Origin: Candidatus Babeliales bacterium | GTDB taxonomy: Bacteria > Babelota > Babeliae > Babelales > JANWKD01 | DNA: 64,000 nucleotides | Direction: 5' to 3' | Assembly: GCA_963762115.1 (NCBI GenBank) | Contig: CAVXJH010000006.1 | Coordinates: 224,001 to 288,000, forward strand | In this document: piece by piece, positions 1 through 64,000 of the stretch | Position numbering within the stretch: the stretch's first letter is position 1 | How the letters are laid out: each line of letters starts with the position of its first letter | Notes under the pieces: model-generated | The model's database searches: none | What the model was told of the DNA's origin: nothing | Seen by the model: the letters and a program-made list of their open reading frames with translations, nothing else | Position numbers and translations under genes: made by a program

Positions 1-2
1 AT

Positions 3-167
3 TTTACTATTCCAAACAATGAATTTATCATGGCCATAGTTAACACGCCGCTATTTAAATTTGAAAGTTATATCGTTGTTAATCAAACTAATCCAGATGT
101 TATTTTTGATCATGAATATTTTATTGAGTTAACCACGAAATGTAATGTGAAAGGAAAAACATGGTAA
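3..167 (+). CDS. 3' end of a CDS entering from the left edge; product unknown
   Basis: Frame is open from 3 to TAA at 165-167 (FTIPNNEF...KGKTW*) and overlaps the ATG at 161. Confidence 0.5.
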   Translation, partial: FTIPNNEFIMAIVNTPLFKFESYIVVNQTNPDVIFDHEYFIELTTKCNVKGKTW

Positions 168-745
168 TACCAATTTTATTAACAGTCTTATTGGGAAATC
201 AAATTACTGATATTATTCCAACGATTGCAAAACTTAGAATCAAATCATTCAAAGGATATCCTTATCTTTATAATGGCACATTAGAAAGTGAACTTGAATA
301 TCTTGAATTGTATAAAAATAATGAACATGCGTTAGTGGTCCAAGAAAGCGAATCAGCTGAAACAGTAATGCTTATTGGAGCGCCATTAATTGATATTTTC
401 CCTGAAGCAAAAACAATCTTTGAATCTGCGCAGTATAATGCAGATGAATGTTATTATGCTGAAGAAGTTGTTTTGCCATTGGCAAATATGCCACTTATTC
501 TTGAAGCATTTGAAGCGCAGGTGATCAAATGGAACTATAAAAATCTCTGTTTAATTACCGTAAAAGAAGAAGAAAATCATCCTTTAAAGCCAGAAAACTA
601 TCAAAGTATTGAGCCATTGTTTGAAGAGCTGGGTTTTTCAAAAACAGATCTTTCAATTTCCGCGGCATATTCTACTTTTTGTGCTGGTGGTTCTGTGCAA
701 CAACGCGGGCATGAATTTGTGTTTTGGATAAAAAAATTGAATTAA
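161..745 (+). CDS. GNAT-like protein, degenerate paralog of 822-1430 and 16901-17512
   Basis: Shares FKGYPYLY, EENHPLKP and FWIKKL motifs with the paralogs but lacks the QxxGxG acetyl-CoA motif. Confidence 0.7.
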   Translation: MVIPILLTVLLGNQITDIIPTIAKLRIKSFKGYPYLYNGTLESELEYLELYKNNEHALVVQESESAETVMLIGAPLIDIFPEAKTIFESAQYNADECYYAEEVVLPLANMPLILEAFEAQVIKWNYKNLCLITVKEEENHPLKPENYQSIEPLFEELGFSKTDLSISAAYSTFCAGGSVQQRGHEFVFWIKKLN

Positions 746-821
746 TTATTACATTACTCTAAAAGTGAAAATTGTTATTCAAGAAATTTAATAGCAACGT
801 ATTTAGTTGGTTCAAAATGTC

Positions 822-1430
822 TTACTTATTTAATTCTTTAGTCCAAAAAGTAAGAGTATTTTCGTGCATTTCTACTGTTCCTTGTTCATCCATAATAGTT
901 GGCCATGATTCTTTAATTGTTAAAGAAGTTTTTGAAAAACCTAAGCGTTGCCAAAATATTGCAGGATCTTTGAAGTTTGTAGGTTTTAAAGGATGATCTT
1001 CTTTGCGTTCAACAGTACAAAGACAAATTTTTTTATATCCCCAAAATCGAGCTTTCTTTTCTAGTTTTTTATAAAGTTTTGAACCGATTCCTTTATTTTG
1101 ATACTGAGATAAAACAATGACATCATTAATATGAAAAAAATCAGATGGGTCTAGATTGTTTTTTTCAAAAAGTTCAGCTTCATATGAATATGCTAATAAT
1201 GGAATGCCAGTTGCAATAGCTATTACGGTATGATCATTAGTCTGTGCAATTAAAAATGTACAATGTGGTTCTTGTGAAAACTTTTTGAAATTATCTTTTA
1301 CGCCCTCAAAGGTTCCTTGGTTTAAGATAGGATATTCTTTAAAAATATTAAGCCATCCGGGTAGTATACTTTCTGGAATATTTAATATTTGTAGTCCAAT
1401 ATACATAGTGATTATTAAAGAAGATGTCAT
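822..1430 (-). CDS. GNAT family N-acetyltransferase
   Basis: VIVLSQYQNKGIGSKL (motif A) and FWQRLGF. Confidence 0.85.
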   Translation of the reverse strand: MTSSLIITMYIGLQILNIPESILPGWLNIFKEYPILNQGTFEGVKDNFKKFSQEPHCTFLIAQTNDHTVIAIATGIPLLAYSYEAELFEKNNLDPSDFFHINDVIVLSQYQNKGIGSKLYKKLEKKARFWGYKKICLCTVERKEDHPLKPTNFKDPAIFWQRLGFSKTSLTIKESWPTIMDEQGTVEMHENTLTFWTKELNK

Positions 1431-1508
1431 AGGTTAATCCTATTGTGTTAGATAATGGTTTTTAATAATAGTATAGAATTATGCTAAATTTCTGCTATAT
1501 ATCCTCTG

Positions 1509-2417
1509 TTAATGGCTATGCAGGCGACTTAAATTCTGTTTGGAATGTACTATTTTCTTCTCTTCGCGATAATACAAAAACAAGCTAATGTTTATGATCA
1601 AAAATGCGCAATAATAATGCCAGGAAATAGCTTTATTGAAAAAAAGAGCTCCATAAAATGTAGTAAAGAACGGGCATAACAAGCTGCCAAGTACTATAAA
1701 TGTTTGGCTATATTTTTTGAGTAACAGTGCATACCAATTGTGGCACACAATATTGCTTACCAAAATAATAACACTTATCAAAGTAACAAAGGGAAAAAAC
1801 TCAGTAACAAAAGGAGTTTTTTCGATAGAGAGACTTGTAAACAATGCTAACAATCCACCGCATGTCATGGTAATGCTATTAATTAAGAATGGGTGATAGT
1901 GAAGTTCAGTTATTAATTTTCTAATAAGAAGCCAACCATAACTAAAACTTATCACTGAACAAAGTAGTGCAAAATCTGGCAACCCAAAGGAAGTTAGTGC
2001 AAGCGATTGCTGTCGTAACACCATTGGGCTAATAAGAAGAATTGCACCGTAACTGATGCACAATAAGCTCATTTTGCGTGCATTGAATTTTTCAATAGCA
2101 AAAAACAGAACACAAAAATAGGTGATTAACGGTCCAGAATTATAGAGCATAAATGCGCGTGATTCAGGGCAATAAAGTAGTCCGTAATAACGCAAAATGT
2201 AGGGGAAATATAAAGCAAAGAGGATTATCTGAATGAAATAAAAAATATGACGCTGAGGAATTTTGAATTTTTTTTGATAAAAGAAACAATAACCAAACAA
2301 AATAATGCCTGCAATGCTCATACGAATGCCAATTAAAAAAAATGGTTGTGTATGCTGTAAAAGCATTTTAGTTAAAGAGAAAGTACTTAAAGCATGAAGA
2401 AGTACTACTGAAATCAT
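1509..2417 (-). CDS. EamA/DMT family transporter
   Basis: About 10 hydrophobic segments in two repeats; PFFLIGIRMSIAG and LYNSGPLIT motifs. Confidence 0.85.
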   Translation of the reverse strand: MISVVLLHALSTFSLTKMLLQHTQPFFLIGIRMSIAGIILFGYCFFYQKKFKIPQRHIFYFIQIILFALYFPYILRYYGLLYCPESRAFMLYNSGPLITYFCVLFFAIEKFNARKMSLLCISYGAILLISPMVLRQQSLALTSFGLPDFALLCSVISFSYGWLLIRKLITELHYHPFLINSITMTCGGLLALFTSLSIEKTPFVTEFFPFVTLISVIILVSNIVCHNWYALLLKKYSQTFIVLGSLLCPFFTTFYGALFFNKAISWHYYCAFLIINISLFLYYREEKKIVHSKQNLSRLHSH

Positions 2418-2432
2418 TACATTCCTTGGGAA

Positions 2433-3098
2433 TTAGTCTTGCTCTTTTGTATCAATTGGACAAGCATGATAATTTAAAACAGTAGTCTGTAATTCTTGTG
2501 CTGCTTGAACTAATATTTCCTCTTTATAACTGTCTGATCGATCGTTTAAAGTAACTAAAAATGAAGAACAGTTTTTATCATTTATACAACGTCTAAAGCT
2601 TGTTCTTTTTGCAAGGAAATCAAATTTTAGGCATAACGATGATTGATTTAATCTATAAAGAGCATCATGATTATCATCTCGACGAGACTTCGCCTTTTTT
2701 TTCTTAAAATGTAATAAAAAAGATCTTTTTTTGAGATGTCGATATTCTTTGGCGCCACGTTCAAATTCTTTGGCAAGTTCTTCTGCTTTTTTCAAAACTT
2801 GTGGACATTCTTGCTGACGTAGGTGTGTTAATTTTTCTGTGGTATCAACCAATCTTGTGCAAGCATTATCATCAAGGCTTTCTCCGCATTGAGTAGCCAG
2901 ATCTGCTACTTCAAAAAAATTATCTAATGGAAAGTCATGTAATTTTTTTAAAAAAACGGCTGTTTCGACCCAGCATGCATATTTTAGTTGCCCTTTTTCA
3001 GTTTTTTGTAATAAATAGGGTATTTTAGGATTTTCCATTGAATAACAGGTGTTGATAGAGATTGTTAAAAGAATTAATGCAAAATATTTTGTTAACAT
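2433..3098 (-). CDS. Secreted hypothetical protein
   Basis: Signal-like N-terminus ending CYS-ME; basic FKKKKAKSRR patch; GAAGGG SD. Confidence 0.7.
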   Translation of the reverse strand: MLTKYFALILLTISINTCYSMENPKIPYLLQKTEKGQLKYACWVETAVFLKKLHDFPLDNFFEVADLATQCGESLDDNACTRLVDTTEKLTHLRQQECPQVLKKAEELAKEFERGAKEYRHLKKRSFLLHFKKKKAKSRRDDNHDALYRLNQSSLCLKFDFLAKRTSFRRCINDKNCSSFLVTLNDRSDSYKEEILVQAAQELQTTVLNYHACPIDTKEQD

Positions 3099-3256
3099 AT
3101 TTCCCTTCTTTTTTTGTGATCAGTATTCTTATGATAAAAGCTATTGCAGTATAGTAATCTTTTTTAAGAAAGTTAATTTTTTGGAAAGAAATCAATAAGT
3201 ATATTTTTTTAAGAAAAGAGACAAATTGCTGAAATTTAAAGATGGCAGAAATAATA

Positions 3257-3988
3257 TTAATTTGCTTCCTTTTCTTTTTCTGCATGCTCTTGTTTTAGGA
3301 GTTGTAAAATTTCTTGAGTGTTTTTGAGGGCTCTTTCTCTATGCTCCTGATCTTTATCTTTATCATCATTCCAAAAGATAATTTCATGATTATAGAGCTG
3401 TTTATAGCGTTTTTTAATAAAATCAAGAGTGTTAGATTCATTAACAATTAATTCAGGGTCGCCATCATGTTCTAACAATTTTTTGAAAAGAACGAGAGCT
3501 GGTCGGTAACCATATGAAGCTGATTCTGTTGTGAATCTCAATAATGAGATTTTTTTTTGATCAAAAGAGTTGATTATAAAGCTGTTTGGTGTAAATTTGG
3601 TTGCTTCAAAATAGGTATTCAATACTTGATCTAAAATACCAAGTTCATTATATTTTTCTGCCCAAAAAAGAATATGTGATCTAAAGAATTGAAATGATTC
3701 TTTTTGGATGTTTGGATTTTCTAAATAAGATGTGAAATAGTCATAAAATTTTTCGGATTCAGATTTTTTAACAGTTAATATTTCTTGTGGGGAAACATAT
3801 TCTTTTTTTCTTGCTTTAGCGCGTTTTCTTTGCAAGCCTCTTCTTTGACCCTTGGTTATTTTTGGTGCTGTACTACTTTCTTGAATGATAGAAGTTGCTG
3901 AAAGTGCAGAAGCACCTTCTTCCATGGCAATTAATAAATAAGAACTTGATATGGTTAACAAGAACATTGAATATTTTAAAAACTTCAT
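3257..3988 (-). CDS. Secreted hypothetical protein, 'SASYGY' paralog family
   Basis: AAGGAG SD before ATG at 3988; signal peptide; domain shared with 4118 and 9053. Confidence 0.8.
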   Translation of the reverse strand: MKFLKYSMFLLTISSSYLLIAMEEGASALSATSIIQESSTAPKITKGQRRGLQRKRAKARKKEYVSPQEILTVKKSESEKFYDYFTSYLENPNIQKESFQFFRSHILFWAEKYNELGILDQVLNTYFEATKFTPNSFIINSFDQKKISLLRFTTESASYGYRPALVLFKKLLEHDGDPELIVNESNTLDFIKKRYKQLYNHEIIFWNDDKDKDQEHRERALKNTQEILQLLKQEHAEKEKEAN

Positions 3989-4061
3989 AGAAAACTCCTT
4001 TTTTTCTTGAAAAATTTTTTTAAGATTCTTGCTTACTCTAATAGAGATTGAGATTTGATGC

Positions 4062-4092
4062 AAAAAAAGGCAGAGAAAATTCTCTGCCTTTT
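4062..4092 (-). terminator. Intrinsic terminator after the 4118 gene
   Basis: AAAAGGCAGAGAA/TTCTCTGCCTTTT inverted repeat with T-run on the minus strand. Confidence 0.75.
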
Positions 4093-4117
4093 ATATTTAC
4101 AAAATGTTGGAAAAAAA

Positions 4118-5464
4118 TTAGTCAGCTTTTTGTTGCGCTTTTTCTTTTTTTTCTTGTTCTTCTTTAATGCGTTGCGCAATATATTTCGATGCTTCACAAC
4201 GTTTTTCTGCTATAGCCGTTTTTGCTATTCTCGTATACTCGGTAGAATAATTGCCTTTGCGTGGGGTATGAATTTGCTGTTTAATAAAATGAGAAGCATG
4301 ATTACAATAATAATCACATTCATTGTTAACATCTTCTTCGAGGTTGGTTTTTCTGTCGCTATGAATATAATCGTCTTCTGTAACAACTGCTGCATCACCA
4401 CCACGGAGTAGTAATTTTTCAAAAAGAATTCGATGCTTTTTTTTGCCGGAATTCGCTGCTTTAACGGCGATATATTGGAATAGAGTATTTCTATCTGTTG
4501 AATATTCAGGGAAATTAGTAAAGCCAAAAAACGTAGTCTCTCTTCCTCTATGCTTCATCCATTTTTCAATAACTGAATTTGGATTCTTTTTCGTTTTTTT
4601 AAAAAAATAATCAAGAGCTTTATCTAAGATGTCTAATTTTTCAAATTTTTCGGCATTTTTGATTAGAGGGTTAAGTTGATAAACTATATTATTATGAGTT
4701 TGATGTCCTCTTACTTTTTCTTTAAGATCTTTTTTGAAATCACTGAGGGCTTTTTTACCTTCTTTAACGTTTTTAAGGCGCTGCAAAATTCCTTTTATTT
4801 TTTTACATCCTTGGGTATTATTTCCGTTATATCCGTGACATAAAAATTGATCATATCTTTTTTCAATACAATCAATGGTATTAGATCCATTGATTACTAG
4901 TTCGGGATCACCGCCACGCTCTAACAATTTTTTAAAAAGAATTTCGGCTGGTTCATAACCATATGAAGCAGAATCAGTTATGAATTGAAAGAAAGAAGTT
5001 TTTTCTTTATCAACAGTACCGATAAGTTTTATCATTGTGTTTGGCGTTGTCTTTGTGATTTCAAAATAGGTATCCAATACTTCATCAAGAATGCCAAGTC
5101 TATCATATTTTTCTGCCCAGAAAAGTATATCGCTATTAAAGAAATCGTAAATAGGGGAACTTATTTCTCTGTTGTACACTTCCCCCAATGATTCTCGGGC
5201 ATCTTTTTTATTTAACAATAGATTAAGCGCATAATTTTCTTGGTTTATTAATGCATCGAGTTTAGATTTGAAAGCATTTAATACGGTTACAGATTCAGGT
5301 TCAACAGCTTCAACTTTTGGCGGCGTGCATTCATCAGGAGTAACAGAACCAAAAGAATCGATGGTTTCAGGACCTATTTTGGGCGATGGAACTTCCCATG
5401 CTGCAAGTGCATGAGCGTTGTACCCAGCGAGCAATGCAATAAAAAGTATTTTTTGTATTTTCAT
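4118..5464 (-). CDS. Secreted hypothetical protein with two copies of the 'SASYGY' family domain
   Basis: MKIQK start with signal peptide (AHA); AEKYDRLGILDEVLDTYF and AEKFEKLDILDKALDYFF repeats, both followed by LFxKLLxRGGD. Confidence 0.8.
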   Translation of the reverse strand: MKIQKILFIALLAGYNAHALAAWEVPSPKIGPETIDSFGSVTPDECTPPKVEAVEPESVTVLNAFKSKLDALINQENYALNLLLNKKDARESLGEVYNREISSPIYDFFNSDILFWAEKYDRLGILDEVLDTYFEITKTTPNTMIKLIGTVDKEKTSFFQFITDSASYGYEPAEILFKKLLERGGDPELVINGSNTIDCIEKRYDQFLCHGYNGNNTQGCKKIKGILQRLKNVKEGKKALSDFKKDLKEKVRGHQTHNNIVYQLNPLIKNAEKFEKLDILDKALDYFFKKTKKNPNSVIEKWMKHRGRETTFFGFTNFPEYSTDRNTLFQYIAVKAANSGKKKHRILFEKLLLRGGDAAVVTEDDYIHSDRKTNLEEDVNNECDYYCNHASHFIKQQIHTPRKGNYSTEYTRIAKTAIAEKRCEASKYIAQRIKEEQEKKEKAQQKAD

Positions 5465-5618
5465 GAAATTATTTCTTCCATTCATTTTTAAAATAGTAAC
5501 ATTAATAAATAGTATATAGTAATTATGGCTACTTTCAAGCAAACTAAAAACAATTTATAATTTCAGTCAGAAATTATCATTCTGTACAAAGTGTTACTTG
5601 AAATTATCAAATTTGTTT

Positions 5619-6677
5619 TTACGGTGCTTTTTCTTGTTGCGCAGCTTTTTGTTTTGTTCTAAAAAGCTCTCTTGTTTTCTTATTGGTGCGAATATAACCT
5701 TCTTCATTTTTTCTTTGTGTTTTTGCTAATCTGAGAGGGGTTATAGATCCAATTTTGCTTTCTTTATGTCTGCAGATTGCATATTTGTTAGCACCACATT
5801 CAAGTAATATTCTTGCTTTTTTATACCGTTTAAATTTTACCGCTTCATGCAAGGGGGTTCCATATTCATTTTCACAAATATTTATGTCTGCACCATGATT
5901 GATAAGAATTCTTGCATTTTTGTGTGACGCAAAATGTAAAGGCGTTCTGCCATATTTATCTTGAACATTAATGTCATCAAGTGCTCCATTATTAAGAAGT
6001 ACTTTTATGAATTTTTTACTTTTTGCTCGTTGTGCAGTTGTTTCATCATAGTGCCATACAGCTCTATGCAAAGGTGTTTGTCCTGCAAGGTTGCTCCTGC
6101 CCCATGTTCTTGCATGAACATCAGCACCATTTTTGATCAAAATTTTTGCAACTTTTGGTGATGTTGCATTATGTAAAGGGGTGTCGCCAAACTCAGTTTT
6201 TGTGTTTACATTAGCTCCGAGTTGTATTAAAAGCTTTACACTTTTAGGTTGTTTTAATATTTCTTGGCAATTCAATGGTGTATAGCCACCGCGTGTTCTT
6301 GCATGAATATTAGCACCTCGATTTATTAGAAGCTTGACGCATTCCGGTGTTGCGGCACGATGTAAAGGGGTATCATTAATTTCTCCTTTTAAATGCACAT
6401 CAGCTCCTTTATTGAGGAGTAATTCCATTATTTTTGCATTTCCTGCTTCCGCTATTTTATGTAATAAAGTATCGCCACATTTATCTTGTGTGTTTATGTC
6501 AGAACTATCACATTTTTCAATGAAAGTAGTTAATTTTGTATCTTTTTCTTCTTGCGTTAAGTTTTTATATTCTTTACTATTTATAAAATCAATTATTTCT
6601 GTGACGGTTGAAGCGGCAATGTTACTACAAGTAAGCATCGTGAAAAAAGTTAGATTTAATAAAATTTTTTTGTTCAT
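5619..6677 (-). CDS. Ankyrin repeat protein with signal peptide
   Basis: Repeated G-x-TPLH...LI..GA.++ motifs. Confidence 0.92.
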   Translation of the reverse strand: MNKKILLNLTFFTMLTCSNIAASTVTEIIDFINSKEYKNLTQEEKDTKLTTFIEKCDSSDINTQDKCGDTLLHKIAEAGNAKIMELLLNKGADVHLKGEINDTPLHRAATPECVKLLINRGANIHARTRGGYTPLNCQEILKQPKSVKLLIQLGANVNTKTEFGDTPLHNATSPKVAKILIKNGADVHARTWGRSNLAGQTPLHRAVWHYDETTAQRAKSKKFIKVLLNNGALDDINVQDKYGRTPLHFASHKNARILINHGADINICENEYGTPLHEAVKFKRYKKARILLECGANKYAICRHKESKIGSITPLRLAKTQRKNEEGYIRTNKKTRELFRTKQKAAQQEKAP

Positions 6678-6915
6678 GATTATTACCTTATGTTATAAAA
6701 TTAATCTTACATAATAGTGTATTCTCTTTTTAGCTATAATCAATTCAAAATTCTTACTATAAAAAATCTCTATTATGCAACTTATATTAAGGCAAATTGA
6801 GATAATCGTTTTTGCCAAAAATATGAAAAACTTTTATTGTTATAAATAATATTATTTAAATAAATTAAAACTATAAAAATTCAGTTATGAAATTTTATAG
6901 GGGTGGGGATATTTC

Positions 6916-7293
6916 ATGAATAAGAAACTCAAAGCTTTTTTACTATTTCTTGTTTCTGCAGGACAAAGTGCTGCCTTACAGAATGGTTTAGATATTTATG
7001 TTGAGCAAAATCAAGGGGAAATTAATAAACAAAAATTAGCTCAACAGATAAAAAGTCTCATTCGTGAGGAAAAAGTATATGAAGTATATGTACTTATTAA
7101 TTCTGAAACATTGCATCATTATTCACAAGGAAATAAAGAGCTTGGAGAAGATATAATCGATCTTCATGATGCATTTATAGACAGAGACGAGGCACAAATA
7201 AAACTTGATGAATTTTGCAGAAAATGGGACTTAGAGAATATAAATATATCAGAAGTAATTCGTCTAGAGCACGTTAAAATTAAGAAAAAGTGA
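6916..7293 (+). CDS. Secreted hypothetical protein
   Basis: G-rich SD, signal-like N-terminus, 125 aa. Confidence 0.65.
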   Translation: MNKKLKAFLLFLVSAGQSAALQNGLDIYVEQNQGEINKQKLAQQIKSLIREEKVYEVYVLINSETLHHYSQGNKELGEDIIDLHDAFIDRDEAQIKLDEFCRKWDLENINISEVIRLEHVKIKKK

Positions 7294-7405
7294 TAGTTTT
7301 TACTTTTGTGAAGTATGTTTTTTTATTAGAATCTAAATATTACGCAAGTGTCTTTATGTGCTTTTAATAAACAAGTAAAGGTAATGAACAGTAGAAGAAA
7401 TTTTT

Positions 7406-7918
7406 TCATTGTATCTCTCTAAATGATTTCAAAATATAAACCTGTTTTTCATCTTTAAATGTATCAAGTTCACGGATTATTGCTTCTCGATAACATTTAT
7501 TGAAGGTCCAAACCCAGTGCAAAAACTCTAAATATTTGAAACTAAAAAGTTGTTGTTTACACTCTTTTGGGCTTCCTGGAATTATCTTACCAAAATTTAA
7601 TATCGATCGTTTTATGACGTACCAAATACATTTATAGCGAGGAACATCAAGAAAAATAATCACGTCTGCATGACAAGCTCGCCAGTAAAATAATCTATAA
7701 TAAGAGCCCTCCATAATCCATTCATCTTGTTCACAAAGATCTGCATGAATTTTGCTGAACTCTTCAAATTCAGCTCGTTGCCAACCTGGTTTCCAATAAT
7801 ATTGATCCAAATGATAAAGGGGTAACTTAAGTTTTTCTTGTAAGTGAAATGCAAGTGTTGTTTTTCCTGATCCGGCACAACCAATGATTGCTATTTTTTT
7901 ATGATGAGGTTTAATCAT
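7406..7918 (-). CDS. FlaR-like (topology modulation) P-loop kinase family protein
   Basis: IAIIGCAGSGKTTLA, LPLYHLDQYYWKPGW and WIMEGSY motifs. Confidence 0.85.
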   Translation of the reverse strand: MIKPHHKKIAIIGCAGSGKTTLAFHLQEKLKLPLYHLDQYYWKPGWQRAEFEEFSKIHADLCEQDEWIMEGSYYRLFYWRACHADVIIFLDVPRYKCIWYVIKRSILNFGKIIPGSPKECKQQLFSFKYLEFLHWVWTFNKCYREAIIRELDTFKDEKQVYILKSFREIQ

Positions 7919-8016
7919 AGAGTTCCATTATTAATCATTATTTGGAAAAAACTGAAAATAGTATATCTTTTTTAGGTATTTTAATTTTAACCATTTAGAA
8001 GATTGCTGTAAAAAAT

Positions 8017-9012
8017 ATGAAATTGAGACTATTTTTTTTCATTGGCATTTTTAGCTTTTGTTATGCTCAATCTGATCGTATTGTTTTTACGCCGCGCTTG
8101 CAAATATTACTTGATGATATGAAACTTTATAAACTTGATGCAGAAGGTGAGCTTTATTTGCATGCAGGCGATCTCTATGAGCATTCTGTTTGGGCATATA
8201 ACGCTGCGTGGGAAATTCTTGATGATAGTTCGCCGTATATGCAAGGTTTTTTTCTAACTGAGCGTCAAAAAGAGATTGTTGCTTTAGCAGCATTATTGCA
8301 TGATATAGGGAAAGCTGGTCGCTTTGAACTTTTTGAACATACACATCCCACATTGCGTTATGATGTTATAAAACATGAAGATAATACTGTTGATTATGTT
8401 GTGTACTTTGTTGATTATCAAACGCATCCACATATTGGATTTGAATATTCAGGAAAACATTTTTTTGCACCGGATGTTAAAGGATTTGTTCCGCAATATT
8501 ATTACTTAATACATAAACGAACGGGTCAGTTAGAAGAGTTTGATTTTGCACAGCTATTTTGCGAGATTGGATTAACGAAAGAAGAGCAGAAAATAGTCGC
8601 AATTTTGATTGGTATCCATTATGAATTTGGTAATTTAAAATATGCTAAAATTACGCAAGAAGAATTTCTGTCGCTTATTGAAGATCTTGTCAAAGTAGTT
8701 GATTATAATCATGGAGAACTTGATGAACTCATTGTGCGATTATCAATCTTGATACAGGTGATTGATGTGAAAGGATTAATACTCGTGCCAGCAAAAAATA
8801 GCTCATTGTTTCCCGAAGGAATTCATAGTGATGTTACTCATTTTGATTTGAAATTTGAAGATCCATTTTTAGCTTTTGAATATGCAACAAGGGATCAATC
8901 TACTCCTTTTGCCATTAATCTCATGTTGCGTATTTTGGATACTTATTATTCAAAAACGGCAGAGAAGGATATAAAGAATTATTTTATTGAAAACAATTTT
9001 TTGATCGCTTGA
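8017..9012 (+). CDS. HD-domain phosphohydrolase with predicted signal peptide
   Basis: EHSVW...AALLHDIGK...HPHIG...IHY...D metal-ligand pattern. Confidence 0.8.
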   Translation: MKLRLFFFIGIFSFCYAQSDRIVFTPRLQILLDDMKLYKLDAEGELYLHAGDLYEHSVWAYNAAWEILDDSSPYMQGFFLTERQKEIVALAALLHDIGKAGRFELFEHTHPTLRYDVIKHEDNTVDYVVYFVDYQTHPHIGFEYSGKHFFAPDVKGFVPQYYYLIHKRTGQLEEFDFAQLFCEIGLTKEEQKIVAILIGIHYEFGNLKYAKITQEEFLSLIEDLVKVVDYNHGELDELIVRLSILIQVIDVKGLILVPAKNSSLFPEGIHSDVTHFDLKFEDPFLAFEYATRDQSTPFAINLMLRILDTYYSKTAEKDIKNYFIENNFLIA

Positions 9013-9052
9013 AAATATCAAATTGTTGCTAATCCTGCGCATCGGCATGTTC

Positions 9053-9730
9053 TTATTTCAAGCGTTGCAAGACTAGTTGAGAACTTTTTGTAACTTGGTC
9101 TGTGTATTTTTTATTTTTTTCGTTCATGTGTATAGCTAAAGGATCTTGACTAGAAAAATAATTATATCTTTTTTCAACAATTTCAATGGTGCTAGAACCA
9201 TCAATGATTAACCGAGGATTGCCGCCACGCTCTAATAATTTCTCAAAAAGAATTTGAGCTGGTTTATAACCATAAGAAGCAGAATCAGTTATAAATTTGA
9301 ATAATGAAGTTTCTTTTTTATCAAGGGGGTCAATTATAAGAGTATTTGGTGTAATTTTGTTAGCTTTAAAGTAAGCATCCAACACTTTATCTAAAATACC
9401 AAATTCATTATATTTTTCTGCCCCATAAAAAACATATTTTCTAAAAAATTGAAATGATTCTTTTGAGATATTCTGATCATTAAGTTGAGATTCGAAATAA
9501 TCATAAATGGCCTTGGAATGGGATTGTTTCACCGCTAATTCTTTTTTTCTTTCCGCAGCGCGTTTTCTTTGCAAGCCTCTTCTTTGGCCTGTTGTTATTC
9601 TGGATGTTTTATTACTTTCTTTAACAACGTAAGTTTTATGTGCAAGTATTGATGCATTTTCTTGCATTGCAACTAATAAAAAAGAATGGGATATCGTTAA
9701 TAAAGATAATAAGGATTTAAAGAAAACCAT
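9053..9730 (-). CDS. Secreted hypothetical protein, 'SASYGY' paralog family
   Basis: AAGGA SD before ATG at 9730; close paralog of 3257-3988. Confidence 0.8.
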   Translation of the reverse strand: MVFFKSLLSLLTISHSFLLVAMQENASILAHKTYVVKESNKTSRITTGQRRGLQRKRAAERKKELAVKQSHSKAIYDYFESQLNDQNISKESFQFFRKYVFYGAEKYNEFGILDKVLDAYFKANKITPNTLIIDPLDKKETSLFKFITDSASYGYKPAQILFEKLLERGGNPRLIIDGSSTIEIVEKRYNYFSSQDPLAIHMNEKNKKYTDQVTKSSQLVLQRLK

Positions 9731-9840
9731 AAAGAATTCCTTTAACAGTTTTTTTGAACAATAATTTTTCATAGGCAGTAAAACTAAAGCACGCTAGGTT
9801 TTTTGTCAATTAAAACCTAATGCATAGCATTTAATTTTTA

Positions 9841-9861
9841 TGGAGGGCATTGTGCCCTCCA
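9841..9861. terminator. GC-rich hairpin after the ABC-2 permease gene
   Basis: TGGAGGGCA-TTG-TGCCCTCCA perfect stem; no clear U-tract. Confidence 0.5.
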
Positions 9862-9873
9862 CTATTAATGTTT

Positions 9874-10659
9874 TTAAACAAAATCAAGTCGTTTTTGCAG
9901 ATTTCGCATGCCAACTGCAAGACATAGTGCAGAAAAAAATGTTATGGCAAGTAAGCATAACCAAAAGTTAATATAGTCTGATTGTCCTAATATTGATGCT
10001 CGTGCTGCTTCAGTGATATAGATCATTGGATTAAACAAATTGATATAACTAATAATAGGCATCACTTTATGTAATGCAATCCAAGAGAACTGAAAACCAC
10101 CCATGAACCACATAGGGAAAATATAGCGTGCCCAGACGCTGCCAAGTCTGCTCATATTGGCGATGATACTTGTGATCCATAAAACAAAACAGGCATAAAA
10201 TATGTTTTGAAAGATCATACTAAGAAAAAATTTGAAATAATTAATGTGAGTAAGATCAAGTTGATTCCATAAGGTAAATTTTCCAATGGGAAGCATGAGC
10301 AATGAAAGTATAAAATAGATTATAAAGTAATATACTCCTTTGCTGACAATTGCCATCCAGGAAGGAATTGGTAATGTTAAGCTGTAGTTAATAACACGAT
10401 CGCCTTCAAAGTCTGAAACAAGCTCTATCACGCTTGCATAGAGTTCAAATAATCCAATTGCTGCAATAACGCCACCGAGTTGAAAGACTCCAAAATCACT
10501 CGATAACCCAAAATAGGGCATAATATAACTCGTAACGATCATAGTTAAAGCAACCCATATAGTGATATCGATAAATTTATCAAAAAATGTTTGTTTAAAA
10601 ACAAGAAGATCCGCGTGAATAAGTTCTTTGCAGATTTTAAGATATGACCAAGTATTCAT
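9874..10659 (-). CDS. ABC-2 type exporter permease
   Basis: About 6 TM segments, NPMIYITEAAR motif, next to an ABC ATPase. Confidence 0.88.
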   Translation of the reverse strand: MNTWSYLKICKELIHADLLVFKQTFFDKFIDITIWVALTMIVTSYIMPYFGLSSDFGVFQLGGVIAAIGLFELYASVIELVSDFEGDRVINYSLTLPIPSWMAIVSKGVYYFIIYFILSLLMLPIGKFTLWNQLDLTHINYFKFFLSMIFQNIFYACFVLWITSIIANMSRLGSVWARYIFPMWFMGGFQFSWIALHKVMPIISYINLFNPMIYITEAARASILGQSDYINFWLCLLAITFFSALCLAVGMRNLQKRLDFV

Positions 10660-10687
10660 AAAAATTCTTTCATTAAAATAATGGTTA

Positions 10688-11425
10688 TTATTGTTGACCG
10701 GCTTTTAATAATTCAATAAACACATCTTCAAGATTTTTTTGCTTGAAATCGGTTAATAGCTTATCAGGTGTATCGATGAGCTTTATTTGCCCGGCATCTA
10801 AAATACAAACGCGATCAGATAGTTTCTCCGCTTCATCAAGATAATGGGTAGTGAGCAAAACGGTGATGCCATCCTTTTTGAGATTTTTGATCATTTCCCA
10901 CAGATTTCTTCTGATGTGTGGATCAAGACCAACAGTAGGCTCATCTAAAATAACAAATTCAGGTTTGTGAATTAAACTACGTGCAATCATAAAGCGTTGT
11001 TGATAGCCGCCGGATAACACTGATGCTTTTTGATGAAGATATTTTTGTAACTCAAATTGATGAACTAATTCATCAATGCGTGTTTTAATTTCAGTTGCCG
11101 AAAGGCCATAAAATTTGCCGGCAAAAATGAGATTTTGTTCCAAGGTGAGCATCGTATTAAGATTTGGTTTTTGTGGGCAATATCCTAATCGTCGACGAAA
11201 AGCAGGAATGTTTTTAAAAATTGAGATGCCGTTATATTCAATATCACCTTCACTTGCAGGATGCAAAGTCGCAATAATTGACGATAAGGTTGTTTTTCCG
11301 GCGCCATTTACACCCAGAAGGCTGAGGATTTCTCCTTTGAAAATTTCTAAATTGATGCCTTTCAGGACTTGGCTGTTGCCATAGTTTTTTTTGATATTTT
11401 TTATGGTAAGTAAAATTTGGTTCAT
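10688..11425 (-). CDS. ABC exporter ATP-binding protein (DrrA/NodI-like)
   Basis: GVNGAGKTT, LSGGY, ILDEPT and TTHY motifs. Confidence 0.92.
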   Translation of the reverse strand: MNQILLTIKNIKKNYGNSQVLKGINLEIFKGEILSLLGVNGAGKTTLSSIIATLHPASEGDIEYNGISIFKNIPAFRRRLGYCPQKPNLNTMLTLEQNLIFAGKFYGLSATEIKTRIDELVHQFELQKYLHQKASVLSGGYQQRFMIARSLIHKPEFVILDEPTVGLDPHIRRNLWEMIKNLKKDGITVLLTTHYLDEAEKLSDRVCILDAGQIKLIDTPDKLLTDFKQKNLEDVFIELLKAGQQ

Positions 11426-11772
11426 AAAGCCTCATGAGTGTGCTTTTTTGTGTGAGCGCACCGTTAAAAGAGTGTTGTTAAAAAATACGATAAAGATTAT
11501 GAGTATAAAAACAGTAAACGAATGTGTTTTGTTTAATGAAGTAATAATGAAAAAAAATAAGGCAATAAAAAAGAGCAAATACAAAATATTGTATTTTATT
11601 TTTGGAACAAAATCTGCCTCACTAAACGAAAATTAGTTTAATGTGTGGGGGCAATGTGTACAGTGGTTTTCATGTTTTTCTCTCCTTTGAGAGTTTTTTT
11701 GAAAGTATGCGATAGACAAAATGTCTAATTTCAAAAATAGTATTTGTGTGATAAAAAGTCAAATAAAATAAT

Positions 11773-12570
11773 TTAATTATTCAGCATATATTCAAGATTT
11801 TGTAATTTTCCAATAAGTAAATCTAGCTCATGAACCAACAATTTTTCAGTGGATTTTTTTGCCAAGATTGGTATGTTCGGCTTTTGCGTAGCAATAGGTA
11901 ACGGTTTTTTAATACAAGGTTGAGATGGTTCGATAGTTGGTTTTTCTATTGTTGCTTTTTGGGCAGCAGCATTAATTAATTGTTTAATTTCATAATTTGT
12001 TCCGGCGTAATCTGCTGCAGACTGGTTACCAAAATTTTTTATCGTTGTATCAGCATCGTAATAGAGTAATAATTTTACGATGTCGACAAAACCACCTTTT
12101 GCAGCATACATTAAAGGGGTAACACGTGTGTCTGACATGCCACTTGGATCGGATTTATTAAGTTCATTAATCCATGCAGGTGCTTTTGGTAAATTATATT
12201 GTTCAGCTCCATCAAATTTTGGGTAAAACTCTGCGCTTGCCGTATTAGGGTTTGCACCATGTTTCAAAAGTAATTTTACAATTTCGGTATTACCTTGTGT
12301 AACGGCAGCTTGCAAGGCAAAAAATGCTGGGCCTTCTCGCCACCAAGTATGCTGTTCGTCAACATTGGGTTTATCGGCAAGAAATTCTTTTACTTTTTCG
12401 ATGTTTCCTGCATAAGCTGCTATAGGCAACCAATATTCTGCCTTTTGTTTCGCATCTTTAAATGCTCCGGTACCATCAAGGCGTTCATCGCCATATAAGT
12501 TTTCTGAATAGAGGCTAGCGTTGTTGCTTAGGCAAAGTAATAATAGCATCCATTTACAAGATATATTCAT
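11773..12570 (-). CDS. Ankyrin repeat protein with signal peptide
   Basis: ALQAAVTQGNTEIVKLLLKHGANPN and TPLMYAAKGGFVDIVKLLL. Confidence 0.9.
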   Translation of the reverse strand: MNISCKWMLLLLCLSNNASLYSENLYGDERLDGTGAFKDAKQKAEYWLPIAAYAGNIEKVKEFLADKPNVDEQHTWWREGPAFFALQAAVTQGNTEIVKLLLKHGANPNTASAEFYPKFDGAEQYNLPKAPAWINELNKSDPSGMSDTRVTPLMYAAKGGFVDIVKLLLYYDADTTIKNFGNQSAADYAGTNYEIKQLINAAAQKATIEKPTIEPSQPCIKKPLPIATQKPNIPILAKKSTEKLLVHELDLLIGKLQNLEYMLNN

Positions 12571-12718
12571 TATTTCCTAACAAAATAAAATAGTTATATT
12601 TGAACGTTAGAAAAAAATCATTATGAAAATCAAGAATTGTAAAAATAATATGTTTTATGATGTATTATTTAGAAGAGTATGTTCTTATAAAAATTGTTAT
12701 TATTTTTTATATTCTTCG

Positions 12719-12873
12719 GCCCTATGCGGGCAGCACAAAGGTATTGTTTGCCCAATACCTTTGATACAAGGGCACCAACGTTCCGTTGGATCGTCTCTCC
12801 CGCGCGAATATGCACCATTCCATTGTTGATGCCTTCAGCATCAAAATTCCAGGTGCACGTCGCACTACCGGAC
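12719..12873 (-). ncRNA. Putative structured non-coding RNA, family unassigned (6S RNA is one candidate)
   Basis: GC-rich island in an AT-rich intergenic region; closing stem plus three internal hairpins; G-U pairs favour the minus strand. Confidence 0.6.
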
Positions 12874-12943
12874 TAACTTATTTATAAAAAAATTTCACCA
12901 TGCAATATATTCATGCCTTGCCGGCATAAGGCAAGTTTTGATG

Positions 12944-13966
12944 CTATTTTTTGCTTTCAATATCAATAATTTTTTGCTTATTTTTCATAGAAATTATCAC
13001 GGGTTCTTTTGCCTGTAAATTATGTTTCATTAAATCAACACTATATATTTGTGGATTTTCATAGGTATGAAAATAATATCGTTTATTACGTAAATCGCTT
13101 GCACTGGTCCATTGGGTATAATCATAAAGTTCTTTATTATTTTCCAGATGTCGTACAACGCCAAGGGGAATATTAAAGAGGTTGAGAAGATGAAAAGCAG
13201 CATCTAAAGCTTCATTTTCATTGTTGCCAACAACAATGCTTTGACTAAAAGCAACGGCGCGTATAAAGCGAGATGGCGGTGTGAAATCTCCTGGTAAACC
13301 AAGCATACCCGATCCTTGACCAAGGGAAGGTACGGTAACACCATTTTTAAGCTGAATATTTTGTGTATTGGTTGGTTTAAGATTTAAATAATTACCTAAA
13401 TTAATCATGTGCCAATCGAAGGGAGGAGAGTTAGTGAATGCGCCAAGTGGATTATCATACACAAATAAATTTTCGTTAACATATTCGATGACTAAACTTT
13501 TTCCTGTCGTGTCATGCACAATTGCATGTACGGGGGGAACAAATCCCCAAGGGCCAAACGTTGTGCTGCCAACAAAAATGCTTGTTAATGCTTTTTTGAC
13601 TTCATCAACTGTAGAAAAGTTGGTTAAAATCCATGTTATCAGTTCCCAAGGGGCAAGAGATTTTTTGTAGTTTTCTTGCGCAATTTCTTGATAATGAGCA
13701 AAATCAACAAAATAAAAAAGACCGCCTGCTAATCCTTTTTCGTTAACGCCATCAATAATATGATTAATATTTAATGCATTTGCACCAACAACAGCATAGT
13801 GCGACTGCCATTGCAGACCTTCTGCTTTCCCTGATGGTGCTGTGCCGGTAAATGTATAATTACGGGGAATGATAATGATGTTAGAGGCGATATCTTGTCC
13901 AAATTCTAGTGTGCGTGCATATACTGCTGCACCATTATCAGCGATTAATCTAATTCCTGTGCACAT
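12944..13966 (-). CDS. Choloylglycine hydrolase / penicillin V acylase family Ntn hydrolase
   Basis: N-terminal M-C-T nucleophile, ARTLEF, DGVNEKGL, TNSP and LPGDFTPPSRFIRA. Confidence 0.93.
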   Translation of the reverse strand: MCTGIRLIADNGAAVYARTLEFGQDIASNIIIIPRNYTFTGTAPSGKAEGLQWQSHYAVVGANALNINHIIDGVNEKGLAGGLFYFVDFAHYQEIAQENYKKSLAPWELITWILTNFSTVDEVKKALTSIFVGSTTFGPWGFVPPVHAIVHDTTGKSLVIEYVNENLFVYDNPLGAFTNSPPFDWHMINLGNYLNLKPTNTQNIQLKNGVTVPSLGQGSGMLGLPGDFTPPSRFIRAVAFSQSIVVGNNENEALDAAFHLLNLFNIPLGVVRHLENNKELYDYTQWTSASDLRNKRYYFHTYENPQIYSVDLMKHNLQAKEPVIISMKNKQKIIDIESKK

Positions 13967-14041
13967 ATGTTGTATCCCTTTTTCTAAAAAACTACTTTTG
14001 TTTGAATGTACAAAGGATTTTTGGAAAATTGATATATTTTT

Positions 14042-14809
14042 TTAGAAATTATGAGATTCTTGGGGGATTTCTGATTGAATCGGGCCTTCAGCTAATCCAC
14101 GAATGAATTGATAAATATAAGGATTATCAGATTCCCAAATGGTTTTAGCGTCACCAAAGAAGCGAATTTTTCCTTCATGCAGCAAGGCAACATAGTCGGC
14201 ATATTTAAAGATTTCTACATCATGAGAAATAATAATAGAAGTGATTTGAAATTGTTTTTGCATATCATACATGAGTTCATGTATCACGCGTGAGGTGATT
14301 GGATCAAGACCAGTTGTTGGTTCATCATAAAGAATAATTTTTGGTTGTGTCATGAGCGTGCGAGCAAGGCCAACACGTTTTCTCATACCACCCGAAATTT
14401 CAGAGGGATATTTGTTGAGAACATCTGAGTTAAGATTGACTATACTCAGTTTTTGAGTAACTAAGGGTAAAACTTCTTTCTCAGAAACATCATTTTCAAG
14501 AAGAGTGATTCCTACATTTTGAAATATTGTTAATGAATCAAGAAGTGCAGCGAATTGGAAAACATAGCCAAATTGTTTGAAAACTGCTTGGTGATCTTTT
14601 TTGCCTAATTCGGTGATATTGACATCATCAATAAAAACAGCTCCTGATGTTGGGTCAATGAGGCCAATAATCTGTTTGAGAAGAACTGATTTTCCTTCAC
14701 CAGATCTTCCGACAATGACGGTCATTTTTCCTTCAGGAATATCAAGTGAAACGCCATTAGTCACCCAACGCTCACCAAACTGTTTTTTTAAATCAACTAA
14801 TTTAATCAT
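14042..14809 (-). CDS. mlaF: MlaF/Mkl-type ABC ATP-binding protein
   Basis: GRSGEGKS, FQFAALLDSL, ISGGMRKRVGLAR and YDEPTTGLDP; follows mlaE. Confidence 0.88.
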   Translation of the reverse strand: MIKLVDLKKQFGERWVTNGVSLDIPEGKMTVIVGRSGEGKSVLLKQIIGLIDPTSGAVFIDDVNITELGKKDHQAVFKQFGYVFQFAALLDSLTIFQNVGITLLENDVSEKEVLPLVTQKLSIVNLNSDVLNKYPSEISGGMRKRVGLARTLMTQPKIILYDEPTTGLDPITSRVIHELMYDMQKQFQITSIIISHDVEIFKYADYVALLHEGKIRFFGDAKTIWESDNPYIYQFIRGLAEGPIQSEIPQESHNF

Positions 14810-14816
14810 ACTACTC

Positions 14817-15605
14817 TTAAAATAAAATTGCAGTGAGAAAGTAATTTGCCAAAATTAATAAAATTGAACCCATAACAACGCTTTGTGTTGTTGCAATACC
14901 AACACCGCGAGCGCCGCCGTTCGCAATATATCCTTTAAAGCAGCCAACCCAAGTGAGAATAAAGCCAAACCAAGCTGCTTTAATTAATCCGCTCGTGATG
15001 TCGGAAAATTCAAGATATTTTTTAATACCATGAATATATTGTTCACCGTTTAAGCCTAAAGCGTGAACGGCGATAAAATAACCACCCATAACACCAAACA
15101 TCATAGAAAAAACCGTCAGGAATGGCATAACAATGATGCCAGCAATCATGCGAGGAATGACAAGGTATTGGATGGGATTAATTGCTAGAGTTTGCAGTGC
15201 ATCAATTTGTTCGGTGATGCGCATAGTGCCGATTTCAGCAGCAATTGCCGATCCAGCGCGTCCGGTGACCATGAGGCCTGTAATAACTGGGCCTAATTCC
15301 CGTGCCATACTTAAGGCAACAACAGGGCCCACAAATTCTTGTCCGCCATAGCGCTTAAAGCCTATATAACTTTGTAATGCTAATACGGCACCAGCAAAGG
15401 TGCCCGTTAAAATAGCAATGATCCAAGAATCAACGCCAATTTCTTCTATTTGAACAAATGTTTTTCGTATCTTGAGCCGTGTTGAAAATAATGTTTTTAT
15501 CACCTGAAATAAAAAGAGAACTAATGCCCCCATTGTTACACAAAGATGCAGGATAAAACCACCTAAATAAGCAAAAAAACCCTCAATTATTGAGATTGTT
15601 TTCAT
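14817..15605 (-). CDS. mlaE: MlaE family ABC permease
   Basis: RELGPVITGLMVTGRAGSAIAAEIGTMRITEQIDAL. Confidence 0.93.
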   Translation of the reverse strand: MKTISIIEGFFAYLGGFILHLCVTMGALVLFLFQVIKTLFSTRLKIRKTFVQIEEIGVDSWIIAILTGTFAGAVLALQSYIGFKRYGGQEFVGPVVALSMARELGPVITGLMVTGRAGSAIAAEIGTMRITEQIDALQTLAINPIQYLVIPRMIAGIIVMPFLTVFSMMFGVMGGYFIAVHALGLNGEQYIHGIKKYLEFSDITSGLIKAAWFGFILTWVGCFKGYIANGGARGVGIATTQSVVMGSILLILANYFLTAILF

Positions 15606-15619
15606 TACTACAGCCTATT

Positions 15620-15937
15620 TTATTGCGGGGTTTGGGTTTTTATTGGATTCATTGGTTGTTGTATTGGGTTAGGTCGTGCTTGTGAAACATAACGTGATGA
15701 TTGATAATTATTGGTTTTCATAATTGAAAGTAACAATGATCCACCAATAAAAATCACGCCGAGTCCCCAGGTGATTTTTTGAAAAAGATCTTGGCCACCG
15801 GAACCACCAAAAAGCATTTGTGTGCCACCACCCAAATTACCGATACCCATGCTGCCTTTACCTTTTTGAACAAGAATCAGTAAAACAAGCAAAATGCATA
15901 CAAAAACATATACAGAAAGTAGCAATCCAAATAACAT
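15620..15937 (-). CDS. secG: Preprotein translocase subunit SecG
   Basis: LILVQKGKG...LFGGSGG..FQKITW; GGAG SD before ATG at 15937; follows tpiA. Confidence 0.92.
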   Translation of the reverse strand: MLFGLLLSVYVFVCILLVLLILVQKGKGSMGIGNLGGGTQMLFGGSGGQDLFQKITWGLGVIFIGGSLLLSIMKTNNYQSSRYVSQARPNPIQQPMNPIKTQTPQ

Positions 15938-15974
15938 TTTTTCTCCAGAAATTTTATAGTGAAATAACAATTAC

Positions 15975-16736
15975 TTACTCATGCAATAATGATACAACTT
16001 TTTTTAGTTCTTGGAAATCGGTACTTGCTTTCCCTAATAAAAATCCATCCAATAAGGGTATTTTTTTTAACGGTATAATTGTTTCAGATGAAACGCTGCC
16101 GCCATAGATCATAGTTGCATCAATACCATGTTCAAGGGCAATTTTCTTGACCAAATTGAGGATGTTTTCTAAGTTTTTTTCGGTGGGAATATTTCCTGAT
16201 CCAATGGCCCATCGAGGTTCATAGGCAAATAGTGCTTGTGTAGTATAATTTTTTTTTAATGTTGAGCAAAAAAGCGTAATCTGTTTGGCGATGCTGATTT
16301 CTGTTAAATTTTGTTCATATTCTTGCTTGCTTTCACCAAAACATATAATTGGTACAAGAGTATATTTTAATAAAATGGTAATTTTTTTGAGCATTGTTTC
16401 CTGATAGAGATTCCAATTTTCGTATGTTTCACTGTGGCCAATTATACAATAATGACAGCCAATTTGTTGCAATGATTGCGCACAAACTTGTCCCGTGAAT
16501 GGTCCGGATTCATGTTCAGAACAATCCTGTGCGCCCAAAAAAATAGGAAGCTCTGAGAGAATTGTTTTGCATGCCGAAAGGGACTCAAAAGAGGGGCAGA
16601 GTACAAGGGAAATATCTTTTTGTTGTAAACAATACTGGGTTAAAGATTCTTTATTGGTTTCTAGCCAGGTTATCGCTTGATTGAATGAAAAGTACATTTT
16701 CCAATTTGCTATAAGCATGTATTTTTTGTGTTGCAT
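15975..16736 (-). CDS. tpiA: Triosephosphate isomerase
   Basis: ANWKM, IIGHSE, AYEPRWAIG and YGGSV. Confidence 0.96.
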   Translation of the reverse strand: MQHKKYMLIANWKMYFSFNQAITWLETNKESLTQYCLQQKDISLVLCPSFESLSACKTILSELPIFLGAQDCSEHESGPFTGQVCAQSLQQIGCHYCIIGHSETYENWNLYQETMLKKITILLKYTLVPIICFGESKQEYEQNLTEISIAKQITLFCSTLKKNYTTQALFAYEPRWAIGSGNIPTEKNLENILNLVKKIALEHGIDATMIYGGSVSSETIIPLKKIPLLDGFLLGKASTDFQELKKVVSLLHE

Positions 16737-16900
16737 TCTAAGCTCCTTTTTTAGTAATTAAGGTAAGTGTGCAATAAAATGCAATAAGATGCCAGTTTCC
16801 CTTTTTTATTTTTATCGTATTGCAAGAACTATTGAAAAATTGATCACTATTTTCACAGTATTGATATCATAGGTCTACTTTAAAAAGGGGGAAAGTTGTT

Positions 16901-17512
16901 ATGATTTCAATGCCTATTGCATGCATTCTTGGTATGCAAATTTTGAATTTTATACATACGGCACCAGAAATTATTTTAAACACCTTTAAAGAATATCCTT
17001 ATTTGCATAGTCCTAGTCTTGAAGAAAAAAAAACGTATCTTACTTGGTTTGCAGAAAATAAAGAAGGCATACTTATTGTGGCGCATGATCAAGATGAGTT
17101 GGCTGGTTTGATCACGGGTATTCCTATGGAAGCAGTGAAAGAATATATTCCTGAAATTGATGAATTGTTTAAACAAAATAATTTGTATTTAAAAGATTGT
17201 TATTATTGTGGGGATGTTATTGTTTTGCCCGGTTATCAAAGGCAAGGCCTCTGTAGTAAAATGTTTTCTGCCTTTGAACAAAAAGTAAAAGCTTTGGGTT
17301 ATAAAACAATATCCTTGATCACCTCAGTGCGAGAAGAAGATCATCCATTAAAACCTGCACAGTATGTTGATCCAGGAAGTATTTGGCAACATTATGGTTT
17401 TAACAAAACTTCAATTATCATAAAAAATATGCAGCCAACCGTTATTGATGATTTGGGCGCTGTTGAAGAGCAAGAAAATTCCTTTGTTTTTTGGATTAAA
17501 AAATTAGAGTGA
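16901..17512 (+). CDS. GNAT family N-acetyltransferase
   Basis: VIVLPGYQRQGLCSKM; paralog of 822-1430. Confidence 0.85.
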   Translation: MISMPIACILGMQILNFIHTAPEIILNTFKEYPYLHSPSLEEKKTYLTWFAENKEGILIVAHDQDELAGLITGIPMEAVKEYIPEIDELFKQNNLYLKDCYYCGDVIVLPGYQRQGLCSKMFSAFEQKVKALGYKTISLITSVREEDHPLKPAQYVDPGSIWQHYGFNKTSIIIKNMQPTVIDDLGAVEEQENSFVFWIKKLE

Positions 17513-17543
17513 TGTTTTAAATTATACTACATAAAGGGAAATT

Positions 17544-18737
17544 ATGAATTTTTATCAACTATGTATGATTGTTGTTTTTATTTTTTATCCAATTGGTTTT
17601 TTATTTGGGGTTAATGAAGAGCTAAAAAAAAATCTGTTGCAATTAGAAAATGCCCTAGATCAATTACATACATCATTGAACATACAAAGTTATAAAAAAG
17701 AATCTGTTCAAAAAACAATACAGAAAACAGATACAGAAAAAAGTATTGAAGAATTAATTATACCATTTAATGAATCAGATTTTGAATTATTGCCTCTAGA
17801 ACTAAAAGAAAAAGTTTTATTAGAATTGGTGCCGACATCAGTAATTCAGAATGCAGACCAGTTGATTGACAAATTACAAAAATTTACGAATATTGGCCAG
17901 CCTAATAAGGCCATTAGGGATGTCTTGTCCGATGAACATTTTATGAAAAATATAATCAAAGTAATGTTTTCTAAAATTGAAAATAATAAAATAATAGAAG
18001 ATGCAATAAAAAAGATTAGAGACTTTAGAAATCCTTATGATCCAAGTTTTAGAATAAGAATACTGCCGGTTTTTCAACAAGCCCTTAAAAACGTTATGAA
18101 TAAAATTGAAATGTATAAAAAAGCGGTAGATTCGAATAGAAAAGAGGTAGAAAATCTTACAAAAGAACTTATTGAAAAAAACTATTTGAATCCTAATTTT
18201 TTTATTGATGACAATGCGTTTTTGCATAATGCTGTTAAGAAGGATTTTTCAGGATTGATAGATTATTTAATAGAAAAAGGTGCAAATATCCATGCTAAAA
18301 ATAAAAAATTTGAAACACCTTTATTAATTGCTTTAAAAAATGACCCTCAATTAGCATTAGAATTAATGAAAAAATATAAAAATGTTAGGCTTACTGATGA
18401 AAGTAGTTTTATTATTAGGCTATTGTATTTCAATAAAGATACTTATATGGAAGCAATCAAAAAATTAATTAAGAAATCAGTTAAGAGAGGTTTAAGTCCT
18501 AATGCTGACAACTTAAAGTCTGCGCAATTTCGCACTCCCCTATTGATATGGGCAATTGATATAGCTGAATCAACAGGGTCCTTAAGGGGGAATTTGGATT
18601 TAATTGAATTTTTATTAAAACGCGGTGCAGATCCTGAACTTGAGTATGTAGATCATAGTGAAAATATAGATACGCCCTTAAATTATGCTAAAGATTATCC
18701 TGATATTATTGCATTGATGAATATTTATAAAAAATAA
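17544..18737 (+). CDS. Secreted F-box-like plus ankyrin repeat protein
   Basis: FELLPLELKEKVLLEL F-box-like motif; LHNAV...LIEKGANI and TPLLIA ankyrin repeats. Confidence 0.8.
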   Translation: MNFYQLCMIVVFIFYPIGFLFGVNEELKKNLLQLENALDQLHTSLNIQSYKKESVQKTIQKTDTEKSIEELIIPFNESDFELLPLELKEKVLLELVPTSVIQNADQLIDKLQKFTNIGQPNKAIRDVLSDEHFMKNIIKVMFSKIENNKIIEDAIKKIRDFRNPYDPSFRIRILPVFQQALKNVMNKIEMYKKAVDSNRKEVENLTKELIEKNYLNPNFFIDDNAFLHNAVKKDFSGLIDYLIEKGANIHAKNKKFETPLLIALKNDPQLALELMKKYKNVRLTDESSFIIRLLYFNKDTYMEAIKKLIKKSVKRGLSPNADNLKSAQFRTPLLIWAIDIAESTGSLRGNLDLIEFLLKRGADPELEYVDHSENIDTPLNYAKDYPDIIALMNIYKK

Positions 18738-18779
18738 TTTTTTTTTAAAAAAGATGAGGATTTTGCTTTTTTATGCCTA

Positions 18780-18930
18780 ACTTTTGGCATACATTTTTTA
18801 GCATTTTTACTTTCAACTGCATGATAGACTTGACGAATTGAAACAGTGCCAAATTTGTTGTGTGCAGAAAGGCCGAGTTGTTGCCAAGGCTGAAGAATCA
18901 CGTTTCTGCCCATAATTTTTGAATGATGCA
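18780..18930 (-). pseudogene. Degenerate copy of the photolyase 3' remnant found at 20468-20632
   Basis: 18780-18829 aligns by eye with 20477-20527 (VYHAVESKNAKK vs VDHAMESLKAKK, followed by a 1-nt deletion). Confidence 0.55.
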
Positions 18931-18953
18931 AGATTTTATTGTTTTAAATTTTT

Positions 18954-19019
18954 TTGGATTAAAGATTTGAAGTAAGCCTTTGATTATTGGATTAAAGATT
19001 TGAAGTAAGCCTTTGATTA
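18954..19019. repeat. Perfect 33-bp tandem duplication
   Basis: TTGGATTAAAGATTTGAAGTAAGCCTTTGATTA occurs twice in tandem. Confidence 0.95.
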
Positions 19020-19157
19020 TAAGCTCATTTTAGATAGTTATTGGCTTTTTATAGTAATTTGACAGTATTTTCTTTTTGTATTATTATGAAAAATAAAATA
19101 TATTTTTCATATATGGTTATTTTTAAATAATATACAATAAGGGTAAAAATATAAATC

Positions 19158-20462
19158 ATGAATTACTTTAAGATACATTATATGCTTCGGTTGCATATTT
19201 TATTTTTGATATGCATATCATTCTTTTCTGACATAATGCAGGCAGTAAATATTGAACATAAAAAATTTTTTGATAGTTCATCAATGGAAAAACAGGATCA
19301 ACTATTAAAAAAAGTTGAAAATATTGCGTCAAATCAGGATTATTCAGACGATGATTATGAAAAATGTGTTAGATTGGCACATACAGTGAATAAAAAATAT
19401 TCTGCAAATGTTCCTGCGAATTTTATTAATCAACCTACTCAAAATCAACAAGATTATCAGAGAATTATCGCACTAGGTCATGACGTCAATAAAAGATATT
19501 CTGCAAAGCATAAAAATTTATTTTTTCCAAAGGTAATTAACGTTGAGGAAAAGATAAAGGAGAGTATCAAAGAAAAGGATAAAAAAGGGCCTCAAGCAAT
19601 TGATTATTTCTCCGTAATTCCCTATAAAAAACCCAATGCAATAGCGCTTTCATTAATACCACAATCAATTCACAATGGGGATGAACTTCTATCTGTGTTG
19701 GGAGCGATTAATAATTTTGTAACTAATCATAAGCATCGCGAATTATTTGAATCGGAAGAATTTTTAAAATTATTCAAAGCAAAATTATCGCATGCCATTG
19801 CTGCAGATACAATATTTAATGATGCTTTAGAAAAGCTAAAAAAGACTCAAGTTTTAAAGTGCCTTAAAATAGTGGAAGCGCTACAAGAGATTGAAAATAA
19901 AATTGCAAACCATATTGTAGAAATAAAAGAAGGAAAATCAGAGAATATAAGACAATTCATTAAAGATGGTTTTGATCCTAATTTTATTATCAATCATAAA
20001 GATCCTTATCTTCCCATAGTATTTCAGAATAATTTATTAAGTTATGTTGATTTTAAAAACAATCCTGAGCTGGCAATAGAATTATTAGAAAAGGGTGTTA
20101 ATCCTAATGGTGCAAATTTATTGCGTAAACAATTTTTTATGCCGCCACCAACGTGGGAGCTTTTTAACGGCTCACGATATATTATTTACAAAAAATTATT
20201 TAAACTTCTTATAGAAAAAGGCTTAGATCCAAATCACAAGTTTAAATTGTGTGAGAATTTCTATCCCACGTTATTAGGAATTGTCGGCTTTTATTTTGAT
20301 TATGATATGGAATTACTTGAAATACTTTTAAAAAAAGGTGCTGATCCTCAATTAGAATATTATATAGAGAGCAGCATAAAAACAACTCCGTGGAAAAATG
20401 CTGAATTGAATAAACGTGAAAAAGTTTTAGCATTATTTAGAAAATATCAAAAATCAGAGTAA
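19158..20462 (+). CDS. Secreted divergent ankyrin-like protein, paralog of 17544 and 20647
   Basis: LLEKGVNPN, LIEKGLDPN and LLKKGADPQLEY; internal repeat LAHTVNKKYSA / LGHDVNKRYSA. Confidence 0.78.
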   Translation: MNYFKIHYMLRLHILFLICISFFSDIMQAVNIEHKKFFDSSSMEKQDQLLKKVENIASNQDYSDDDYEKCVRLAHTVNKKYSANVPANFINQPTQNQQDYQRIIALGHDVNKRYSAKHKNLFFPKVINVEEKIKESIKEKDKKGPQAIDYFSVIPYKKPNAIALSLIPQSIHNGDELLSVLGAINNFVTNHKHRELFESEEFLKLFKAKLSHAIAADTIFNDALEKLKKTQVLKCLKIVEALQEIENKIANHIVEIKEGKSENIRQFIKDGFDPNFIINHKDPYLPIVFQNNLLSYVDFKNNPELAIELLEKGVNPNGANLLRKQFFMPPPTWELFNGSRYIIYKKLFKLLIEKGLDPNHKFKLCENFYPTLLGIVGFYFDYDMELLEILLKKGADPQLEYYIESSIKTTPWKNAELNKREKVLALFRKYQKSE

Positions 20463-20467
20463 TTTTT

Positions 20468-20632
20468 TTAAGATCGACTTTCAGCATACATTTTTTTAGC
20501 TTTTAGGCTTTCCATTGCATGATCGACAATAGGTTTTTGATATTTTGTAGTAGTTTTTTGTGCAAACCAAGTGTGAATAGTTGATGGAGCATAATTTTTA
20601 AGCTGTGGAATCCATTTTTTGATATAGATATA
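20468..20632 (-). pseudogene. C-terminal fragment of a DNA photolyase (FAD-binding domain)
   Basis: Translates YIYIKKWIPQLKNYAPSTIHTW...KYQKPIVDHAMESLKAKKMYAESRS*; in-frame TAG directly upstream and no start at the 5' end. Confidence 0.75.
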
Positions 20633-20646
20633 CTATTGGAAAGAAT

Positions 20647-22119
20647 ATGCCCATTTTATTTTTTATGATTATTAGTTTTTTGTTTTTTCATTCTGTCGCC
20701 TTACATGGTATGGATCAATCTAACAAAAACCGCGCAGGTTTATCTTTTAAAGATAGGCGAGTGATAGAGCTCGAGAAAAAAATTGAAGGTATAAGTTTTC
20801 TTGCTTTGGTCGGAATTAATAAGCTTCCAAAATCAAGTTTTAGTAAAGAGCAAAAATACTTTGTTAGAGTTATGCTTGAAAAAGAAGACAAAGAAAATTT
20901 AAAATTATTTCAAGCAGAATTGAAAGAAAAGATGGCACAAAGAGACAGCAATTATGCCGGGCTCTCTTTAGAGGATAGAAATAATAATGAGATTAAAGAA
21001 AAGATTGAAGGTGTAAGCTTTCTTGCCTCAGCCGGCATTAAAAATTCATCAAAAGCATATTTTACTAAAGAGCAAAAATATTTTATCAATTGTAAATTTG
21101 CAGAATTAAATAGATGTTGGTTCAATGAATTACCGATGGAATTACAAGAAAAAGTTATAGAAGGATTAATTCCTTCTAAGGTTACTCCAGATGGGCTATT
21201 ATTCTTATTAAAAGATCTTGCGCATTTTGGCGCAACAAATAAACAAGCTAGAGATTTGATGTGTGCGGAGCTTAAAAAGTATTTTTATAAATGGCCAGAA
21301 TATGGCTTAAATGCACAACATCATTGTATGAGGAATATAATAAAGAGGGTATTTTTGTCTGTGGATTCTGATGTTGCAATAGTTGGAGCTTTAGAATTTA
21401 TTAAAAAATATAAGGGCTTAAAGAATTCTCTTTTGATTTTATTTAAAACAAATTTTAAATCCGTAGATACTTTGATAAGGAAATATAAAATTGCCCTTGA
21501 GCAAAAAAAATTGCATCAGGAATATGACAATCATGCAAGTGCTGATTATGAAAAAAATATAAAAGAAAAAAATAAAGAAATCAAAAAAAATTTAGAGGTC
21601 TTGTTGAGAATAGTTAATCCCAATATTTTAATTGATGATAAAACGTTTTTAGAAAAAGCCCTTGAAGATAATGATTTAGAAATGCTTGATTTTCTTTTAG
21701 ATAAAGGTGCGGACATTAATTTTTTACATGAAGTTACTGAGAGGCTAGTTTTTGTGGGGCTTTCTCAAGAAGATTATTGGGAGATGTTTGTAAAAGCAAA
21801 TCTGCCTTCTTTCATGTTATCAAGATATGAGCAAACTCTTCTTAATGCAGCGGTGCATTCTAATCCACAGTTTGCTCTTGAATTGCTAAAGAGAGATAAC
21901 ATAAATCCCACATTGGGAAGGTATGAAGTTGATTTAGATACTTTTAGAAAAGATTATGGCATTTATAAAGAATTATTTGAAAAACTCATGGAAAAAGGTT
22001 TAGATCCTCAAACAACTTGTAAAATGCCAGGTTATTTTAATGGTATACATACTCTTAAAGCCTTATATAATGAAGCTTGCGTTGGTGTAGATGCAGAAAA
22101 TTATTTAGCAAAAAATTAG
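20647..22119 (+). CDS. Secreted F-box-like plus ankyrin repeat protein with a duplicated N-terminal module
   Basis: WFNELPMELQEKVIEGL; LLDKGADIN; AGLS..DR....KIEG.SFLA..GI......F.KEQKYF occurs twice. Confidence 0.8.
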   Translation: MPILFFMIISFLFFHSVALHGMDQSNKNRAGLSFKDRRVIELEKKIEGISFLALVGINKLPKSSFSKEQKYFVRVMLEKEDKENLKLFQAELKEKMAQRDSNYAGLSLEDRNNNEIKEKIEGVSFLASAGIKNSSKAYFTKEQKYFINCKFAELNRCWFNELPMELQEKVIEGLIPSKVTPDGLLFLLKDLAHFGATNKQARDLMCAELKKYFYKWPEYGLNAQHHCMRNIIKRVFLSVDSDVAIVGALEFIKKYKGLKNSLLILFKTNFKSVDTLIRKYKIALEQKKLHQEYDNHASADYEKNIKEKNKEIKKNLEVLLRIVNPNILIDDKTFLEKALEDNDLEMLDFLLDKGADINFLHEVTERLVFVGLSQEDYWEMFVKANLPSFMLSRYEQTLLNAAVHSNPQFALELLKRDNINPTLGRYEVDLDTFRKDYGIYKELFEKLMEKGLDPQTTCKMPGYFNGIHTLKALYNEACVGVDAENYLAKN

Positions 22120-22172
22120 TAACATAAAAATAGTAATAACTCTCTTAAGATAAATCTGCACGATCAATTTTT

Positions 22173-22493
22173 TTAGTTTAACAATTTAATAATTTCTGAA
22201 GAGCTTGTTATCTCTCTAGGCATTTTTTGTGCTTTATTGCGCTTGTTTTTTAAGGTGGGTGCTAAATGCACTAATTCTCGAATCATATCAACATTATTAT
22301 TTTCAACTGCTTTGTGCAGCAATGTGTTTCCGTGTTCATCAGTAATGTGCGCAAGAACACGTTTTTTTTCTTGTAATAGTTTTGGATTATTTTGCTGTAT
22401 TGCTCTAAAGAGTTGTGCAACAAGTTCCGTATCCATACTTTTTATGGGATGCAATGATGTTAAAAAAAAGCATAATAAATAAATTTTTTTCAT
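22173..22493 (-). CDS. Small secreted ankyrin repeat protein
   Basis: DEHGNTLLHKAVENNNVDMIRELV. Confidence 0.8.
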   Translation of the reverse strand: MKKIYLLCFFLTSLHPIKSMDTELVAQLFRAIQQNNPKLLQEKKRVLAHITDEHGNTLLHKAVENNNVDMIRELVHLAPTLKNKRNKAQKMPREITSSSEIIKLLN

Positions 22494-22664
22494 CGTGTTG
22501 GATCCATTTTTTAATACATGGTAATACTTAAAATGATCATATATAAAAAAATAATAATCGTAAAATTAGATAAACTATTTTTTATTCCGTAATCTATTTG
22601 TTACTCTTCGCATTATAAATGGGATCTTATAAGCGGGGATTATAATTATGTTGAAAAATACATT

Positions 22665-23918
22665 ATGAAGGTTGGTATAATAGGGGCAGGTGCAGCAGGA
22701 TTAACAACGGCATGGTTGCTCGATCAAGATTGCGAAGTTGTTCTTTTTGAGCAACAAAATCGTTTGGGCGGTCATGCTCATACTGTTTTTATTGTGCAAG
22801 ATGGTGAAAATATTCCTATAGAGATTGGCTTTGAATTTTTTAATGCGTGGCTCTTTCCAAAATTTAATTGTTTGCTTAAAATTTTAGAAGTCCCTGTTGT
22901 TTCTTTTCCTTTAACCTATTGTTTTTATACTCATGAAAGCATGTTAACGTTATCTTCATTGCAACCAAGTAAAATGCTCAGACAACTTTTTCATCCTTCA
23001 CTTGTATCAACGTTATTGCAATTTAATTATGTCTTGCAACAAGGTAGAAAATTTGTCAAAAATCCTGATTATAAACTGAGTATTAAGCAATTTGCTGATA
23101 CTTTGTTTATAACACAAACATTTAAAGATGCTTTTTTATATCCATTTTTAACGGCAGGATGGGGGTGTGGTATTGATGAATTTAAGTTGTTTTCAGCGTA
23201 TGATGTGCTTTCATGGATAACGCAAAAAGCGGTTACTATTAAACCTCAAGAATGGTATGAAATTGTTGGCGGAATTTCTGTTTATATTGATGCGCTTGTT
23301 GCACAATTAACAAAAACAGTTATTAGGCAGGATTCTGCTATTGAGGCGGTTCTCTATGAACAAAATAAGTATGTTATTATTGAAAAAAATGGCAGGAAAA
23401 CTGAAGTTGATCATTTGATTATTTCGACTAATCCTCAACAAGCAGCAGAGTTTTTGAAAGATGTTACCTCAAGCCAAGAGGTTTATAAAAAATTATTATA
23501 CTTTGAATCATTTCCTGCCACCGTTGCGATTCATGGTGATCAGCGATTTATGCCAAAAAATAGAGTAGATTGGTCAGTTGCGAATGTTCGTTATGACGGT
23601 GTACAAAGTGCATTAACCGTGTATAAGCCATGGAAATCAAAAAAAATTTTTCGTAGTTGGTTAGTAAGAGATGACATTCAAATGCCAAACCCTCTTTATG
23701 CACTAGAGCAATTTAACCATCAAAAAGTAACGCCGCGCTATTTTGAAGCACAAAAATATTTAAAAAATGTTCAAGGCACCAATAATCTATGGCTTGCTGG
23801 CTGTTATATGGATAATCTTGACTCACATGAGAGTGCTATTGTTTCTGCAATAAACATAGCAGAAAAATTAGCACCACATGCCAAACGATTAGTGCATCTA
23901 AAAAATATTATTTCTTAG
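22665..23918 (+). CDS. FAD-dependent oxidoreductase (flavin amine-oxidase-like)
   Basis: IIGAGAAGL, EQQNRLGGHAHT and HESAIVSA. Confidence 0.88.
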   Translation: MKVGIIGAGAAGLTTAWLLDQDCEVVLFEQQNRLGGHAHTVFIVQDGENIPIEIGFEFFNAWLFPKFNCLLKILEVPVVSFPLTYCFYTHESMLTLSSLQPSKMLRQLFHPSLVSTLLQFNYVLQQGRKFVKNPDYKLSIKQFADTLFITQTFKDAFLYPFLTAGWGCGIDEFKLFSAYDVLSWITQKAVTIKPQEWYEIVGGISVYIDALVAQLTKTVIRQDSAIEAVLYEQNKYVIIEKNGRKTEVDHLIISTNPQQAAEFLKDVTSSQEVYKKLLYFESFPATVAIHGDQRFMPKNRVDWSVANVRYDGVQSALTVYKPWKSKKIFRSWLVRDDIQMPNPLYALEQFNHQKVTPRYFEAQKYLKNVQGTNNLWLAGCYMDNLDSHESAIVSAINIAEKLAPHAKRLVHLKNIIS

Positions 23919-24189
23919 GCGAATTTTTGTGATTTTTGTGATCGGTGTGATGGTGATTTCCTTTATCAATATCTCTACCGGAAATTTTACTATTCGAGCC
24001 ACCACGAGAACGAATTGCTCGGGAAAATTCTGAAGCACCTTCAGATAATTTTTTATGGGTAGAATGCATAAGTTTTGACCACGATTCCTGAAGATTCATC
24101 TTCATGCCCGATTGCTTTGAAGGATCGGTGTGATTTGTTGTTTTTTTACTTGAAAATGTGTTTTTTAGCCAATTATTCAATTTTTTCAT
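23908..24189 (-). CDS. Small basic hypothetical protein
   Basis: AAGGAG SD before ATG at 24189; hydrophilic, His/Lys-rich tail. Confidence 0.65.
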   Translation of the reverse strand: MKKLNNWLKNTFSSKKTTNHTDPSKQSGMKMNLQESWSKLMHSTHKKLSEGASEFSRAIRSRGGSNSKISGRDIDKGNHHHTDHKNHKNSPKK

Positions 24190-24369
24190 TATAAAAACTC
24201 CTTTGTTTATAGTATAAGTATAGTAAAAAGTAATAATAGAATGCAATAGTTTGAAAAATTTGATTTTTTTTGTTAATTGTTGCTATTAGAAATAAAGATC
24301 TGATAAAATGATATTAAAGATATAAAAATCTTAAAGATAAAATTTTTTGATTGTATTGAGGAGATTGCT

Positions 24370-24918
24370 ATGAAGAATATGCGTTATTTTATGATACTAT
24401 TTTTAATCACGAGTTCAGTTTCTTTGTTTGCTAAAATTGCTGATCCTGAAGATTTTTCGCTTGAAGGTGGTTCTAAGGAAGTTGAGCAAGCAAGATTTAT
24501 TAATGATTCAGTAGTAAATATGAGTGATCAAAATATTCTTGTTCAGATACAATTTCATAAAGTATTTAATATAAGTCTTACTCAAGCGCGAGCAGATCTT
24601 AAGAAATATGCTTCTTATAAACAAGTAAGTAGAGTTGTTAATTACGTTCTAGCGCCAAAAAAAGCAATAAAAATGTATGAAATTTTTTTGAAGTCTAATC
24701 CTCTTAGCGATAAGTCATATTGGATGCCAGTAGGGGTGAATATATCAGCACCTGTAGAGCTTTTATCAAAGAGTGGTGAAGTACAACAAAAATTAAGTAT
24801 ACACCTTGATGTAGGTGTTTATACCATTATTGATGGCGTTGTACAATCGAAAAAATATGTTGTTAACATGGTTAATAATGAGTTGCAAGTTGAAACAGAA
24901 AATACGTTAAAACCATAA
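24370..24918 (+). CDS. Secreted hypothetical protein
   Basis: GAGGAG SD; signal peptide ending LFA. Confidence 0.75.
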   Translation: MKNMRYFMILFLITSSVSLFAKIADPEDFSLEGGSKEVEQARFINDSVVNMSDQNILVQIQFHKVFNISLTQARADLKKYASYKQVSRVVNYVLAPKKAIKMYEIFLKSNPLSDKSYWMPVGVNISAPVELLSKSGEVQQKLSIHLDVGVYTIIDGVVQSKKYVVNMVNNELQVETENTLKP

Positions 24919-24941
24919 TATGATTACGGTGAGATGAAGCT

Positions 24942-25436
24942 ATGAATAAAAAATATGTTGCGTTAATTTTTATATTAAGTTTTTTGTATGTGCCCTGTGT
25001 GCAGACAATTACCTATATTCAAAATATGTCCCAAGTATGGGGCCTGAGTGTGCAGAATAAATCAAAAATTCCTTTGGCTATTGTTGATGAAATTTATTAT
25101 CCACAGCATACCAAAGTACGAAAAGAAATTATTAATCCGGGAGGTTTTTATCGTTCTGCGTGGATTAATGCTGCTGTTGGTCGTGATTATAAAACTCAAC
25201 AAACAAGAAACTTTTCGTGGGTATTATCCAATGAGCCTCCTCGAGGACGTATTATTTTTATTTGGGGAGATTGCAAAGGATCAGTTGGTTCAACAAATAT
25301 GATTACTATTGGCAATGCTGAAGGTGTTACTTATCAAGCTGTTCCTTCAGGCACTTACACAGTGATAAATCCACCAAATGGTTCACGATGTGAAATTACG
25401 CTTGCAAATCCAATAGATACTCAATTTACACAATAA
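24942..25436 (+). CDS. Secreted hypothetical protein
   Basis: Signal-like N-terminus; 23 bp after the previous gene. Confidence 0.7.
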   Translation: MNKKYVALIFILSFLYVPCVQTITYIQNMSQVWGLSVQNKSKIPLAIVDEIYYPQHTKVRKEIINPGGFYRSAWINAAVGRDYKTQQTRNFSWVLSNEPPRGRIIFIWGDCKGSVGSTNMITIGNAEGVTYQAVPSGTYTVINPPNGSRCEITLANPIDTQFTQ

Positions 25437-25440
25437 AAAA

Positions 25441-26781
25441 TTAACTTTTTTTGTCACGAACATCAACGCCCATTTTGTGCAAAATGTCACGCAGCTCATC
25501 AGATTTTTTCCAATCTTTGTCAATGCGTGCTTGATTTCTTTCATCAATAAGTTTTTGTATTTCAGGGGTGATAGTAACTTCTTTTTCTTTTAAAGAGAGT
25601 AAGGTTAATCCAAGTATTTGTTGCAAGAAAGCTTTTACTAAACATGCTTCATGTTTATTTTCAGCAAGATACGTGAGATTTTCAAAAACAACACCAAACA
25701 TTCCTGGCGTATTAAGATCATCGCATAAAAACGTGAGCATTTTTTTTACAATCACCGATTCTTTGATTGCATGTTGGTCTTCTTTTTGGCATTCAAAGCG
25801 TGCAAAGAAGAGGCACAGTTTTTGGTAACTTTTTTGTAGCATTGCCAGATCTTCATGAGAAAAATCAAGAGGAGCACGATAATAGTGATTCAGGATAAAA
25901 AAACGCAAAACCATTGGATCAAATTGTTTGCAGGTGTCACGAATAGTGAAAAAATTACCCAAAGATTTAGACATTTTTTCTTTATCAATACGCACAAAAG
26001 CATTATGCATCCAATAGGTTGAAAATGGTTTTCCGTATAAAGATTCTGACTGTGCAATTTCATTTTCATGATGAGGAAACATGAGGTCCATGCCGCCGCC
26101 ATGAATATCAATATGTTCTCCCAAATATTTTTTTGCTAAGGCAGAACATTCTATGTGCCATCCGGGCCTTCCCCATCCCCAAGGACTTTCCCAAAAAGTT
26201 CCTTTTTCTTCATTTTTCCATAAAGCAAAATCAAGAGGGTTTTTTTTAATAGTATTGATTTCTACGCGAGTGCCTGCTTCAAGATCGTTTATTTTTTGTT
26301 TTGAAAGTTTGCCGTAATCAGGAAAGCTATCAATGCTAAAGTAAACATCGCCGTCAACAACATAGGCATTGCCTTGTTTAACAAGATTTTTAATAAAGGT
26401 AATTATTTCTTGCATGTTATCAGTAACGCGTGGTTCAAACGTAGGCACCAAGCAATTAAGAGCGTTCATATCTTCTTGAAATGTTTCAATAAACGTTGAA
26501 GCAACTTGGTGATAGAGCGTTTTGTCGCCATATTCTTTCTGAGCTCGTAGTAGCAATTTGTCATCAATATCGGTAAAGTTACGACAATAATTGACTGAAT
26601 AGCCAAGAAACATAAGAAGTCGATACATCACGTCAAAAGTTATGTATACTCGTGCATGACCAATATGAGCATAATCATACGGAGTAATACCACAAACATA
26701 TATTTTTAATGGGTGGTTTGGTTGAGGAGTAAAAAGTTCTTTTTTATTACTGAGTGTGTTGGTGATAGTTATCATTTGCAT
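25441..26781 (-). CDS. cysS: Cysteinyl-tRNA synthetase
   Basis: YVCGITPY, HIGH, GRPGWHIEC and KMSKS; exact start uncertain. Confidence 0.97.
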   Translation of the reverse strand: MQMITITNTLSNKKELFTPQPNHPLKIYVCGITPYDYAHIGHARVYITFDVMYRLLMFLGYSVNYCRNFTDIDDKLLLRAQKEYGDKTLYHQVASTFIETFQEDMNALNCLVPTFEPRVTDNMQEIITFIKNLVKQGNAYVVDGDVYFSIDSFPDYGKLSKQKINDLEAGTRVEINTIKKNPLDFALWKNEEKGTFWESPWGWGRPGWHIECSALAKKYLGEHIDIHGGGMDLMFPHHENEIAQSESLYGKPFSTYWMHNAFVRIDKEKMSKSLGNFFTIRDTCKQFDPMVLRFFILNHYYRAPLDFSHEDLAMLQKSYQKLCLFFARFECQKEDQHAIKESVIVKKMLTFLCDDLNTPGMFGVVFENLTYLAENKHEACLVKAFLQQILGLTLLSLKEKEVTITPEIQKLIDERNQARIDKDWKKSDELRDILHKMGVDVRDKKS

Positions 26782-26949
26782 TCTCGAGGGTTTCAAAAAA
26801 TTTAATTCCTGTTACGTTATGATTATTAGTGTAAAGGAGATCTTGGTCTCTGGTCAATTTTAAAAAAAAAGGTATTCTATTTTATTACTTTGTCACTCTG
26901 TTAACTGCATGCAAAAAAAAACTGCAGTGTTATGTCTCAGGAGCATTAG

Positions 26950-29418
26950 ATGACAGCATCGTCTATCAAAAAAATTAACTCTACAACGGTATTATTTATT
27001 TCTTGTGCTTTTTTCTTGGTACAATCTACCTTTTTGTTTGCAATGCAACCAACAGAAGAATTGTCTCAAGATGTTGAGCAGAATGAGGTTTTTGATGATG
27101 ATATTTCTATTATCAAGCAACGACGAATTCATGATATTATTGTTGAAGGTAACCATCATGTGAGCACTGAAGCAATTTTTAATAAGATTCCTTATCATAA
27201 GGGTGAGATATTTTCTCCGTTGAAATCTAGATCACTTATTAATAATGTGATGCAATTAGGTTATTTTAAAAATGTACAAATCTTTGGCAAGAACGTTGAT
27301 GATGGTATTGATTTGTATGTTGTCGTTGTTGAAAAAAAACTATTAAAAGAGGTTATTTTTAAAGGTAATAAACACTTAACCGAAAAAGAAATTACCGCCA
27401 AAATTCCCTTTGCTGATATTCCGGCCTTGGATGAATCAGATTTAAAAAAATATTGTATCGCGATAAAAAAACTGTATCGAGATAAAGATTATCATCAGGC
27501 AACTGTTGAAGCTACTCTTGAAGATCATGATGAAAAAGTTACCGCGATCTTTACTATTAATGAACAAAAGAAAACAGCAGTAAAGCGCGTATTTTTTGAA
27601 GGCAATAAGGCTTTTGATAGCAAAAAATTACGCAGTATAATTTTCACTCGTGAAGATTGGGCTTTTGGTTTCTTAGATCGAGCGGGAAGTTATCAACCTG
27701 AAGCAATTGAATCAGATAAACATGTGTTAGAAAATTTTTATCAAAGTAATGGTTATCTTAATGCAAAAGTGACTAAAGTTGACATTGTTCCTGATGAAGA
27801 TCCTCATTATGTACAAGTTACTTTTCATATTGATGAAGGCGATCTTTATACGCTGAGTTCAATAACGGTGCAAGGCAATGACGCTGTTTCAGAAGAACAA
27901 ATTCTTGTGCGTTTGCCCATTGCTGTTGGCGATCTCTATTCAAAAGATAAAATACGGCAAGCAATTGAAACAATCAGATTAATCTTGGGCGAGTTTGGTT
28001 ATATTTATGCCGATGTTGAGCCATCAATTGAGCCCGATGATGAAAATAAAACAGTAAGTTTGTCTTTCTTTACTGAGTTAGGTGATAAAGTCTTTTTGGA
28101 AAGAATTAAGATTATTGGTAATGAAAAAACGCGCGATAAAGTAATTCGTCGTCAGTTACTCTTTGATGAAGGCGATTTATTAACTACGCAAAAACTTGAA
28201 GAATCAAAGACGCGTGTTGAAAATCTTGGTTTCTTTGATCAACAAGGTGGTGTCAGCTGGAAATATGACCGTACAACAAAGGATTCTGCCGATTTAAAAC
28301 TCTATGTTAAAGAAATCAAAACAGGAAGACTTGATGCACAAGTTGGGTTTGGTGGTTCGCCAAAAGATTTACAAAATCCAACTGAATCATTAAGAGTTGG
28401 AGGATCTCTTTCTGATACTAATCTTTTTGGTCTTGGTATCGGCTTTAATTTAAGTGGTGAAATTTCCAAACAAGAGCGTCAATTACTCTTTAATATAACT
28501 GAACCGTGGCTTTTCGATCGACCAATTTATGCAGCGTTTGATGTTGCATTCAAAAAATCTGTCTACGATGATTTTCAGTTGACCAAAGATGAAGTTAAAG
28601 AGCAACTTGCAAGCGGATCATTAAGTTTAGGTTTTGTTGCAGCAAGTTTAAATCAAACAAGATTTGTGTGCCAAGCTGGCTACGAAGGATTGCATTATAA
28701 AAAGCAACCTGTTGCTGATCTTGGTGCCAATGCTGACCCTAAAGAACAGGCAGAATTTCAACGAATTTTAGATAAGCGTTTCCCACAAGGTAATTTTCCA
28801 TGGCTTGGTAGTCAGGCAGCACAAGATTTTAGAAATCATCCATTGCATCCAAGTCGTGGGTATCAGTGGCAAGTTACGACCAGAATTGGTATTCCCAATG
28901 ATGCATTTGGTTTTTGGAAATTTGATTGTGATGCAAGTTATTATACACCAATTATAGGTGAACGAGATTTAGTGTTTTATCTTCACTCACATTTTGGTTG
29001 GGTAACTGCTTTTATGGATAAATTAATTCCATTCAGAGAGTTGTATCATATTGGTGGTCCGTCAAGTGTGCGCGGCTTCCTGTTTGGTGAAATAGGGCCA
29101 ACATTCAAAGGTGTTGATTCAATTGGTGGTAAAAAAGCATTTTGGTTAAATGCTGAACTTATCTTTCCTGTAGCGCCAGATTTTTCGATAAAAGGTGTTC
29201 TTTTCTATGATGGTGGTGCGGGATGGGATACGCCCGACGCAGATCAAATTGCAAAAAAACGACTCAAGAATAATCATTTTAGTTATAGGCATTCAGTTGG
29301 GTTTGGTGTGCGTATTTATCGTCCAACACCTATTCGTATTGATTGGGGTTTTAAGCTTGATCGTAGAAAAGGTGAGAAAGCGAGTGAAGTTCACTTAAGT
29401 TCTTCCTATGATTTCTAA
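26950..29418 (+). CDS. bamA: Outer membrane protein assembly factor BamA
   Basis: POTRA repeats (GNEKTRDKVIRRQL), SVRGF motif and C-terminal Phe. Confidence 0.95.
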   Translation: MTASSIKKINSTTVLFISCAFFLVQSTFLFAMQPTEELSQDVEQNEVFDDDISIIKQRRIHDIIVEGNHHVSTEAIFNKIPYHKGEIFSPLKSRSLINNVMQLGYFKNVQIFGKNVDDGIDLYVVVVEKKLLKEVIFKGNKHLTEKEITAKIPFADIPALDESDLKKYCIAIKKLYRDKDYHQATVEATLEDHDEKVTAIFTINEQKKTAVKRVFFEGNKAFDSKKLRSIIFTREDWAFGFLDRAGSYQPEAIESDKHVLENFYQSNGYLNAKVTKVDIVPDEDPHYVQVTFHIDEGDLYTLSSITVQGNDAVSEEQILVRLPIAVGDLYSKDKIRQAIETIRLILGEFGYIYADVEPSIEPDDENKTVSLSFFTELGDKVFLERIKIIGNEKTRDKVIRRQLLFDEGDLLTTQKLEESKTRVENLGFFDQQGGVSWKYDRTTKDSADLKLYVKEIKTGRLDAQVGFGGSPKDLQNPTESLRVGGSLSDTNLFGLGIGFNLSGEISKQERQLLFNITEPWLFDRPIYAAFDVAFKKSVYDDFQLTKDEVKEQLASGSLSLGFVAASLNQTRFVCQAGYEGLHYKKQPVADLGANADPKEQAEFQRILDKRFPQGNFPWLGSQAAQDFRNHPLHPSRGYQWQVTTRIGIPNDAFGFWKFDCDASYYTPIIGERDLVFYLHSHFGWVTAFMDKLIPFRELYHIGGPSSVRGFLFGEIGPTFKGVDSIGGKKAFWLNAELIFPVAPDFSIKGVLFYDGGAGWDTPDADQIAKKRLKNNHFSYRHSVGFGVRIYRPTPIRIDWGFKLDRRKGEKASEVHLSSSYDF

Positions 29419-29981
29419 AGATAAAGTAATTCTAAAGTGAATTTGATGAGTAGGAACACGTGAAGTAAAAAATATTTTCATGAGAAAAAAAGCATTAATA
29501 ACAGAAATGTCATTGCTGTATGTGTTCAGAGTTTCGGTGAATAATTTTTTACACAAAGTGGCAATCAAAGTTGAATTGTAAGTTTTTTAATTCCTTAAAC
29601 GGGTATGCCGGTTTCTTTCAACAATTCGGATGGTACTTTGCCATTCAAACCTTGATGCGGCCGATGTTCATTGTGATAGAAATTATATCCAAGAACAGCA
29701 TCTTTTAATTCATCGATTGTGTTAAAGATGGATCCTTCAATAACTTCATCATCAAAAGAACGCCAAAATCTTTCAATTTTTCCATTTGTTTGTGGTCTAT
29801 AAGGCAAAGTTCTTCGATGTTTAATCGCAAAATGAAGTAGCAATCGTTCAAAAGGATGATTTTTTAATTTTTCTGGCGTTGAACAAAACTCAGCACCATT
29901 ATCTGTCAGAGCTTCATCAAAGGTGATATTATATCGTTGGTTCATATGTAAAATAATATCCATCATAGTGATTGTGTTAAA

Positions 29982-29987
29982 AGTCAA
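29982..29987 (-). promoter_or_regulatory. -35 box TTGACT in the IS110 right end; pairs with -10 TATGTT (31175-31170) at 17-bp spacing only in the excised circle
   Basis: Circle junction reads TTGACT-TTTAACACAATCACTTG-TATGTT. Confidence 0.8.
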
Positions 29988-30013
29988 ATATTTTTTAATA
30001 AAGCTAAACAATA

Positions 30014-30955
30014 TTAAGCTTTACATAATTCACCTTTTTTTAGTAAAGAATTAGCAATCACAATAAGTTTATGCATAATAGCTACGATAGCTATTTTAAA
30101 AGGTTTTTTAGAAGTTATTAAACGATCGTAAAGTTCCTTTAATGGGAGATGATATTTAATAGTTGTTAATGCACACATATAAAGCATATTTCTTGGAATA
30201 GTTCTTCCACCTCTGATGAATTTTTTACCCTTATAACTTCCACTTTCATTCTCATAAGGACAAACACCAATGAGTGCTGATACTTTTTTATTACTTATTT
30301 GACCAAGTTCAGGAACGAATGATAATAATGTTGCAGCTGAAGTTTTGCCTATTCCTGGAATTGACTCCAAAATTTTTGATTTTGTATTTAATTTTTCATC
30401 TTGCTGAATTAAATCTTGTATCTTTAAATCAATTGATTTGATTTCGCACTCTAAGATTTTGATAAATTTCTTTATACTTGATGCATATAATGCATGAGAT
30501 GGATGTTTAGATCTTGTTTTTTCGGCAACTAAAAATTTTACCAAGTCATTTTTACGATTGACCAAAGCTTGTAATTTTTCTTGATTTTCGCTTTTGTTCA
30601 TTATCTCATAATCAGGAGAATTTTTAGAAGCAAATTCAGCAATTTTTCGAGCATCAATTTTATCCGTTTTGCTTTTGCAGCCACTAGCAACAATATAGCC
30701 TTTTATTCTTCTTGGATCGATGATCCAAAGATAATAACAATTTTTTTTTAATATTCGAGCAAGTAATTTTTCATACCCACCAGTTGCTTCGCATGCAATT
30801 TGTTCGATATCATATTTAACTAATTCTTTAATGATCTCCGTTATTCCAACTTCTGAGTTTGATACTTTTAAAGATTTTCCTATTGGATGGATATAAACAT
30901 CTAAAGTGTTTTTTGAAATATCGACACCTATAAATACTTTTGATATATTTTTCAT
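30014..30955 (-). CDS. IS110-family DEDD recombinase/transposase, intact, 313 aa
   Basis: IGVDISK, CEATG and KTDKID (DEDD); SIPGIG; catalytic Ser in NESGS. Confidence 0.96.
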   Translation of the reverse strand: MKNISKVFIGVDISKNTLDVYIHPIGKSLKVSNSEVGITEIIKELVKYDIEQIACEATGGYEKLLARILKKNCYYLWIIDPRRIKGYIVASGCKSKTDKIDARKIAEFASKNSPDYEIMNKSENQEKLQALVNRKNDLVKFLVAEKTRSKHPSHALYASSIKKFIKILECEIKSIDLKIQDLIQQDEKLNTKSKILESIPGIGKTSAATLLSFVPELGQISNKKVSALIGVCPYENESGSYKGKKFIRGGRTIPRNMLYMCALTTIKYHLPLKELYDRLITSKKPFKIAIVAIMHKLIVIANSLLKKGELCKA

Positions 30956-30960
30956 AAATA

Positions 30961-31163
30961 CCTCTGGCTTGTAGACATGCGAGATCGTATGTACTTGATA
31001 CGTCTCTAGTGATTGTTCGAGGTCATTTTTGTATAAGCTGATAGTCTCAAACTATGACACGGTCCTTTGAGACCAAGCTTGACACGAGATCTATCAGCTT
31101 CTCAAACAATTAATTTCAAAACAACTGATCATAAATTAACAAAATTTAGCTTTAAAATCATTT
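30961..31163 (-). ncRNA. Bridge RNA of the IS110 element (target-binding loop 31100-31035, donor-binding loop 31022-30961); 5' end inferred from the promoter
   Basis: Two stem/internal-loop/stem domains; loop sequences ACAATCACT and TACAAG match the donor junction, and TCATAG matches the target flank. Confidence 0.88.
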
Positions 31164-32131
31164 TGATTTAACATACAAGCAAAGGCAACATCAATTGCCT
31201 TTAAAGATTCAATTACTTCGACCCAAACTATTCTCGAAAAATCATCAATTACACCCAATACAAAATATTTCTTTTTAGGTTCAGATTGTACAATTCCCTT
31301 AGGTAGGTAATGGCAATCTATATGAGCTAATGATCCTGCAAATGTTCTCACAATCTTTCTTTTTTCCTCTTGCACTAATTTAGTTAATTTAGAAACACCA
31401 TATTTTCGTAAAGTTCGATACACTGAACTTGCAGAAAAACCCTTTTTAATCAAAGGATTTTTTTTGAGGGCCGCAGCGATAACATACCTATTTAAACCTG
31501 ATTTTCGGTATTCCAAAATTTTTTTTACAAGGCTATCATCTGCAAGTGGAAGTTCCTCAAATTTAGGTTTAGGACCACGCCTTATAGGCAGTAGAAGTTC
31601 GGGAATTCCCTGGGCCGCTTTATAGCGCCCATAAAGTTTATAAAAATTCTGGAAACAGAGCTCCCTGGCTTCAAAAAATTCTCGAACAAACCTAAATTGT
31701 GGATGCTTTTTTGCCTTAACAAGCTCATATTCTTCTACATATTTTAGCATGTACTTTATTGAATTACTAACCAAAGTAGGATACGATGTATTTATACTCA
31801 CAAAAGAACTCCTGTGTTAAAATTGTTAATATTTGCGTATTCTAATTCTAACTCTGATTTACTTTTGTGGGTATTTTTTTATTCACCGAAATTATGAACT
31901 TTTACAATTGCGAGCCAACATTGTTGGCGTGGCAACCCAGCATATAAAATGCTATTAATTTTTTCCTATAAAGTGAATTAAAAAATATTTGTTAATGTAA
32001 TAATTTTTTTAGGATTTTATTAATAAGAACATTATAATCTGGATCCCCACGGCACAATGTGCCTCGGGAAGACATTTTGATTATTTTGTTATTTTGTAAA
32101 TCATTAGTTCTGGCATAATTAGTAATATTTT

Positions 32132-32815
32132 TTATCTTAATTGTGTTGTCGTGTAGTTCACATCTTTCAAATAGATTGGTAACAACTGTGTTGAGAATTC
32201 TTTTTTTTGAAGATGCGCATCAAATGTCATTTTTGCCAGTTGATGCAATGAAGCTTCTTCAATGAGAGGTTCTGGCATGTATGCTTTTGATCCAAATAAA
32301 GAGTGTATAGATTCATATGCCAGGTTGACGCCATTGCCTATGAATCGAATGGGGATGTTTTGATGGTCTTGTTGTAGTTTTTCAAGAAGATTATGTATAT
32401 TCGCACAACCATACATAGTTTCAATATTGGGTTGTTGTAGTGCATAATATACATCATTATTACACGCATTTAATAAAGCAATTGTTGTTGGCCAACGCTC
32501 ATCTTGATTTTCTTGTAACAGAGCTTCCAAGCTATTACAACCAAAGAGCGGTATTTTTGTTGCAAATGCTATACCATTCACGGTGGTGATTATGATGCGT
32601 AAGCTGGTAAATGGTCCTGGACCTTGGTTGACGCCAATAAAACTTATTTCTTGAATAGCAGTTGAATTTCTTTTTAATAATGTTTGTATAGTTGGAATTA
32701 GCGTTTTGCTGGCATCCTTTTTATCATGTATCTCATGATCAATACAATGTAATTCGTTAAAGAGACCAACTTCATAATTTTGATAGCGTGCTTGAACTAC
32801 TAAAAAAGTCTGCAT
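32132..32815 (-). CDS. tsaB: tRNA t6A biosynthesis protein TsaB
   Basis: GVNQGPGPFTSLRI and C-terminal LLPIYLK. Confidence 0.9.
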   Translation of the reverse strand: MQTFLVVQARYQNYEVGLFNELHCIDHEIHDKKDASKTLIPTIQTLLKRNSTAIQEISFIGVNQGPGPFTSLRIIITTVNGIAFATKIPLFGCNSLEALLQENQDERWPTTIALLNACNNDVYYALQQPNIETMYGCANIHNLLEKLQQDHQNIPIRFIGNGVNLAYESIHSLFGSKAYMPEPLIEEASLHQLAKMTFDAHLQKKEFSTQLLPIYLKDVNYTTTQLR

Positions 32816-32818
32816 ATA

Positions 32819-32998
32819 TTAATTTTTGTTCTTACATTTTTGTTGTTGATAAAAAATACTAAAGGCGTCGTATTCAATTGTTTTTTCTTTCTTAGCTATT
32901 ACTTTACCACAATTTAAGCATTTCCAGCCATCAAAATTTAAGAAATGATCGAAAAAAGATTGCAGCACCATGAGGCCTGAACATTTTTTACACTTCAT
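32819..32998 (-). CDS. 59-aa zinc-ribbon protein, absent from the ORF track
   Basis: MKCKKCSGLMV...GWKCLNCGK; AAAGGA SD; stop lies 3 bp before the tsaB start. Confidence 0.8.
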   Translation of the reverse strand: MKCKKCSGLMVLQSFFDHFLNFDGWKCLNCGKVIAKKEKTIEYDAFSIFYQQQKCKNKN

Positions 32999-33288
32999 AC
33001 GATCCTTTCTTCTTCCTTTTTTATCAATCTAAGCAAGCAATGGTAGTCATGTCAATAGTTATATAGATGTAATTAAAAAAATATTTTTTAGAGTAAAAAT
33101 AGGACAAGAGAGACTTCTTGTGTTATGTCAACGCTGCCTTTGCAAATAAATTGGATGGAAACTATTACTTTATTTTATTTTGGTTGGAAGGCTGTTTTAT
33201 TATTTTTTATAAATAACTTCTCTTTTGTTTTATGAGTTGTTTAGTATTGGTAAAATCAAAACAATTTTATAGAGGTAAAAAGGAAATT

Positions 33289-35421
33289 ATGAAAATAAAG
33301 AAATTAATTTTTTTATATTTTGTATTCGTAGCTAAAATTATGGCTGAATCTCATGAAGCCCGTATTGATAATTATGCCCAAGAGTCTTTGATGACTTTTT
33401 TTGAATATATATTTGATCATGAGGAAGAAAAAAATACTGAATTTTTTGATTCATTAACCAGATGTTATGATCAATTAAAAAAAGGCAATCAATCATTATG
33501 CATTGGAGATTTATTGATAGCCTCGCCATTATTGATCGCCTATTGCGATGAATATATTGTAGGTGAAAGTTATAAAAGTGTTAGTTGTGATATAGGTCCA
33601 ATCATTCTCTTGCTTAATGCTTTGAAAGCACAAATAAATCAACTTGGTCAAGATCAATTTAATTGTTGTCAACTCTTGCAATCTGATTTTCAAGAAACTT
33701 TCAGCATCTTATTTGAAGTGACTCAAAGTTTTTCTACTTTTGATGCAACCGTTGCTCTTCTGGTTGATACAATTGCAACATTAACAAATAGTATTACATC
33801 ATTTACCGGTATTCCATTGAGTATTGCAGTGTTACAAGATACTGTTGAAATGTGTTGTGATACTATTAATAGTGAATTTCAACAAACATGGACTATCCTT
33901 GGTAATACATTAAATGTGGTGAATAACTGTTGTAATTCAATTTCAAATGATTTTAATGGAACATGGACTTTTTTAAATGCAGAATTTAATCAAGTGTTTA
34001 ACATGCTTTCAACAGTAACTCTAGAAGAACTTTGTCAACCAACAGCAATCATAGCGCCCACTACTATTATATTGCCAGGTTCTTATTGTCTCGCAACTAA
34101 TATTACCGGTACCATTATTATAAATGCAAATGATGTCGTTCTTGATCTTAATAATCATACAATATTTAACGGCCAGATTATTATAAGTGGTAAAAATAAT
34201 AGTATTGTTTGCAATGGTATTTTAGATAATGCCACAACGGGTTCTTGTGCAATTTCAATAACGAACTGTTCAAATGTTATTCTTGATGCTCTCATGGTTA
34301 TAAATCCCAATGATGGTATTCAATGTGGCCAATCAACAAATATTGTTATAAAAAATTGTATTATTAGTGGTGCTCAGAAAAATGGTCTTACTATCATTAA
34401 TACTTCAACGGCATTACGCATTGAAGATTTTGAAATTATTAATACTACTTCAAATGCCATTTATATTAATGCTAATGTTCAAGATTTAACGTTACAAAAT
34501 GGGCATATAAAATTTAGTAATGGTATTCGTGCAGAAACAGGATTTTCTGCAAACAATATAAAATGCATTGATATTTTTGTAGAAGGTACCCCTATTACAC
34601 TTTTTCCTATGAATTTTTTGGGAACTTCAAGTAATTTCTTTTTTTATAATGTTCAAATAGCTGATGCCGGCCAAGGTATGCAATTTAATAATATTTCTCA
34701 AAGTTTATTTCAGAATTGTGTGGTAAAAAATATTTCAACGCCCGCATCATCTGCTGGCAGTGCATTCCGTATTGATAATGGTGTAAATAATAAATTTGAT
34801 AATTGTGTTGTGTTGTCTATGACAACAACTGGAAGCACAACTCTTGATGCTTTTAAAATGACCAATGTTAATAATCTGATTTTCAAGGAATGTTCAGTTG
34901 AAGGTATAAATGGGGTTAACGGTGTTGTAAATGGTTTTAGTAGTAATAATTCACAACGAATAACAATGCAAGATTGTGTTGTGCACAATATAACAACGAG
35001 CACACAAGCAGACGGATTTCATCTGCAGGCAACAAGTAATGTTATCATGACTGATTGTGTTGCTAATGGGTGCAGTTCAAATGGTTATTTTTCTAGTGGA
35101 GGTGCAAATATAACGGTATCAAACTGTATAGCTAATAATTGCTTGGCAGATGGATTTCATTCAGCATCTACAACAAATGTTCTCTATGAATATTGTTATA
35201 GCAACAATAATACCGGAGTTGGTTTTAATGTTGCGAATGCAATTTGTGGTAATTGTGAAAGTAGTAGAAATGTTGGTTTTGGATTTAATGGTAATTCAAG
35301 TTCGATCGCTTATAATTGTTTTGCTGGGTTAAATATTACCGGTGCCTATACGGCGATGACAGATTCTGTGCAAGCATTAGATGCTGGTTCTCCAAAGGTT
35401 GGTTATAGTATTTCGGCGTAA
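33289..35421 (+). CDS. Secreted Cys-rich coiled-coil plus right-handed beta-helix protein
   Basis: AGGA SD before ATG at 33289; CC..INSEFQQTWTIL repeats; PGSYCLATNI..VVLDLNNHTI beta-helix start. Confidence 0.85.
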   Translation: MKIKKLIFLYFVFVAKIMAESHEARIDNYAQESLMTFFEYIFDHEEEKNTEFFDSLTRCYDQLKKGNQSLCIGDLLIASPLLIAYCDEYIVGESYKSVSCDIGPIILLLNALKAQINQLGQDQFNCCQLLQSDFQETFSILFEVTQSFSTFDATVALLVDTIATLTNSITSFTGIPLSIAVLQDTVEMCCDTINSEFQQTWTILGNTLNVVNNCCNSISNDFNGTWTFLNAEFNQVFNMLSTVTLEELCQPTAIIAPTTIILPGSYCLATNITGTIIINANDVVLDLNNHTIFNGQIIISGKNNSIVCNGILDNATTGSCAISITNCSNVILDALMVINPNDGIQCGQSTNIVIKNCIISGAQKNGLTIINTSTALRIEDFEIINTTSNAIYINANVQDLTLQNGHIKFSNGIRAETGFSANNIKCIDIFVEGTPITLFPMNFLGTSSNFFFYNVQIADAGQGMQFNNISQSLFQNCVVKNISTPASSAGSAFRIDNGVNNKFDNCVVLSMTTTGSTTLDAFKMTNVNNLIFKECSVEGINGVNGVVNGFSSNNSQRITMQDCVVHNITTSTQADGFHLQATSNVIMTDCVANGCSSNGYFSSGGANITVSNCIANNCLADGFHSASTTNVLYEYCYSNNNTGVGFNVANAICGNCESSRNVGFGFNGNSSSIAYNCFAGLNITGAYTAMTDSVQALDAGSPKVGYSISA

Positions 35422-35427
35422 TTAAGT

Positions 35428-35474
35428 TTAAAGGCAACAAAAAAATTATAAAATAACTTTTTTGTTGCCTTTAA
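35428..35474. terminator. Bidirectional terminator between convergent beta-helix genes
   Basis: TTAAAGGCAACAAAAAA / TTTTTTGTTGCCTTTAA inverted repeat. Confidence 0.75.
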
Positions 35475-35484
35475 GGGTTAAAAA

Positions 35485-36762
35485 TTAATTAGCAACTATT
35501 GCAACATTAAAATATTGGCTCGTGTTTGTTAATGTTGAAAAATTATTATTGGAAGCAAAGTTAACAGGAAACTCTCCTTGAGTGAATGATACAGAATATC
35601 CTGTTGTGGTATTATTATATGATAAGTTATTAGTCATAAGATTATTGGTATTAAGTGTGGTATCAACTAATCCATATCCTTGTGAGCCGAGATTACTTGT
35701 AAAGGTGTTATTGCTAATAAGAAATCCTTGTGCTCCATCAAGAAGAACTCCATAAGCAATTCCATTGGTAAAGTTTGCAATGTTTGCTGCGCAAATATTA
35801 TTGGTAATGCCAAAATTTGAATTAGTATCTGCAAAATAAAATCCTGCAGCTAAGATGCCACCCATATTATTGGCAGTCATGCAATATTCAAAAATATTAT
35901 TGAAATTATTATGAGAATTAAATCCAATGCCACTGCCAATAGCATTTGAATTATCAAGTGCTTTGCATGATGAAAATAATGATGCTGAACATGAATTTAT
36001 TAAAAAACCACATGATGTTGCTGTTATAATCATTGAATTTGCGTTATTACCATTTGCATTACAGGCTATGAATGAACAACCGTTCGAATTCATGGCTGAT
36101 ATACCTACTCCTACTATGTTGCCCCCATTGTCATATGATTTGCAGTTATTGAATTCACAACTAGAGCATGATTCAATATATATGCCATAACCAGCATCGG
36201 CTGAATAGGTTTTATTATTACTAAAAGTGCAATTTGCTATAGTGGTATTATAGGTTGCTATCATGCGCAGTCCATATGCATTATTCATGTTAATGCCCGT
36301 ACAAGAACTGACAAGGCAATTTATAATGGATACATCATTAATTCCTGATCCGATAGGATTGCCATCTAACAATATTCCAGCTTGATTACAATTCATTATT
36401 GATAAATTTTCTAAATAAATTTGTGAACATCCGTCACTGACATAAACACCTATTCCAGTAAGATTTGTTATGGTACCAGTTCTCACCGTAACGTTAGTTA
36501 AATTAGGAGCAATAAAAACCCCATTTAATCCCGGCATAAAATTTGTTGAATTTTGGGTAAGGATAAACTCATTGATATCAAAAATAACGTTACTTGCTGT
36601 AATAGTAACAATGGTATCATTTGGGGCTTGAGGATCAGCAATAATAGACCCTCCTAAAGGGAATACTCCAGAAGAATCAATAAGGGTAACAGTGGCATTG
36701 TTTAAAAAAAATAAACTAAGCATTGCTATAAAAAATAAAAAATGTTTTTTTTGAATGTTCAT
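35485..36762 (-). CDS. Secreted right-handed beta-helix (pectin-lyase-like) protein
   Basis: Signal peptide; Asn/Cys-rich G-[FI]...C....N repeats; paralog of 36845. Confidence 0.85.
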   Translation of the reverse strand: MNIQKKHFLFFIAMLSLFFLNNATVTLIDSSGVFPLGGSIIADPQAPNDTIVTITASNVIFDINEFILTQNSTNFMPGLNGVFIAPNLTNVTVRTGTITNLTGIGVYVSDGCSQIYLENLSIMNCNQAGILLDGNPIGSGINDVSIINCLVSSCTGINMNNAYGLRMIATYNTTIANCTFSNNKTYSADAGYGIYIESCSSCEFNNCKSYDNGGNIVGVGISAMNSNGCSFIACNANGNNANSMIITATSCGFLINSCSASLFSSCKALDNSNAIGSGIGFNSHNNFNNIFEYCMTANNMGGILAAGFYFADTNSNFGITNNICAANIANFTNGIAYGVLLDGAQGFLISNNTFTSNLGSQGYGLVDTTLNTNNLMTNNLSYNNTTTGYSVSFTQGEFPVNFASNNNFSTLTNTSQYFNVAIVAN

Positions 36763-36777
36763 ATTTTTTCCTTCTTT

Positions 36778-36815
36778 AAAAAAAGAATCGCAACAATGGT
36801 GCGATTCTTTTTTTT
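36778..36815 (-). terminator. Intrinsic terminator between the 36845 and 35485 genes
   Basis: AAAAAAAGAATCGCA-N7-TGCGATTCTTTTTTT. Confidence 0.75.
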
Positions 36816-36844
36816 GATAGTGATCATCTAAGAAAATATAGTTG

Positions 36845-38098
36845 TTATGATGTAAAATTTATGTTTGTATATTGATTTACTGTTGTTGGAAAGTCATAAA
36901 CAAAAGAAGTAACAACAGGAAATGTGCCGGTAACACGGGTAACTTGATAACCAGTTGTTGTGTTGCTAAATGAAATAGTGCCGGCAATCAAATTGGTGGT
37001 ATCAATTACTGTATCAGTCAATCCTACACCTACTAATCCAGTATTATTCGATATATTATTGTATAAAATATCGCAATTTTGTGCTGTATCAAGTAAAATA
37101 CCATACCCAGTTCCCGATGCACCACCATTATTGACACTGCTTTGGCATTTTATTAATGATGAAGAAGATTCATTATTATTTAATAAGAATCCTGCTGCAA
37201 TTGTGCCACCAATATTTTGATTTGACTCACAGATATTAAATATATTGTCGAATCCGTTGGTTGCTTGAAAGCCATATCCTTGTGCAAGAACATTATTATT
37301 ATGTTTGCTGATACAGTTATTAATTGTTGTGTGGCTGCTTGTATCAATTAAAAATCCTATTGCACGGGCAGTGCTACTTGATCTGCTGATATTATTAAGA
37401 GCAATACAATTTTCAATAATAGACCATTGTGAATTATAAATATTTATACCGACGCCTAAAGTGTTACCGCCATTGGCATTTATTTCACAATTGGTAAATC
37501 GACAAGTTGTGCACCATTCAGTACTTATACCATAGCCACTATTAGCTGTTCCTGCATCATTTCTATCAAAAGTACTATTTTGAATATCAAAATTATCACA
37601 ATAAATTAGTCGTAATCCATAAGCGGGATCACCATTTGCGCCTGTGCATGAATAAATTAAGCAATTATTTATTGAACCATCCTGAATAATGCTTGCTATG
37701 TTGCCATTAAAAAGGATTCCTGTTGCATTACAACCGATGACATTTATATTTTCAAGAGTAATATTGGTGCATCCCGCTCCTACGATAATTCCTAGGCCTG
37801 TCATTCCTTGAATTGTACCATTTCTAATAGTGATATTCGATAATCCAGGACTTACAGTAATGCCGGTAAAACCGGGAATTGGATCACTTGGGTCTTGTAA
37901 AATATTAAAGCCTCCAAAATCAAGAATTACATCACCTGATTGTATACAATATCCTGAATCATCTGGATCAGTTGGATCAAAAAGAACATCGCCACCAGGT
38001 GAGATCATTCCTGGAGAGTTAATAATAGTGCAAATTGATGTAGTGTTTATATAGTTCATTATTAGTAATAATGGTATAAGTAATATAGTTTTTTTCAT
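36845..38098 (-). CDS. Secreted right-handed beta-helix protein
   Basis: AAGGAG SD before ATG at 38098; VILDFGGFNI, ITIRNGTI and Cys/Asn ladder. Confidence 0.85.
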   Translation of the reverse strand: MKKTILLIPLLLIMNYINTTSICTIINSPGMISPGGDVLFDPTDPDDSGYCIQSGDVILDFGGFNILQDPSDPIPGFTGITVSPGLSNITIRNGTIQGMTGLGIIVGAGCTNITLENINVIGCNATGILFNGNIASIIQDGSINNCLIYSCTGANGDPAYGLRLIYCDNFDIQNSTFDRNDAGTANSGYGISTEWCTTCRFTNCEINANGGNTLGVGINIYNSQWSIIENCIALNNISRSSSTARAIGFLIDTSSHTTINNCISKHNNNVLAQGYGFQATNGFDNIFNICESNQNIGGTIAAGFLLNNNESSSSLIKCQSSVNNGGASGTGYGILLDTAQNCDILYNNISNNTGLVGVGLTDTVIDTTNLIAGTISFSNTTTGYQVTRVTGTFPVVTSFVYDFPTTVNQYTNINFTS

Positions 38099-38139
38099 TA
38101 TTCTCCTTAAAATTAAGATGATCACTATCATTTTTATTT

Positions 38140-41100
38140 TTAACTTCCTGCTGCTATATTGGTCCATGCTCCTGTTACAGCAGCTATATTTGAACTTGCC
38201 GGCGCTGTTGGCGTTGTAACAGAGCCTCCTGGTACGCCGGACATTTGATTTGCCGGTGTTGATCCATTACTCCAAGCAATATTTTTAGTAAATAAATTAT
38301 TCGATCCCGTGTTAACAAGAACACCAAAGGAGTTAGCAGCGCTTACTCCTATGTTATTGCTAAAGTTACATTCTTTAATTTCACAACGGAACCCACCACC
38401 AGGAGATACAAGGTTTAATCCGGCTGCAAGGCCACCTGCTCCAGTTGCGCTGTTATTTGCCGATACGCATCGCAATATTAAACAGGTACTGGTACCATTA
38501 AGAGCAAACCCTAAACAGGTAGTTGGGCCGGAATTAGCACTTGAAATACAATCGATAAACATATTATTGAAGTTGGTAGAGGTTGTTCCGGAAACATTAA
38601 ATCCATTACATATTCCACTTGTTACTCCGCCGGCATTCCAACTAACAATGCATCCCATAAACATATTATTGGTTGATGCTCCCTGAATTAAAAATCCGTT
38701 TAACGTTGCGGCATTAGGAGCATTATTTTGTAGAACTTTACAACTATTGAACATATTATTTGTGCAAGCATTTATATTGATACCACTTAAAACTGTCCCT
38801 GATGTATTGGTGCCTGAATTTCCCTCTATAATGCAATTGGAGAACATATTAAGGCTGGACGTTGTAATAAGTTGTATGCCATTGAGTGTTAAACCAATAT
38901 TATCGTATATGTTTATATCTCTAAATGTACATTCTGTGGAGCTATTTAAGTTGAGTACTGAAATTGCGTTGGTGTTGACGCCATTATTTTTAATATTGCA
39001 ACTATAGACACTACAATCGTGGCATTGAAGCAGATATACGGGGAAGTCGGCATTAACTCCTTGAGAGCAATATAATATATTACAGTTAGCGATTTCGGAA
39101 TTTAGTATTTGCCCAGCTCCTGCAGTACCGAGTAATTCTATTGCTCGCGTTGCACAAAATAAAATATCAATATTTTGAATGCTAATTCTATTACAGCCAA
39201 ATTGTATTGATACGCCTGCTCTTGTGAAGCTTTCAATCATACCATTTTTTATGGTTATATCGGTTAGCCCATTGTTAACACCTATTCCATTAACATTTGC
39301 TGTTGTATTTCCTTGGCTGATGGTGAAACATTGTAAGTCTAAAACAACGCCGGTTGTGGTAATAAGAATTGCTGTGCTGGTTGCAAGTGGACTAAAGACA
39401 ATATTGCTACCAAGTTTGTAGACGCCAGATGTTGAAATAACATAGGTAGTTCCTCCCGCTGCACCAAAATTAGCTTGTGTAATCATAGTTGGATTACATA
39501 AATTTTGCGTTATTACATTTAACACGCTGAAGGTTCCATTGAACCCAGCTGCTTCAATAGTCCACGTTTGTTGAAATTCATTATTAATGTTATTGCAGCA
39601 TGCATTAAGTGCTGAGAAGGTACCCTGATTGTTTATGCTAAGTGCGTTTAGCGCGGAGAAAGTGCCGTTAAAGCCTGCACCTAATATTGTCCATGTTTGA
39701 TTGAAATCAGTTGAGAGTGTTGCTTTTAGATCAGTAATCACACTATAAGAGAATGCATTTGTAGTGAGTGAACTGAAAGTTCCATTAAAACCTGCACCTA
39801 ATATTGTCCAGGTCTGAGCGAAATCATTCGTCATAGTATTTTTTAGATCGCTGATCACACTATATGAAAATGCATTTGCAGTTAATGAGCTGAAGGTGCC
39901 ATTGAAACCGGCAGCTAAGATTGACCATGTTTGTTGGAACTCAGAATTAATATTTGTGCAGCAGGCGTTTAATGCACTGAATGTTCCATTAAATCCTGCT
40001 CCTAAGATAGTCCACGTCTGAGCAAAATCATTCGTCATAGTATTTTTTAAATCACTGATCACACTGTAAGAAAAGTTACTTGCTGTGAGTAAACTAAATG
40101 TGCCGTTGAAACCAGCAGCTAGAATTGACCATGTTTGTTGGAACTCACTATTAATGTTTATGCAGCAGGCATTCAATGCTGAGAATGTTCCATTAAATCC
40201 TGCTCCTAAGATAGTCCACGTCTGAGCGAAATCATTAGTAATTGTATTTTTTAGATCAGCAATTGCTGAGAAAGTTCCATTTGCTTCGGTATTAATATTG
40301 TTAATTGCAGAGAAAGTACCATTAAATCCAGCACCAAGAATTGACCAGGTTTGCTGAAACTCAGAATTAATATTGGTGCAGCAGACATTCAATGCTGAGA
40401 ATGTTCCATTAAATCCTGCTCCTAAGATTGTCCATGTCTGAGCGAAATCATTGGTCATTGTATTTTTTAGATCACTGATCACACTGTAAGAGAAATTATT
40501 TGAAGTTATTGAACTAAACGTGCCATTAAATCCTGCACCTAAGATTGACCATGTTTGTTGGAATTCAGAATTTATGTTTGTGCAACATGCATTGAGTGCA
40601 CTAAAGGTGCCATTGAATCCTGCACCTAAGATTGTCCACGTCTGAGCAAAATCATTCGTTATAGTATTTTTTAGATCGCTGATCACGCTATAAGAGAAGT
40701 TACTTGCTGTAAGTAAACTAAATGTTCCATTGAAACCAGCGCCTAGAATTGTCCACGTTTGTTGGAATTCAGAATTGATGTTGGTGCAACATGCATCAAG
40801 TGCACTGAAGGTGCCGTTGAATCCTGCTCCTAAGATTGTCCAGGTCTGAGCAAAATCATTCGTTATCGTATTTTTCAGATCAGCAATAACGCTATAAGAG
40901 AAATTATTTGAAGTTATTGAACTAAACGTGCCATTAAATCCTGCACCTAAGATTGACCATGTTTGTTGGAATTCAGAATTGATGTTAGTGCAACATACAT
41001 CAAGTGCACTGAAAGTTCCATTAAATCCTGCAGCAACTGCTGAGAAAGTACCTGATAAATCAGCATCTAATTCTGCAATTGCACTGAATGTGCCATTGAA

Positions 41101-44100
41101 TCCTGCACCCAAGATTGTCCACGTCTGAGCAAAATCATTAGTCATTGTGTTCTTAAGATCTGCAATAACACTGTAAGAAAAGTTGTTCGCAGTAATTGAG
41201 CTAAACGTTCCATTGAAGCCAGCACCTAAAATTGACCATGTTTGTTGGAATTCAGAATTGATGTTGGTGCAACATTCATCAAGTGCACTAAAGGTGCCAT
41301 TGAATCCTGCACCTAAGATTGTCCATGTCTGAGCAAAATCATTAGTCATAGTATTTTTTAAATCAGCAATTGCTGAGAAAGTTCCATTTGCTTCAGTATT
41401 AATGTTGTTAATTGCGCTGAAAGTGCCGTTGAAACCAGCACCCAAGATTGACCATGTTTGTTGGAATTCAGAATTGATGTTAGTGCAGCATGCATTGAGT
41501 GCACTGAAAGTTCCATTGAACCCAGCAGCAACTGCCGAGAAAGTACCCGATAAATCAGCATCTAATTTTGCAATTGCACTGAAAGTTCCATTGAATCCTG
41601 CACCAAGAATTGACCATGTTTGTTGGAATTCAGAATTGATGTTGGTGCAACATGCATCAAGTGCACTGAATGTGCCATTGAATCCTGCTCCTAAGATTGT
41701 CCAGGTCTGAGCAAAATCATTAGTTATAGTATTTTTAAGATCGCTGATCACGCTATAAGAGAAGTTACTTGCTGTAAGTGAACTAAATGTTCCATTAAAT
41801 CCTGCGCCTAAGATTGTCCAGGTCTGAGCAAAATCATTGGTGATTGTGTTTTTAAGATCACTGATCACACTATATGAGAAATTATTTGAAGTGATTGAGC
41901 TGAAAGTTCCATTGAATCCTGCAGCTAAGATCGACCATGTTTGTTGAAACTCAGAATTGATGTTGGTGCAACATGCATTGAGTGCACTAAAGGTGCCATT
42001 GAATCCTGCACCCAATATTGTCCACGTCTGAGCAAAGTCATCAGTCATAGTATTTTTTAAATCAGCAATTGCTGAGAAAGTTCCATTTGCTTCAGTGTTA
42101 ATGTTGTTAATTGCGCTGAATGTTCCATTGAATCCTGCACCAAGAATTGACCATGTTTGTTGGAATTCAGAATTGATGTTGGTGCAACATGCATCAAGTG
42201 CACTGAATGTGCCATTGAATCCTGCTCCTAAGATTGTCCAGGTCTGAGCAAAATCATTAGTTATAGTATTTTTAAGATCGCTGATCACGCTATAAGAGAA
42301 GTTACTTGCTGTAAGTGAACTAAATGTTCCATTAAATCCTGCGCCTAAGATTGTCCAGGTCTGAGCAAAATCATTGGTGATTGTGTTTTTAAGATCACTG
42401 ATCACACTATATGAGAAATTATTTGAAGTGATTGAGCTGAAAGTTCCATTGAATCCTGCAGCTAAGATCGACCATGTTTGTTGAAACTCAGAATTGATGT
42501 TGGTGCAACATGCATTGAGTGCACTAAAGGTGCCATTGAATCCTGCACCCAATATTGTCCACGTCTGAGCAAAGTCATCAGTCATAGTATTTTTTAAATC
42601 AGCAATTGCTGAGAAAGTTCCATTTGCTTCAGTGTTAATGTTGTTAATTGCGCTGAATGTTCCATTGAATCCTGCACCAAGAATTGACCATGTTTGTTGG
42701 AATTCAGAATTGATGTTGGTGCAACATGCATCAAGTGCACTGAATGTGCCATTGAATCCTGCGTCTAAGATTGTCCATGTTTGAGCGAAATCATTGGTGA
42801 TTATGTTTTTCAGATCAGCAATGACGCTATAAGAAAAATTGCTTGCAGTTAATGAGCTGAATGTGCCATTGAAGCCTGCACCTAAGATTGACCACGTTTG
42901 TTGGAATTCAGAATTGATATTGGTGCAACATGCATTGAGTGCACTGAAAGTGCCATTGAATCCTGCACCCAAGATTGTCCATGTTTGAGCAAAGTCATCA
43001 GTGATTGTTGTTTTGAGATCGGCAAGAACGCTGAATGTTCCTGCGGCATCAGTGTTAATTTCTTCAATTACTGAGAACGTTCCATTAAAACCAGCAGCTA
43101 AGATTGACCACGTTTGTTGGAATTCAGAATTGATGTTGTTGCAACATGCATTGAGTGCACTGAAGGTGCCGTTGAATCCTGCAGCAACTGCGGAGAATGT
43201 ACCCGATAAATCAGCATCTAATTCTGCAATTGCACTAAAGGTGCCATTAAATCCTGCACCTAATATTGTCCAGGTCTGATTGAAGTCAGTTGAGATTGTT
43301 GCTTTGAGATCAGTGATAACACTGTAAGAAAAATTATTAGAGGTGATTGCGGCAATGCTTGAAAATGTTCCATTAAAACCAGCGCCTAGAATTGACCAGG
43401 TTTGTTGGAATTCAGAATTGATATTAGTGCAACAGGCATTAAGGGCGGTAAAAACTGGTGATAAATCAATTGATGCAGTTACTGTTCCAATATTAGCAAG
43501 AATGGTCCATGTTTGTTGAAAATCAGAAATTAGTTCTGTGCAACAATTTAATTGTTGTTGGCAACATTGATTAATTTGAGCCTGTAGTTGATGAATTAAT
43601 GCAACAATTTGACCTAGATCGCAGGTTGGTGCTCCGGCTAAATTGTCATGAAGATTTGCTGTTGGGCGAGGTGCTTTGAGTTGTATGTTTAATTCTTTGA
43701 TTAATTCTGGCAACGCCTCCATGAGGTCGATTAGAGGTAGCGAATAGCATTTTTCATCAATGATGCATTGCTCATAACAATTAAGAAGCCCTTGTGAAAG
43801 GTTTCCTTCTGACTCTTGTTCTAATGATTTTTGAATAATGGCATTAATAAAGATTTTGAAAGAGTCATCGATATTAATTTCTTTTGAAATAATATTATTT
43901 TCTACGTTGGTTGTTGGTTGTTGGTTGTTGGTTGTTGGTTGTTGGTTGTTGGTTGTTGGTTGTTGGTTGTTGGTTGTTGGTTGTTGGTTGTTGGTTGTTG
44001 GTTGTTGGTTGTTGGTTGTTGGTTGTTGGTTGTTGGTTGTTGGTTGTTGGTTGTTGGTTGTTGGTTGTTGGTTGGAAAATATATTTGAAAATGGCAATAA

Positions 44101-44157
44101 TATAAAAATAATTATTAAGAAAACAAAACAAATAGAATTTTTTTTGCTAAATTTCAT
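38140..44157 (-). CDS. 2005-aa secreted protein: SSR-encoded linker, long Cys-rich repeat stalk, C-terminal beta-helix
   Basis: AAGGAG SD; (NNQQPTT)n tract; dozens of F[AQ]QTW[ST]ILGAGFNGTFS units with CC pairs; beta-helix from GVYKLGSNI onward. Confidence 0.9.
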   Translation of the reverse strand: MKFSKKNSICFVFLIIIFILLPFSNIFSNQQPTTNNQQPTTNNQQPTTNNQQPTTNNQQPTTNNQQPTTNNQQPTTNNQQPTTNVENNIISKEINIDDSFKIFINAIIQKSLEQESEGNLSQGLLNCYEQCIIDEKCYSLPLIDLMEALPELIKELNIQLKAPRPTANLHDNLAGAPTCDLGQIVALIHQLQAQINQCCQQQLNCCTELISDFQQTWTILANIGTVTASIDLSPVFTALNACCTNINSEFQQTWSILGAGFNGTFSSIAAITSNNFSYSVITDLKATISTDFNQTWTILGAGFNGTFSAIAELDADLSGTFSAVAAGFNGTFSALNACCNNINSEFQQTWSILAAGFNGTFSVIEEINTDAAGTFSVLADLKTTITDDFAQTWTILGAGFNGTFSALNACCTNINSEFQQTWSILGAGFNGTFSSLTASNFSYSVIADLKNIITNDFAQTWTILDAGFNGTFSALDACCTNINSEFQQTWSILGAGFNGTFSAINNINTEANGTFSAIADLKNTMTDDFAQTWTILGAGFNGTFSALNACCTNINSEFQQTWSILAAGFNGTFSSITSNNFSYSVISDLKNTITNDFAQTWTILGAGFNGTFSSLTASNFSYSVISDLKNTITNDFAQTWTILGAGFNGTFSALDACCTNINSEFQQTWSILGAGFNGTFSAINNINTEANGTFSAIADLKNTMTDDFAQTWTILGAGFNGTFSALNACCTNINSEFQQTWSILAAGFNGTFSSITSNNFSYSVISDLKNTITNDFAQTWTILGAGFNGTFSSLTASNFSYSVISDLKNTITNDFAQTWTILGAGFNGTFSALDACCTNINSEFQQTWSILGAGFNGTFSAIAKLDADLSGTFSAVAAGFNGTFSALNACCTNINSEFQQTWSILGAGFNGTFSAINNINTEANGTFSAIADLKNTMTNDFAQTWTILGAGFNGTFSALDECCTNINSEFQQTWSILGAGFNGTFSSITANNFSYSVIADLKNTMTNDFAQTWTILGAGFNGTFSAIAELDADLSGTFSAVAAGFNGTFSALDVCCTNINSEFQQTWSILGAGFNGTFSSITSNNFSYSVIADLKNTITNDFAQTWTILGAGFNGTFSALDACCTNINSEFQQTWTILGAGFNGTFSLLTASNFSYSVISDLKNTITNDFAQTWTILGAGFNGTFSALNACCTNINSEFQQTWSILGAGFNGTFSSITSNNFSYSVISDLKNTMTNDFAQTWTILGAGFNGTFSALNVCCTNINSEFQQTWSILGAGFNGTFSAINNINTEANGTFSAIADLKNTITNDFAQTWTILGAGFNGTFSALNACCININSEFQQTWSILAAGFNGTFSLLTASNFSYSVISDLKNTMTNDFAQTWTILGAGFNGTFSALNACCTNINSEFQQTWSILAAGFNGTFSSLTANAFSYSVISDLKNTMTNDFAQTWTILGAGFNGTFSSLTTNAFSYSVITDLKATLSTDFNQTWTILGAGFNGTFSALNALSINNQGTFSALNACCNNINNEFQQTWTIEAAGFNGTFSVLNVITQNLCNPTMITQANFGAAGGTTYVISTSGVYKLGSNIVFSPLATSTAILITTTGVVLDLQCFTISQGNTTANVNGIGVNNGLTDITIKNGMIESFTRAGVSIQFGCNRISIQNIDILFCATRAIELLGTAGAGQILNSEIANCNILYCSQGVNADFPVYLLQCHDCSVYSCNIKNNGVNTNAISVLNLNSSTECTFRDINIYDNIGLTLNGIQLITTSSLNMFSNCIIEGNSGTNTSGTVLSGININACTNNMFNSCKVLQNNAPNAATLNGFLIQGASTNNMFMGCIVSWNAGGVTSGICNGFNVSGTTSTNFNNMFIDCISSANSGPTTCLGFALNGTSTCLILRCVSANNSATGAGGLAAGLNLVSPGGGFRCEIKECNFSNNIGVSAANSFGVLVNTGSNNLFTKNIAWSNGSTPANQMSGVPGGSVTTPTAPASSNIAAVTGAWTNIAAGS
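41585..42762. repeat. 537-bp-period near-exact tandem duplication (about 2.2 copies) inside the 2005-aa gene
   Basis: Blocks compared by eye (41644/42181, 42004/42541, 42124/42661) are identical at offset 537. Confidence 0.8.
43906..44073. repeat. Perfect heptanucleotide SSR (GTTGGTT)24
   Basis: 168 bp, equal to 56 codons, directly after the signal peptide of the 2005-aa gene. Confidence 0.95.
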
Positions 44158-44384
44158 ACCTCTCCTTTTTGTGCTTTATTACTTTTCTCTTATCGTAGGC
44201 AGACGATTAAAAAATTACAATTTATTTTTAATAAAATGTTTATTAAAAATACAAAGCGGCTTCATGTAATTACCTTTTTCGAGTAATAACTACAAATTTT
44301 TTTTGAAGCTTAGTATCTTCACATAAAAAATACAATAAAAGTATTTATGATACTATTTTAATAAAAAGAATGCGGTTTTTAGGG

Positions 44385-44777
44385 CTATTTAATTTCTTGG
44401 TAACCAGATTTTTGTTTATTATGACAGATGCAACAGCAACAAAGCCAGCAATAATGTTTTTTCTTTTGTTGTGTAATTTCTTCTTTTGTTTGATTATCAT
44501 TTTGCATGATTGTTTCTGATGGTATAGGCGGATTTTGAGGTGTTGTTTGATCTGGAAATGCGAGTGAACCGCTCATATCAGTTGCCGAATCTTCGGGAAA
44601 ATCAGAATATTGTTCTATTGGTGAAATACTTAATGATGAACTCCATGAATTAGTGATGCTTCTCATAAAGGAATCAAAATATGTCTCTTTTGGACTGGCT
44701 TTTTTTGAGGGAATATTCATGCCATGTGTTGCAATGGTAAAAAACAATAACGTAATAAAAATAATTTTTATATTCAT
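44385..44777 (-). CDS. Small secreted protein with a C-terminal Cys cluster
   Basis: Signal peptide; KKKHYCWLCCCCICH. Confidence 0.75.
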   Translation of the reverse strand: MNIKIIFITLLFFTIATHGMNIPSKKASPKETYFDSFMRSITNSWSSSLSISPIEQYSDFPEDSATDMSGSLAFPDQTTPQNPPIPSETIMQNDNQTKEEITQQKKKHYCWLCCCCICHNKQKSGYQEIK

Positions 44778-44787
44778 ATAGTAGCTT

Positions 44788-44994
44788 TTATTGTTGTTGT
44801 GGCTTTAATTTTTTTAAACAATTTGTTGTAGAACAACAAAAAAAACAACCTTGATCATCATTACTATGTGTTTTTATTGTTTTAATCTTTTCTTGATCTT
44901 TAACGTTAGTTGGTTTTATAGTATTTTTTTGATTCATTGAGTGTATAGAATGAGTGAATAATAATAATAAAATCACGATACTATATTTTTTCAT
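44788..44994 (-). CDS. Small secreted protein with a Cys cluster
   Basis: AGGA SD; signal peptide; GCFFCCSTTNC; 10 bp from the next gene. Confidence 0.65.
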   Translation of the reverse strand: MKKYSIVILLLLFTHSIHSMNQKNTIKPTNVKDQEKIKTIKTHSNDDQGCFFCCSTTNCLKKLKPQQQ

Positions 44995-45165
44995 ATGTTT
45001 TTCCTATTTTTAGATTTTCTTAATAGTACCCTACCATGCTTGGCCTTTAAAATTCTAGAGTTTTATAGTATGAGTATTTTTCAACGGCAATAAAAATCTT
45101 GCTTTCTTTAAAGGGACTTACATAGGCTTTAGAAAAACTATTTTTTATAAAACAAAGGAGATAGT

Positions 45166-45927
45166 ATGAAAAAGCAAATTTTATGTATAGGTATGGCATT
45201 AGCAGTTGTCATGAGTTTGCGGAGTGCGGAACAAAAAAATAAACATGTTGTACAAGAACATATTGCTGCTCTTGAAAATCAATTAAAAAGTGAAGCTCCT
45301 TATGCTAATGAACGTAGAAAGTTAATCGGTTATTTAAGAGGTTATTTTAATAATAGAATGCACAACGGGAATAAAAAATTAAAGCGATTAACGAATGCAA
45401 ATACCCGTCGTCTTGCAGATTCGATTGTAGATTCATATGAACATATTACAAAAACAGTTGGTAATCATAAACAAGCGGCGACAAATTATGCGCAACGTGC
45501 AACGGGTGTTGTTGCTCTTAATGTGCGACCACATGCAGCTGGTAAAGTAAAGCCAAGCATGAAAACAGCACCAACGGCAGCCGAGCCAGTTGCAAAATCA
45601 ACAGCAAAAAAATCTGGTGGATGGTTGCAAGAAGTTGAGTCAATGATGGGCGGTAATGAAAATGCTGAGCCAGCTCAGCAGAGCGTGGGAAGCTCAAGAA
45701 GAAGAACGGGTGTTGTTGCTGCAGGCGCAGCTGGAGCGGCCGCAGGAACCATTGCTGCATCACAGGGTAAAAAAACAAAAAAACCAAAAACTAAAAAAGC
45801 GGTAGATTCAAAAAAGAAACAACAAAAACTAAATAAGAAAAAAAATAAATCGGCTACACATAAAAAAAGAACCAAGCCAATGAGCACTAAAAAGAAAGCT
45901 AAAAAAGACAAAAAAGCGGCGGTTTAA
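45166..45927 (+). CDS. Signal-peptide protein with a Lys-rich, histone-H1-like tail
   Basis: AAGGAG SD; C-terminal KKTKKPKTKK...KKKAKKDKKAAV. Confidence 0.8.
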   Translation: MKKQILCIGMALAVVMSLRSAEQKNKHVVQEHIAALENQLKSEAPYANERRKLIGYLRGYFNNRMHNGNKKLKRLTNANTRRLADSIVDSYEHITKTVGNHKQAATNYAQRATGVVALNVRPHAAGKVKPSMKTAPTAAEPVAKSTAKKSGGWLQEVESMMGGNENAEPAQQSVGSSRRRTGVVAAGAAGAAAGTIAASQGKKTKKPKTKKAVDSKKKQQKLNKKKNKSATHKKRTKPMSTKKKAKKDKKAAV

Positions 45928-45947
45928 TACTGCATTATTGAATTATT

Positions 45948-45982
45948 AAAAGGGGGGAATCAATTGGTTCCCCCTTTTTTTT
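45948..45982. terminator. Bidirectional intrinsic terminator
   Basis: AAAAGGGGGGAAT-CAATT-GGTTCCCCCTTTTTTTT between convergent genes. Confidence 0.8.
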
Positions 45983-47207
45983 ATGCTAAATTTTCGGTTA
46001 ATTTTCTTATTTTTTCAGCAATAAAACTGAGTTCTTGATCATTCTCATGATTTTTTAATGCATAATCAATATATTCAACTAATAACGACAAATCAGCTTT
46101 TGTAATGCCGCGCGTGGTGATTGCCGGTGTGCCAAGGCGAATGCCGCTGGTGATCAAAGGTTTTGCAGGATCAAAGGGAATGCAACTTCTGCTGACATTG
46201 ATGCCCGCTTTTTCTAAGGCAACTTCGGCAGCTTTGCCAGAAATGTTTTTGTTGCGCAAATCTAACACAAATAAATGATTATCAGTGCCGCCAGCAACAA
46301 TACGATAGTTAAGATCAGAAAAAAGTTGTGCCATAGTTTGTGCATTATCAATTATGTGTTGTTGATAGGTTTTGAATTCTGGTTGTAATGCTTGATGAAA
46401 AGCAATTGCTTTAGCAGCAATCATATTCATGAAAGGGCCACCTTGTGAGCCAGGCATAATTGCACGATCAAGAATTTCTGCGTGTTCGCTCTTGCACATA
46501 ACAAGACCGCCGCGTGGACCACGTAATGTTTTGTGCGTCGTGCTTGAAACAAAATCTGCATAGGGAACAGGACTCGGATGAACATCTGCAGCGATTAGTC
46601 CGGCGATATGGGCAATATCAGCAAGAAAAAAAGCATCAATTTTTTTTGCAATGTGTGCAAAACGTTCAAAATCAATCGTGCGAGAATAAGCTGATGCGCC
46701 AGCAATAATCAATTTTGGTTTGTGCTCTTGCGCTAATTGTTCAATAGCATCATAATCAAGTTGTTCAGTATCACGATTGACCGTATATTGCACTGATTTA
46801 TAGAGTGAGCCAGAAAAATTTACCGCATGGCCGTGCGTTAAATGACCACCTTCAGCAAGGCTCATCCCCATAATAAGATCGCCGGGTTTCAGACAAGCAA
46901 AATAGACAGCCATATTGGCTTGTGAACCAGCGTGAGGCTGCACATTAGCATGTTGCGCGTTAAATAATGTTTTGCAGCGATCTTGCGCAATACGTTCAAC
47001 TTCATCAACAATGGTGCATCCGCTATAATAGCGCTTTCCTGGATATCCTTCGGCATATTTATTTGTTAATACCGAACCCATTGCATCAAGTATTTCTTGA
47101 TCGACATAATTTTCTGACGCAATCAAATCAATCGTGTTTTTTTGACGCATTTTTTCTTGATTGATTAAGGTAAGTAAAAGGTCGTCATGCCACGCCGTAT
47201 TTTTCAT
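45981..47207 (-). CDS. glyA: Serine hydroxymethyltransferase
   Basis: LIASEN, NKYAEGYPGKRYY and TTHKTLRGPRGG. Confidence 0.97.
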   Translation of the reverse strand: MKNTAWHDDLLLTLINQEKMRQKNTIDLIASENYVDQEILDAMGSVLTNKYAEGYPGKRYYSGCTIVDEVERIAQDRCKTLFNAQHANVQPHAGSQANMAVYFACLKPGDLIMGMSLAEGGHLTHGHAVNFSGSLYKSVQYTVNRDTEQLDYDAIEQLAQEHKPKLIIAGASAYSRTIDFERFAHIAKKIDAFFLADIAHIAGLIAADVHPSPVPYADFVSSTTHKTLRGPRGGLVMCKSEHAEILDRAIMPGSQGGPFMNMIAAKAIAFHQALQPEFKTYQQHIIDNAQTMAQLFSDLNYRIVAGGTDNHLFVLDLRNKNISGKAAEVALEKAGINVSRSCIPFDPAKPLITSGIRLGTPAITTRGITKADLSLLVEYIDYALKNHENDQELSFIAEKIRKLTENLA

Positions 47208-47325
47208 ATAAATCCTTACTTATTCAATAATAATGTACTAGTATTAACTTTGAAAAAGATCTTTATTTACAGTATTCTATCATTACACGCTACTATTAAC
47301 AAAGTTAGTTCAAAAAAGGGTTACT

Positions 47326-48069
47326 ATGACTACAATAAAAAAGGTATTTTTCTTGGCAGTTATCCTACAATGTTTCAATGTTTACAGTGCACAATCAATT
47401 TATGTGGGTAAAATTCAATTTCCTCTTGGAGTAGAATGCCCTCCTGCATTGCCTTCGATTTTATATAAAGGCCGTGAGCATAGCATTGATATTGATAAAC
47501 ATGATACTCGTATTCCTCGCAAAGCGACCTATGAATTATATGAAGATCGTTTGTGTCAGGAATTTTATATTCTTATCACCGAATATTTAAAAATTCCTCA
47601 TGCTAATGATTTTGCTCATTTAGAAACTTCATATCAACATCCTTACGCATTGTATCAAGTAAAAAGAATGACAACAATTAAAGCATTGGTTGATGAACAC
47701 CAAACAGGCACTTCAACACCATTGGCGCCCGGAGAAAAAATAGAATATTGGAAAATAACAAAGATGGATTCAGTTGATCCAGAAATGATTATTCCTGATC
47801 ATACAATTATTTTTTTAATGAATCCTTCCTATGTTGAACTGATTTCTGATTCATGGCGTCCTGATGATGCAATTATTTCTTTACCAACGATAAAGTTTAA
47901 CGATTCAATTGATGAAATAACATTACATACTATTGGAGCAAAAATGGTGTGTGCTATTCTTGATTTTAAATGTATTCATAAGAAACCAACAAAAACAACG
48001 GCAGCATTCGCGCAAAATCGAATGATTGCGATTCCTAATCCGCTTAATCGTTATATAATAAATTCTTAG
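47326..48069 (+). CDS. Secreted hypothetical protein upstream of tsaD
   Basis: Signal peptide; 6 bp from tsaD. Confidence 0.75.
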   Translation: MTTIKKVFFLAVILQCFNVYSAQSIYVGKIQFPLGVECPPALPSILYKGREHSIDIDKHDTRIPRKATYELYEDRLCQEFYILITEYLKIPHANDFAHLETSYQHPYALYQVKRMTTIKALVDEHQTGTSTPLAPGEKIEYWKITKMDSVDPEMIIPDHTIIFLMNPSYVELISDSWRPDDAIISLPTIKFNDSIDEITLHTIGAKMVCAILDFKCIHKKPTKTTAAFAQNRMIAIPNPLNRYIINS

Positions 48070-48075
48070 TGCATT

Positions 48076-49098
48076 ATGAAACAACTAACTATTTTAGGCA
48101 TCGAAACATCATGCGATGAAACAGCAGCTTCTGTTTATCAAACACAAAGGGGCGTACTTTCGAATGTTCTTTTTGCACAAATTGAATTGCAAAAAAAATA
48201 TGGTGGCGTTGTTCCTGAAGTTGCCTCTCGATCACATATAGAAAAAATTAATTATATTGTGCAAGAAGCATTAGAAAAAGCAGCTACAACGCTTGATGAT
48301 ATTGATTGTATTGCCGTTACGAGTAAGCCGGGTTTATCGGGATCATTATTAGTTGGTCTTTGTTTTGCAAAAGCAGTAGCATTTGCAAAAAATAAAAAAT
48401 TAATTGGTGTGAATCATCTTGAAGGACATGCATTTTCAGCTTCTATTGAAAATGATGTGCCTTTTCCTCATCTCTGTTTGACGGCATCGGGTGGTCACAC
48501 TTCAGTTTATTTAGTGCATAATTATGGTGAATATACCGTGCTTGGTACAACACTTGATGATGCTGCAGGAGAAGCATTTGATAAAGTTGCTAAACTGATG
48601 CATTTGCCCTATCCTGGCGGGCCGGTGATTGAAAAGCGGGCACAGCTTGTTGATTTTCAGGATTTTTTTCACTATCCACGCAGCATGGCAAAAAGTATGG
48701 ATTTTAGTTTTTCTGGTGTAAAAACTGCTGTTCTCTATGACATTGTTAAACGTGGTTTTTATGATATGAAAACAAAGAGTTTTACTGATGCTATGAGTGA
48801 ATTGGTTATGAATCAAGTTGCTAGTTCATTTTTGGTGTGTGTAAAAGATGTTTTTTTACAAAAAATTGCTTTAGGTTTATTGCAATATCCGCATATTCGA
48901 GCAGTCACTTTTGTTGGTGGTGTTGCTTGTAACAAGTATATTAAAAATGCATTACATGATTTTTGCTTATCAAAGGGAATAGCATTCTATTCACCGTCTG
49001 CTCACTATTGTACTGATAACGCTGCGATGATTGCTTTTGTTGGTCATTATCGTGCGCAGCGTGGACTTTTTTCCGATTTAGATTTAGATATTTTTTAA
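48076..49098 (+). CDS. tsaD: tRNA t6A transferase TsaD
   Basis: LGIETSCDET, NHLEGH, DDAAGEAFDK and TDNAAMIA. Confidence 0.97.
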   Translation: MKQLTILGIETSCDETAASVYQTQRGVLSNVLFAQIELQKKYGGVVPEVASRSHIEKINYIVQEALEKAATTLDDIDCIAVTSKPGLSGSLLVGLCFAKAVAFAKNKKLIGVNHLEGHAFSASIENDVPFPHLCLTASGGHTSVYLVHNYGEYTVLGTTLDDAAGEAFDKVAKLMHLPYPGGPVIEKRAQLVDFQDFFHYPRSMAKSMDFSFSGVKTAVLYDIVKRGFYDMKTKSFTDAMSELVMNQVASSFLVCVKDVFLQKIALGLLQYPHIRAVTFVGGVACNKYIKNALHDFCLSKGIAFYSPSAHYCTDNAAMIAFVGHYRAQRGLFSDLDLDIF

Positions 49099-49655
49099 TT
49101 AATGATGCATTCACCATTTCTTTCTTGATCGAGTAATCTATGTATTTCCGTTTGAGATTGCACTTCAAGATTTTTGTTGGGATTAACCAATCCAGCACGT
49201 CTTGCGGCATCAAGGATTGGGCCTTCAATATATATTGATTTATCATTTTTATCTAAGAGTTGAACGTTCATATCCATGCCGCCGCTAAAAACCTTTCCAA
49301 AACTCCATTCGCGGATTTCACCTTCATCTTCTATGATTAATTTTACAAAATGCTTTAGAGTAGATTGCGGGATCGAGATGCATGTTTGAGAGGCGGGGAC
49401 TGATTTTTGAGGTAATTCTTTCGCTAATATAAGGGGAATGAATGGTGCGTATGAAACATTTTCTCCTTGTGCTTTAAGATTGTCATAAGCTGTATCTGCC
49501 ATTTTTTCTAATTCGAACAGAGTGTCAACATCTCTGATGTCACCAGGATAGTACCCATCTTTCGTGAAAGTTATATATTCTTCCATACAATATGATTGAT
49601 GGTTGATAGTGCATATGAGGCTTAATACGATAAAAAAAATATTTTTTAATTGCAT
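49095..49655 (-). CDS. Secreted hypothetical protein; ends in the CaaX-like sequence CIIN
   Basis: Signal peptide ending SYC-ME; 186 aa. Confidence 0.7.
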   Translation of the reverse strand: MQLKNIFFIVLSLICTINHQSYCMEEYITFTKDGYYPGDIRDVDTLFELEKMADTAYDNLKAQGENVSYAPFIPLILAKELPQKSVPASQTCISIPQSTLKHFVKLIIEDEGEIREWSFGKVFSGGMDMNVQLLDKNDKSIYIEGPILDAARRAGLVNPNKNLEVQSQTEIHRLLDQERNGECIIN

Positions 49656-49737
49656 GTATGTATCTTTTAATTATGGGGGAATATATTAAATATCTGTATT
49701 ACTGTAACAAATAGTTGTTATGAGCACAATTTATTTT

Positions 49738-50262
49738 CTATGAATTTTCTTTTTCATTGTATTTGTCATTATGACGCAACCAATACAGTACTTCTTTGTT
49801 TTTTTTAATCTTTTTCTCAGTGACTTCAAAAGAATTATCATAACTTTTTTTTGTACCATATACGATTAATCCAATGCCTGCTAGAAGGCCTGTAATAGTG
49901 CCGGTTATTTTAAAATAGTCTAATACATTATTGAGTGGTTTCTTGAAAAAATATAATAAAGAGTTGCTTGTGCCAAGGCAGAGCAGAGTGCCGCTGCATA
50001 GGAAAAGAATTCCTTTTATATTGTCTTGCTGTTGTAATAATTTTTCATTGTTGTAGTGAATTTTTTTTATGAAAAGAGAAATTTTTCCTCGATTTTCATC
50101 TATAAACTCTTTGCGTTCTTTACCCTCCAAGTTTCTTAGATGGGCAATAGGGGTATGGATTTTTGAGTTTGGTGATGATGTAGGATTGTATAGTTCCATG
50201 GCGGAGCTGGTGAAAATCAAGAGTAGACTTGCTATAACTTGGAAGAAATGGGTATACATCAT
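49738..50262 (-). CDS. Hypothetical protein with signal peptide and paired hydrophobic segments
   Basis: SSA-ME signal end; two adjacent TM-like stretches. Confidence 0.7.
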   Translation of the reverse strand: MMYTHFFQVIASLLLIFTSSAMELYNPTSSPNSKIHTPIAHLRNLEGKERKEFIDENRGKISLFIKKIHYNNEKLLQQQDNIKGILFLCSGTLLCLGTSNSLLYFFKKPLNNVLDYFKITGTITGLLAGIGLIVYGTKKSYDNSFEVTEKKIKKNKEVLYWLRHNDKYNEKENS

Positions 50263-50638
50263 GAGGTGCCGATCGGTAATTATTATAGTGCTTGATTTTG
50301 TTTACTATTTGTATTAGTATATTACTAAAGATATTTTAAAACTATACCATTTTTTAGAGGTATTTATATGTTTATCCTACAATTTCCGCTTGTTATCCCC
50401 ACAATTGAGTAATCCCAGCGCACAACATGTGTCCTGGGAAAAGCTGAATTGATTTTATATACAGAACGACTCACGTTCTTCTTATGTATTATTAGATTAT
50501 TCTAATATGCTCTGTATTTCTAATCTATTTCCTACCTTTTCTTAGTCTTCCACACTAATTTTTTTGCAAGCATTTTTACCTAATGCTTGTAGTAGTTTTT
50601 TTTTACTTATTTTTTGAATTTAATGGAAAGGTAATCGT

Positions 50639-51388
50639 ATGTTACCACTTTTACGCATTAGGAATCTTTTTAAGACCTATAAAACAGATAAAGGCACGAT
50701 TGAAGCCCTTAAGAATGTTTCATTTGATATTCATCAAGGAGAGATTTTTGGCCTTCTTGGTGTTAACGGTGCAGGAAAAACAACATTATCATCAATTATT
50801 GCTACGGTTCATCCGGCAACAAAAGGTGAAGTGTTGTATAAAGAATCTTCAATTTATGAAAACATAAACCGTTATCGTCAGCATATTGGATTTTGCCCCC
50901 AAAAACCTAATTTTGAATCAACATTAACGGTTGAAGAAAATTTGATTTTTGCCGGCAGATATTATGGATTATCATCTGAAGAGATCAAAGTTAATGCTCA
51001 ATTTTTTATGGAAAAATTTGAGTTAACGCGTTATGCACAGCACAAGGTTGATGTTTTATCCGGAGGGTATAAACAACGATTGTTGATTGCTCGTGCCTTA
51101 ATGCACAAACCTACTTTGGTGTTGCTTGATGAGCCAACGGTTGCTTTAGATCCTCATATCAGAAGACAACTATGGGATCTTATCAAAAGTCTTAAAGAAA
51201 CGGGAGTAACGGTTATTTTAACAACCCATTATCTTGATGAAGCAGAATATTTAGCTGATAGAGTTTGTATTTTGGATAAAGGCAATGTTGTTTTAATTGA
51301 TACCCCTGAGCATTTGAAAACTCATTATAACAAAGCGAATTTAGAAGAAGTATTTTTAGAACTTATGAAAACAGAGGAACCCCAATGA
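50639..51388 (+). CDS. ABC exporter ATP-binding protein, paralog of 10688-11425
   Basis: GVNGAGKTT, LSGGY and LLDEPT. Confidence 0.92.
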   Translation: MLPLLRIRNLFKTYKTDKGTIEALKNVSFDIHQGEIFGLLGVNGAGKTTLSSIIATVHPATKGEVLYKESSIYENINRYRQHIGFCPQKPNFESTLTVEENLIFAGRYYGLSSEEIKVNAQFFMEKFELTRYAQHKVDVLSGGYKQRLLIARALMHKPTLVLLDEPTVALDPHIRRQLWDLIKSLKETGVTVILTTHYLDEAEYLADRVCILDKGNVVLIDTPEHLKTHYNKANLEEVFLELMKTEEPQ

Positions 51389-52167
51389 AAAAAAGATCAT
51401 TAGCCGTTTTTTGCTGGCTGTTGTGGCAGGAGTTGCGTGTATTTTTCCAGGATTTTTTTGCAAATGCTTTCGATGCAATTCTTTTTCCTGCAGCAATTGT
51501 TGTTGTAAGCAGTTATATTTTACCCCACATGGGTATAGAGGCGAATTATGGTAGTTTTATTTTAGTGGGAACTATGACAAGTATGTGTTTATTTAATGCG
51601 ATTAACAAAGCACAAATTATGGTTGCCGATATGGAAGGGACCAATAGTATTTCCTATCAATTGGCGTTACCATTACCTGCATGGTTATTATTCATTAAGG
51701 TTGGCATAGGTTTTGCACTAACATCATTATTTTTGAATATTTTTACCTTGCCGATTGGTAAAGTATTATTGGGAAGTTTATTTAGTTTGCAACATCTTTC
51801 TTTTGTTAAACTTTTTGTAGTTTTTATTACCATAAACATCTTTTTTGGTTTTTATGGCTTATGGATTGCAAGTTGGGTAAAAAAGAGCATGAACTTTCCT
51901 CATATTTGGATGAGATTTGTGCTTATTTTATGGACTTTTGGGTGTTATCAATACTCATGGATGATTTTGCATAAAGCGTATCCCTTTTGGAGTTATGTTT
52001 CATTGCTTAATCCAATGATTTATGCGTTTGAAGCATCGCGTGTTGCGGTGTTAGGGCAAGATGGATTACTGCATTTCTGGTTTTGTATTGGTATGCTTTG
52101 GTTGTTTATTATTATTTTTTATGGCCATGCTTTAAAAAAATTTAAAAAACGACTTGATTACGTTTAA
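51385..52167 (+). CDS. ABC-2 type exporter permease, paralog of 9874-10659
   Basis: ATGA overlap with the ATPase gene; NPMIY motif; KRLDYV end. Confidence 0.88.
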   Translation: MKKRSLAVFCWLLWQELRVFFQDFFANAFDAILFPAAIVVVSSYILPHMGIEANYGSFILVGTMTSMCLFNAINKAQIMVADMEGTNSISYQLALPLPAWLLFIKVGIGFALTSLFLNIFTLPIGKVLLGSLFSLQHLSFVKLFVVFITINIFFGFYGLWIASWVKKSMNFPHIWMRFVLILWTFGCYQYSWMILHKAYPFWSYVSLLNPMIYAFEASRVAVLGQDGLLHFWFCIGMLWLFIIIFYGHALKKFKKRLDYV

Positions 52168-52177
52168 ACAAAAAAAA

Positions 52178-52213
52178 TGCGCTGAATGTATATTTTTATA
52201 TGCATTCAGCGCA
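52178..52213. terminator. Hairpin after the ABC-2 permease gene
   Basis: TGCGCTGAATG...CATTCAGCGCA inverted repeat. Confidence 0.55.
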
Positions 52214-52250
52214 GCAAGATAATAATCTTACTTATTTTTAAGGAAACATT

Positions 52251-53033
52251 ATGATTAAAAGATTACTTTTATTGAATATTGGTATTGTATCAATTTGTTT
52301 TTCAATGTTGGGTATGGAACAACAAGGGGAAAATAACCTGGCATTAGTTCTCTTGAATGGAGCATCATGTGCAGGAAAAACTTCATTGGCAAAGGCATTG
52401 GTTAGTGCATTGAAAAAAGAGGGAAAAAACAATGTTGTGCATATGAGTTTTGATGATACTGTTAAAACAGAATCTATGTGGATTGAATCTTCTGGACGAA
52501 GTTTCATTCAACATTACGAACAAAAGAATCAAGCATCAATGCCTAAACAAACACAATTTTTATTCACGGTATTTCATCATCAGATTTTGGAAAGTATGAA
52601 AAAAGGGAATCTAGTAATTGCTGACCATTGTTTTATGCAATTTAAAGGGTTTTTAGATTTTTTAAATATGTTTGAAAATAAGCCTCAGAATATTGCACTT
52701 GTAAAAGTTTTTTGTTCATATGAAGCTGCACAAAAGCGATTTGAGGAAAGAAATCGATCGAGAGATATAGCTCAGCACAGAACGGAAAGATCTTTTGCTC
52801 AACATTATGATAAAGTTTCAAAAAATGGAAGATATAACGTGATATATGGCGATAAAGACCATGATTATGAGATAGATACAACTGACATTTCTCCCGAAGA
52901 AGGTGCAGAACAAATATTGTCACATTTAGTTGAAAATGGGAAATGTTCTTTTGATAATGCTTGTTCAAAAAATAATAGTCGCTATCGTCAAGCATTAAGT
53001 ATGCAATACGGTGGCAGATCAATATATGGTTAG
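52251..53033 (+). CDS. Chloramphenicol-phosphotransferase-like P-loop kinase with signal peptide
   Basis: LLNGASCAGKTSLA, VIADH and DYEIDTTDISPEE. Confidence 0.8.
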   Translation: MIKRLLLLNIGIVSICFSMLGMEQQGENNLALVLLNGASCAGKTSLAKALVSALKKEGKNNVVHMSFDDTVKTESMWIESSGRSFIQHYEQKNQASMPKQTQFLFTVFHHQILESMKKGNLVIADHCFMQFKGFLDFLNMFENKPQNIALVKVFCSYEAAQKRFEERNRSRDIAQHRTERSFAQHYDKVSKNGRYNVIYGDKDHDYEIDTTDISPEEGAEQILSHLVENGKCSFDNACSKNNSRYRQALSMQYGGRSIYG

Positions 53034-53074
53034 TTTTTTTAACGTGAGTCTGACAGGAAAAGATAATTCTGATG

Positions 53075-53173
53075 TGTCATTCTGAGCGCTCCTTGAGTGC
53101 GTAGGAATCCAGGTATAAGGTTTTTCCATTTTATTGACTGGATCACTACGGAACTTCGTTCCTCATGATGACA
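53075..53173. repeat. REP/RPE-like palindromic element, intact
   Basis: TGTCATTCTGAG-hairpin-CGTAGGAATCCAG ... CTGGATCACTACG-hairpin-CTCATGATGACA. Confidence 0.8.
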
Positions 53174-53254
53174 TTCTGTTAAAATGGTGAATTTTGCTTG
53201 TAGAAATTTATATTGCTTAATTGAGCTCACGTTTTTTAGATTATAGTTTGCATG

Positions 53255-53308
53255 ATACAATCTCTTTTTAAAATTATTTTATTAAATGATTTCAAAAAGA
53301 GATTGTAT
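53255..53308. terminator. Inverted repeat downstream of rho
   Basis: ATACAATCTCTTTTT / AAAAAGAGATTGTAT. Confidence 0.55.
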
Positions 53309-53332
53309 TTTTTTTATGTATTTTAGAAAAAG

Positions 53333-54637
53333 TTATGCAGCAGGTGCATTTGATCCTGAGCCAGGTGTTGAAGTGCCATTTTTCTTTTGAATTGATTCAA
53401 AGAATTCAGCATTTGTTTTGTGCTTTTTCATTTTATCAATCAAGAATTCCATGCCTTCAACAGTATTCATGGTTGCTAAGAATTTATGTAAAATCCATGC
53501 TTTATTAAGTTCATCAGGAGGTAAAAGTAGATCTTCTCGACGAGTACCAGAAATTAAAAGTTCAAATGCAGGGAATAAGCGTCGGTTAGAGAGCTTACGA
53601 CTCATATGCATTTCCATGTTGCCTGTTCCTTTGAATTCTTCAAAGATAACTTCATCCATGCGAGAACCGGTTTCAATAAGTGCTGTTGCAATAATGGTTA
53701 ATGAACCACCTTCTTCAGCATTACGAGCAGCACCAAAAAAACGTTTTGGACGTTGTAATGCATTTGCATCAATACCACCAGTAAGGATTTTACCCGATGC
53801 TGGTGCAGTGGTGTTATAAGCGCGGGCAAGGCGAGTTATAGAATCAAGTACAATAACAACATCTTTGCCGACTTCAACCATTCTTTTTGCTTTTTCAAGA
53901 ACGAGTTCTGCAACTTGTACATGTCGTTCTGCAGATTCATCAAAGGTGGAGCTGATTACTTCTGCGTTTTGTCCTTTTATGGAACGGCGCATATCAGCAA
54001 CTTCTTCAGGACGTTCGTCAATAAGAAGTACAATAAGATAAATTTCAGGATGATTAGCTAAAATGCTTTGGGTAATTTCTTTTAATAAGACTGTTTTACC
54101 AGCTTTTGGTGGTGCAACAATCAATCCGCGTTGGCCTTTACCAATTGGTGAAAAAATATCCATAAGGCGCGTTGAAATGAAAGTAGGATTTGCTTCTAAA
54201 TTAAATTTTTTATCAGGATGAAGTGGTGTCAAACGATCAAAAAAGAGTCTGTCACCCAAGGTGGAAGGATCAACAAAATTAACTGAATCTATTTTGAGGA
54301 GTGCAAAATACTTTTCACCTTCTTTAGGCTTGCGTATCACACCAACAACGGTGTCGCCTGTTTTTAAACCAAATCTTCTGATTTGTGATGGTGAAACATA
54401 AATATCGTCGGGTCCAGAAACATAATCAAATTTTGCTGAGCGTAAAAACCCAAAACCATCAGGAAGTTTCTCTAAAACACCTTCCACGGCGAGTTCTTTG
54501 TCAGGATTTTCTTGGAGTTCTTTAATTTTTTGTATGAGCATGTCCTTAGACATTAAAGTTGCTCCAACAACTCCCAGCTTACGAGCATATTGATTTAAAT
54601 CTGCAAGACTCATTTTAGTTAATTCTTGCGTAACCAT
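53333..54637 (-). CDS. rho: Transcription termination factor Rho
   Basis: [27 protein letters not shown] and [10 protein letters not shown]. Confidence 0.98.
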
Positions 54638-54977
54638 ATTTTTGGATCTCCTTGGATTGTAGCTATGAAAATATCATAAGATAGCGATAAAAAAACATAT
54701 GATTGATGTTCTTTGCTATGAAAAAAATAGAAAAATTTAACGTAAAAAATTAACAATAACGATAACGAATTTATAAATAAAAAGTGTATATTTTTATTAA
54801 GTAATTTGTAGGAGAGTGTACTTAATAAAGAAAAATTTTATAGAATAACTAATTATATAAGCAAAGTAATTAATTATTAATAGCTTAATTATTTAATAGT
54901 AAAAATGAATCTTTTTATGCAACAATTTAATCTATGTATTTACTATTTTTATGGTAAGTAAGAGTGCTTTGGGAAAC

Positions 54978-55862
54978 TTATTTACCGTCTTTATATAAAG
55001 ATAACATAATGGGACTTGCAATGTAAATGGATGAATAAGTTCCAAAAATAATCCCCATTAAAAGCGCTAGAGATAAATCTCTGAGTGCTTCACCGCCCAA
55101 AATGAATAATGATAAAACAACCAATGCAGTAGAAAAACTGGTCAAAATAGTACGTCGTAACGTCTGATTTATACTCAGATTAACGATGTTATAGATTGAG
55201 GTGTTTTTCATCGTTTTTATGTTTTGGCGAATTTTATTAAATATTACAATAGTATCATTCACTGAATAACCGAGTACCACCAAAATGGCACTTACGATAT
55301 TAACGGAAATTTCTTTATCGAGTAACAAAAAAACACCTAGAATCATTATGGCATCATGAAGAAGCGAAAGAACAGCACCAACACCAAAACTGATTGATAA
55401 GAATCGTAACCATATATATAAAAGCATTAAAATAAGGGCGAGAGTAATTGCATACACTGATTTCCAACGAAGGACTTCACCAACACCGCCACTAACGCTA
55501 TCAATTTTCAAAATAGTAATTGCATTATCATGTAAGTCGTTTTGCAATGCTTTTAACATTGTTTGACCAAGGCCGTCAACATCAGTTGAAACTTCTTTAA
55601 CACGTACTAATATTTCATTATTACTGAAGTCACGCATCACTGGATTATGCCAACCATGTTTTTCTAAAATGTCTTTTATGTTTGCATCAGAAGTATGTTT
55701 TGAAAAACGGAAAAGAAGTTGTGTCCCGCCGGTAAAATCAACACTATAACTAAATGCATAACCACGAGTTGCTACTCGATAAAAATATATGCCGGCAAAG
55801 CTAACACATAATACTATAGATAACAAAGCGCAAACAAAACGATATTTTAGAAAATCAATCAT
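54978..55862 (-). CDS. secF: Protein translocase subunit SecF
   Basis: VDFTGGT, LLHDA, GYSVNDTIV and GTYSSIYIA; GGAG SD before ATG at 55862. Confidence 0.95.
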   Translation of the reverse strand: MIDFLKYRFVCALLSIVLCVSFAGIYFYRVATRGYAFSYSVDFTGGTQLLFRFSKHTSDANIKDILEKHGWHNPVMRDFSNNEILVRVKEVSTDVDGLGQTMLKALQNDLHDNAITILKIDSVSGGVGEVLRWKSVYAITLALILMLLYIWLRFLSISFGVGAVLSLLHDAIMILGVFLLLDKEISVNIVSAILVVLGYSVNDTIVIFNKIRQNIKTMKNTSIYNIVNLSINQTLRRTILTSFSTALVVLSLFILGGEALRDLSLALLMGIIFGTYSSIYIASPIMLSLYKDGK

Positions 55863-55967
55863 AAAACTCTCCAGGATACGACGAAGGTACATTCACCATC
55901 GCTGCCAATCTAGCACATTTTTAAATTCATTACTTGTCGTTAAAAAATAGTAGGCATTTTTCAGCTG

Positions 55968-56228
55968 TTATGAACGAGCATTAACAATCGAAACGTACCG
56001 TCTACCTTTGCGACCATAATGGAATTTAACAAATCCTGGATTTAAAGCAAATAAAGTATGATCTGAACCCATACCAACTAATTTTCCTGCATGAAAACGA
56101 GTTCCGCGTTGGCGAACGAGAATTTCTCCACCTGTTACTACTTGACCATCAAAGAGTTTCACTCCAAGACGTTTACTTTGGCTATCTCTGCCATTCTGGG
56201 TCGAACCACCCGATTTACTAGTTGCCAT
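55968..56228 (-). CDS. rpmA: 50S ribosomal protein L27
   Basis: [24 protein letters not shown] and ILVRQRGT. Confidence 0.97.
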
Positions 56229-56380
56229 TCTAATCCTTTGTAAAAATAGCTTTGTTACTGTTTTTATCAGTAAAAAGCACAAAAAATAGGGGAATTAACT
56301 GATTTATGTATCTTTTTTACTTAAAAATACATATTTAGTATTGCAAAACTCCCTAAAAAGTCAAGGTTATTTCTAGTTGT

Positions 56381-57448
56381 TCAAGCTGATAATTTTAAGG
56401 TTAAGGCATGCAGTTTTTGTGTTAATTCTTGGAGGTCTTGTATTAGCTTAGCTTGTTTTTGTTCTTTTGCTGATGACATGGTTAGTTTTGCTGACCATCG
56501 CAACTTCTTTTTTCCTGTGAGTGTTGTAGGGCGGGTATAAGTTTGTTTTGAATATTTTTTCATTATTGCAATAATTTTTTCATCTTCAATGATTTTTTCT
56601 GCAAGCTCAAGTGGTGATTTGTTTTGTCTAGTCTTTCCGGAAACTAATCGTGATGTTGTGATTATAGTTGGATCTGCTTTAGCTTTTAAAAGTTTTTTAA
56701 TAATTTTTTTCATATCTTCTGAAGGTTTTTCTTGTAAAACGGCTAGGTGTAAAGCAGTAAACCCATCGTTATTTGATATGCTGGGATTTGCACCTGCATT
56801 TAATAATGCTTGGATAACTTCTGGATTATTATTTTCTACGGCAAGTAGTAAGGCTGTATTGCCAAATTTGTTTTGTTGATTAATGAAGGTAATAAATTCA
56901 TCGGGATTTAAAGTCTGGCGGGCTTTTTCAAGTAATGCATTGGTTATAGCAATATTATTGACTGCAAGATGTAAAGAAGAATTGCCGTTTCTGTTAACAA
57001 GAGTAATATTAGCTTCATTGTCTAAAAGATATTGTATAAAATCATTGCGTCCTTCGCTTATCATGAGATGTAAAATTGTTTGTCCTTTTTCATTTTGGAT
57101 ATTAAAGGTGCGTTTGGGAGTATTTTTAAAAAAATCTTCTAATAAGTGTTTTTGCATGTTTGCAGTTGTCTTTTTTATTAGTGGTAGATATTTTTTAAAT
57201 TCATCGGCTGACATTGTATTAATTTCTTCTTCGGTTCTCTTACCAGTAATTTTTTGAGCGACTTTGAGCCAAGTGCTTTCAAGATTTTCTATGAGAGCAT
57301 CTAATTCAGTGATATATGTTTCTTGTATTTGTTTTTTTAATTCTTCTAATTGAGTAGCTAAGGCTTCTTTTCTTTGCATAGACTTTAATTCAAAAAATAG
57401 AAAACCTGGTAAATAGAGTAAATAAACAAATAATATATTTTTTTTCAT
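56381..57448 (-). CDS. Ankyrin repeat protein with signal peptide
   Basis: GQTILHL, GNSSLHLA, GNTALLLA and GFTALHLA. Confidence 0.92.
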   Translation of the reverse strand: MKKNILFVYLLYLPGFLFFELKSMQRKEALATQLEELKKQIQETYITELDALIENLESTWLKVAQKITGKRTEEEINTMSADEFKKYLPLIKKTTANMQKHLLEDFFKNTPKRTFNIQNEKGQTILHLMISEGRNDFIQYLLDNEANITLVNRNGNSSLHLAVNNIAITNALLEKARQTLNPDEFITFINQQNKFGNTALLLAVENNNPEVIQALLNAGANPSISNNDGFTALHLAVLQEKPSEDMKKIIKKLLKAKADPTIITTSRLVSGKTRQNKSPLELAEKIIEDEKIIAIMKKYSKQTYTRPTTLTGKKKLRWSAKLTMSSAKEQKQAKLIQDLQELTQKLHALTLKLSA

Positions 57449-57540
57449 AGTTATATCCTTGATTTTTTAGAATAACTTTATTTAAAACTACTAAGTTAGT
57501 TATTCAAAAAGCAAGAATATGACTAAGTATGACAATAAGT

Positions 57541-58245
57541 TTATTCAACAGAATATTTTTTCTTCCAACAGGCAAGCGCAATAGGAAAATGTGGTAAAGC
57601 AAGACTTAATAATCCATGAGCATATTCTCTGATTTCCTGTTGAGCGCCCTGATGCATGCGTAAACGCATAAAATGCATAAGCGAATGAAGGTTGCAGGTA
57701 AAGATAAATTCAGTGTAAGTGCATAGTGGCAATAAACCGCGTGCTTGTTCGCGTGCAACGCCTTGTTCAAGTAAGAGTTCATATGCTTTGACTGCTTCAT
57801 CAATGCTTTTTTTATAAGCATCGAGAACTAATTGGTTATTAAAAGCGCCTGTGGAACATTGTCTGTTTGTTGCATCTTGATAACGCCAGTGAGAGGGAAC
57901 ATAAAATTCTAAGGGAGCTTTTACATAACGATAACTAATTTCATTATATGAATTCATGCGATGACGCATCCATTGCCGTACAACAAAAAGTGGCGCTTTT
58001 ATGCGAAAAGAAAACTGATTATGTTCAAAAGGGCTGGTGTGATCATGTTCGATCAAATACTTAATTAAGTTTTTGTCACGTTCGCTGACTGTTGTAGCAA
58101 CTTTACCAAATGAAACTCGTGCTGCATTCACAATATCTAAATCCGATCCAGAAACACGAACTAAGGCAATTGAGCTGATGCCATCAGCAAGTGGATCAAG
58201 AGATAAGATTGCTTTTTCTTGTTCAGATGAAACATGTTCTAACAT
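57541..58245 (-). CDS. thyX: FAD-dependent thymidylate synthase
   Basis: HTSPFEH, RQWMRHR..SYNEISYRY and AREQARGLLP. Confidence 0.96.
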   Translation of the reverse strand: MLEHVSSEQEKAILSLDPLADGISSIALVRVSGSDLDIVNAARVSFGKVATTVSERDKNLIKYLIEHDHTSPFEHNQFSFRIKAPLFVVRQWMRHRMNSYNEISYRYVKAPLEFYVPSHWRYQDATNRQCSTGAFNNQLVLDAYKKSIDEAVKAYELLLEQGVAREQARGLLPLCTYTEFIFTCNLHSLMHFMRLRMHQGAQQEIREYAHGLLSLALPHFPIALACWKKKYSVE

Positions 58246-58418
58246 TTGTTATAGTCCTTTCAGCGTTTTGATCTTTTTTTAGTGTATCGTAATTTTTTGA
58301 TAATAAGAATAGTAATTTTTCAACAGTAAAAATAAAATTCTTATTAGAAATAACTATTGAATTTTAATTTATAAATATGGTATTATTAAATATAAATAAT
58401 CATTATACAGGAGAAAAA

Positions 58419-58874
58419 ATGAAGAAATTAGTATATTTAAAGGTATTTGTTGTGTTAGCGATTGTTGGGTCTACGAGTAATGCAGAGCAGAGTATTCAAG
58501 ATTTTAAACCAATTGTATTGAAACAATTGAGTGCTATAAAACAAGCTTTAAACACATTAAATGGCGTAAATCGTGTTCAGATACAAAAGAATTTTGCCGA
58601 TGTTATAGATAAAGCAACTAGTTCAATAAATGATGCATTTGCTGATACTAATAATAGTGCAAAATTTAAAACAGCTCTTGATGCAGTACAGATTTTACAA
58701 AATGATTGGGTTAATCTTTATCAAACAGATCCTGCTGCTGTTAGTAAGACAACTTTTGAATTTAAGATTGCTACCGCAAAAGTACAAAATACTCTTTCGC
58801 AGGCATATGCATTTGTTATGATAAAAAATGGTTTAGATAAACTCTTATATGATGCCTTTGCTGTTGTTCGGTAA
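58419..58874 (+). CDS. Secreted helical hypothetical protein
   Basis: AGGAG SD before ATG at 58419; signal peptide ending SNA. Confidence 0.75.
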   Translation: MKKLVYLKVFVVLAIVGSTSNAEQSIQDFKPIVLKQLSAIKQALNTLNGVNRVQIQKNFADVIDKATSSINDAFADTNNSAKFKTALDAVQILQNDWVNLYQTDPAAVSKTTFEFKIATAKVQNTLSQAYAFVMIKNGLDKLLYDAFAVVR

Positions 58875-58911
58875 GTAAACACTAACAATAATTAAATTTA
58901 TTTTTATAGAT

Positions 58912-58950
58912 AAAAGTGCCTTTTGTTTTAAACAGGGGCACTTTATTTTT
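58912..58950 (+). terminator. Intrinsic terminator
   Basis: AAAGTGCCTTT...GGGGCACTTT followed by a T-run. Confidence 0.65.
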
Positions 58951-58970
58951 GCTGTTTAAAGTTTATTTCG

Positions 58971-59534
58971 TATGACAGAAAACCCCAGGGTTTTAAACCT
59001 GGGGATGAATGTCATCAAATGCGCGAGCGAAGCAAAAATGTAAATTTTTGCGAAGTGAGGTTAGTTTTGTCATACTAATTGACATGACAAAGAAATATTG
59101 GCACGGAGCGCATACAACTCATAGGCATATGTATCATATAGTTTGGTTACCTAAATATAGAAAAAAAGTATTAGAAGGCAAAGTTAAGAGCAGGTTAGAA
59201 GAACTTTTGCGAGAATGTGCGGAAATTAATGCATGGGAAATTCAAGAACTAAATATTCAGATAGACCATGTGCATCTTGTAATACAATTACCACCAAGTG
59301 TGAGTGTGAGCAAGGCCGTTCAATTACTCAAGGGAATTTCAAGTAAAATGCTCAGAGCTGAATTACCTGAAATAAAGAAATTTTTGTGGGGTAACGATTT
59401 TTGGGCAGATGGATATTTCTCTGAAACATTTGGACAATGTTCAGAAGAGACAATTCTCAATTATGTTAGAAATCAATAAAAAGCTTTCATCTCGTGCTTC
59501 TAAATCCACGGCTTTTAAGCCGTGTGTTGTTTAA
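58971..59534 (+). mobile_element. IS200/IS605-family element, TnpA only; ends approximate
   Basis: Subterminal hairpins CCCCAGG/CCTGGGG (58983-59004) and CACGGCTT/AAGCCGTG (59507-59524). Confidence 0.85.
59084..59479 (+). CDS. tnpA: IS200-family Y1 HUH transposase
   Basis: YHIVWLPKYR, DHVHL (HUH), LKG.SS, W..GYF and YV.NQ. Confidence 0.95.
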   Translation: MTKKYWHGAHTTHRHMYHIVWLPKYRKKVLEGKVKSRLEELLRECAEINAWEIQELNIQIDHVHLVIQLPPSVSVSKAVQLLKGISSKMLRAELPEIKKFLWGNDFWADGYFSETFGQCSEETILNYVRNQ

Positions 59535-59642
59535 TCGAATTTAATATTTTCATAATTTTACGATAAGCTCTTATGCCAATAGTCTTTACGTGGAATAACA
59601 AAAAATTTTATAATTATAGAGTAAAAAAAGAGAGGGTAAGAT

Positions 59643-60155
59643 ATGAAAATTACTTTTATGATAATTACACCAATAATTTTAATAACCATTTTTTTATTTT
59701 CAGCAGAGCTTTTTTCTATGGGAAAAGAACAAAATTGTCTTCTAACTAGGTTAACCAGATCTAAGAGTTGCCCAGAATTCAAAGATATAGTGACCAATGA
59801 AAAAGAAATTGAAGAAAATTTTGAAGATGAGCTTTGGCAATCGATTGCATTTTTATCACAAAGAGTCGATGACCTTGAAAAGCAACAAAGCGACATGTTT
59901 CATTATGAGAAACAAACTCGACAATTAATTTTGGGAGTTTTAACTAAAGTTAATATTTTATCTGAAAATGCTATTGCATTGCAAGGGTATTATATTGATT
60001 TTCAAAAAGCTACTTTACAGAAAGAAAAAAAACGGGAACAGATATTAAAAAAGAAAAAATTTAATTCAATGTCTCCGGTGAATTCATTGCCTTTCCCTGA
60101 AGAAGCATCAATTACTAAAGAAAGACCTAACGATGAAAATAATCTTCCTACTTAG
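59643..60155 (+). CDS. Secreted coiled-coil hypothetical protein
   Basis: GAGG SD; hydrophobic N-terminus; 8-bp convergent overlap with polA. Confidence 0.65.
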   Translation: MKITFMIITPIILITIFLFSAELFSMGKEQNCLLTRLTRSKSCPEFKDIVTNEKEIEENFEDELWQSIAFLSQRVDDLEKQQSDMFHYEKQTRQLILGVLTKVNILSENAIALQGYYIDFQKATLQKEKKREQILKKKKFNSMSPVNSLPFPEEASITKERPNDENNLPT

Positions 60156-62868
60156 TGACTTCTTGCCAATTGTTGCCAAATCGCGTTGTCACTTTTAAAG
60201 GCACGCTCCAAGTAACAATATTTTCAAGAACATCCTTTACGATTTTTTCAGTTTCATCTTTTTGTGCAATAGGCACCGAGATAATCAACTCATCGTGAAT
60301 TTGTAGGACAAGCTTTGCATCTAACTTTTTTTCTGTAAAAATGTTGTGCAGTGAAATCATGCCACGTTTCATTATTTCTGCAGCGGTACCTTGTGCTTTG
60401 GTATTAATAGCAATGCGACACCCTGCATCATAGAGCATTTTATTTTTTTCATAAATAGCGGGCACATATCTTTTTCTTCCATAAAGGGTCGTAACATACC
60501 CATCTTTTTTGGTTTCTTCAATGATCTTTTCCATCCAGGTTGATACGGCGGGATATTGTGCAAAATATTTTTCAATATATGTTTTTGCTTCTTTGAATGA
60601 AATGCCCAAATCTTGTGATAATCCATAAGGAGTGAGGCCATATAAAATACTAAAATTAATTCGTTTGCCAATTTGGCGTTGTTCATGGGTGACATTTTCA
60701 AGGGCAACATCAAAAATCTTTGCGGCTGTTTTTGCATGAATATCTTGATCATGTAAAAAAGCATCAATCAATTGTTGGTCTTGAGAAAGTTGTGCCAAAA
60801 CGCGTAGTTCAATTTGTGAGTAGTCAGCAGAAAGAAAAACATGTCCTTGTGCGGGTTTGAAAGCTGAACGAATGTGTATTTCATAAGGGGATTCTGTGGG
60901 GATATTTTGTAAATTTGGATCTGAACTAGAAAGTCTGCCCGTTGCAACACCTGTTTGACTAAAATTAGTATGAATTTTACCTGTTTGCGGATTTATATAG
61001 GTTGGTAAGGCATCAATATAGGTGCTTTTTAATTTATATAATTCGCGATATTGTAATAATAATTTTGGCACAGGATGTATTTTTGCAAGTTCTTGTAATA
61101 CTTCAACATCAGTCGAATAACCAGTTCTTTTTGAACTTTTCTTTTGTGTTGGCAGTTTAAGTTCGTAAAACAAAAGTTGTTCAACTTGTTTGGGTGAATT
61201 CAAATTTATTTCTTTGAATTGTTCGCCACTTAAATCAACAATAGTATTACGTACGATTTCTAAATCTTTGATGACTGTTGTATCAAGTTTTTTTAGAATT
61301 TCTGTATCAAGATAGATACCTTCTGCTTCCATAGCAAAAAGAACATTAATGAGGGGCAATTCAATATCATAATAGAGTTGCTCCATACCTTGTTCTTTTA
61401 GTTCTTTTTGCAAAATAGGCACTAATTGCATTGTTTGATGAGCATCAGCAGCACCATATTCCGTTGCAAGATTAAGAGGTACTTGTGAAAAATCTTTTAA
61501 TTTTTTTTCAGTGACAACTTCTTGAAAACTAAACATTGGCTCATCCAAATAAAGTTCTGATAAGGCTTTGAGGTTAATTCTTTGCCAGTCTTTAGTTACC
61601 AGTTGTGCAGCGACTAAGGTATCAAAAACAAGATTATTAACACCTTGTTTATAGTGCCATAAAGCAAGTTCATCAAATTTGGCATGGTGCATAATTTTTT
61701 TTATGGTTGGATCAAGTAAGAGGGGAGAAAGCGCTGTTAACACTTCTTGCCGAGTGAGTTGTGGTTCAATGGTGATATGCCCAAAAGGAATATAATAAGC
61801 AGTTCCTTTTTCAACACAAAGGCATATGCCAATAAGCGTGTTATCTAATGGTTTTAAGCCATTTAATTCAGTATCAAGCGCAACAACTTTTTTTGTTTTT
61901 ATTTCATCACACACTTCTTTGAGTTGTTCTAATGTTGTTATTGTTTTGAATAAATACCCTTTTGATTTTGATAAAAATTCTTTTTCTTGCGTTTTTTGTG
62001 ATGCATTTTTTGCGATTTCTTCAAGTAATGACTTAAAATTAAGTTCTTTGAATAATGGTGCTGCATTTGACCATTGTTTTTCAAAAAACTCTAATGCATT
62101 TTTTGGGCATTTGAGGTCATAATAGTGCAGTTTAAATAATTTTTCGCTCAAAAATGCATTCTCTTTATTTTCTTCTAACAATTTTCGCGTACGTTCTTTT
62201 GCTACTTTTTCAAGATTGGCATAAAGATCTTCAAGTGAGTCGAATTGTTGGACTAAATCGGTTGCTGATTTCTCACCAACACCTTTTACTCCCGGTATGT
62301 TATCAGAGGTATCCCCAACCAAAGAAAAATAAAAAGGTAATTTTGAAACAGGGAATCCTTTATTTTTTTGGAAAGAATCAGCGGTGATAAAAACATCTTT
62401 AAAAGAATCATAAATGGTGATGTGTTCATCAAGAGTTTGTGCCATATCTTTATCAGAGGTTAAGATAATTACCTTATCACCTTGTTTGGCATAATCTTGT
62501 GCAAGAGAATAGAGCAAGTCATCAGCTTCTATGCCGGTTTGTTCTATTTGTTTCAGACCTATTAACTCAGCGAATTGTTGAATATACTGTTTTTGTTCAA
62601 AAAGATCACTTGGTGGGGCTTGACGCGTTGCTTTATACGCAGGAAAGAGTTCATGGCGAACCGTTTTTCCTTTGCTGTCCCATACAAGAGCAATGTGTTC
62701 AGGTTGGAAGGTGGTAATAATTTTTTTTATCATTCTGCAAAAACTATAAACCGCTTGTACAGGAATTCCTTGAGGTGTGTGCAAGGGGCGCAATCCATAA
62801 TAAGCACGATATAAAAATCCTGATCCATCAATGAGAATAATTGCTTTATTTGTTTCTGGTTTTGCCAC
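60148..62868 (-). CDS. polA: DNA polymerase I
   Basis: LIDGS 5'-exonuclease, LDTE 3'-exonuclease, ADYSQIELR and QIHDE; probable GTG start at 62868 after AAGGA. Confidence 0.97.
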   Translation of the reverse strand: MAKPETNKAIILIDGSGFLYRAYYGLRPLHTPQGIPVQAVYSFCRMIKKIITTFQPEHIALVWDSKGKTVRHELFPAYKATRQAPPSDLFEQKQYIQQFAELIGLKQIEQTGIEADDLLYSLAQDYAKQGDKVIILTSDKDMAQTLDEHITIYDSFKDVFITADSFQKNKGFPVSKLPFYFSLVGDTSDNIPGVKGVGEKSATDLVQQFDSLEDLYANLEKVAKERTRKLLEENKENAFLSEKLFKLHYYDLKCPKNALEFFEKQWSNAAPLFKELNFKSLLEEIAKNASQKTQEKEFLSKSKGYLFKTITTLEQLKEVCDEIKTKKVVALDTELNGLKPLDNTLIGICLCVEKGTAYYIPFGHITIEPQLTRQEVLTALSPLLLDPTIKKIMHHAKFDELALWHYKQGVNNLVFDTLVAAQLVTKDWQRINLKALSELYLDEPMFSFQEVVTEKKLKDFSQVPLNLATEYGAADAHQTMQLVPILQKELKEQGMEQLYYDIELPLINVLFAMEAEGIYLDTEILKKLDTTVIKDLEIVRNTIVDLSGEQFKEINLNSPKQVEQLLFYELKLPTQKKSSKRTGYSTDVEVLQELAKIHPVPKLLLQYRELYKLKSTYIDALPTYINPQTGKIHTNFSQTGVATGRLSSSDPNLQNIPTESPYEIHIRSAFKPAQGHVFLSADYSQIELRVLAQLSQDQQLIDAFLHDQDIHAKTAAKIFDVALENVTHEQRQIGKRINFSILYGLTPYGLSQDLGISFKEAKTYIEKYFAQYPAVSTWMEKIIEETKKDGYVTTLYGRKRYVPAIYEKNKMLYDAGCRIAINTKAQGTAAEIMKRGMISLHNIFTEKKLDAKLVLQIHDELIISVPIAQKDETEKIVKDVLENIVTWSVPLKVTTRFGNNWQEVTK

Positions 62869-63069
62869 GCGAAAGTCCTTTTTTGTATGTCCTAAAAAGA
62901 GTATACTTAAGAATAGTGCAGATAGGGTTAGGAAACAACTTGATTTTTTTTGATTCATAGAATAAGTATAAAGCTTTATGCTCAAAAAGCAAAATCATAA
63001 AAGCAAAAAATCTCTAATATAAAAATAAAAAAACTGTTTGTCTTAGTGTTTTAACGGAAAAAAATCATC

Positions 63070-64000
63070 ATGTTAATAAGTATACTAGTGCTTTTTCTGT
63101 GGAGTTCTTTTGTTTATGCAATGGAAGAACGAATTTGTCCTCTTCCAAAAAAAAGTGAAATGAAAAAATATCTCGATAAAGCACCAGTTTTTTCAGCCCA
63201 ACAGTACGTATTTTCTGAAAAACTTGATGATATAGTTTCAACCGCAAAAATTATGGATATTTTGCAATCTAATCGTATTGAAGATCTTGTTACTTTTAAG
63301 ACAGTTGATGAACAAAGTATTACTGCTTTAAAAAAAGTTTGTTATCAGTCAAAATTTTTGGAAGCATTTATTAATTTCTCTCAAGAGCAAGGCGACACTC
63401 AATCTCGAAAGCAAGACGACATTCAATTAAAAGAATTAGATTATGCAACTATGCATAATGTTCTTTATCTTTGTGCGCTTACGATGCAAAAAGAGCATAT
63501 TCAAAAAAGAATGTTAGAGCGTTTATCGCTGGAAGAATCTGCTCAAATATGGGCTTACAGTGATTATTTTGGTATTGATAAAAAACCATTTGTTCCTCAA
63601 TATACACGTTATCTAATGAGTGAAGATGGTGTAAAAGATATAAAAAATGGTGAATTGAAGTTGTTGGGAGATACTACTTTACAAGATTCAGTTGAATTAT
63701 GTTCTGAAGAATTAAAAAGATATCCTCCGGGTTTGTTATGCTACGTGAAGGGTAGAGCTAAATCGTTTTTTGTAAATAAATATTTATATAGTTGTTCTAA
63801 TTTTGAAGAACCTGTTGGCAATATTTTAATCAATAATGCACAATCAGCAAAACTTACTTTTAATAGAGAGCATTCACATCTTAGAATGTGGGATTTGAAA
63901 ACGAATAAATTGTTATATTTGGTTAAACAAAGAAATCATACACTGCTTGGTGTATGTATGGGTTGTGATGATGCACTTATTATTACGTTATCTAATCACA
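63070..64000 (+). CDS. Secreted Skp1/BTB-like protein with a probable WD40 region; runs off the window and is absent from the ORF track
   Basis: MLISILVLFLWSSFVYA-ME; LVTFKTVDEQSITALKKVCYQSKFL...IQLKELDYATM...IWAYSDYFGI; LRMWDLKT. Confidence 0.7.
   Translation, partial: MLISILVLFLWSSFVYAMEERICPLPKKSEMKKYLDKAPVFSAQQYVFSEKLDDIVSTAKIMDILQSNRIEDLVTFKTVDEQSITALKKVCYQSKFLEAFINFSQEQGDTQSRKQDDIQLKELDYATMHNVLYLCALTMQKEHIQKRMLERLSLEESAQIWAYSDYFGIDKKPFVPQYTRYLMSEDGVKDIKNGELKLLGDTTLQDSVELCSEELKRYPPGLLCYVKGRAKSFFVNKYLYSCSNFEEPVGNILINNAQSAKLTFNREHSHLRMWDLKTNKLLYLVKQRNHTLLGVCMGCDDALIITLSNH

Follow-up and report, generated by a model that had tools for sequence, protein, structure and literature searches.

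Recombination guided by a bridge RNA has been described for IS621, an IS110 element of E. coli (PDB 8wt6; PMC11208160, PMC11208158). As far as the accessible text of these papers goes, IS621 joins a DEDD+Ser recombinase to a two-loop RNA encoded in its left end, recombines around a CT core, has a promoter at the junction of its ends and uses handshake bases, a concept that we take from PMC11208158. It targets intergenic GC-rich repeats (144 of 173 sites, PMC11208160), and its guides match their targets imperfectly. ISCro4, or IS622 (PDB 9t56; 10.1101/2025.05.14.653916), has the same architecture and is active in human cells. The available part of that report also describes the mining of IS110 orthologs by covariance model, with 72 screened in human cells and 18 found active by junction PCR. 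ISPpu10 (10.64898/2026.03.19.712850) is described, in the text at hand, as targeting a repeat with a 5′ stem-loop through a strict right guide and a left guide that is tolerant distally and strict beside the core. A study of half-match recombination by IS621 (10.64898/2026.08.31.748434), cited here from a partial text, reports that one arm plus the core suffices in vitro, including on a right-target-only substrate. Since the right guide of IS621 is only 4 bp, the study excluded such right-target-only sites from the classes that it scored in vivo. Natural expanded elements, too, are reported to show one-sided matches, in their case of the donor arms (10.64898/2026.08.14.744561).

In the window, by which we mean the whole stretch of 64,000 nucleotides that was analysed, we found an IS110 element that resembles IS621 in each of these respects, several of them, the junction promoter included, as predictions (Table 1). 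It differs from IS621 in its distant protein, in a right guide that measures 7 nt with the core as against 4, and in its repeat family and host group; whereas ISCro4 is active in human cells, the window element is known from its sequence alone. Our reading, to which we give a probability of about 0.9, is that this is an intact IS621-type IS110 whose predicted bridge RNA likely guides it to a GC-rich intergenic repeat, filled by four of its five copies, and that the fifth copy, in an IS481-like gene, is likely a half-match off-target. The system is one more ortholog of an IS110 family that has already been mined in bulk. Our literature search returned no IS110 report for Dependentiae and, among the matches listed, none for related names; the supplementary IS110 tables of Durrant et al. 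may contain the group.

Table 1. Features of the IS110 locus, in coordinates of the window; RNA domains and guides are predictions.
Feature	Position	Strand	Remarks
IS481-like element interrupted by IS110	29503..31906	minus	ORF halves 31801-31178 and 29966-29595; extent approximate, a few flanking bases included
IS110 (IS621-type) element	29967..31179	minus	CT core at both ends; 1211 bp with one core counted; ends set by 5 copies with different flanks and the empty allele
Right end, 45 nt	29969..30013	minus	contains -35-like TTGACT at 29987-29982
Recombinase, 313 aa	30014..30955	minus	D12, E56, D98, D101, S238
Left non-coding end, 222 nt, predicted bridge RNA	30956..31177	minus	
Donor-binding domain	30961..31022	minus	helices 3 and 4: 98% and 95% of cells paired
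Donor-loop handshake bases CC	30966..30967	minus	first complementary to target base -1 (G at window site and repeat); 31/32 elements
Right donor guide TACAAG	30968..30973	minus	complementary to core and first left-end bases
Left donor guide ACAATCACT	31008..31016	minus	identical to right-end terminus plus core (29975-29967)
Target-binding domain	31035..31100	minus	outer stem with bulge, internal loop, inner stem
Target-loop handshake bases TT	31050..31051	minus	first complementary to donor base -1; Watson-Crick in 26/28 elements
Right target guide GTCATAG, core plus 5 nt	31052..31058	minus	5/5 paired, one wobble, at repeat and window site
Left target guide TGTCAAGCT	31076..31084	minus	non-core matches: 6/7 to repeat, 1/7 to window site
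DNA hairpin ending at core, left flank	31180..31203	minus	10-pair stem

The genome (1.53 Mb, 7 contigs) contains five copies of the element, each of 1211 bp, three of them identical and two with one difference each, which supports recent mobility. A genome search showed CT at both ends in 5/5 copies. Insertion is scarless around a CT core common to donor and target, as observed directly against the exact empty site, which occurs three times in the genome. When a collection of genome contigs was searched for related loci with the recombinase protein alone, 1 locus was returned. A search of the genome for solo bridge RNAs and non-autonomous copies with model R1 gave the five copies and one weak match (23 bits, E 0.03); R1 recovers its own training sequences by construction and is not an independent IS110 model. 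The circle junction had no match in the genome assembly. Across the predicted junction, TTGACT and TATGTT (31175-31170) are separated by a 17-nt spacer, and both hexamers are kept in close homologs; we predict that they constitute a promoter.

Both a DEDD RuvC-like domain and a Transposase_20 domain are present in the recombinase, which scored 65.7 bits with PF01548 (cut-off 29), 56.4 bits with PF02371 (cut-off 21.3) and 190 bits with NF033542 (cut-off 140). Its only solved relatives are IS621 (E 1e-32) and ISCro4 (E 1.7e-32). The five residues listed in Table 1 align with the catalytic residues of IS621 named in the accessible text of PMC11208158, and all five are invariant in the 106 homologs that were aligned out of 120 listed. 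One homolog, P0030, named Dependentiae, is 70% identical to the recombinase; this and the small, AT-rich genome suggest that the organism probably belongs to Dependentiae (Babelota). The initial annotation, made from the window before this analysis, had called the protein compact at 313 aa, a description that we do not retain: the solved IS621 and ISCro4 chains have 328 and 341 residues, and 313–315 aa is usual among homologs. Its central claim, an intact IS621-type IS110 with a two-loop bridge RNA in the left end, was borne out by the agreement of protein domains, catalytic residues and stem and guide covariation. The accompanying proposal of a candidate programmable recombinase we judge plausible from the sequence.

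The left end is predicted to encode the bridge RNA. All motifs that had been reported for it lie where they had been placed, including ACAATCACT, TACAAG and TCATAG (31057-31052), as do the 222-nt left end and the 313-aa ORF. TCATAG does match the right flank as claimed, but the right target guide is 7 nt long (31058-31052) and not 6. The arms of the outer target stem were located at 31100-31091 and 31044-31035, and the stem continues beyond an A bulge. In a folding check, the minimum-energy fold of 224 nt contained the target domain and missed the donor domain; the donor stems rest on covariation. In a MAFFT alignment of 45 sequences, not fitted to the structure, 91% of the stem cells were paired, compared with 33–42% in slid controls; 24 of the 33 stem pairs had changed on both sides, which 0 of 500 shuffles reached. 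Rfam gave no relevant match in 29000-33000 and no family for the left end.

For the guides, we collected 112 loci, 68 of which matched the protein at ≥34% identity. Structural anchors allowed the target domain to be parsed in 51 of these; the 17 unparsed loci were 16 distant ones (34–44% identity) and one partial match. Removal of 5 duplicates left 46 loci with 36 distinct target domains. Each element was given one vote, suspected register errors were retained, and the left flank of L008 was set by exact anchor. We found that identity between the right guide and its flank was 4.40/5 as against 2.17 when shuffled (27 elements, 17 distinct guides), and that between the left guide and its flank 4.15/7 as against 2.43 (28 elements). 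Neither value was reached in 20,000 permutations (0/20000 each), a figure that overstates independence because the homologs are related, with 17 distinct right guides that have a readable flank. By position, the left-guide match climbed from 0.23 at −7 to 0.93 at −1, and the right-guide match was 0.81–0.92 over +1 to +5 and 0.12–0.13 at +6 and +7. This profile indicates a right guide of 7 nt including the core, strict over 5 bases, and a left guide that is loose distally, in likeness to ISPpu10.

On the donor side, the left donor guide matched the right-end terminus at 7/7 non-core positions in 28/28 elements, 6 of which carry a variant donor; the right donor guide matches the joined ends, with too little variation among homologs for covariation. 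The two target guides and the left donor guide thus covary with their sites across homologs, as the initial annotation had anticipated for a true bridge RNA. Both target-loop guides track the target flanks across the family and in four of the five genome copies, the exception being the left arm of the window copy. The group is useful as a clean set of natural data: its donor guide hardly varies, and its natural right guides, of which there are at least 17, each track their own target. Right fit was poor at a few homolog sites, namely L029 (1/5, probably a register error) and L095 (2/5), and a poor left match with a full right match was seen in other members of the group too (L110, 1/7 left; L094, 2/7 left).

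Several individual homologs are worth recording here. At L095 the left flank fits the guide and the poorly fitting right flank repeats a stretch found upstream, a possible post-insertion rearrangement. L018 has the same left guide as the window element and a different right guide, which its flank tracks, and can be read as natural modular retargeting. A genome of the same genus (G001; L003, L009, L011, L013) holds two related IS110s that share their donor guide and differ in their target guides; three of the copies are in another repeat family, one at a fully left-matched site.

The four copies other than that in the window share the flank TGGCAAG-CT-ATGGC within a GC-rich imperfect palindrome of ~50 bp, and all are located outside ORFs of ≥100 aa. 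The one wobble between the right arm of this repeat and the right guide is G:U. With the copies removed in silico, we found 16 matches to the left part of the repeat, of which two without core and repeat context were excluded, leaving 14 long-repeat copies. Those with the right arm ATGG are filled in 4/4 cases, whereas those with ACG, TCG, ACA or TCC arms are filled in 0/10 (Fisher p = 0.001), which amounts to an in-genome test of right-guide specificity. Judged by guides and flanks, the true target is likely this intergenic repeat rather than the window site, and the repeat would accordingly be the correct substrate for a bench test. A site matching both guides perfectly was sought in the genome and gave 0 matches. 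Ten of the 14 sites whose wobble-inclusive score equals that of the repeat are empty, and at 5 empty sites the left guide matches 5/7 with an equally good right arm. Since equal-scoring sites are empty, guide pairing alone does not pick sites, and selection or a further determinant must act.

Within the phylum, the empty repeat, searched as an exact 20-base pattern, was found in 13 of 261 genomes at 18 places, 2 of them ATGG. Empty ATGG variants occur in two other genomes of the phylum, both without a match to the recombinase group. That no empty ATGG long repeat remains in the genome, together with the 2/18 count, had suggested an RNA-templated conversion of the repeat to ATGG. We rejected this idea as unneeded, because ATG is present at the window site even in its empty allele, and empty ATGG repeats exist elsewhere. 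Rfam searches on the repeat in 8 loci returned nothing relevant. As a side observation, one repeat-borne copy directly adjoins a tmRNA gene (L012:2572-3027), and at L092 an element copy lies between tRNA genes.

Four DNA sequencing runs contain part of the stretch; among the runs listed, no RNA run contained it. In run X3, which comes from another study, a close relative, 90–99% alike by contig, lies beside the same repeat left arm. This relative has a one-base change in each target guide, and its right guide predicts ACG, so that it may have been retargeted to the ACG arm.

In the window, the IS110 interrupts what had been annotated as a host ORF and is actually an IS481-like transposase with 3 intact copies elsewhere. 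As had been claimed, removing the element restores an open frame: with one CT kept it has 331 aa, 100% identical to the intact C5 copy and 98.5–99.1% identical to two intact copies on contig C3. An intact copy scored 163 bits with NF033577, by far its best family (E 8e-48); we call it only IS481-like because this is below the curated cut-off of 224. The initial annotation had also taken the window site for the guided target. This holds for the right guide, which pairs 5/5 with one wobble, but not for the left guide, which that annotation had left unmentioned and which pairs 1/7 outside the core, or 2 with wobble. Right arms as good as this occur at 785 of the 148953 CT sites of the genome (0.5%), and the site, GCCTTTG-CT-ATGAT, keeps G at −1. 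A full right arm, G at −1 and a left guide at 1/7 fit half-match recombination, and the window copy is likely a right-arm-only half-match, that is, an off-target insertion. It is readable as such because the right guide is longer than that of IS621, and it represents the kind of event that was beyond in vivo scoring in the half-match study. Because insertions in essential genes would be purged, a redundant IS is a favoured place for seeing an off-target copy. Literature searches on off-target, stem-loop and IS481 terms gave, among the matches listed, no report of such a case. We also considered a donor-like half match at this site and discarded it, as by eye 2/7 left and 2/5 right bases match the donor.

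By analogy with IS621, as described in the accessible text of PMC11208160 and PMC11208158, the element would circularise, and its joined ends would form a sigma-70-type promoter expressing the RNA. A recombinase tetramer would bind the target and donor loops, cleave beside CT by a DEDD/Ser composite site and exchange strands with handshake pairing. The present analysis adds that the choice of repeat variant may be set by the right guide (core plus 5 nt) together with the base that precedes the core. When no matching repeat is left empty, the element might turn to a site that is dispensable, has the right base at −1 and pairs perfectly on its right arm. An order of repeats first and off-target later is not datable, because two of the four repeat-borne copies have exactly the sequence of the window copy.

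A tentative addition to this explanation concerns the hairpin that ends at the core. In hairpin-assisted targeting, the right guide, the −1 base and a core-adjacent DNA stem-loop would jointly substitute for left-guide pairing, the stem-loop either being read by the recombinase or opening the DNA for it. The window hairpin has −6.5 kcal/mol (DNA parameters) and those of the four repeat sites −5.5 to −6.5. Equal stability was found at 4 of 144 empty G-CT-ATG[AG][CT] sites, 3 of which are the same IS481-like sequence (hence 1/141 others), at 5 of 780 other right-arm-matching sites and at 18 of 3000 random CT sites, and was reached by 2 of 2000 upstream shuffles. A target stem-loop also raises the activity of ISPpu10, according to the accessible text of 10.64898/2026.03.19.712850. 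However, the window hairpin is a single event, spotted post hoc, and by an expected-pairing measure the window site has p = 0.13, with p < 0.05 in only 3 of 31 homolog targets. The flank hairpin has a median of −0.55 kcal/mol over 38 homolog sites, and other sites with a poor left match lack a hairpin. These homolog flanks and the expected-pairing measure gave no support to the hairpin as a group-wide rule, which we rejected. In ISPpu10, moreover, recombination was lost with 10/11 stem inversions in which the left guide could no longer pair (same source), so the stem-loop could not replace the key left pairing there, whereas in the window the element inserted beside a hairpin at a site that hardly pairs with the left guide. 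Selection alone would also leave visible an insertion in a redundant IS. We consider hairpin assistance possible, but doubtful on this balance. If it were true, methods that predict the off-targets of bridge recombinases would need to treat the structure of the target DNA as something that can license insertion, beyond merely enhancing it.

A stronger form of this proposal would have the recombinase of the group read hairpin, core and 5-base right arm, the hairpin replacing left pairing altogether. The window copy would then be a structure-licensed half-match insertion made when no matching repeat was left, and drift of single guide bases would carry the element on to the next repeat variant. 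We think this unlikely, slightly more so than hairpin assistance itself.

Another reading, which we also find improbable, is that both guides engage the window site through a bulged or mismatched left pairing, in which case it would be a full match of poor quality rather than a half match. If one bulge is allowed, the left guide does gain 5/7 pairs there, and Durrant et al., in the part of their text available, describe insertions as tolerated in some off-targets. Against this, a gapped left score of ≥5 is ordinary: of the 144 empty sites that share this right arm, 58 reach it. It is highly improbable that the window copy arose as an artefact of assembly or as a recombination product of two IS110 copies: although none of the contigs listed for the best-matching run spans the element–IS481 junction, both flanks are contiguous in the empty allele and CT is exact at both ends, and run X1 (possibly the source sample), which contains the empty IS481-like junction and a repeat-flanked copy, has an element contig that stops 3 bases beyond the core, where window and repeat flanks diverge, and an IS481 contig that stops at the core, breaks that we read as expected with both junctions present.

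The surroundings of the IS481-like copies gave some further observations. In all four copies, those of the window, C5 and C3, the end lies immediately ahead of CAATGAC in a second repeat family, for which we found 64 matches to an 11-base motif with ≤1 mismatch. Their ends occur in two arrangements, one copy having the sequence of the other end on its left. In the window, a mobile element lies within a mobile element within a repeat. Two small GIY-YIG genes (L116:1434-1836 and L119:1395-1793) each lie between inverted copies of the second repeat, a layout that resembles the one described for Ssn nucleases and their motifs in the accessible text of PMC11893778. A link between the target repeat of the IS110 and GIY-YIG genes was considered and set aside, a pattern search having placed a related repeat near 1 of 6 such loci. 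Elsewhere in the window, positions 33232-38167 hold a run of large secreted-looking proteins (729, 425 and 440 aa), rich in N, C, I and S and of repeat character, which we presume to be beta-helix proteins.

Follow-up and report, generated by a model that had tools for sequence, protein, structure and literature searches.

The window, by which is meant the whole stretch of 64,000 nucleotides from Candidatus Babeliales bacterium that was analysed, carries on its minus strand an IS621-like IS110 element (31177-29967). This element sits inside an IS481-like transposase gene, which it splits into a 5' half (31180..31801, minus strand) and a 3' half (29595..29966, minus strand). It measures 1211 bp when one CT core is counted, and the core is duplicated, with a left copy at 31178..31179 and a right copy at 29967..29968 (both on the minus strand). 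Five copies of the element, 99.9-100% identical, are present in the 1.53 Mb genome (7 contigs). They differ by two substitutions in total, both inside the recombinase gene, and the region of the bridge RNA, guides included, is identical in all five. The recombinase gene (30014..30955, minus strand) encodes 313 amino acids with the DEDD and Transposase_20 domains (PF01548, PF02371), and its product passes the NCBIfam model NF033542 (190 bits for a cut-off of 140). The recombinase aligns with the distant IS621 protein (8wt6; E 1e-32), and in this alignment the catalytic D, E, D, and D residues (motifs GID/GVD, EATG, and KTD-x-xDA) as well as the conserved serine (ESGS) are present. Every testable defining feature of an IS621-like element is found here.

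The other three IS481-like copies of the genome are uninterrupted and represent empty alleles of the window site; one of them, on contig C5, gives an intact frame of 331 amino acids. The two halves in the window are 100% and 99.8% identical to an intact copy, and removal of the element at the duplicated CT rebuilds an intact reading frame. Comparison of the filled and empty alleles fixes the ends of the element and shows that only CT is duplicated, with no longer target duplication. Similarly, a contig from a sequencing run omits exactly 1211 bases between 29966 and 31178, which is the length of the element. IS481 is the best family for the intact copy, but its score with NF033577 (163 bits) lies under the curated cut-off of 224, hence the name IS481-like. 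The four IS481-like copies are located on contigs C3, C5, and C6 of this genome (G000). The C3 pair shares about 96% identity over the 5' part, and the one on C5 is near-identical to that of the window; the IS481-like element has therefore also moved recently.

The left end of the IS110 element bears a subterminal inverted repeat (31162..31177, minus strand), whose imperfect partner lies at 29988-29973. A -10-like hexamer (31175-31170) and a -35-like hexamer (29987-29982) can be recognized in the sequence, and a circular form of the element would join them, with a spacing of 17 nt, into a putative promoter. No circle joint was found among the DNA contigs of the sequencing runs examined. After insertion, a hairpin of the IS481 gene is followed by the T-rich left end of the element (31203-31170, minus strand). 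This is the sole terminator-like site predicted in 29900-31300 and may restrict read-through transcription into the bridge RNA.

The non-coding left end of the element folds into two stem-internal-loop modules (30956-31186; fold z -5.5), and the consensus fold of 14 guide sets contains two-sided changes in 11 of 35 pairs. This fold and this consensus together define the predicted target-binding loop of the bridge RNA (31035..31100, minus strand), with an outer stem formed by 31100-31086 and 31048-31035 and an inner stem-loop at 31075-31060. The loop contains the left target guide (LTG, 7 nt plus core; 31076..31084, minus strand) and the right target guide (RTG, 6 nt plus core; 31052..31059, minus strand). 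As for the donor side, the left donor guide (31008..31016, minus strand) is identical to the right end of the element plus core (29975-29967), and the right donor guide (30968..30973, minus strand) is complementary to the core and the first 4 nt of the left end; the donor guides thereby fit the element's own end junction, with a 9-nt left and a 6-nt right match. Just after the right donor guide lies the handshake base of the donor loop, C 30967 (minus strand), which is complementary to target position -1 (G). This complementarity holds at 23 of 23 sites and is maintained through covariation of three different bases (G, C, and A). The set includes sister copies and kin and is thus not independent, and the left guide likewise reads position -1.

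Relatives of the element were searched in 61, then in 261 related genomes and in metagenomes, which yielded 38 loci. Those with at least 55% identity (25 loci) were parsed and the 13 below 55% were left out; among the parsed loci, L013 duplicates L003, and two without left flank and three without right flank were dropped from the counts. Across these relatives, which are not independent of one another, the target guides covary with the flanks of the insertion sites. On the right, positions 1-5 are paired in 19-20 of 21 sites; on the left, pairing goes from 22 of 22 sites at -1 down to 14-15 of 22 at -5 to -7. At least three left positions are unpaired in 5 of 22 sites, and the right equivalent is encountered in 1 of 21. 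In addition, a soil run from another study (X3) contains a variant 95-99% identical to the window element, in which one base of the right guide (31055) and one of the distal left guide (31083) are changed and the left repeat is unchanged. The complementary change, ACG instead of ATG, is found in the right flank of this variant; guide and right flank are located on different contigs, both of low depth (4.0 and 2.7). The guide register proposed in the earlier note is thus confirmed by the covariation in relatives and by the joint change of right guide and target in X3, and a wrong register is ruled out by this guide-flank covariation.

Some loci show peculiarities. Compared with the other 13 guide sets, L014 has a right guide with one base less, and the insertion site of L018 shows a tandem duplication of about 20 nt from the left end, a stretch that contains the core. 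In L023, the right guide does not match the right flank, which duplicates a sequence present upstream of the element and thereby suggests a later rearrangement; this locus was nonetheless kept in the site counts. A pattern scan of viral contigs gave no further insertion sites, a contig scan of the genomes for more sites gave only the duplicate of L003, and the plasmid matches to the element were all less than 60% identical. Runs X2 and X4 added no junction. Run X1 shares the variants of this genome and may be its source sample, and was therefore not counted as independent.

Four of the five element copies are inserted in a GC-rich repeat that can form a hairpin and is compatible with both guides; it is called REP-like on account of its GC-rich, multicopy, and hairpin character. 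ISPpu9 and other REP-targeting IS110s are reportedly also multicopy elements inserted in REP sequences, as here. The left target of the repeat, TGGCAAG, pairs with the left guide at six of seven positions, and its right target, ATGGCG, forms four Watson-Crick and two wobble pairs with the right guide. In all of the 16 exact matches of the repeat, G is found where the left guide has U, which constitutes a fixed mismatch. Once the elements are removed, the repeat family counts 15 members by motif: those with ATG after the core are filled in 4 of 4 cases and the others in 0 of 11 (Fisher p 0.0007). The target repeat was present in 9 of 121 genomes sampled. Two of these, other than the present genome, possess empty ATG copies without a strong match to the recombinase, and conversion of the repeat to ATG by the insertion itself is therefore ruled out.

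The earlier note had suggested a repeat-type preferred target and had pointed to the TGTCA and TGACA termini of repeats in the window. The first part stands, with four of five copies in one repeat; the second does not, as the targeted unit is GC-rich and none of the five insertion points lies at such a terminus. A TGTCA...TGACA-ended repeat does exist in the window, at 53075-53173 (no strand assigned), and is not a target of the window element; one element copy of this genome sits in a unit nested within a repeat of this type. A 76%-identical relative with other guides (L002, L007, L009; genome G001) inserts beside a TGACA terminus. This relative is programmed to the TGTCA...TGACA family and a second relative in G001 (L011) to another hairpin, that is, several repeat targets occur within one IS110 clade. 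Furthermore, a second multicopy intergenic repeat (12694-12908 in the window, up to 18 overlapping genome matches) often adjoins the target repeat.

At the window site, the left guide (31084-31076, minus strand) reads TGTCAAGCT, or TGTCAAG-CT, and the left flank (31186-31178, minus strand) reads GCCTTTGCT, or GCCTTTG-CT. Outside the CT core, one of seven positions forms a Watson-Crick pair, one a wobble, and five are unpaired, and the left target (31180..31186, minus strand) is unmatched except at -1. The mismatch between left guide and occupied site on which the earlier note was built is thus real and does not come from a register error. The right guide pairs at all five sites of the genome. 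With the right target of the window insertion (29961..29966, minus strand), it pairs over the core and six of six further positions, by four Watson-Crick and two wobble pairs; the earlier note had counted a single wobble. No other component fits this site than the right guide, the core, and the handshake base at -1. It lacks the canonical full match, in which the left guide has 0-2 mismatches, and has the composition of a half-match, with core and right arm complementary and left arm not. A half-match through the donor loop was also considered at this site and rejected, as neither donor guide fits. Across the genome, 324 sites pair fully with the right guide, 81 of them with G at -1, and none fits both guides perfectly. 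These data support the earlier proposal that the right guide drove a natural off-target insertion, and the window copy probably represents one such rare event.

The unmatched left target has a structure of its own. A perfect 8-bp inverted repeat is present in the IS481 coding sequence (31181..31202, minus strand; 31202-31195 with 31188-31181), and the 3' arm of this hairpin is the left target that the left guide does not match. When the 77 distinct sites that have G at -1 and a right arm paired throughout are ranked by folding energy, the IS481 site comes second and the occupied repeat sites third to fifth, the three repeat sites being kin that also fit the left guide; without the G condition, the IS481 site ranks fourth of 320. 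Stems of at least eight perfect pairs occur in the left-target position in only 3 of these 320 right-paired sites. In all five occupied sites of the genome, the left target belongs to a predicted 5' stem-loop of -5.5 to -6.5 kcal/mol. The rank test is post hoc and bears on one event, with an empirical p of about 0.01-0.03 by distinct site and of about 0.02-0.07 when the four IS481 copies are counted. The top-ranked hairpin site is empty, as are three of the four IS481 alleles; occupied sites are filtered by selection, and empty sites in genes say little.

The explanation that we favor, with confidence somewhat above even, is a half-match insertion through the right guide, probably eased by the hairpin over the unmatched left target. 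In such a mechanism, the bridge RNA would be made from the left end of the element and the circular donor would be paired by the donor loop. At the REP-like repeat, both guides would pair with the target. At the IS481 site, the right guide would pair with the top strand over the core and 6 nt, the G at -1 would satisfy both the last base of the left guide and the handshake, and folding of the top strand, as a cruciform or as single-stranded DNA, would open the left arm without pairing of the left guide. The window copy would then have persisted because it interrupts a transposase gene that exists in several copies and can be dispensed with.

It is also possible, but on balance unlikely, that a plain right-half-match insertion took place off-target and that the hairpin is coincidental, the dispensable IS481 element with its four copies being a rare place where such an event is harmless. 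Right-paired sites are indeed common (the 324 mentioned above, 81 with G at -1), and the site with the better hairpin remains empty. Furthermore, in the accessible parts of the respective reports, half-match insertion by IS621 needs no structure (10.64898/2026.08.31.748434) and the stem-loops of ISPpu10 do not rescue lost pairing (10.64898/2026.03.19.712850). However, a stem of at least eight perfect pairs in that position is encountered at 3 of 320 right-paired sites, and the left target is part of a hairpin arm in the four on-target sites as well.

A bolder version of the favored half-match insertion, in which the hairpin over the left target stands in for left-guide pairing throughout the clade and the right guide sets the address, is doubtful. 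Among the relatives, the other four sites with poor left pairing form weak hairpins in the left arm (-0.3 to -2.1 kcal/mol), though they lie in folded repeats; this also speaks against the hairpin in the favored reading. If it were true, any site combining a hairpin, G, CT, and a right match would be a target, which would create a structural class of off-targets for bridge recombinases. It would also go beyond ISPpu10, where, from what is accessible of that work, structure only boosts paired sites.

Pairing of the left guide out of register, with its distal four bases one base further out around an internal loop, seems improbable. A 1-nt bulge in the target would give four Watson-Crick pairs and one wobble out of seven. 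Three left-poor sites of relatives (L018, L020, and L036) improve likewise and pair well if one bulge is allowed, and off-targets of IS621 tolerate target insertions (PMC11208160, accessible part). However, the score obtained at the window site is ordinary: 34 of the 77 comparable sites are as good, and its duplex energy ranks 21st of 77.

The earlier note had proposed, as the alternative to an off-target insertion, that the guide drifted after insertion; a change of the flank following an initially matched insertion can be considered with it. Drift of left guides does occur in this clade, as the X3 variant shows with its altered distal left guide and unchanged left target. However, the guides are identical in five of five copies, whose only two differences lie in the gene; the flank around the core equals that of the three empty alleles, and the split IS481 gene is, as stated, 100% and 99.8% identical to the intact copy. 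Five or six changes in the guide and nothing else would be required, and drift is thus nearly refuted and has very little probability left. An assembly artefact joining two repeated elements is just as implausible. The IS110 and IS481-like elements are both repeats and, by the bridging rule, no contig of run X1 bridges either junction; yet both junctions fall exactly on the duplicated CT, an intact reading frame is rebuilt, and the right junction is spanned, with no mismatch, by a 55-nt X1 contig, which extends over less than 31 bases on each side and probably stems from the source sample.

Both loop strands begin with GTGTCA and the ideal target that they imply is an inverted repeat, as had been noticed earlier; its status as the programmed target is not borne out. 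Over 14 distinct guide sets, the first base is G in 14 of 14 on both strands, the second is U in 12 of 14 for each strand, and the third is G in 11 and 8 of 14. A 6-nt common start is seen in 2 of 14 cognate guide pairs vs. 8 of 182 non-cognate pairings, with a mean common start of 3.0 vs. 2.4, and the guide strands of the X3 variant have only 2 nt of their start in common. The three guide sets with a common start of at least 5 nt all have a right guide directed at ATGG-type repeats, whose sequence around the core is self-complementary in part. From this we infer that the palindrome echoes hairpin targets and is not an address, and that the common guide start mostly reflects a clade-wide bias together with self-complementary repeat targets. 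The common U at the fourth guide position, a wobble on the right and a mismatch on the left, is one unexplained coincidence. That the palindrome is the true target, on an element absent here, with all five sites as near-misses, is the least credible of all: no genome site fits both guides perfectly and the left guide has its fixed mismatch to the repeat, but the palindrome has no exact match in the genome and, with wobble, one match in 261 genomes, which is no more than a reversed control pattern (several genomes), its common guide start is lost in the near-identical X3 variant, and its dyad is centered on C and not on the core, so that a two-way site would not result.

REP targeting, half-match insertion, and target stem-loops are already in print, and the comparisons that follow refer to the accessible parts of the reports cited. 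As in IS621, a DEDD recombinase is associated with a left-end RNA with two internal loops, a CT core, the LTG/RTG/LDG/RDG pairing scheme, a handshake base, and REP targets (PMC11208160, PMC11208158); the pairing of this handshake base with target -1 was described for IS621 (PMC11208158). Unlike in IS621, the right guide here pairs over 6 nt beyond the core, with wobbles, whereas the native IS621 guide has 4 bp in all, and the left guide tolerates a fixed mismatch at the main target. Natural IS110 consensus targets are usually 0-2 mismatches away from the guides (PMC11208160). In vitro, a single right-target half-site sufficed for IS621, and right-only events were excluded from the genomic classes because the native guide has 4 bp (10.64898/2026.08.31.748434). 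The window insertion resembles this half-match, in that the core and one arm suffice, and differs from the cases in the accessible text of that study in being a natural genomic right-only candidate with an empty allele.

In ISPpu10 of Pseudomonas putida, a target stem-loop involving the left target raises integration, but 10 of 11 stem inversions abolished recombination, and the stem-loop cannot replace left pairing (10.64898/2026.03.19.712850, accessible part). The present element is similar to ISPpu10 in its REP target, in the location of the left target in a 5' stem-loop, and in its stringent right guide and tolerant distal left guide. Unlike what the available portion of that report describes, the window holds one natural insertion in coding DNA, outside any REP, where a stem-loop is present and left pairing is nearly absent. 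For another IS110, integration reportedly proceeds mostly through transfer of the top strand (10.1101/2025.10.25.684509, accessible part), which would suit a right-guide event because the right guide holds the top strand. In a search of the literature, neither this element nor Babeliae or Dependentiae appeared among the matches listed, in which the term "palindromic target" was also absent; preprint supplements, outside the scope of this search, may hold right-only cases.

More generally, this genome and its relatives provide a natural test set for bridge-RNA specificity. Within one genome, it includes on-target sites, near-miss repeats, one or a few bases off, that have remained empty, and an insertion matched by the right arm alone, for which the empty allele is also present; to these is added the near-identical X3 variant retargeted by one base. 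If a hairpin can replace left-guide pairing, the prediction of off-targets for bridge recombinases would need to consider DNA structure as well as sequence.

The window also contains other repeated stretches. Long coding tandem repeats of about 19 units, with spacings of 117, 204, and 216 nt, extend over 39500-43550, and related stretches are found on the opposite strand near 33860. Finally, a 574-bp stretch (58962-59535), which has three to four matches in the genome and starts with a GC-rich inverted repeat, is possibly another small mobile element.

Follow-up and report, generated by a model that had tools for sequence, protein, structure and literature searches.

The locus raises a question: is a long heptanucleotide repeat at the 5' end of a giant gene a switch that turns a surface protein ON and OFF? 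Within the window, that is, the whole stretch of 64,000 nucleotides that was analysed, a gene of 2005 aa on the minus strand (38140-44157), the third-longest ATG-started open reading frame of the genome, encodes in this order a predicted signal peptide, the repeat, a conserved N-domain, a stalk and a beta-helix head. A scan for period-7 runs and translation place a perfect (CAACCAA)24 tract plus one base at 43906-44074 on the minus strand, 169 bp with 0 mismatches and with GTTGGTT as its forward-strand unit. The tract encodes residues 29-84, (NQQPTTN)8, and the leader comprises residues 1-28; the initial annotation was therefore right to place a perfect repeat of 24 units directly behind the signal-peptide codons. 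Hydropathy and the hydrophobic leaders of homologues predict a Sec signal peptide at residues 1-28 (44074-44157, minus strand), no other part of the protein being strongly hydrophobic, and point to cleavage after Ser28; a ribosome-binding-site-like motif, AGGAGAGG, precedes it in the upstream sequence. The tract thus begins at the predicted first mature residue, between the predicted signal peptide and the conserved N-domain, and 1921 codons of the gene remain 3' of it.

The product depends on the number of units. Computed alleles of 0 to 30 units encode 1949 to 2019 aa whenever the count is a multiple of three, and 33 to 96 aa otherwise, confirming the proposal that only such counts stay in frame and that 24 units is ON. 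Frame translation places the stops of both shifted frames at 43895-43905 (minus strand), at most 4 codons beyond the end of the tract; one of them, the open reading frame at 43895-44131, closes with QRRK-stop just past the tract, as had been noticed at the outset, and the third frame stops immediately. Downstream of the leader, codon 146 provides the next ATG in frame. The locus combines several of the properties by which contingency loci are recognized: a long perfect simple sequence repeat (SSR), a unit not divisible by three, a 5' coding position and shifted frames that truncate the product.

The tract is not a chance occurrence, since other period-7 runs reach only 18 bp genome-wide and at most 17 bp in 30 shuffles of the window. 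No other perfect repeat longer than 36 bp exists in the 1.53-Mb genome when periods of 1 to 30 are scanned, the runner-up at any of these periods measuring 36 bp, and the GTTGGTT/CAACCAA heptamer class has no second occurrence elsewhere in the same genome. On the mRNA strand the tract is 57% A and 43% C, and is free of G. Its position favours, weakly, the selection of a switch, because codons 20-60 of leader-bearing ORFs make up about 3.7% of the genome and the same codons in ORFs of at least 800 aa 0.2%, as against a non-coding fraction of about 17%; these shares derive from rough ORF calling and describe a single event with a target set chosen post hoc. The main competing explanation is that of a nearly neutral, young expansion in a tolerant spacer, where the repeat forms a length-variable polar linker, OFF alleles are deleterious and purged, and no adaptive switch exists. 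In accordance with it, the spacer after the leader is unconserved and varies by tens of residues in length across the family, and unrelated proteins, some of them labelled cyanobacterial or Bacteroidota, also contain NQQPTT linkers in frame. Structural reasons make protein termini tolerant of SSR expansion (PMC3315296), and heptamers are generally over-represented (PMC4692102). The known NQQPTT linkers, however, are imperfect, whereas here 24 units follow one another without mismatch, and the non-coding fraction offered safer sites. Moreover, at least four exact or five degenerate heptamer units are found in 1 of the 261 genomes of the order, a set with many fragmented assemblies that are prone to lose repeats. 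With the heptamer class absent from the rest of this genome and from the other 260, a background of such expansions is missing. We therefore hold the linker explanation to be a serious one, yet unlikely.

What would such a switch control? The N-domain (residues 85-165; 43663-43905, minus strand) is conserved and mostly helical, has no Pfam, NCBIfam or fold match and no phage match that we found, and ends in the family motif K/R-x-x-R-P (43663-43677). This motif is conserved right behind the N-domain family-wide (RAPRP 19 and KAPRP 19 among 114, with many variants); as a speculation, it may be a processing site at which the repeat-bearing part is stripped off the mature fibre. The stalk (residues about 166-1550; 39508-43662, minus strand) contains 36 FxQTW units with a spacing of mostly 29, 39 or 43 aa, is predicted to be helical and shows a hydrophobic period of 3.6, consistent with a coiled coil. 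Regular Cys-Cys pairs and 55 N-x-S/T motifs, mostly FNGTF, run along it, the whole giant protein having 19 such pairs and 64 such motifs. Inter-chain disulfide rings, or glycosylation of the N-x-S/T motifs by the host, may be offered as ideas; glycosylation of these motifs by the bacterium itself is unsupported, as an STT3 oligosaccharyltransferase was not found in the genome, which is 95% complete. An exact 641-bp match with a period of 537 bp (41585-42762) marks a very recent internal duplication within the stalk, suggesting that recombination may also alter stalk length. The model of N-domain and stalk is of low confidence (mean pLDDT 51) and has no fold match; an Atlas match of 0.76 is a lead only.

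The C-terminal 450 aa (38143-39501, minus strand) were modelled with higher confidence (mean pLDDT 83.9, pTM 0.81) and form a predicted right-handed parallel beta-helix, the type of receptor-binding domain known from trimeric tailspike-like fibres. The best fold match of the head model is AlgE4 (2pyg; Z 36.4, rmsd 2.5, 323 aligned), and further matches include phi29 gp12 (3gq7; Z 34.3) and PfbA of S. pneumoniae (3zpp; Z 28.9). With CBA120 TSP3 (5w6f) these right-handed beta-helices span Z 29-36, yet identities to such tailspikes and adhesins are 8-18%, a common fold shows no function, and neither the N-domain nor the Cys-Cys stalk has a match. Pfam matches on the giant protein (Mga HTH, B1, YfbU and others) were rejected as repeat artefacts, with 0 significant stretches.

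The adhesins BadA and YadA have a signal peptide, a long repetitive helical stalk of variable length and a binding-type head. The giant protein resembles autotransporter adhesins, both classical and trimeric ones such as BadA, in its signal peptide, long helical stalk and binding-type head; unlike them, it has no translocator barrel or YadA-anchor domain detectable by Pfam, and its C-terminus is modelled as the beta-helix head. The one autotransporter barrel of the genome (PF03797) lies elsewhere, on contig C5. A leader, no second membrane segment, a beta-helix head, and a genome that encodes BamA and two secretins would be compatible with surface exposure. Judged by this architecture only, the giant protein is likely an exported, surface-exposed stalk-and-beta-helix fibre that binds a host or another surface, and its head appears to be an exchangeable one.

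The family to which the giant protein belongs is present in 13 of the 261 genomes of the order, with 184 representatives at 50% identity and 12 members in this genome. A paralogue of 1924 aa on contig C3 shares the stalk (66-82% DNA identity), and its head has no match to that of the giant gene at E 1e-8. In G001, a genome of the same genus, six genes encode a head of this type (36-46% identity); in our genome the giant protein is the sole fibre that carries it. A second member in the window (33232-35421, plus strand; 729 aa) has the N-domain, a short stalk and a beta-helix and converges on the two beta-helix genes that follow the giant gene, an inverted repeat lying between the stops. Contig C3 of this genome bears four tandem short members of 286-296 aa (299120-302737), and G001 a similar group of four family frames of 310-345 aa (locus L024). 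Tandem arrays of larger extent occur in G001 (C1:824-843 kb, loci L021-L022; four giant genes of 1549-1589 aa) and in G037 (L097-L099; eight matches over about 40 kb), and in locus L030 of G048 two family genes flank a set of four small beta-helix genes. At the breaks of broken family genes in these relatives (L030 of G048, 4687-19000; L024, 7647-8024) no SSR is visible.

Comparison of orthologues, which the initial annotation had proposed as a check, sets the tract apart from its family. We compared 71 distinct family 5' ends taken from this genome and from the retrieved loci; apart from that of the giant gene, none has a repeat longer than 16 bp, and in particular the syntenic G001 genes behind glyA (843 and 867 aa; locus L023) have no tract. 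Among the best 150 representatives, 114 match the N-domain, and the repeat is found in one of these only, P0045, a protein of a second ENA record, being absent in 113. A tree of 60 N-domains (74 rows at E 1e-25 and a coverage filter, duplicates dropped and repeat residues trimmed) places the repeat on one terminal branch. By these sequence comparisons the tract is a young gain in a single lineage. As the other 70 family 5' ends are without it, it is not a conserved contingency locus, retention of the tract in orthologues or paralogues being a usual though not indispensable mark of such loci, and the absence of a comparable tract in relatives gives no indication that a switch has been under selection for long; a terminal-branch gain suits the neutral-linker explanation as well. 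A full-length homologue search (1102-3509 aa) gave 34 matches that were set aside, as they were either repeat-driven or unrelated for other reasons. Neither the 2005-aa protein in its exact form nor its version starting at Met146 was found in the protein collection searched, and the junction pattern of the giant gene was not found in viral contigs.

Orthologue comparison did yield a second allele of the tract. P0045, from a contig of 122,349 bp, has 9 units encoding 21 repeat residues, versus 56 here, and apart from repeat length shows 0 substitutions against the giant protein over 337 aa (protein sequence only). The two records therefore differ by 15 units, that is, 105 bp or 35 residues, so tract length differs between records and P0045 provides the best evidence for length change; given 24 versus 9 units, the tract likely slips. 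P0045 leaves the frame by one base at residue 337, which marks the record as error-prone, and in another ENA record a different gene of the strain is split, with no substitutions (P0095/P0192). This split and the one-base shift suggest that records of this kind are long-read assemblies, prone to error, from the same strain or one that is near-clonal. Could the tract be real and its length fixed in nature, the difference between 24 and 9 units, or 24 itself, being an assembly or base-calling error? The errors just named speak for it, as does a chimeric-looking contig end in our own assembly: contig C7:1-5000 has a GC content of 56-68% against about 35% elsewhere, with presumably rpoB-like frames, so recognized from their translation, joined to the end of a 2677-aa ORF. 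Likewise, when the two flanks, each with roughly half the tract attached, were compared with the contigs of four sequencing runs, none of the matches listed bridges a tract boundary, and these are uninformative on length; the pieces listed comprise short identical contigs of up to 404 bp in one run (X1) and a relative, mostly 90-95% alike, in another (X2).

Other observations speak against such an error. The genome (1,530,897 bp, 7 contigs, no N, 95% complete) has 100%-identical repeats of 1217 bp resolved inside contigs, and the exact 641-bp duplication is resolved within the giant gene, which suggests an assembly from long reads that would span the tract and argues against a short-read loop artefact. 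The flanks of the tract share one reading frame in both records. A loss of 105 bp far exceeds typical per-read miscounts. Slippage of long SSRs whose unit is not a triplet occurs in ORFs at about 1e-3 per division, and instability is to be expected of a perfect tract of 24 units (PMC11475388). An error behind the two lengths is consequently improbable. Other repeats and mobile elements were encountered during this survey. In the window, an IS110 transposase identified by Pfam (30014-30955) is nested in another transposase-like gene (29595-31801), which is presumably IS481-like by its motif, and near-identical copies of both exist elsewhere in the genome; a perfect two-copy 33-bp tandem repeat is intergenic at 18954-19020. 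Contig C6:186995-187030 has three perfect copies of a 12-bp unit holding TGTGGATAA, a DnaA-box-like word, and is possibly the replication origin region.

Both alleles, 24 and 9, are multiples of three and therefore ON. Under free slippage this would happen with a probability of 1/9, rising to as much as 1/3 if the open state of the first allele is what drew attention to it, and an assembly consensus reports the majority allele only. The purged-linker explanation predicts such a pair, and variation in multiples of three only, which the initial annotation had named as refuting a switch, fits both alleles, a sample of two being too small to decide. No OFF product appears among the 120 of 263 matches listed from proteins of 30-1101 aa, nor in a search of 46-147-aa proteins. 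Two in-frame alleles 35 residues apart would also suit a rheostat, in which tract length tunes expression, export or reach of the fibre: the C-rich, G-free mRNA-strand tract could load Rho, and in H. influenzae the upstream heptamers of hmw1A and hmw2A tune expression (PMC2651432). The hmw tracts lie in promoters, though, and the tract described here lies in a coding region where the unit breaks the frame two times in three, leaving the rheostat very improbable.

Switches of a similar build are known. H. influenzae hgp genes undergo ON/OFF phase variation through a CCAA repeat (PMC9341677). Our locus resembles them: the gene encodes an exported protein with paralogues, its 5' coding region holds an SSR that is C/A-rich and not built of triplets, and a frameshift means OFF; by analogy, the locus is built like an hgp-type switch. 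The hgp genes encode haemoglobin-binding outer-membrane proteins, have a tetramer unit kept across paralogues and strains, and their switching was measured, whereas here one of the 12 paralogues has the tract, and the proteins searched yielded no OFF allele. The heptamer itself has counterparts in H. influenzae. P0286, a protein named Hgp precursor, has an Hgp-type leader followed directly by a CAACCAA-class heptamer, in place of the usual CCAA tetramer, and an early stop; at another H. influenzae locus, 13 database products exit the heptamer in two different frames. An AACAACC tract, a rotation of CAACCAA, lies inside the ORF of an HI1369 homologue, is variable between strains and is frameshifted in one (PMC2651432); that gene encodes a putative TonB-dependent iron channel in another phylum, and its phase variation was likewise proposed from genomes. 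We infer that the heptamer arose independently in this lineage and in H. influenzae. N. meningitidis pglE varies in phase through a heptanucleotide repeat (PMC7157529); it shares with our gene the length of the unit and differs in encoding a pilin glycosyltransferase, not an exported fibre.

Taken together, the tract, a recent gain of a single lineage, probably acts, at about 0.6, as an ON/OFF switch through strand slippage, and the fibre that it would control likely binds the host. The proposal of a switch thus stands in part: position, truncating frames, 9 versus 24 units and the heptamer of H. influenzae support it; the ON state of both alleles and the lack of an OFF product among the proteins searched do not. 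Replication slippage would add or drop single 7-nt units at a high rate, and as loops of 7 nt would escape MutS, the population would be a mixture of ON and OFF cells that convert into one another. Loss of mismatch repair as a cause was rejected, the MutS- and MutL-family frames (867 and 624 aa) being open. In OFF cells the one fibre of the genome that bears this head type would be missing, while the paralogue, whose stalk is similar and whose head differs, would remain. Rho could in these cells also silence beta-helix gene 1 (36845-38098, minus strand; 417 aa, hydrophobic leader), which matches Pfam Beta_helix and is 29% identical to the head of the giant protein. The initial annotation had suggested polarity on the two downstream genes. 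For gene 1 this is plausible from the sequence, because it starts 41 nt after the giant gene, the gap is without a hairpin, and rho is present in the window. For beta-helix gene 2 (35485-36762, minus strand; 425 aa, hydrophobic leader, Pfam Beta_helix) polarity is doubtful, since RNAfold predicts between the two genes a hairpin ending in T7 (36778-36814, minus strand), a possible intrinsic terminator; a consensus terminator scan did not flag this hairpin and found no site excess over shuffles.

Is the putative switch relevant to the life of the organism? The phylum parasitises protists (PMC4776705, PMC6561590, PMC12172432), the bacterium is likely a parasite of protists as well, and the host range of the phylum is described as undefined (PMC12172432). 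The mechanism is known; in Babelota we found no earlier report of phase variation or of this fibre family among the openly available papers searched. PMC4776705, PMC6561590 and PMC12172432 gave no match for phase variation or a beta-helix, and a paper on phase variation that names the phylum does so in an unrelated context. A wider reading, which we offer as doubtful, is that a tailspike-like fibre repertoire of Babeliales chooses the protist host, and that in this strain the single-copy head has come under a Haemophilus-style heptamer switch that hedges between protist hosts or phages, caught soon after its origin. As part of the same tentative reading, the repertoire would follow one plan: a leader, the N-domain, K/R-x-x-R-P, a Cys-Cys coiled-coil stalk of variable length and an exchangeable beta-helix head. 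A working switch would make this uncharacterised fibre family, found in 13 of 261 genomes, a candidate host-recognition factor. Descriptions of SSR phase variation come mainly from animal pathogens, where it is regarded as immune evasion, and protist hosts have no adaptive immunity. Should the switch work, the same device, down to the heptamer of H. influenzae, arises under host-range, grazing or phage selection; and, as the relatives are without a tract, this case could illustrate the origin of a contingency locus.
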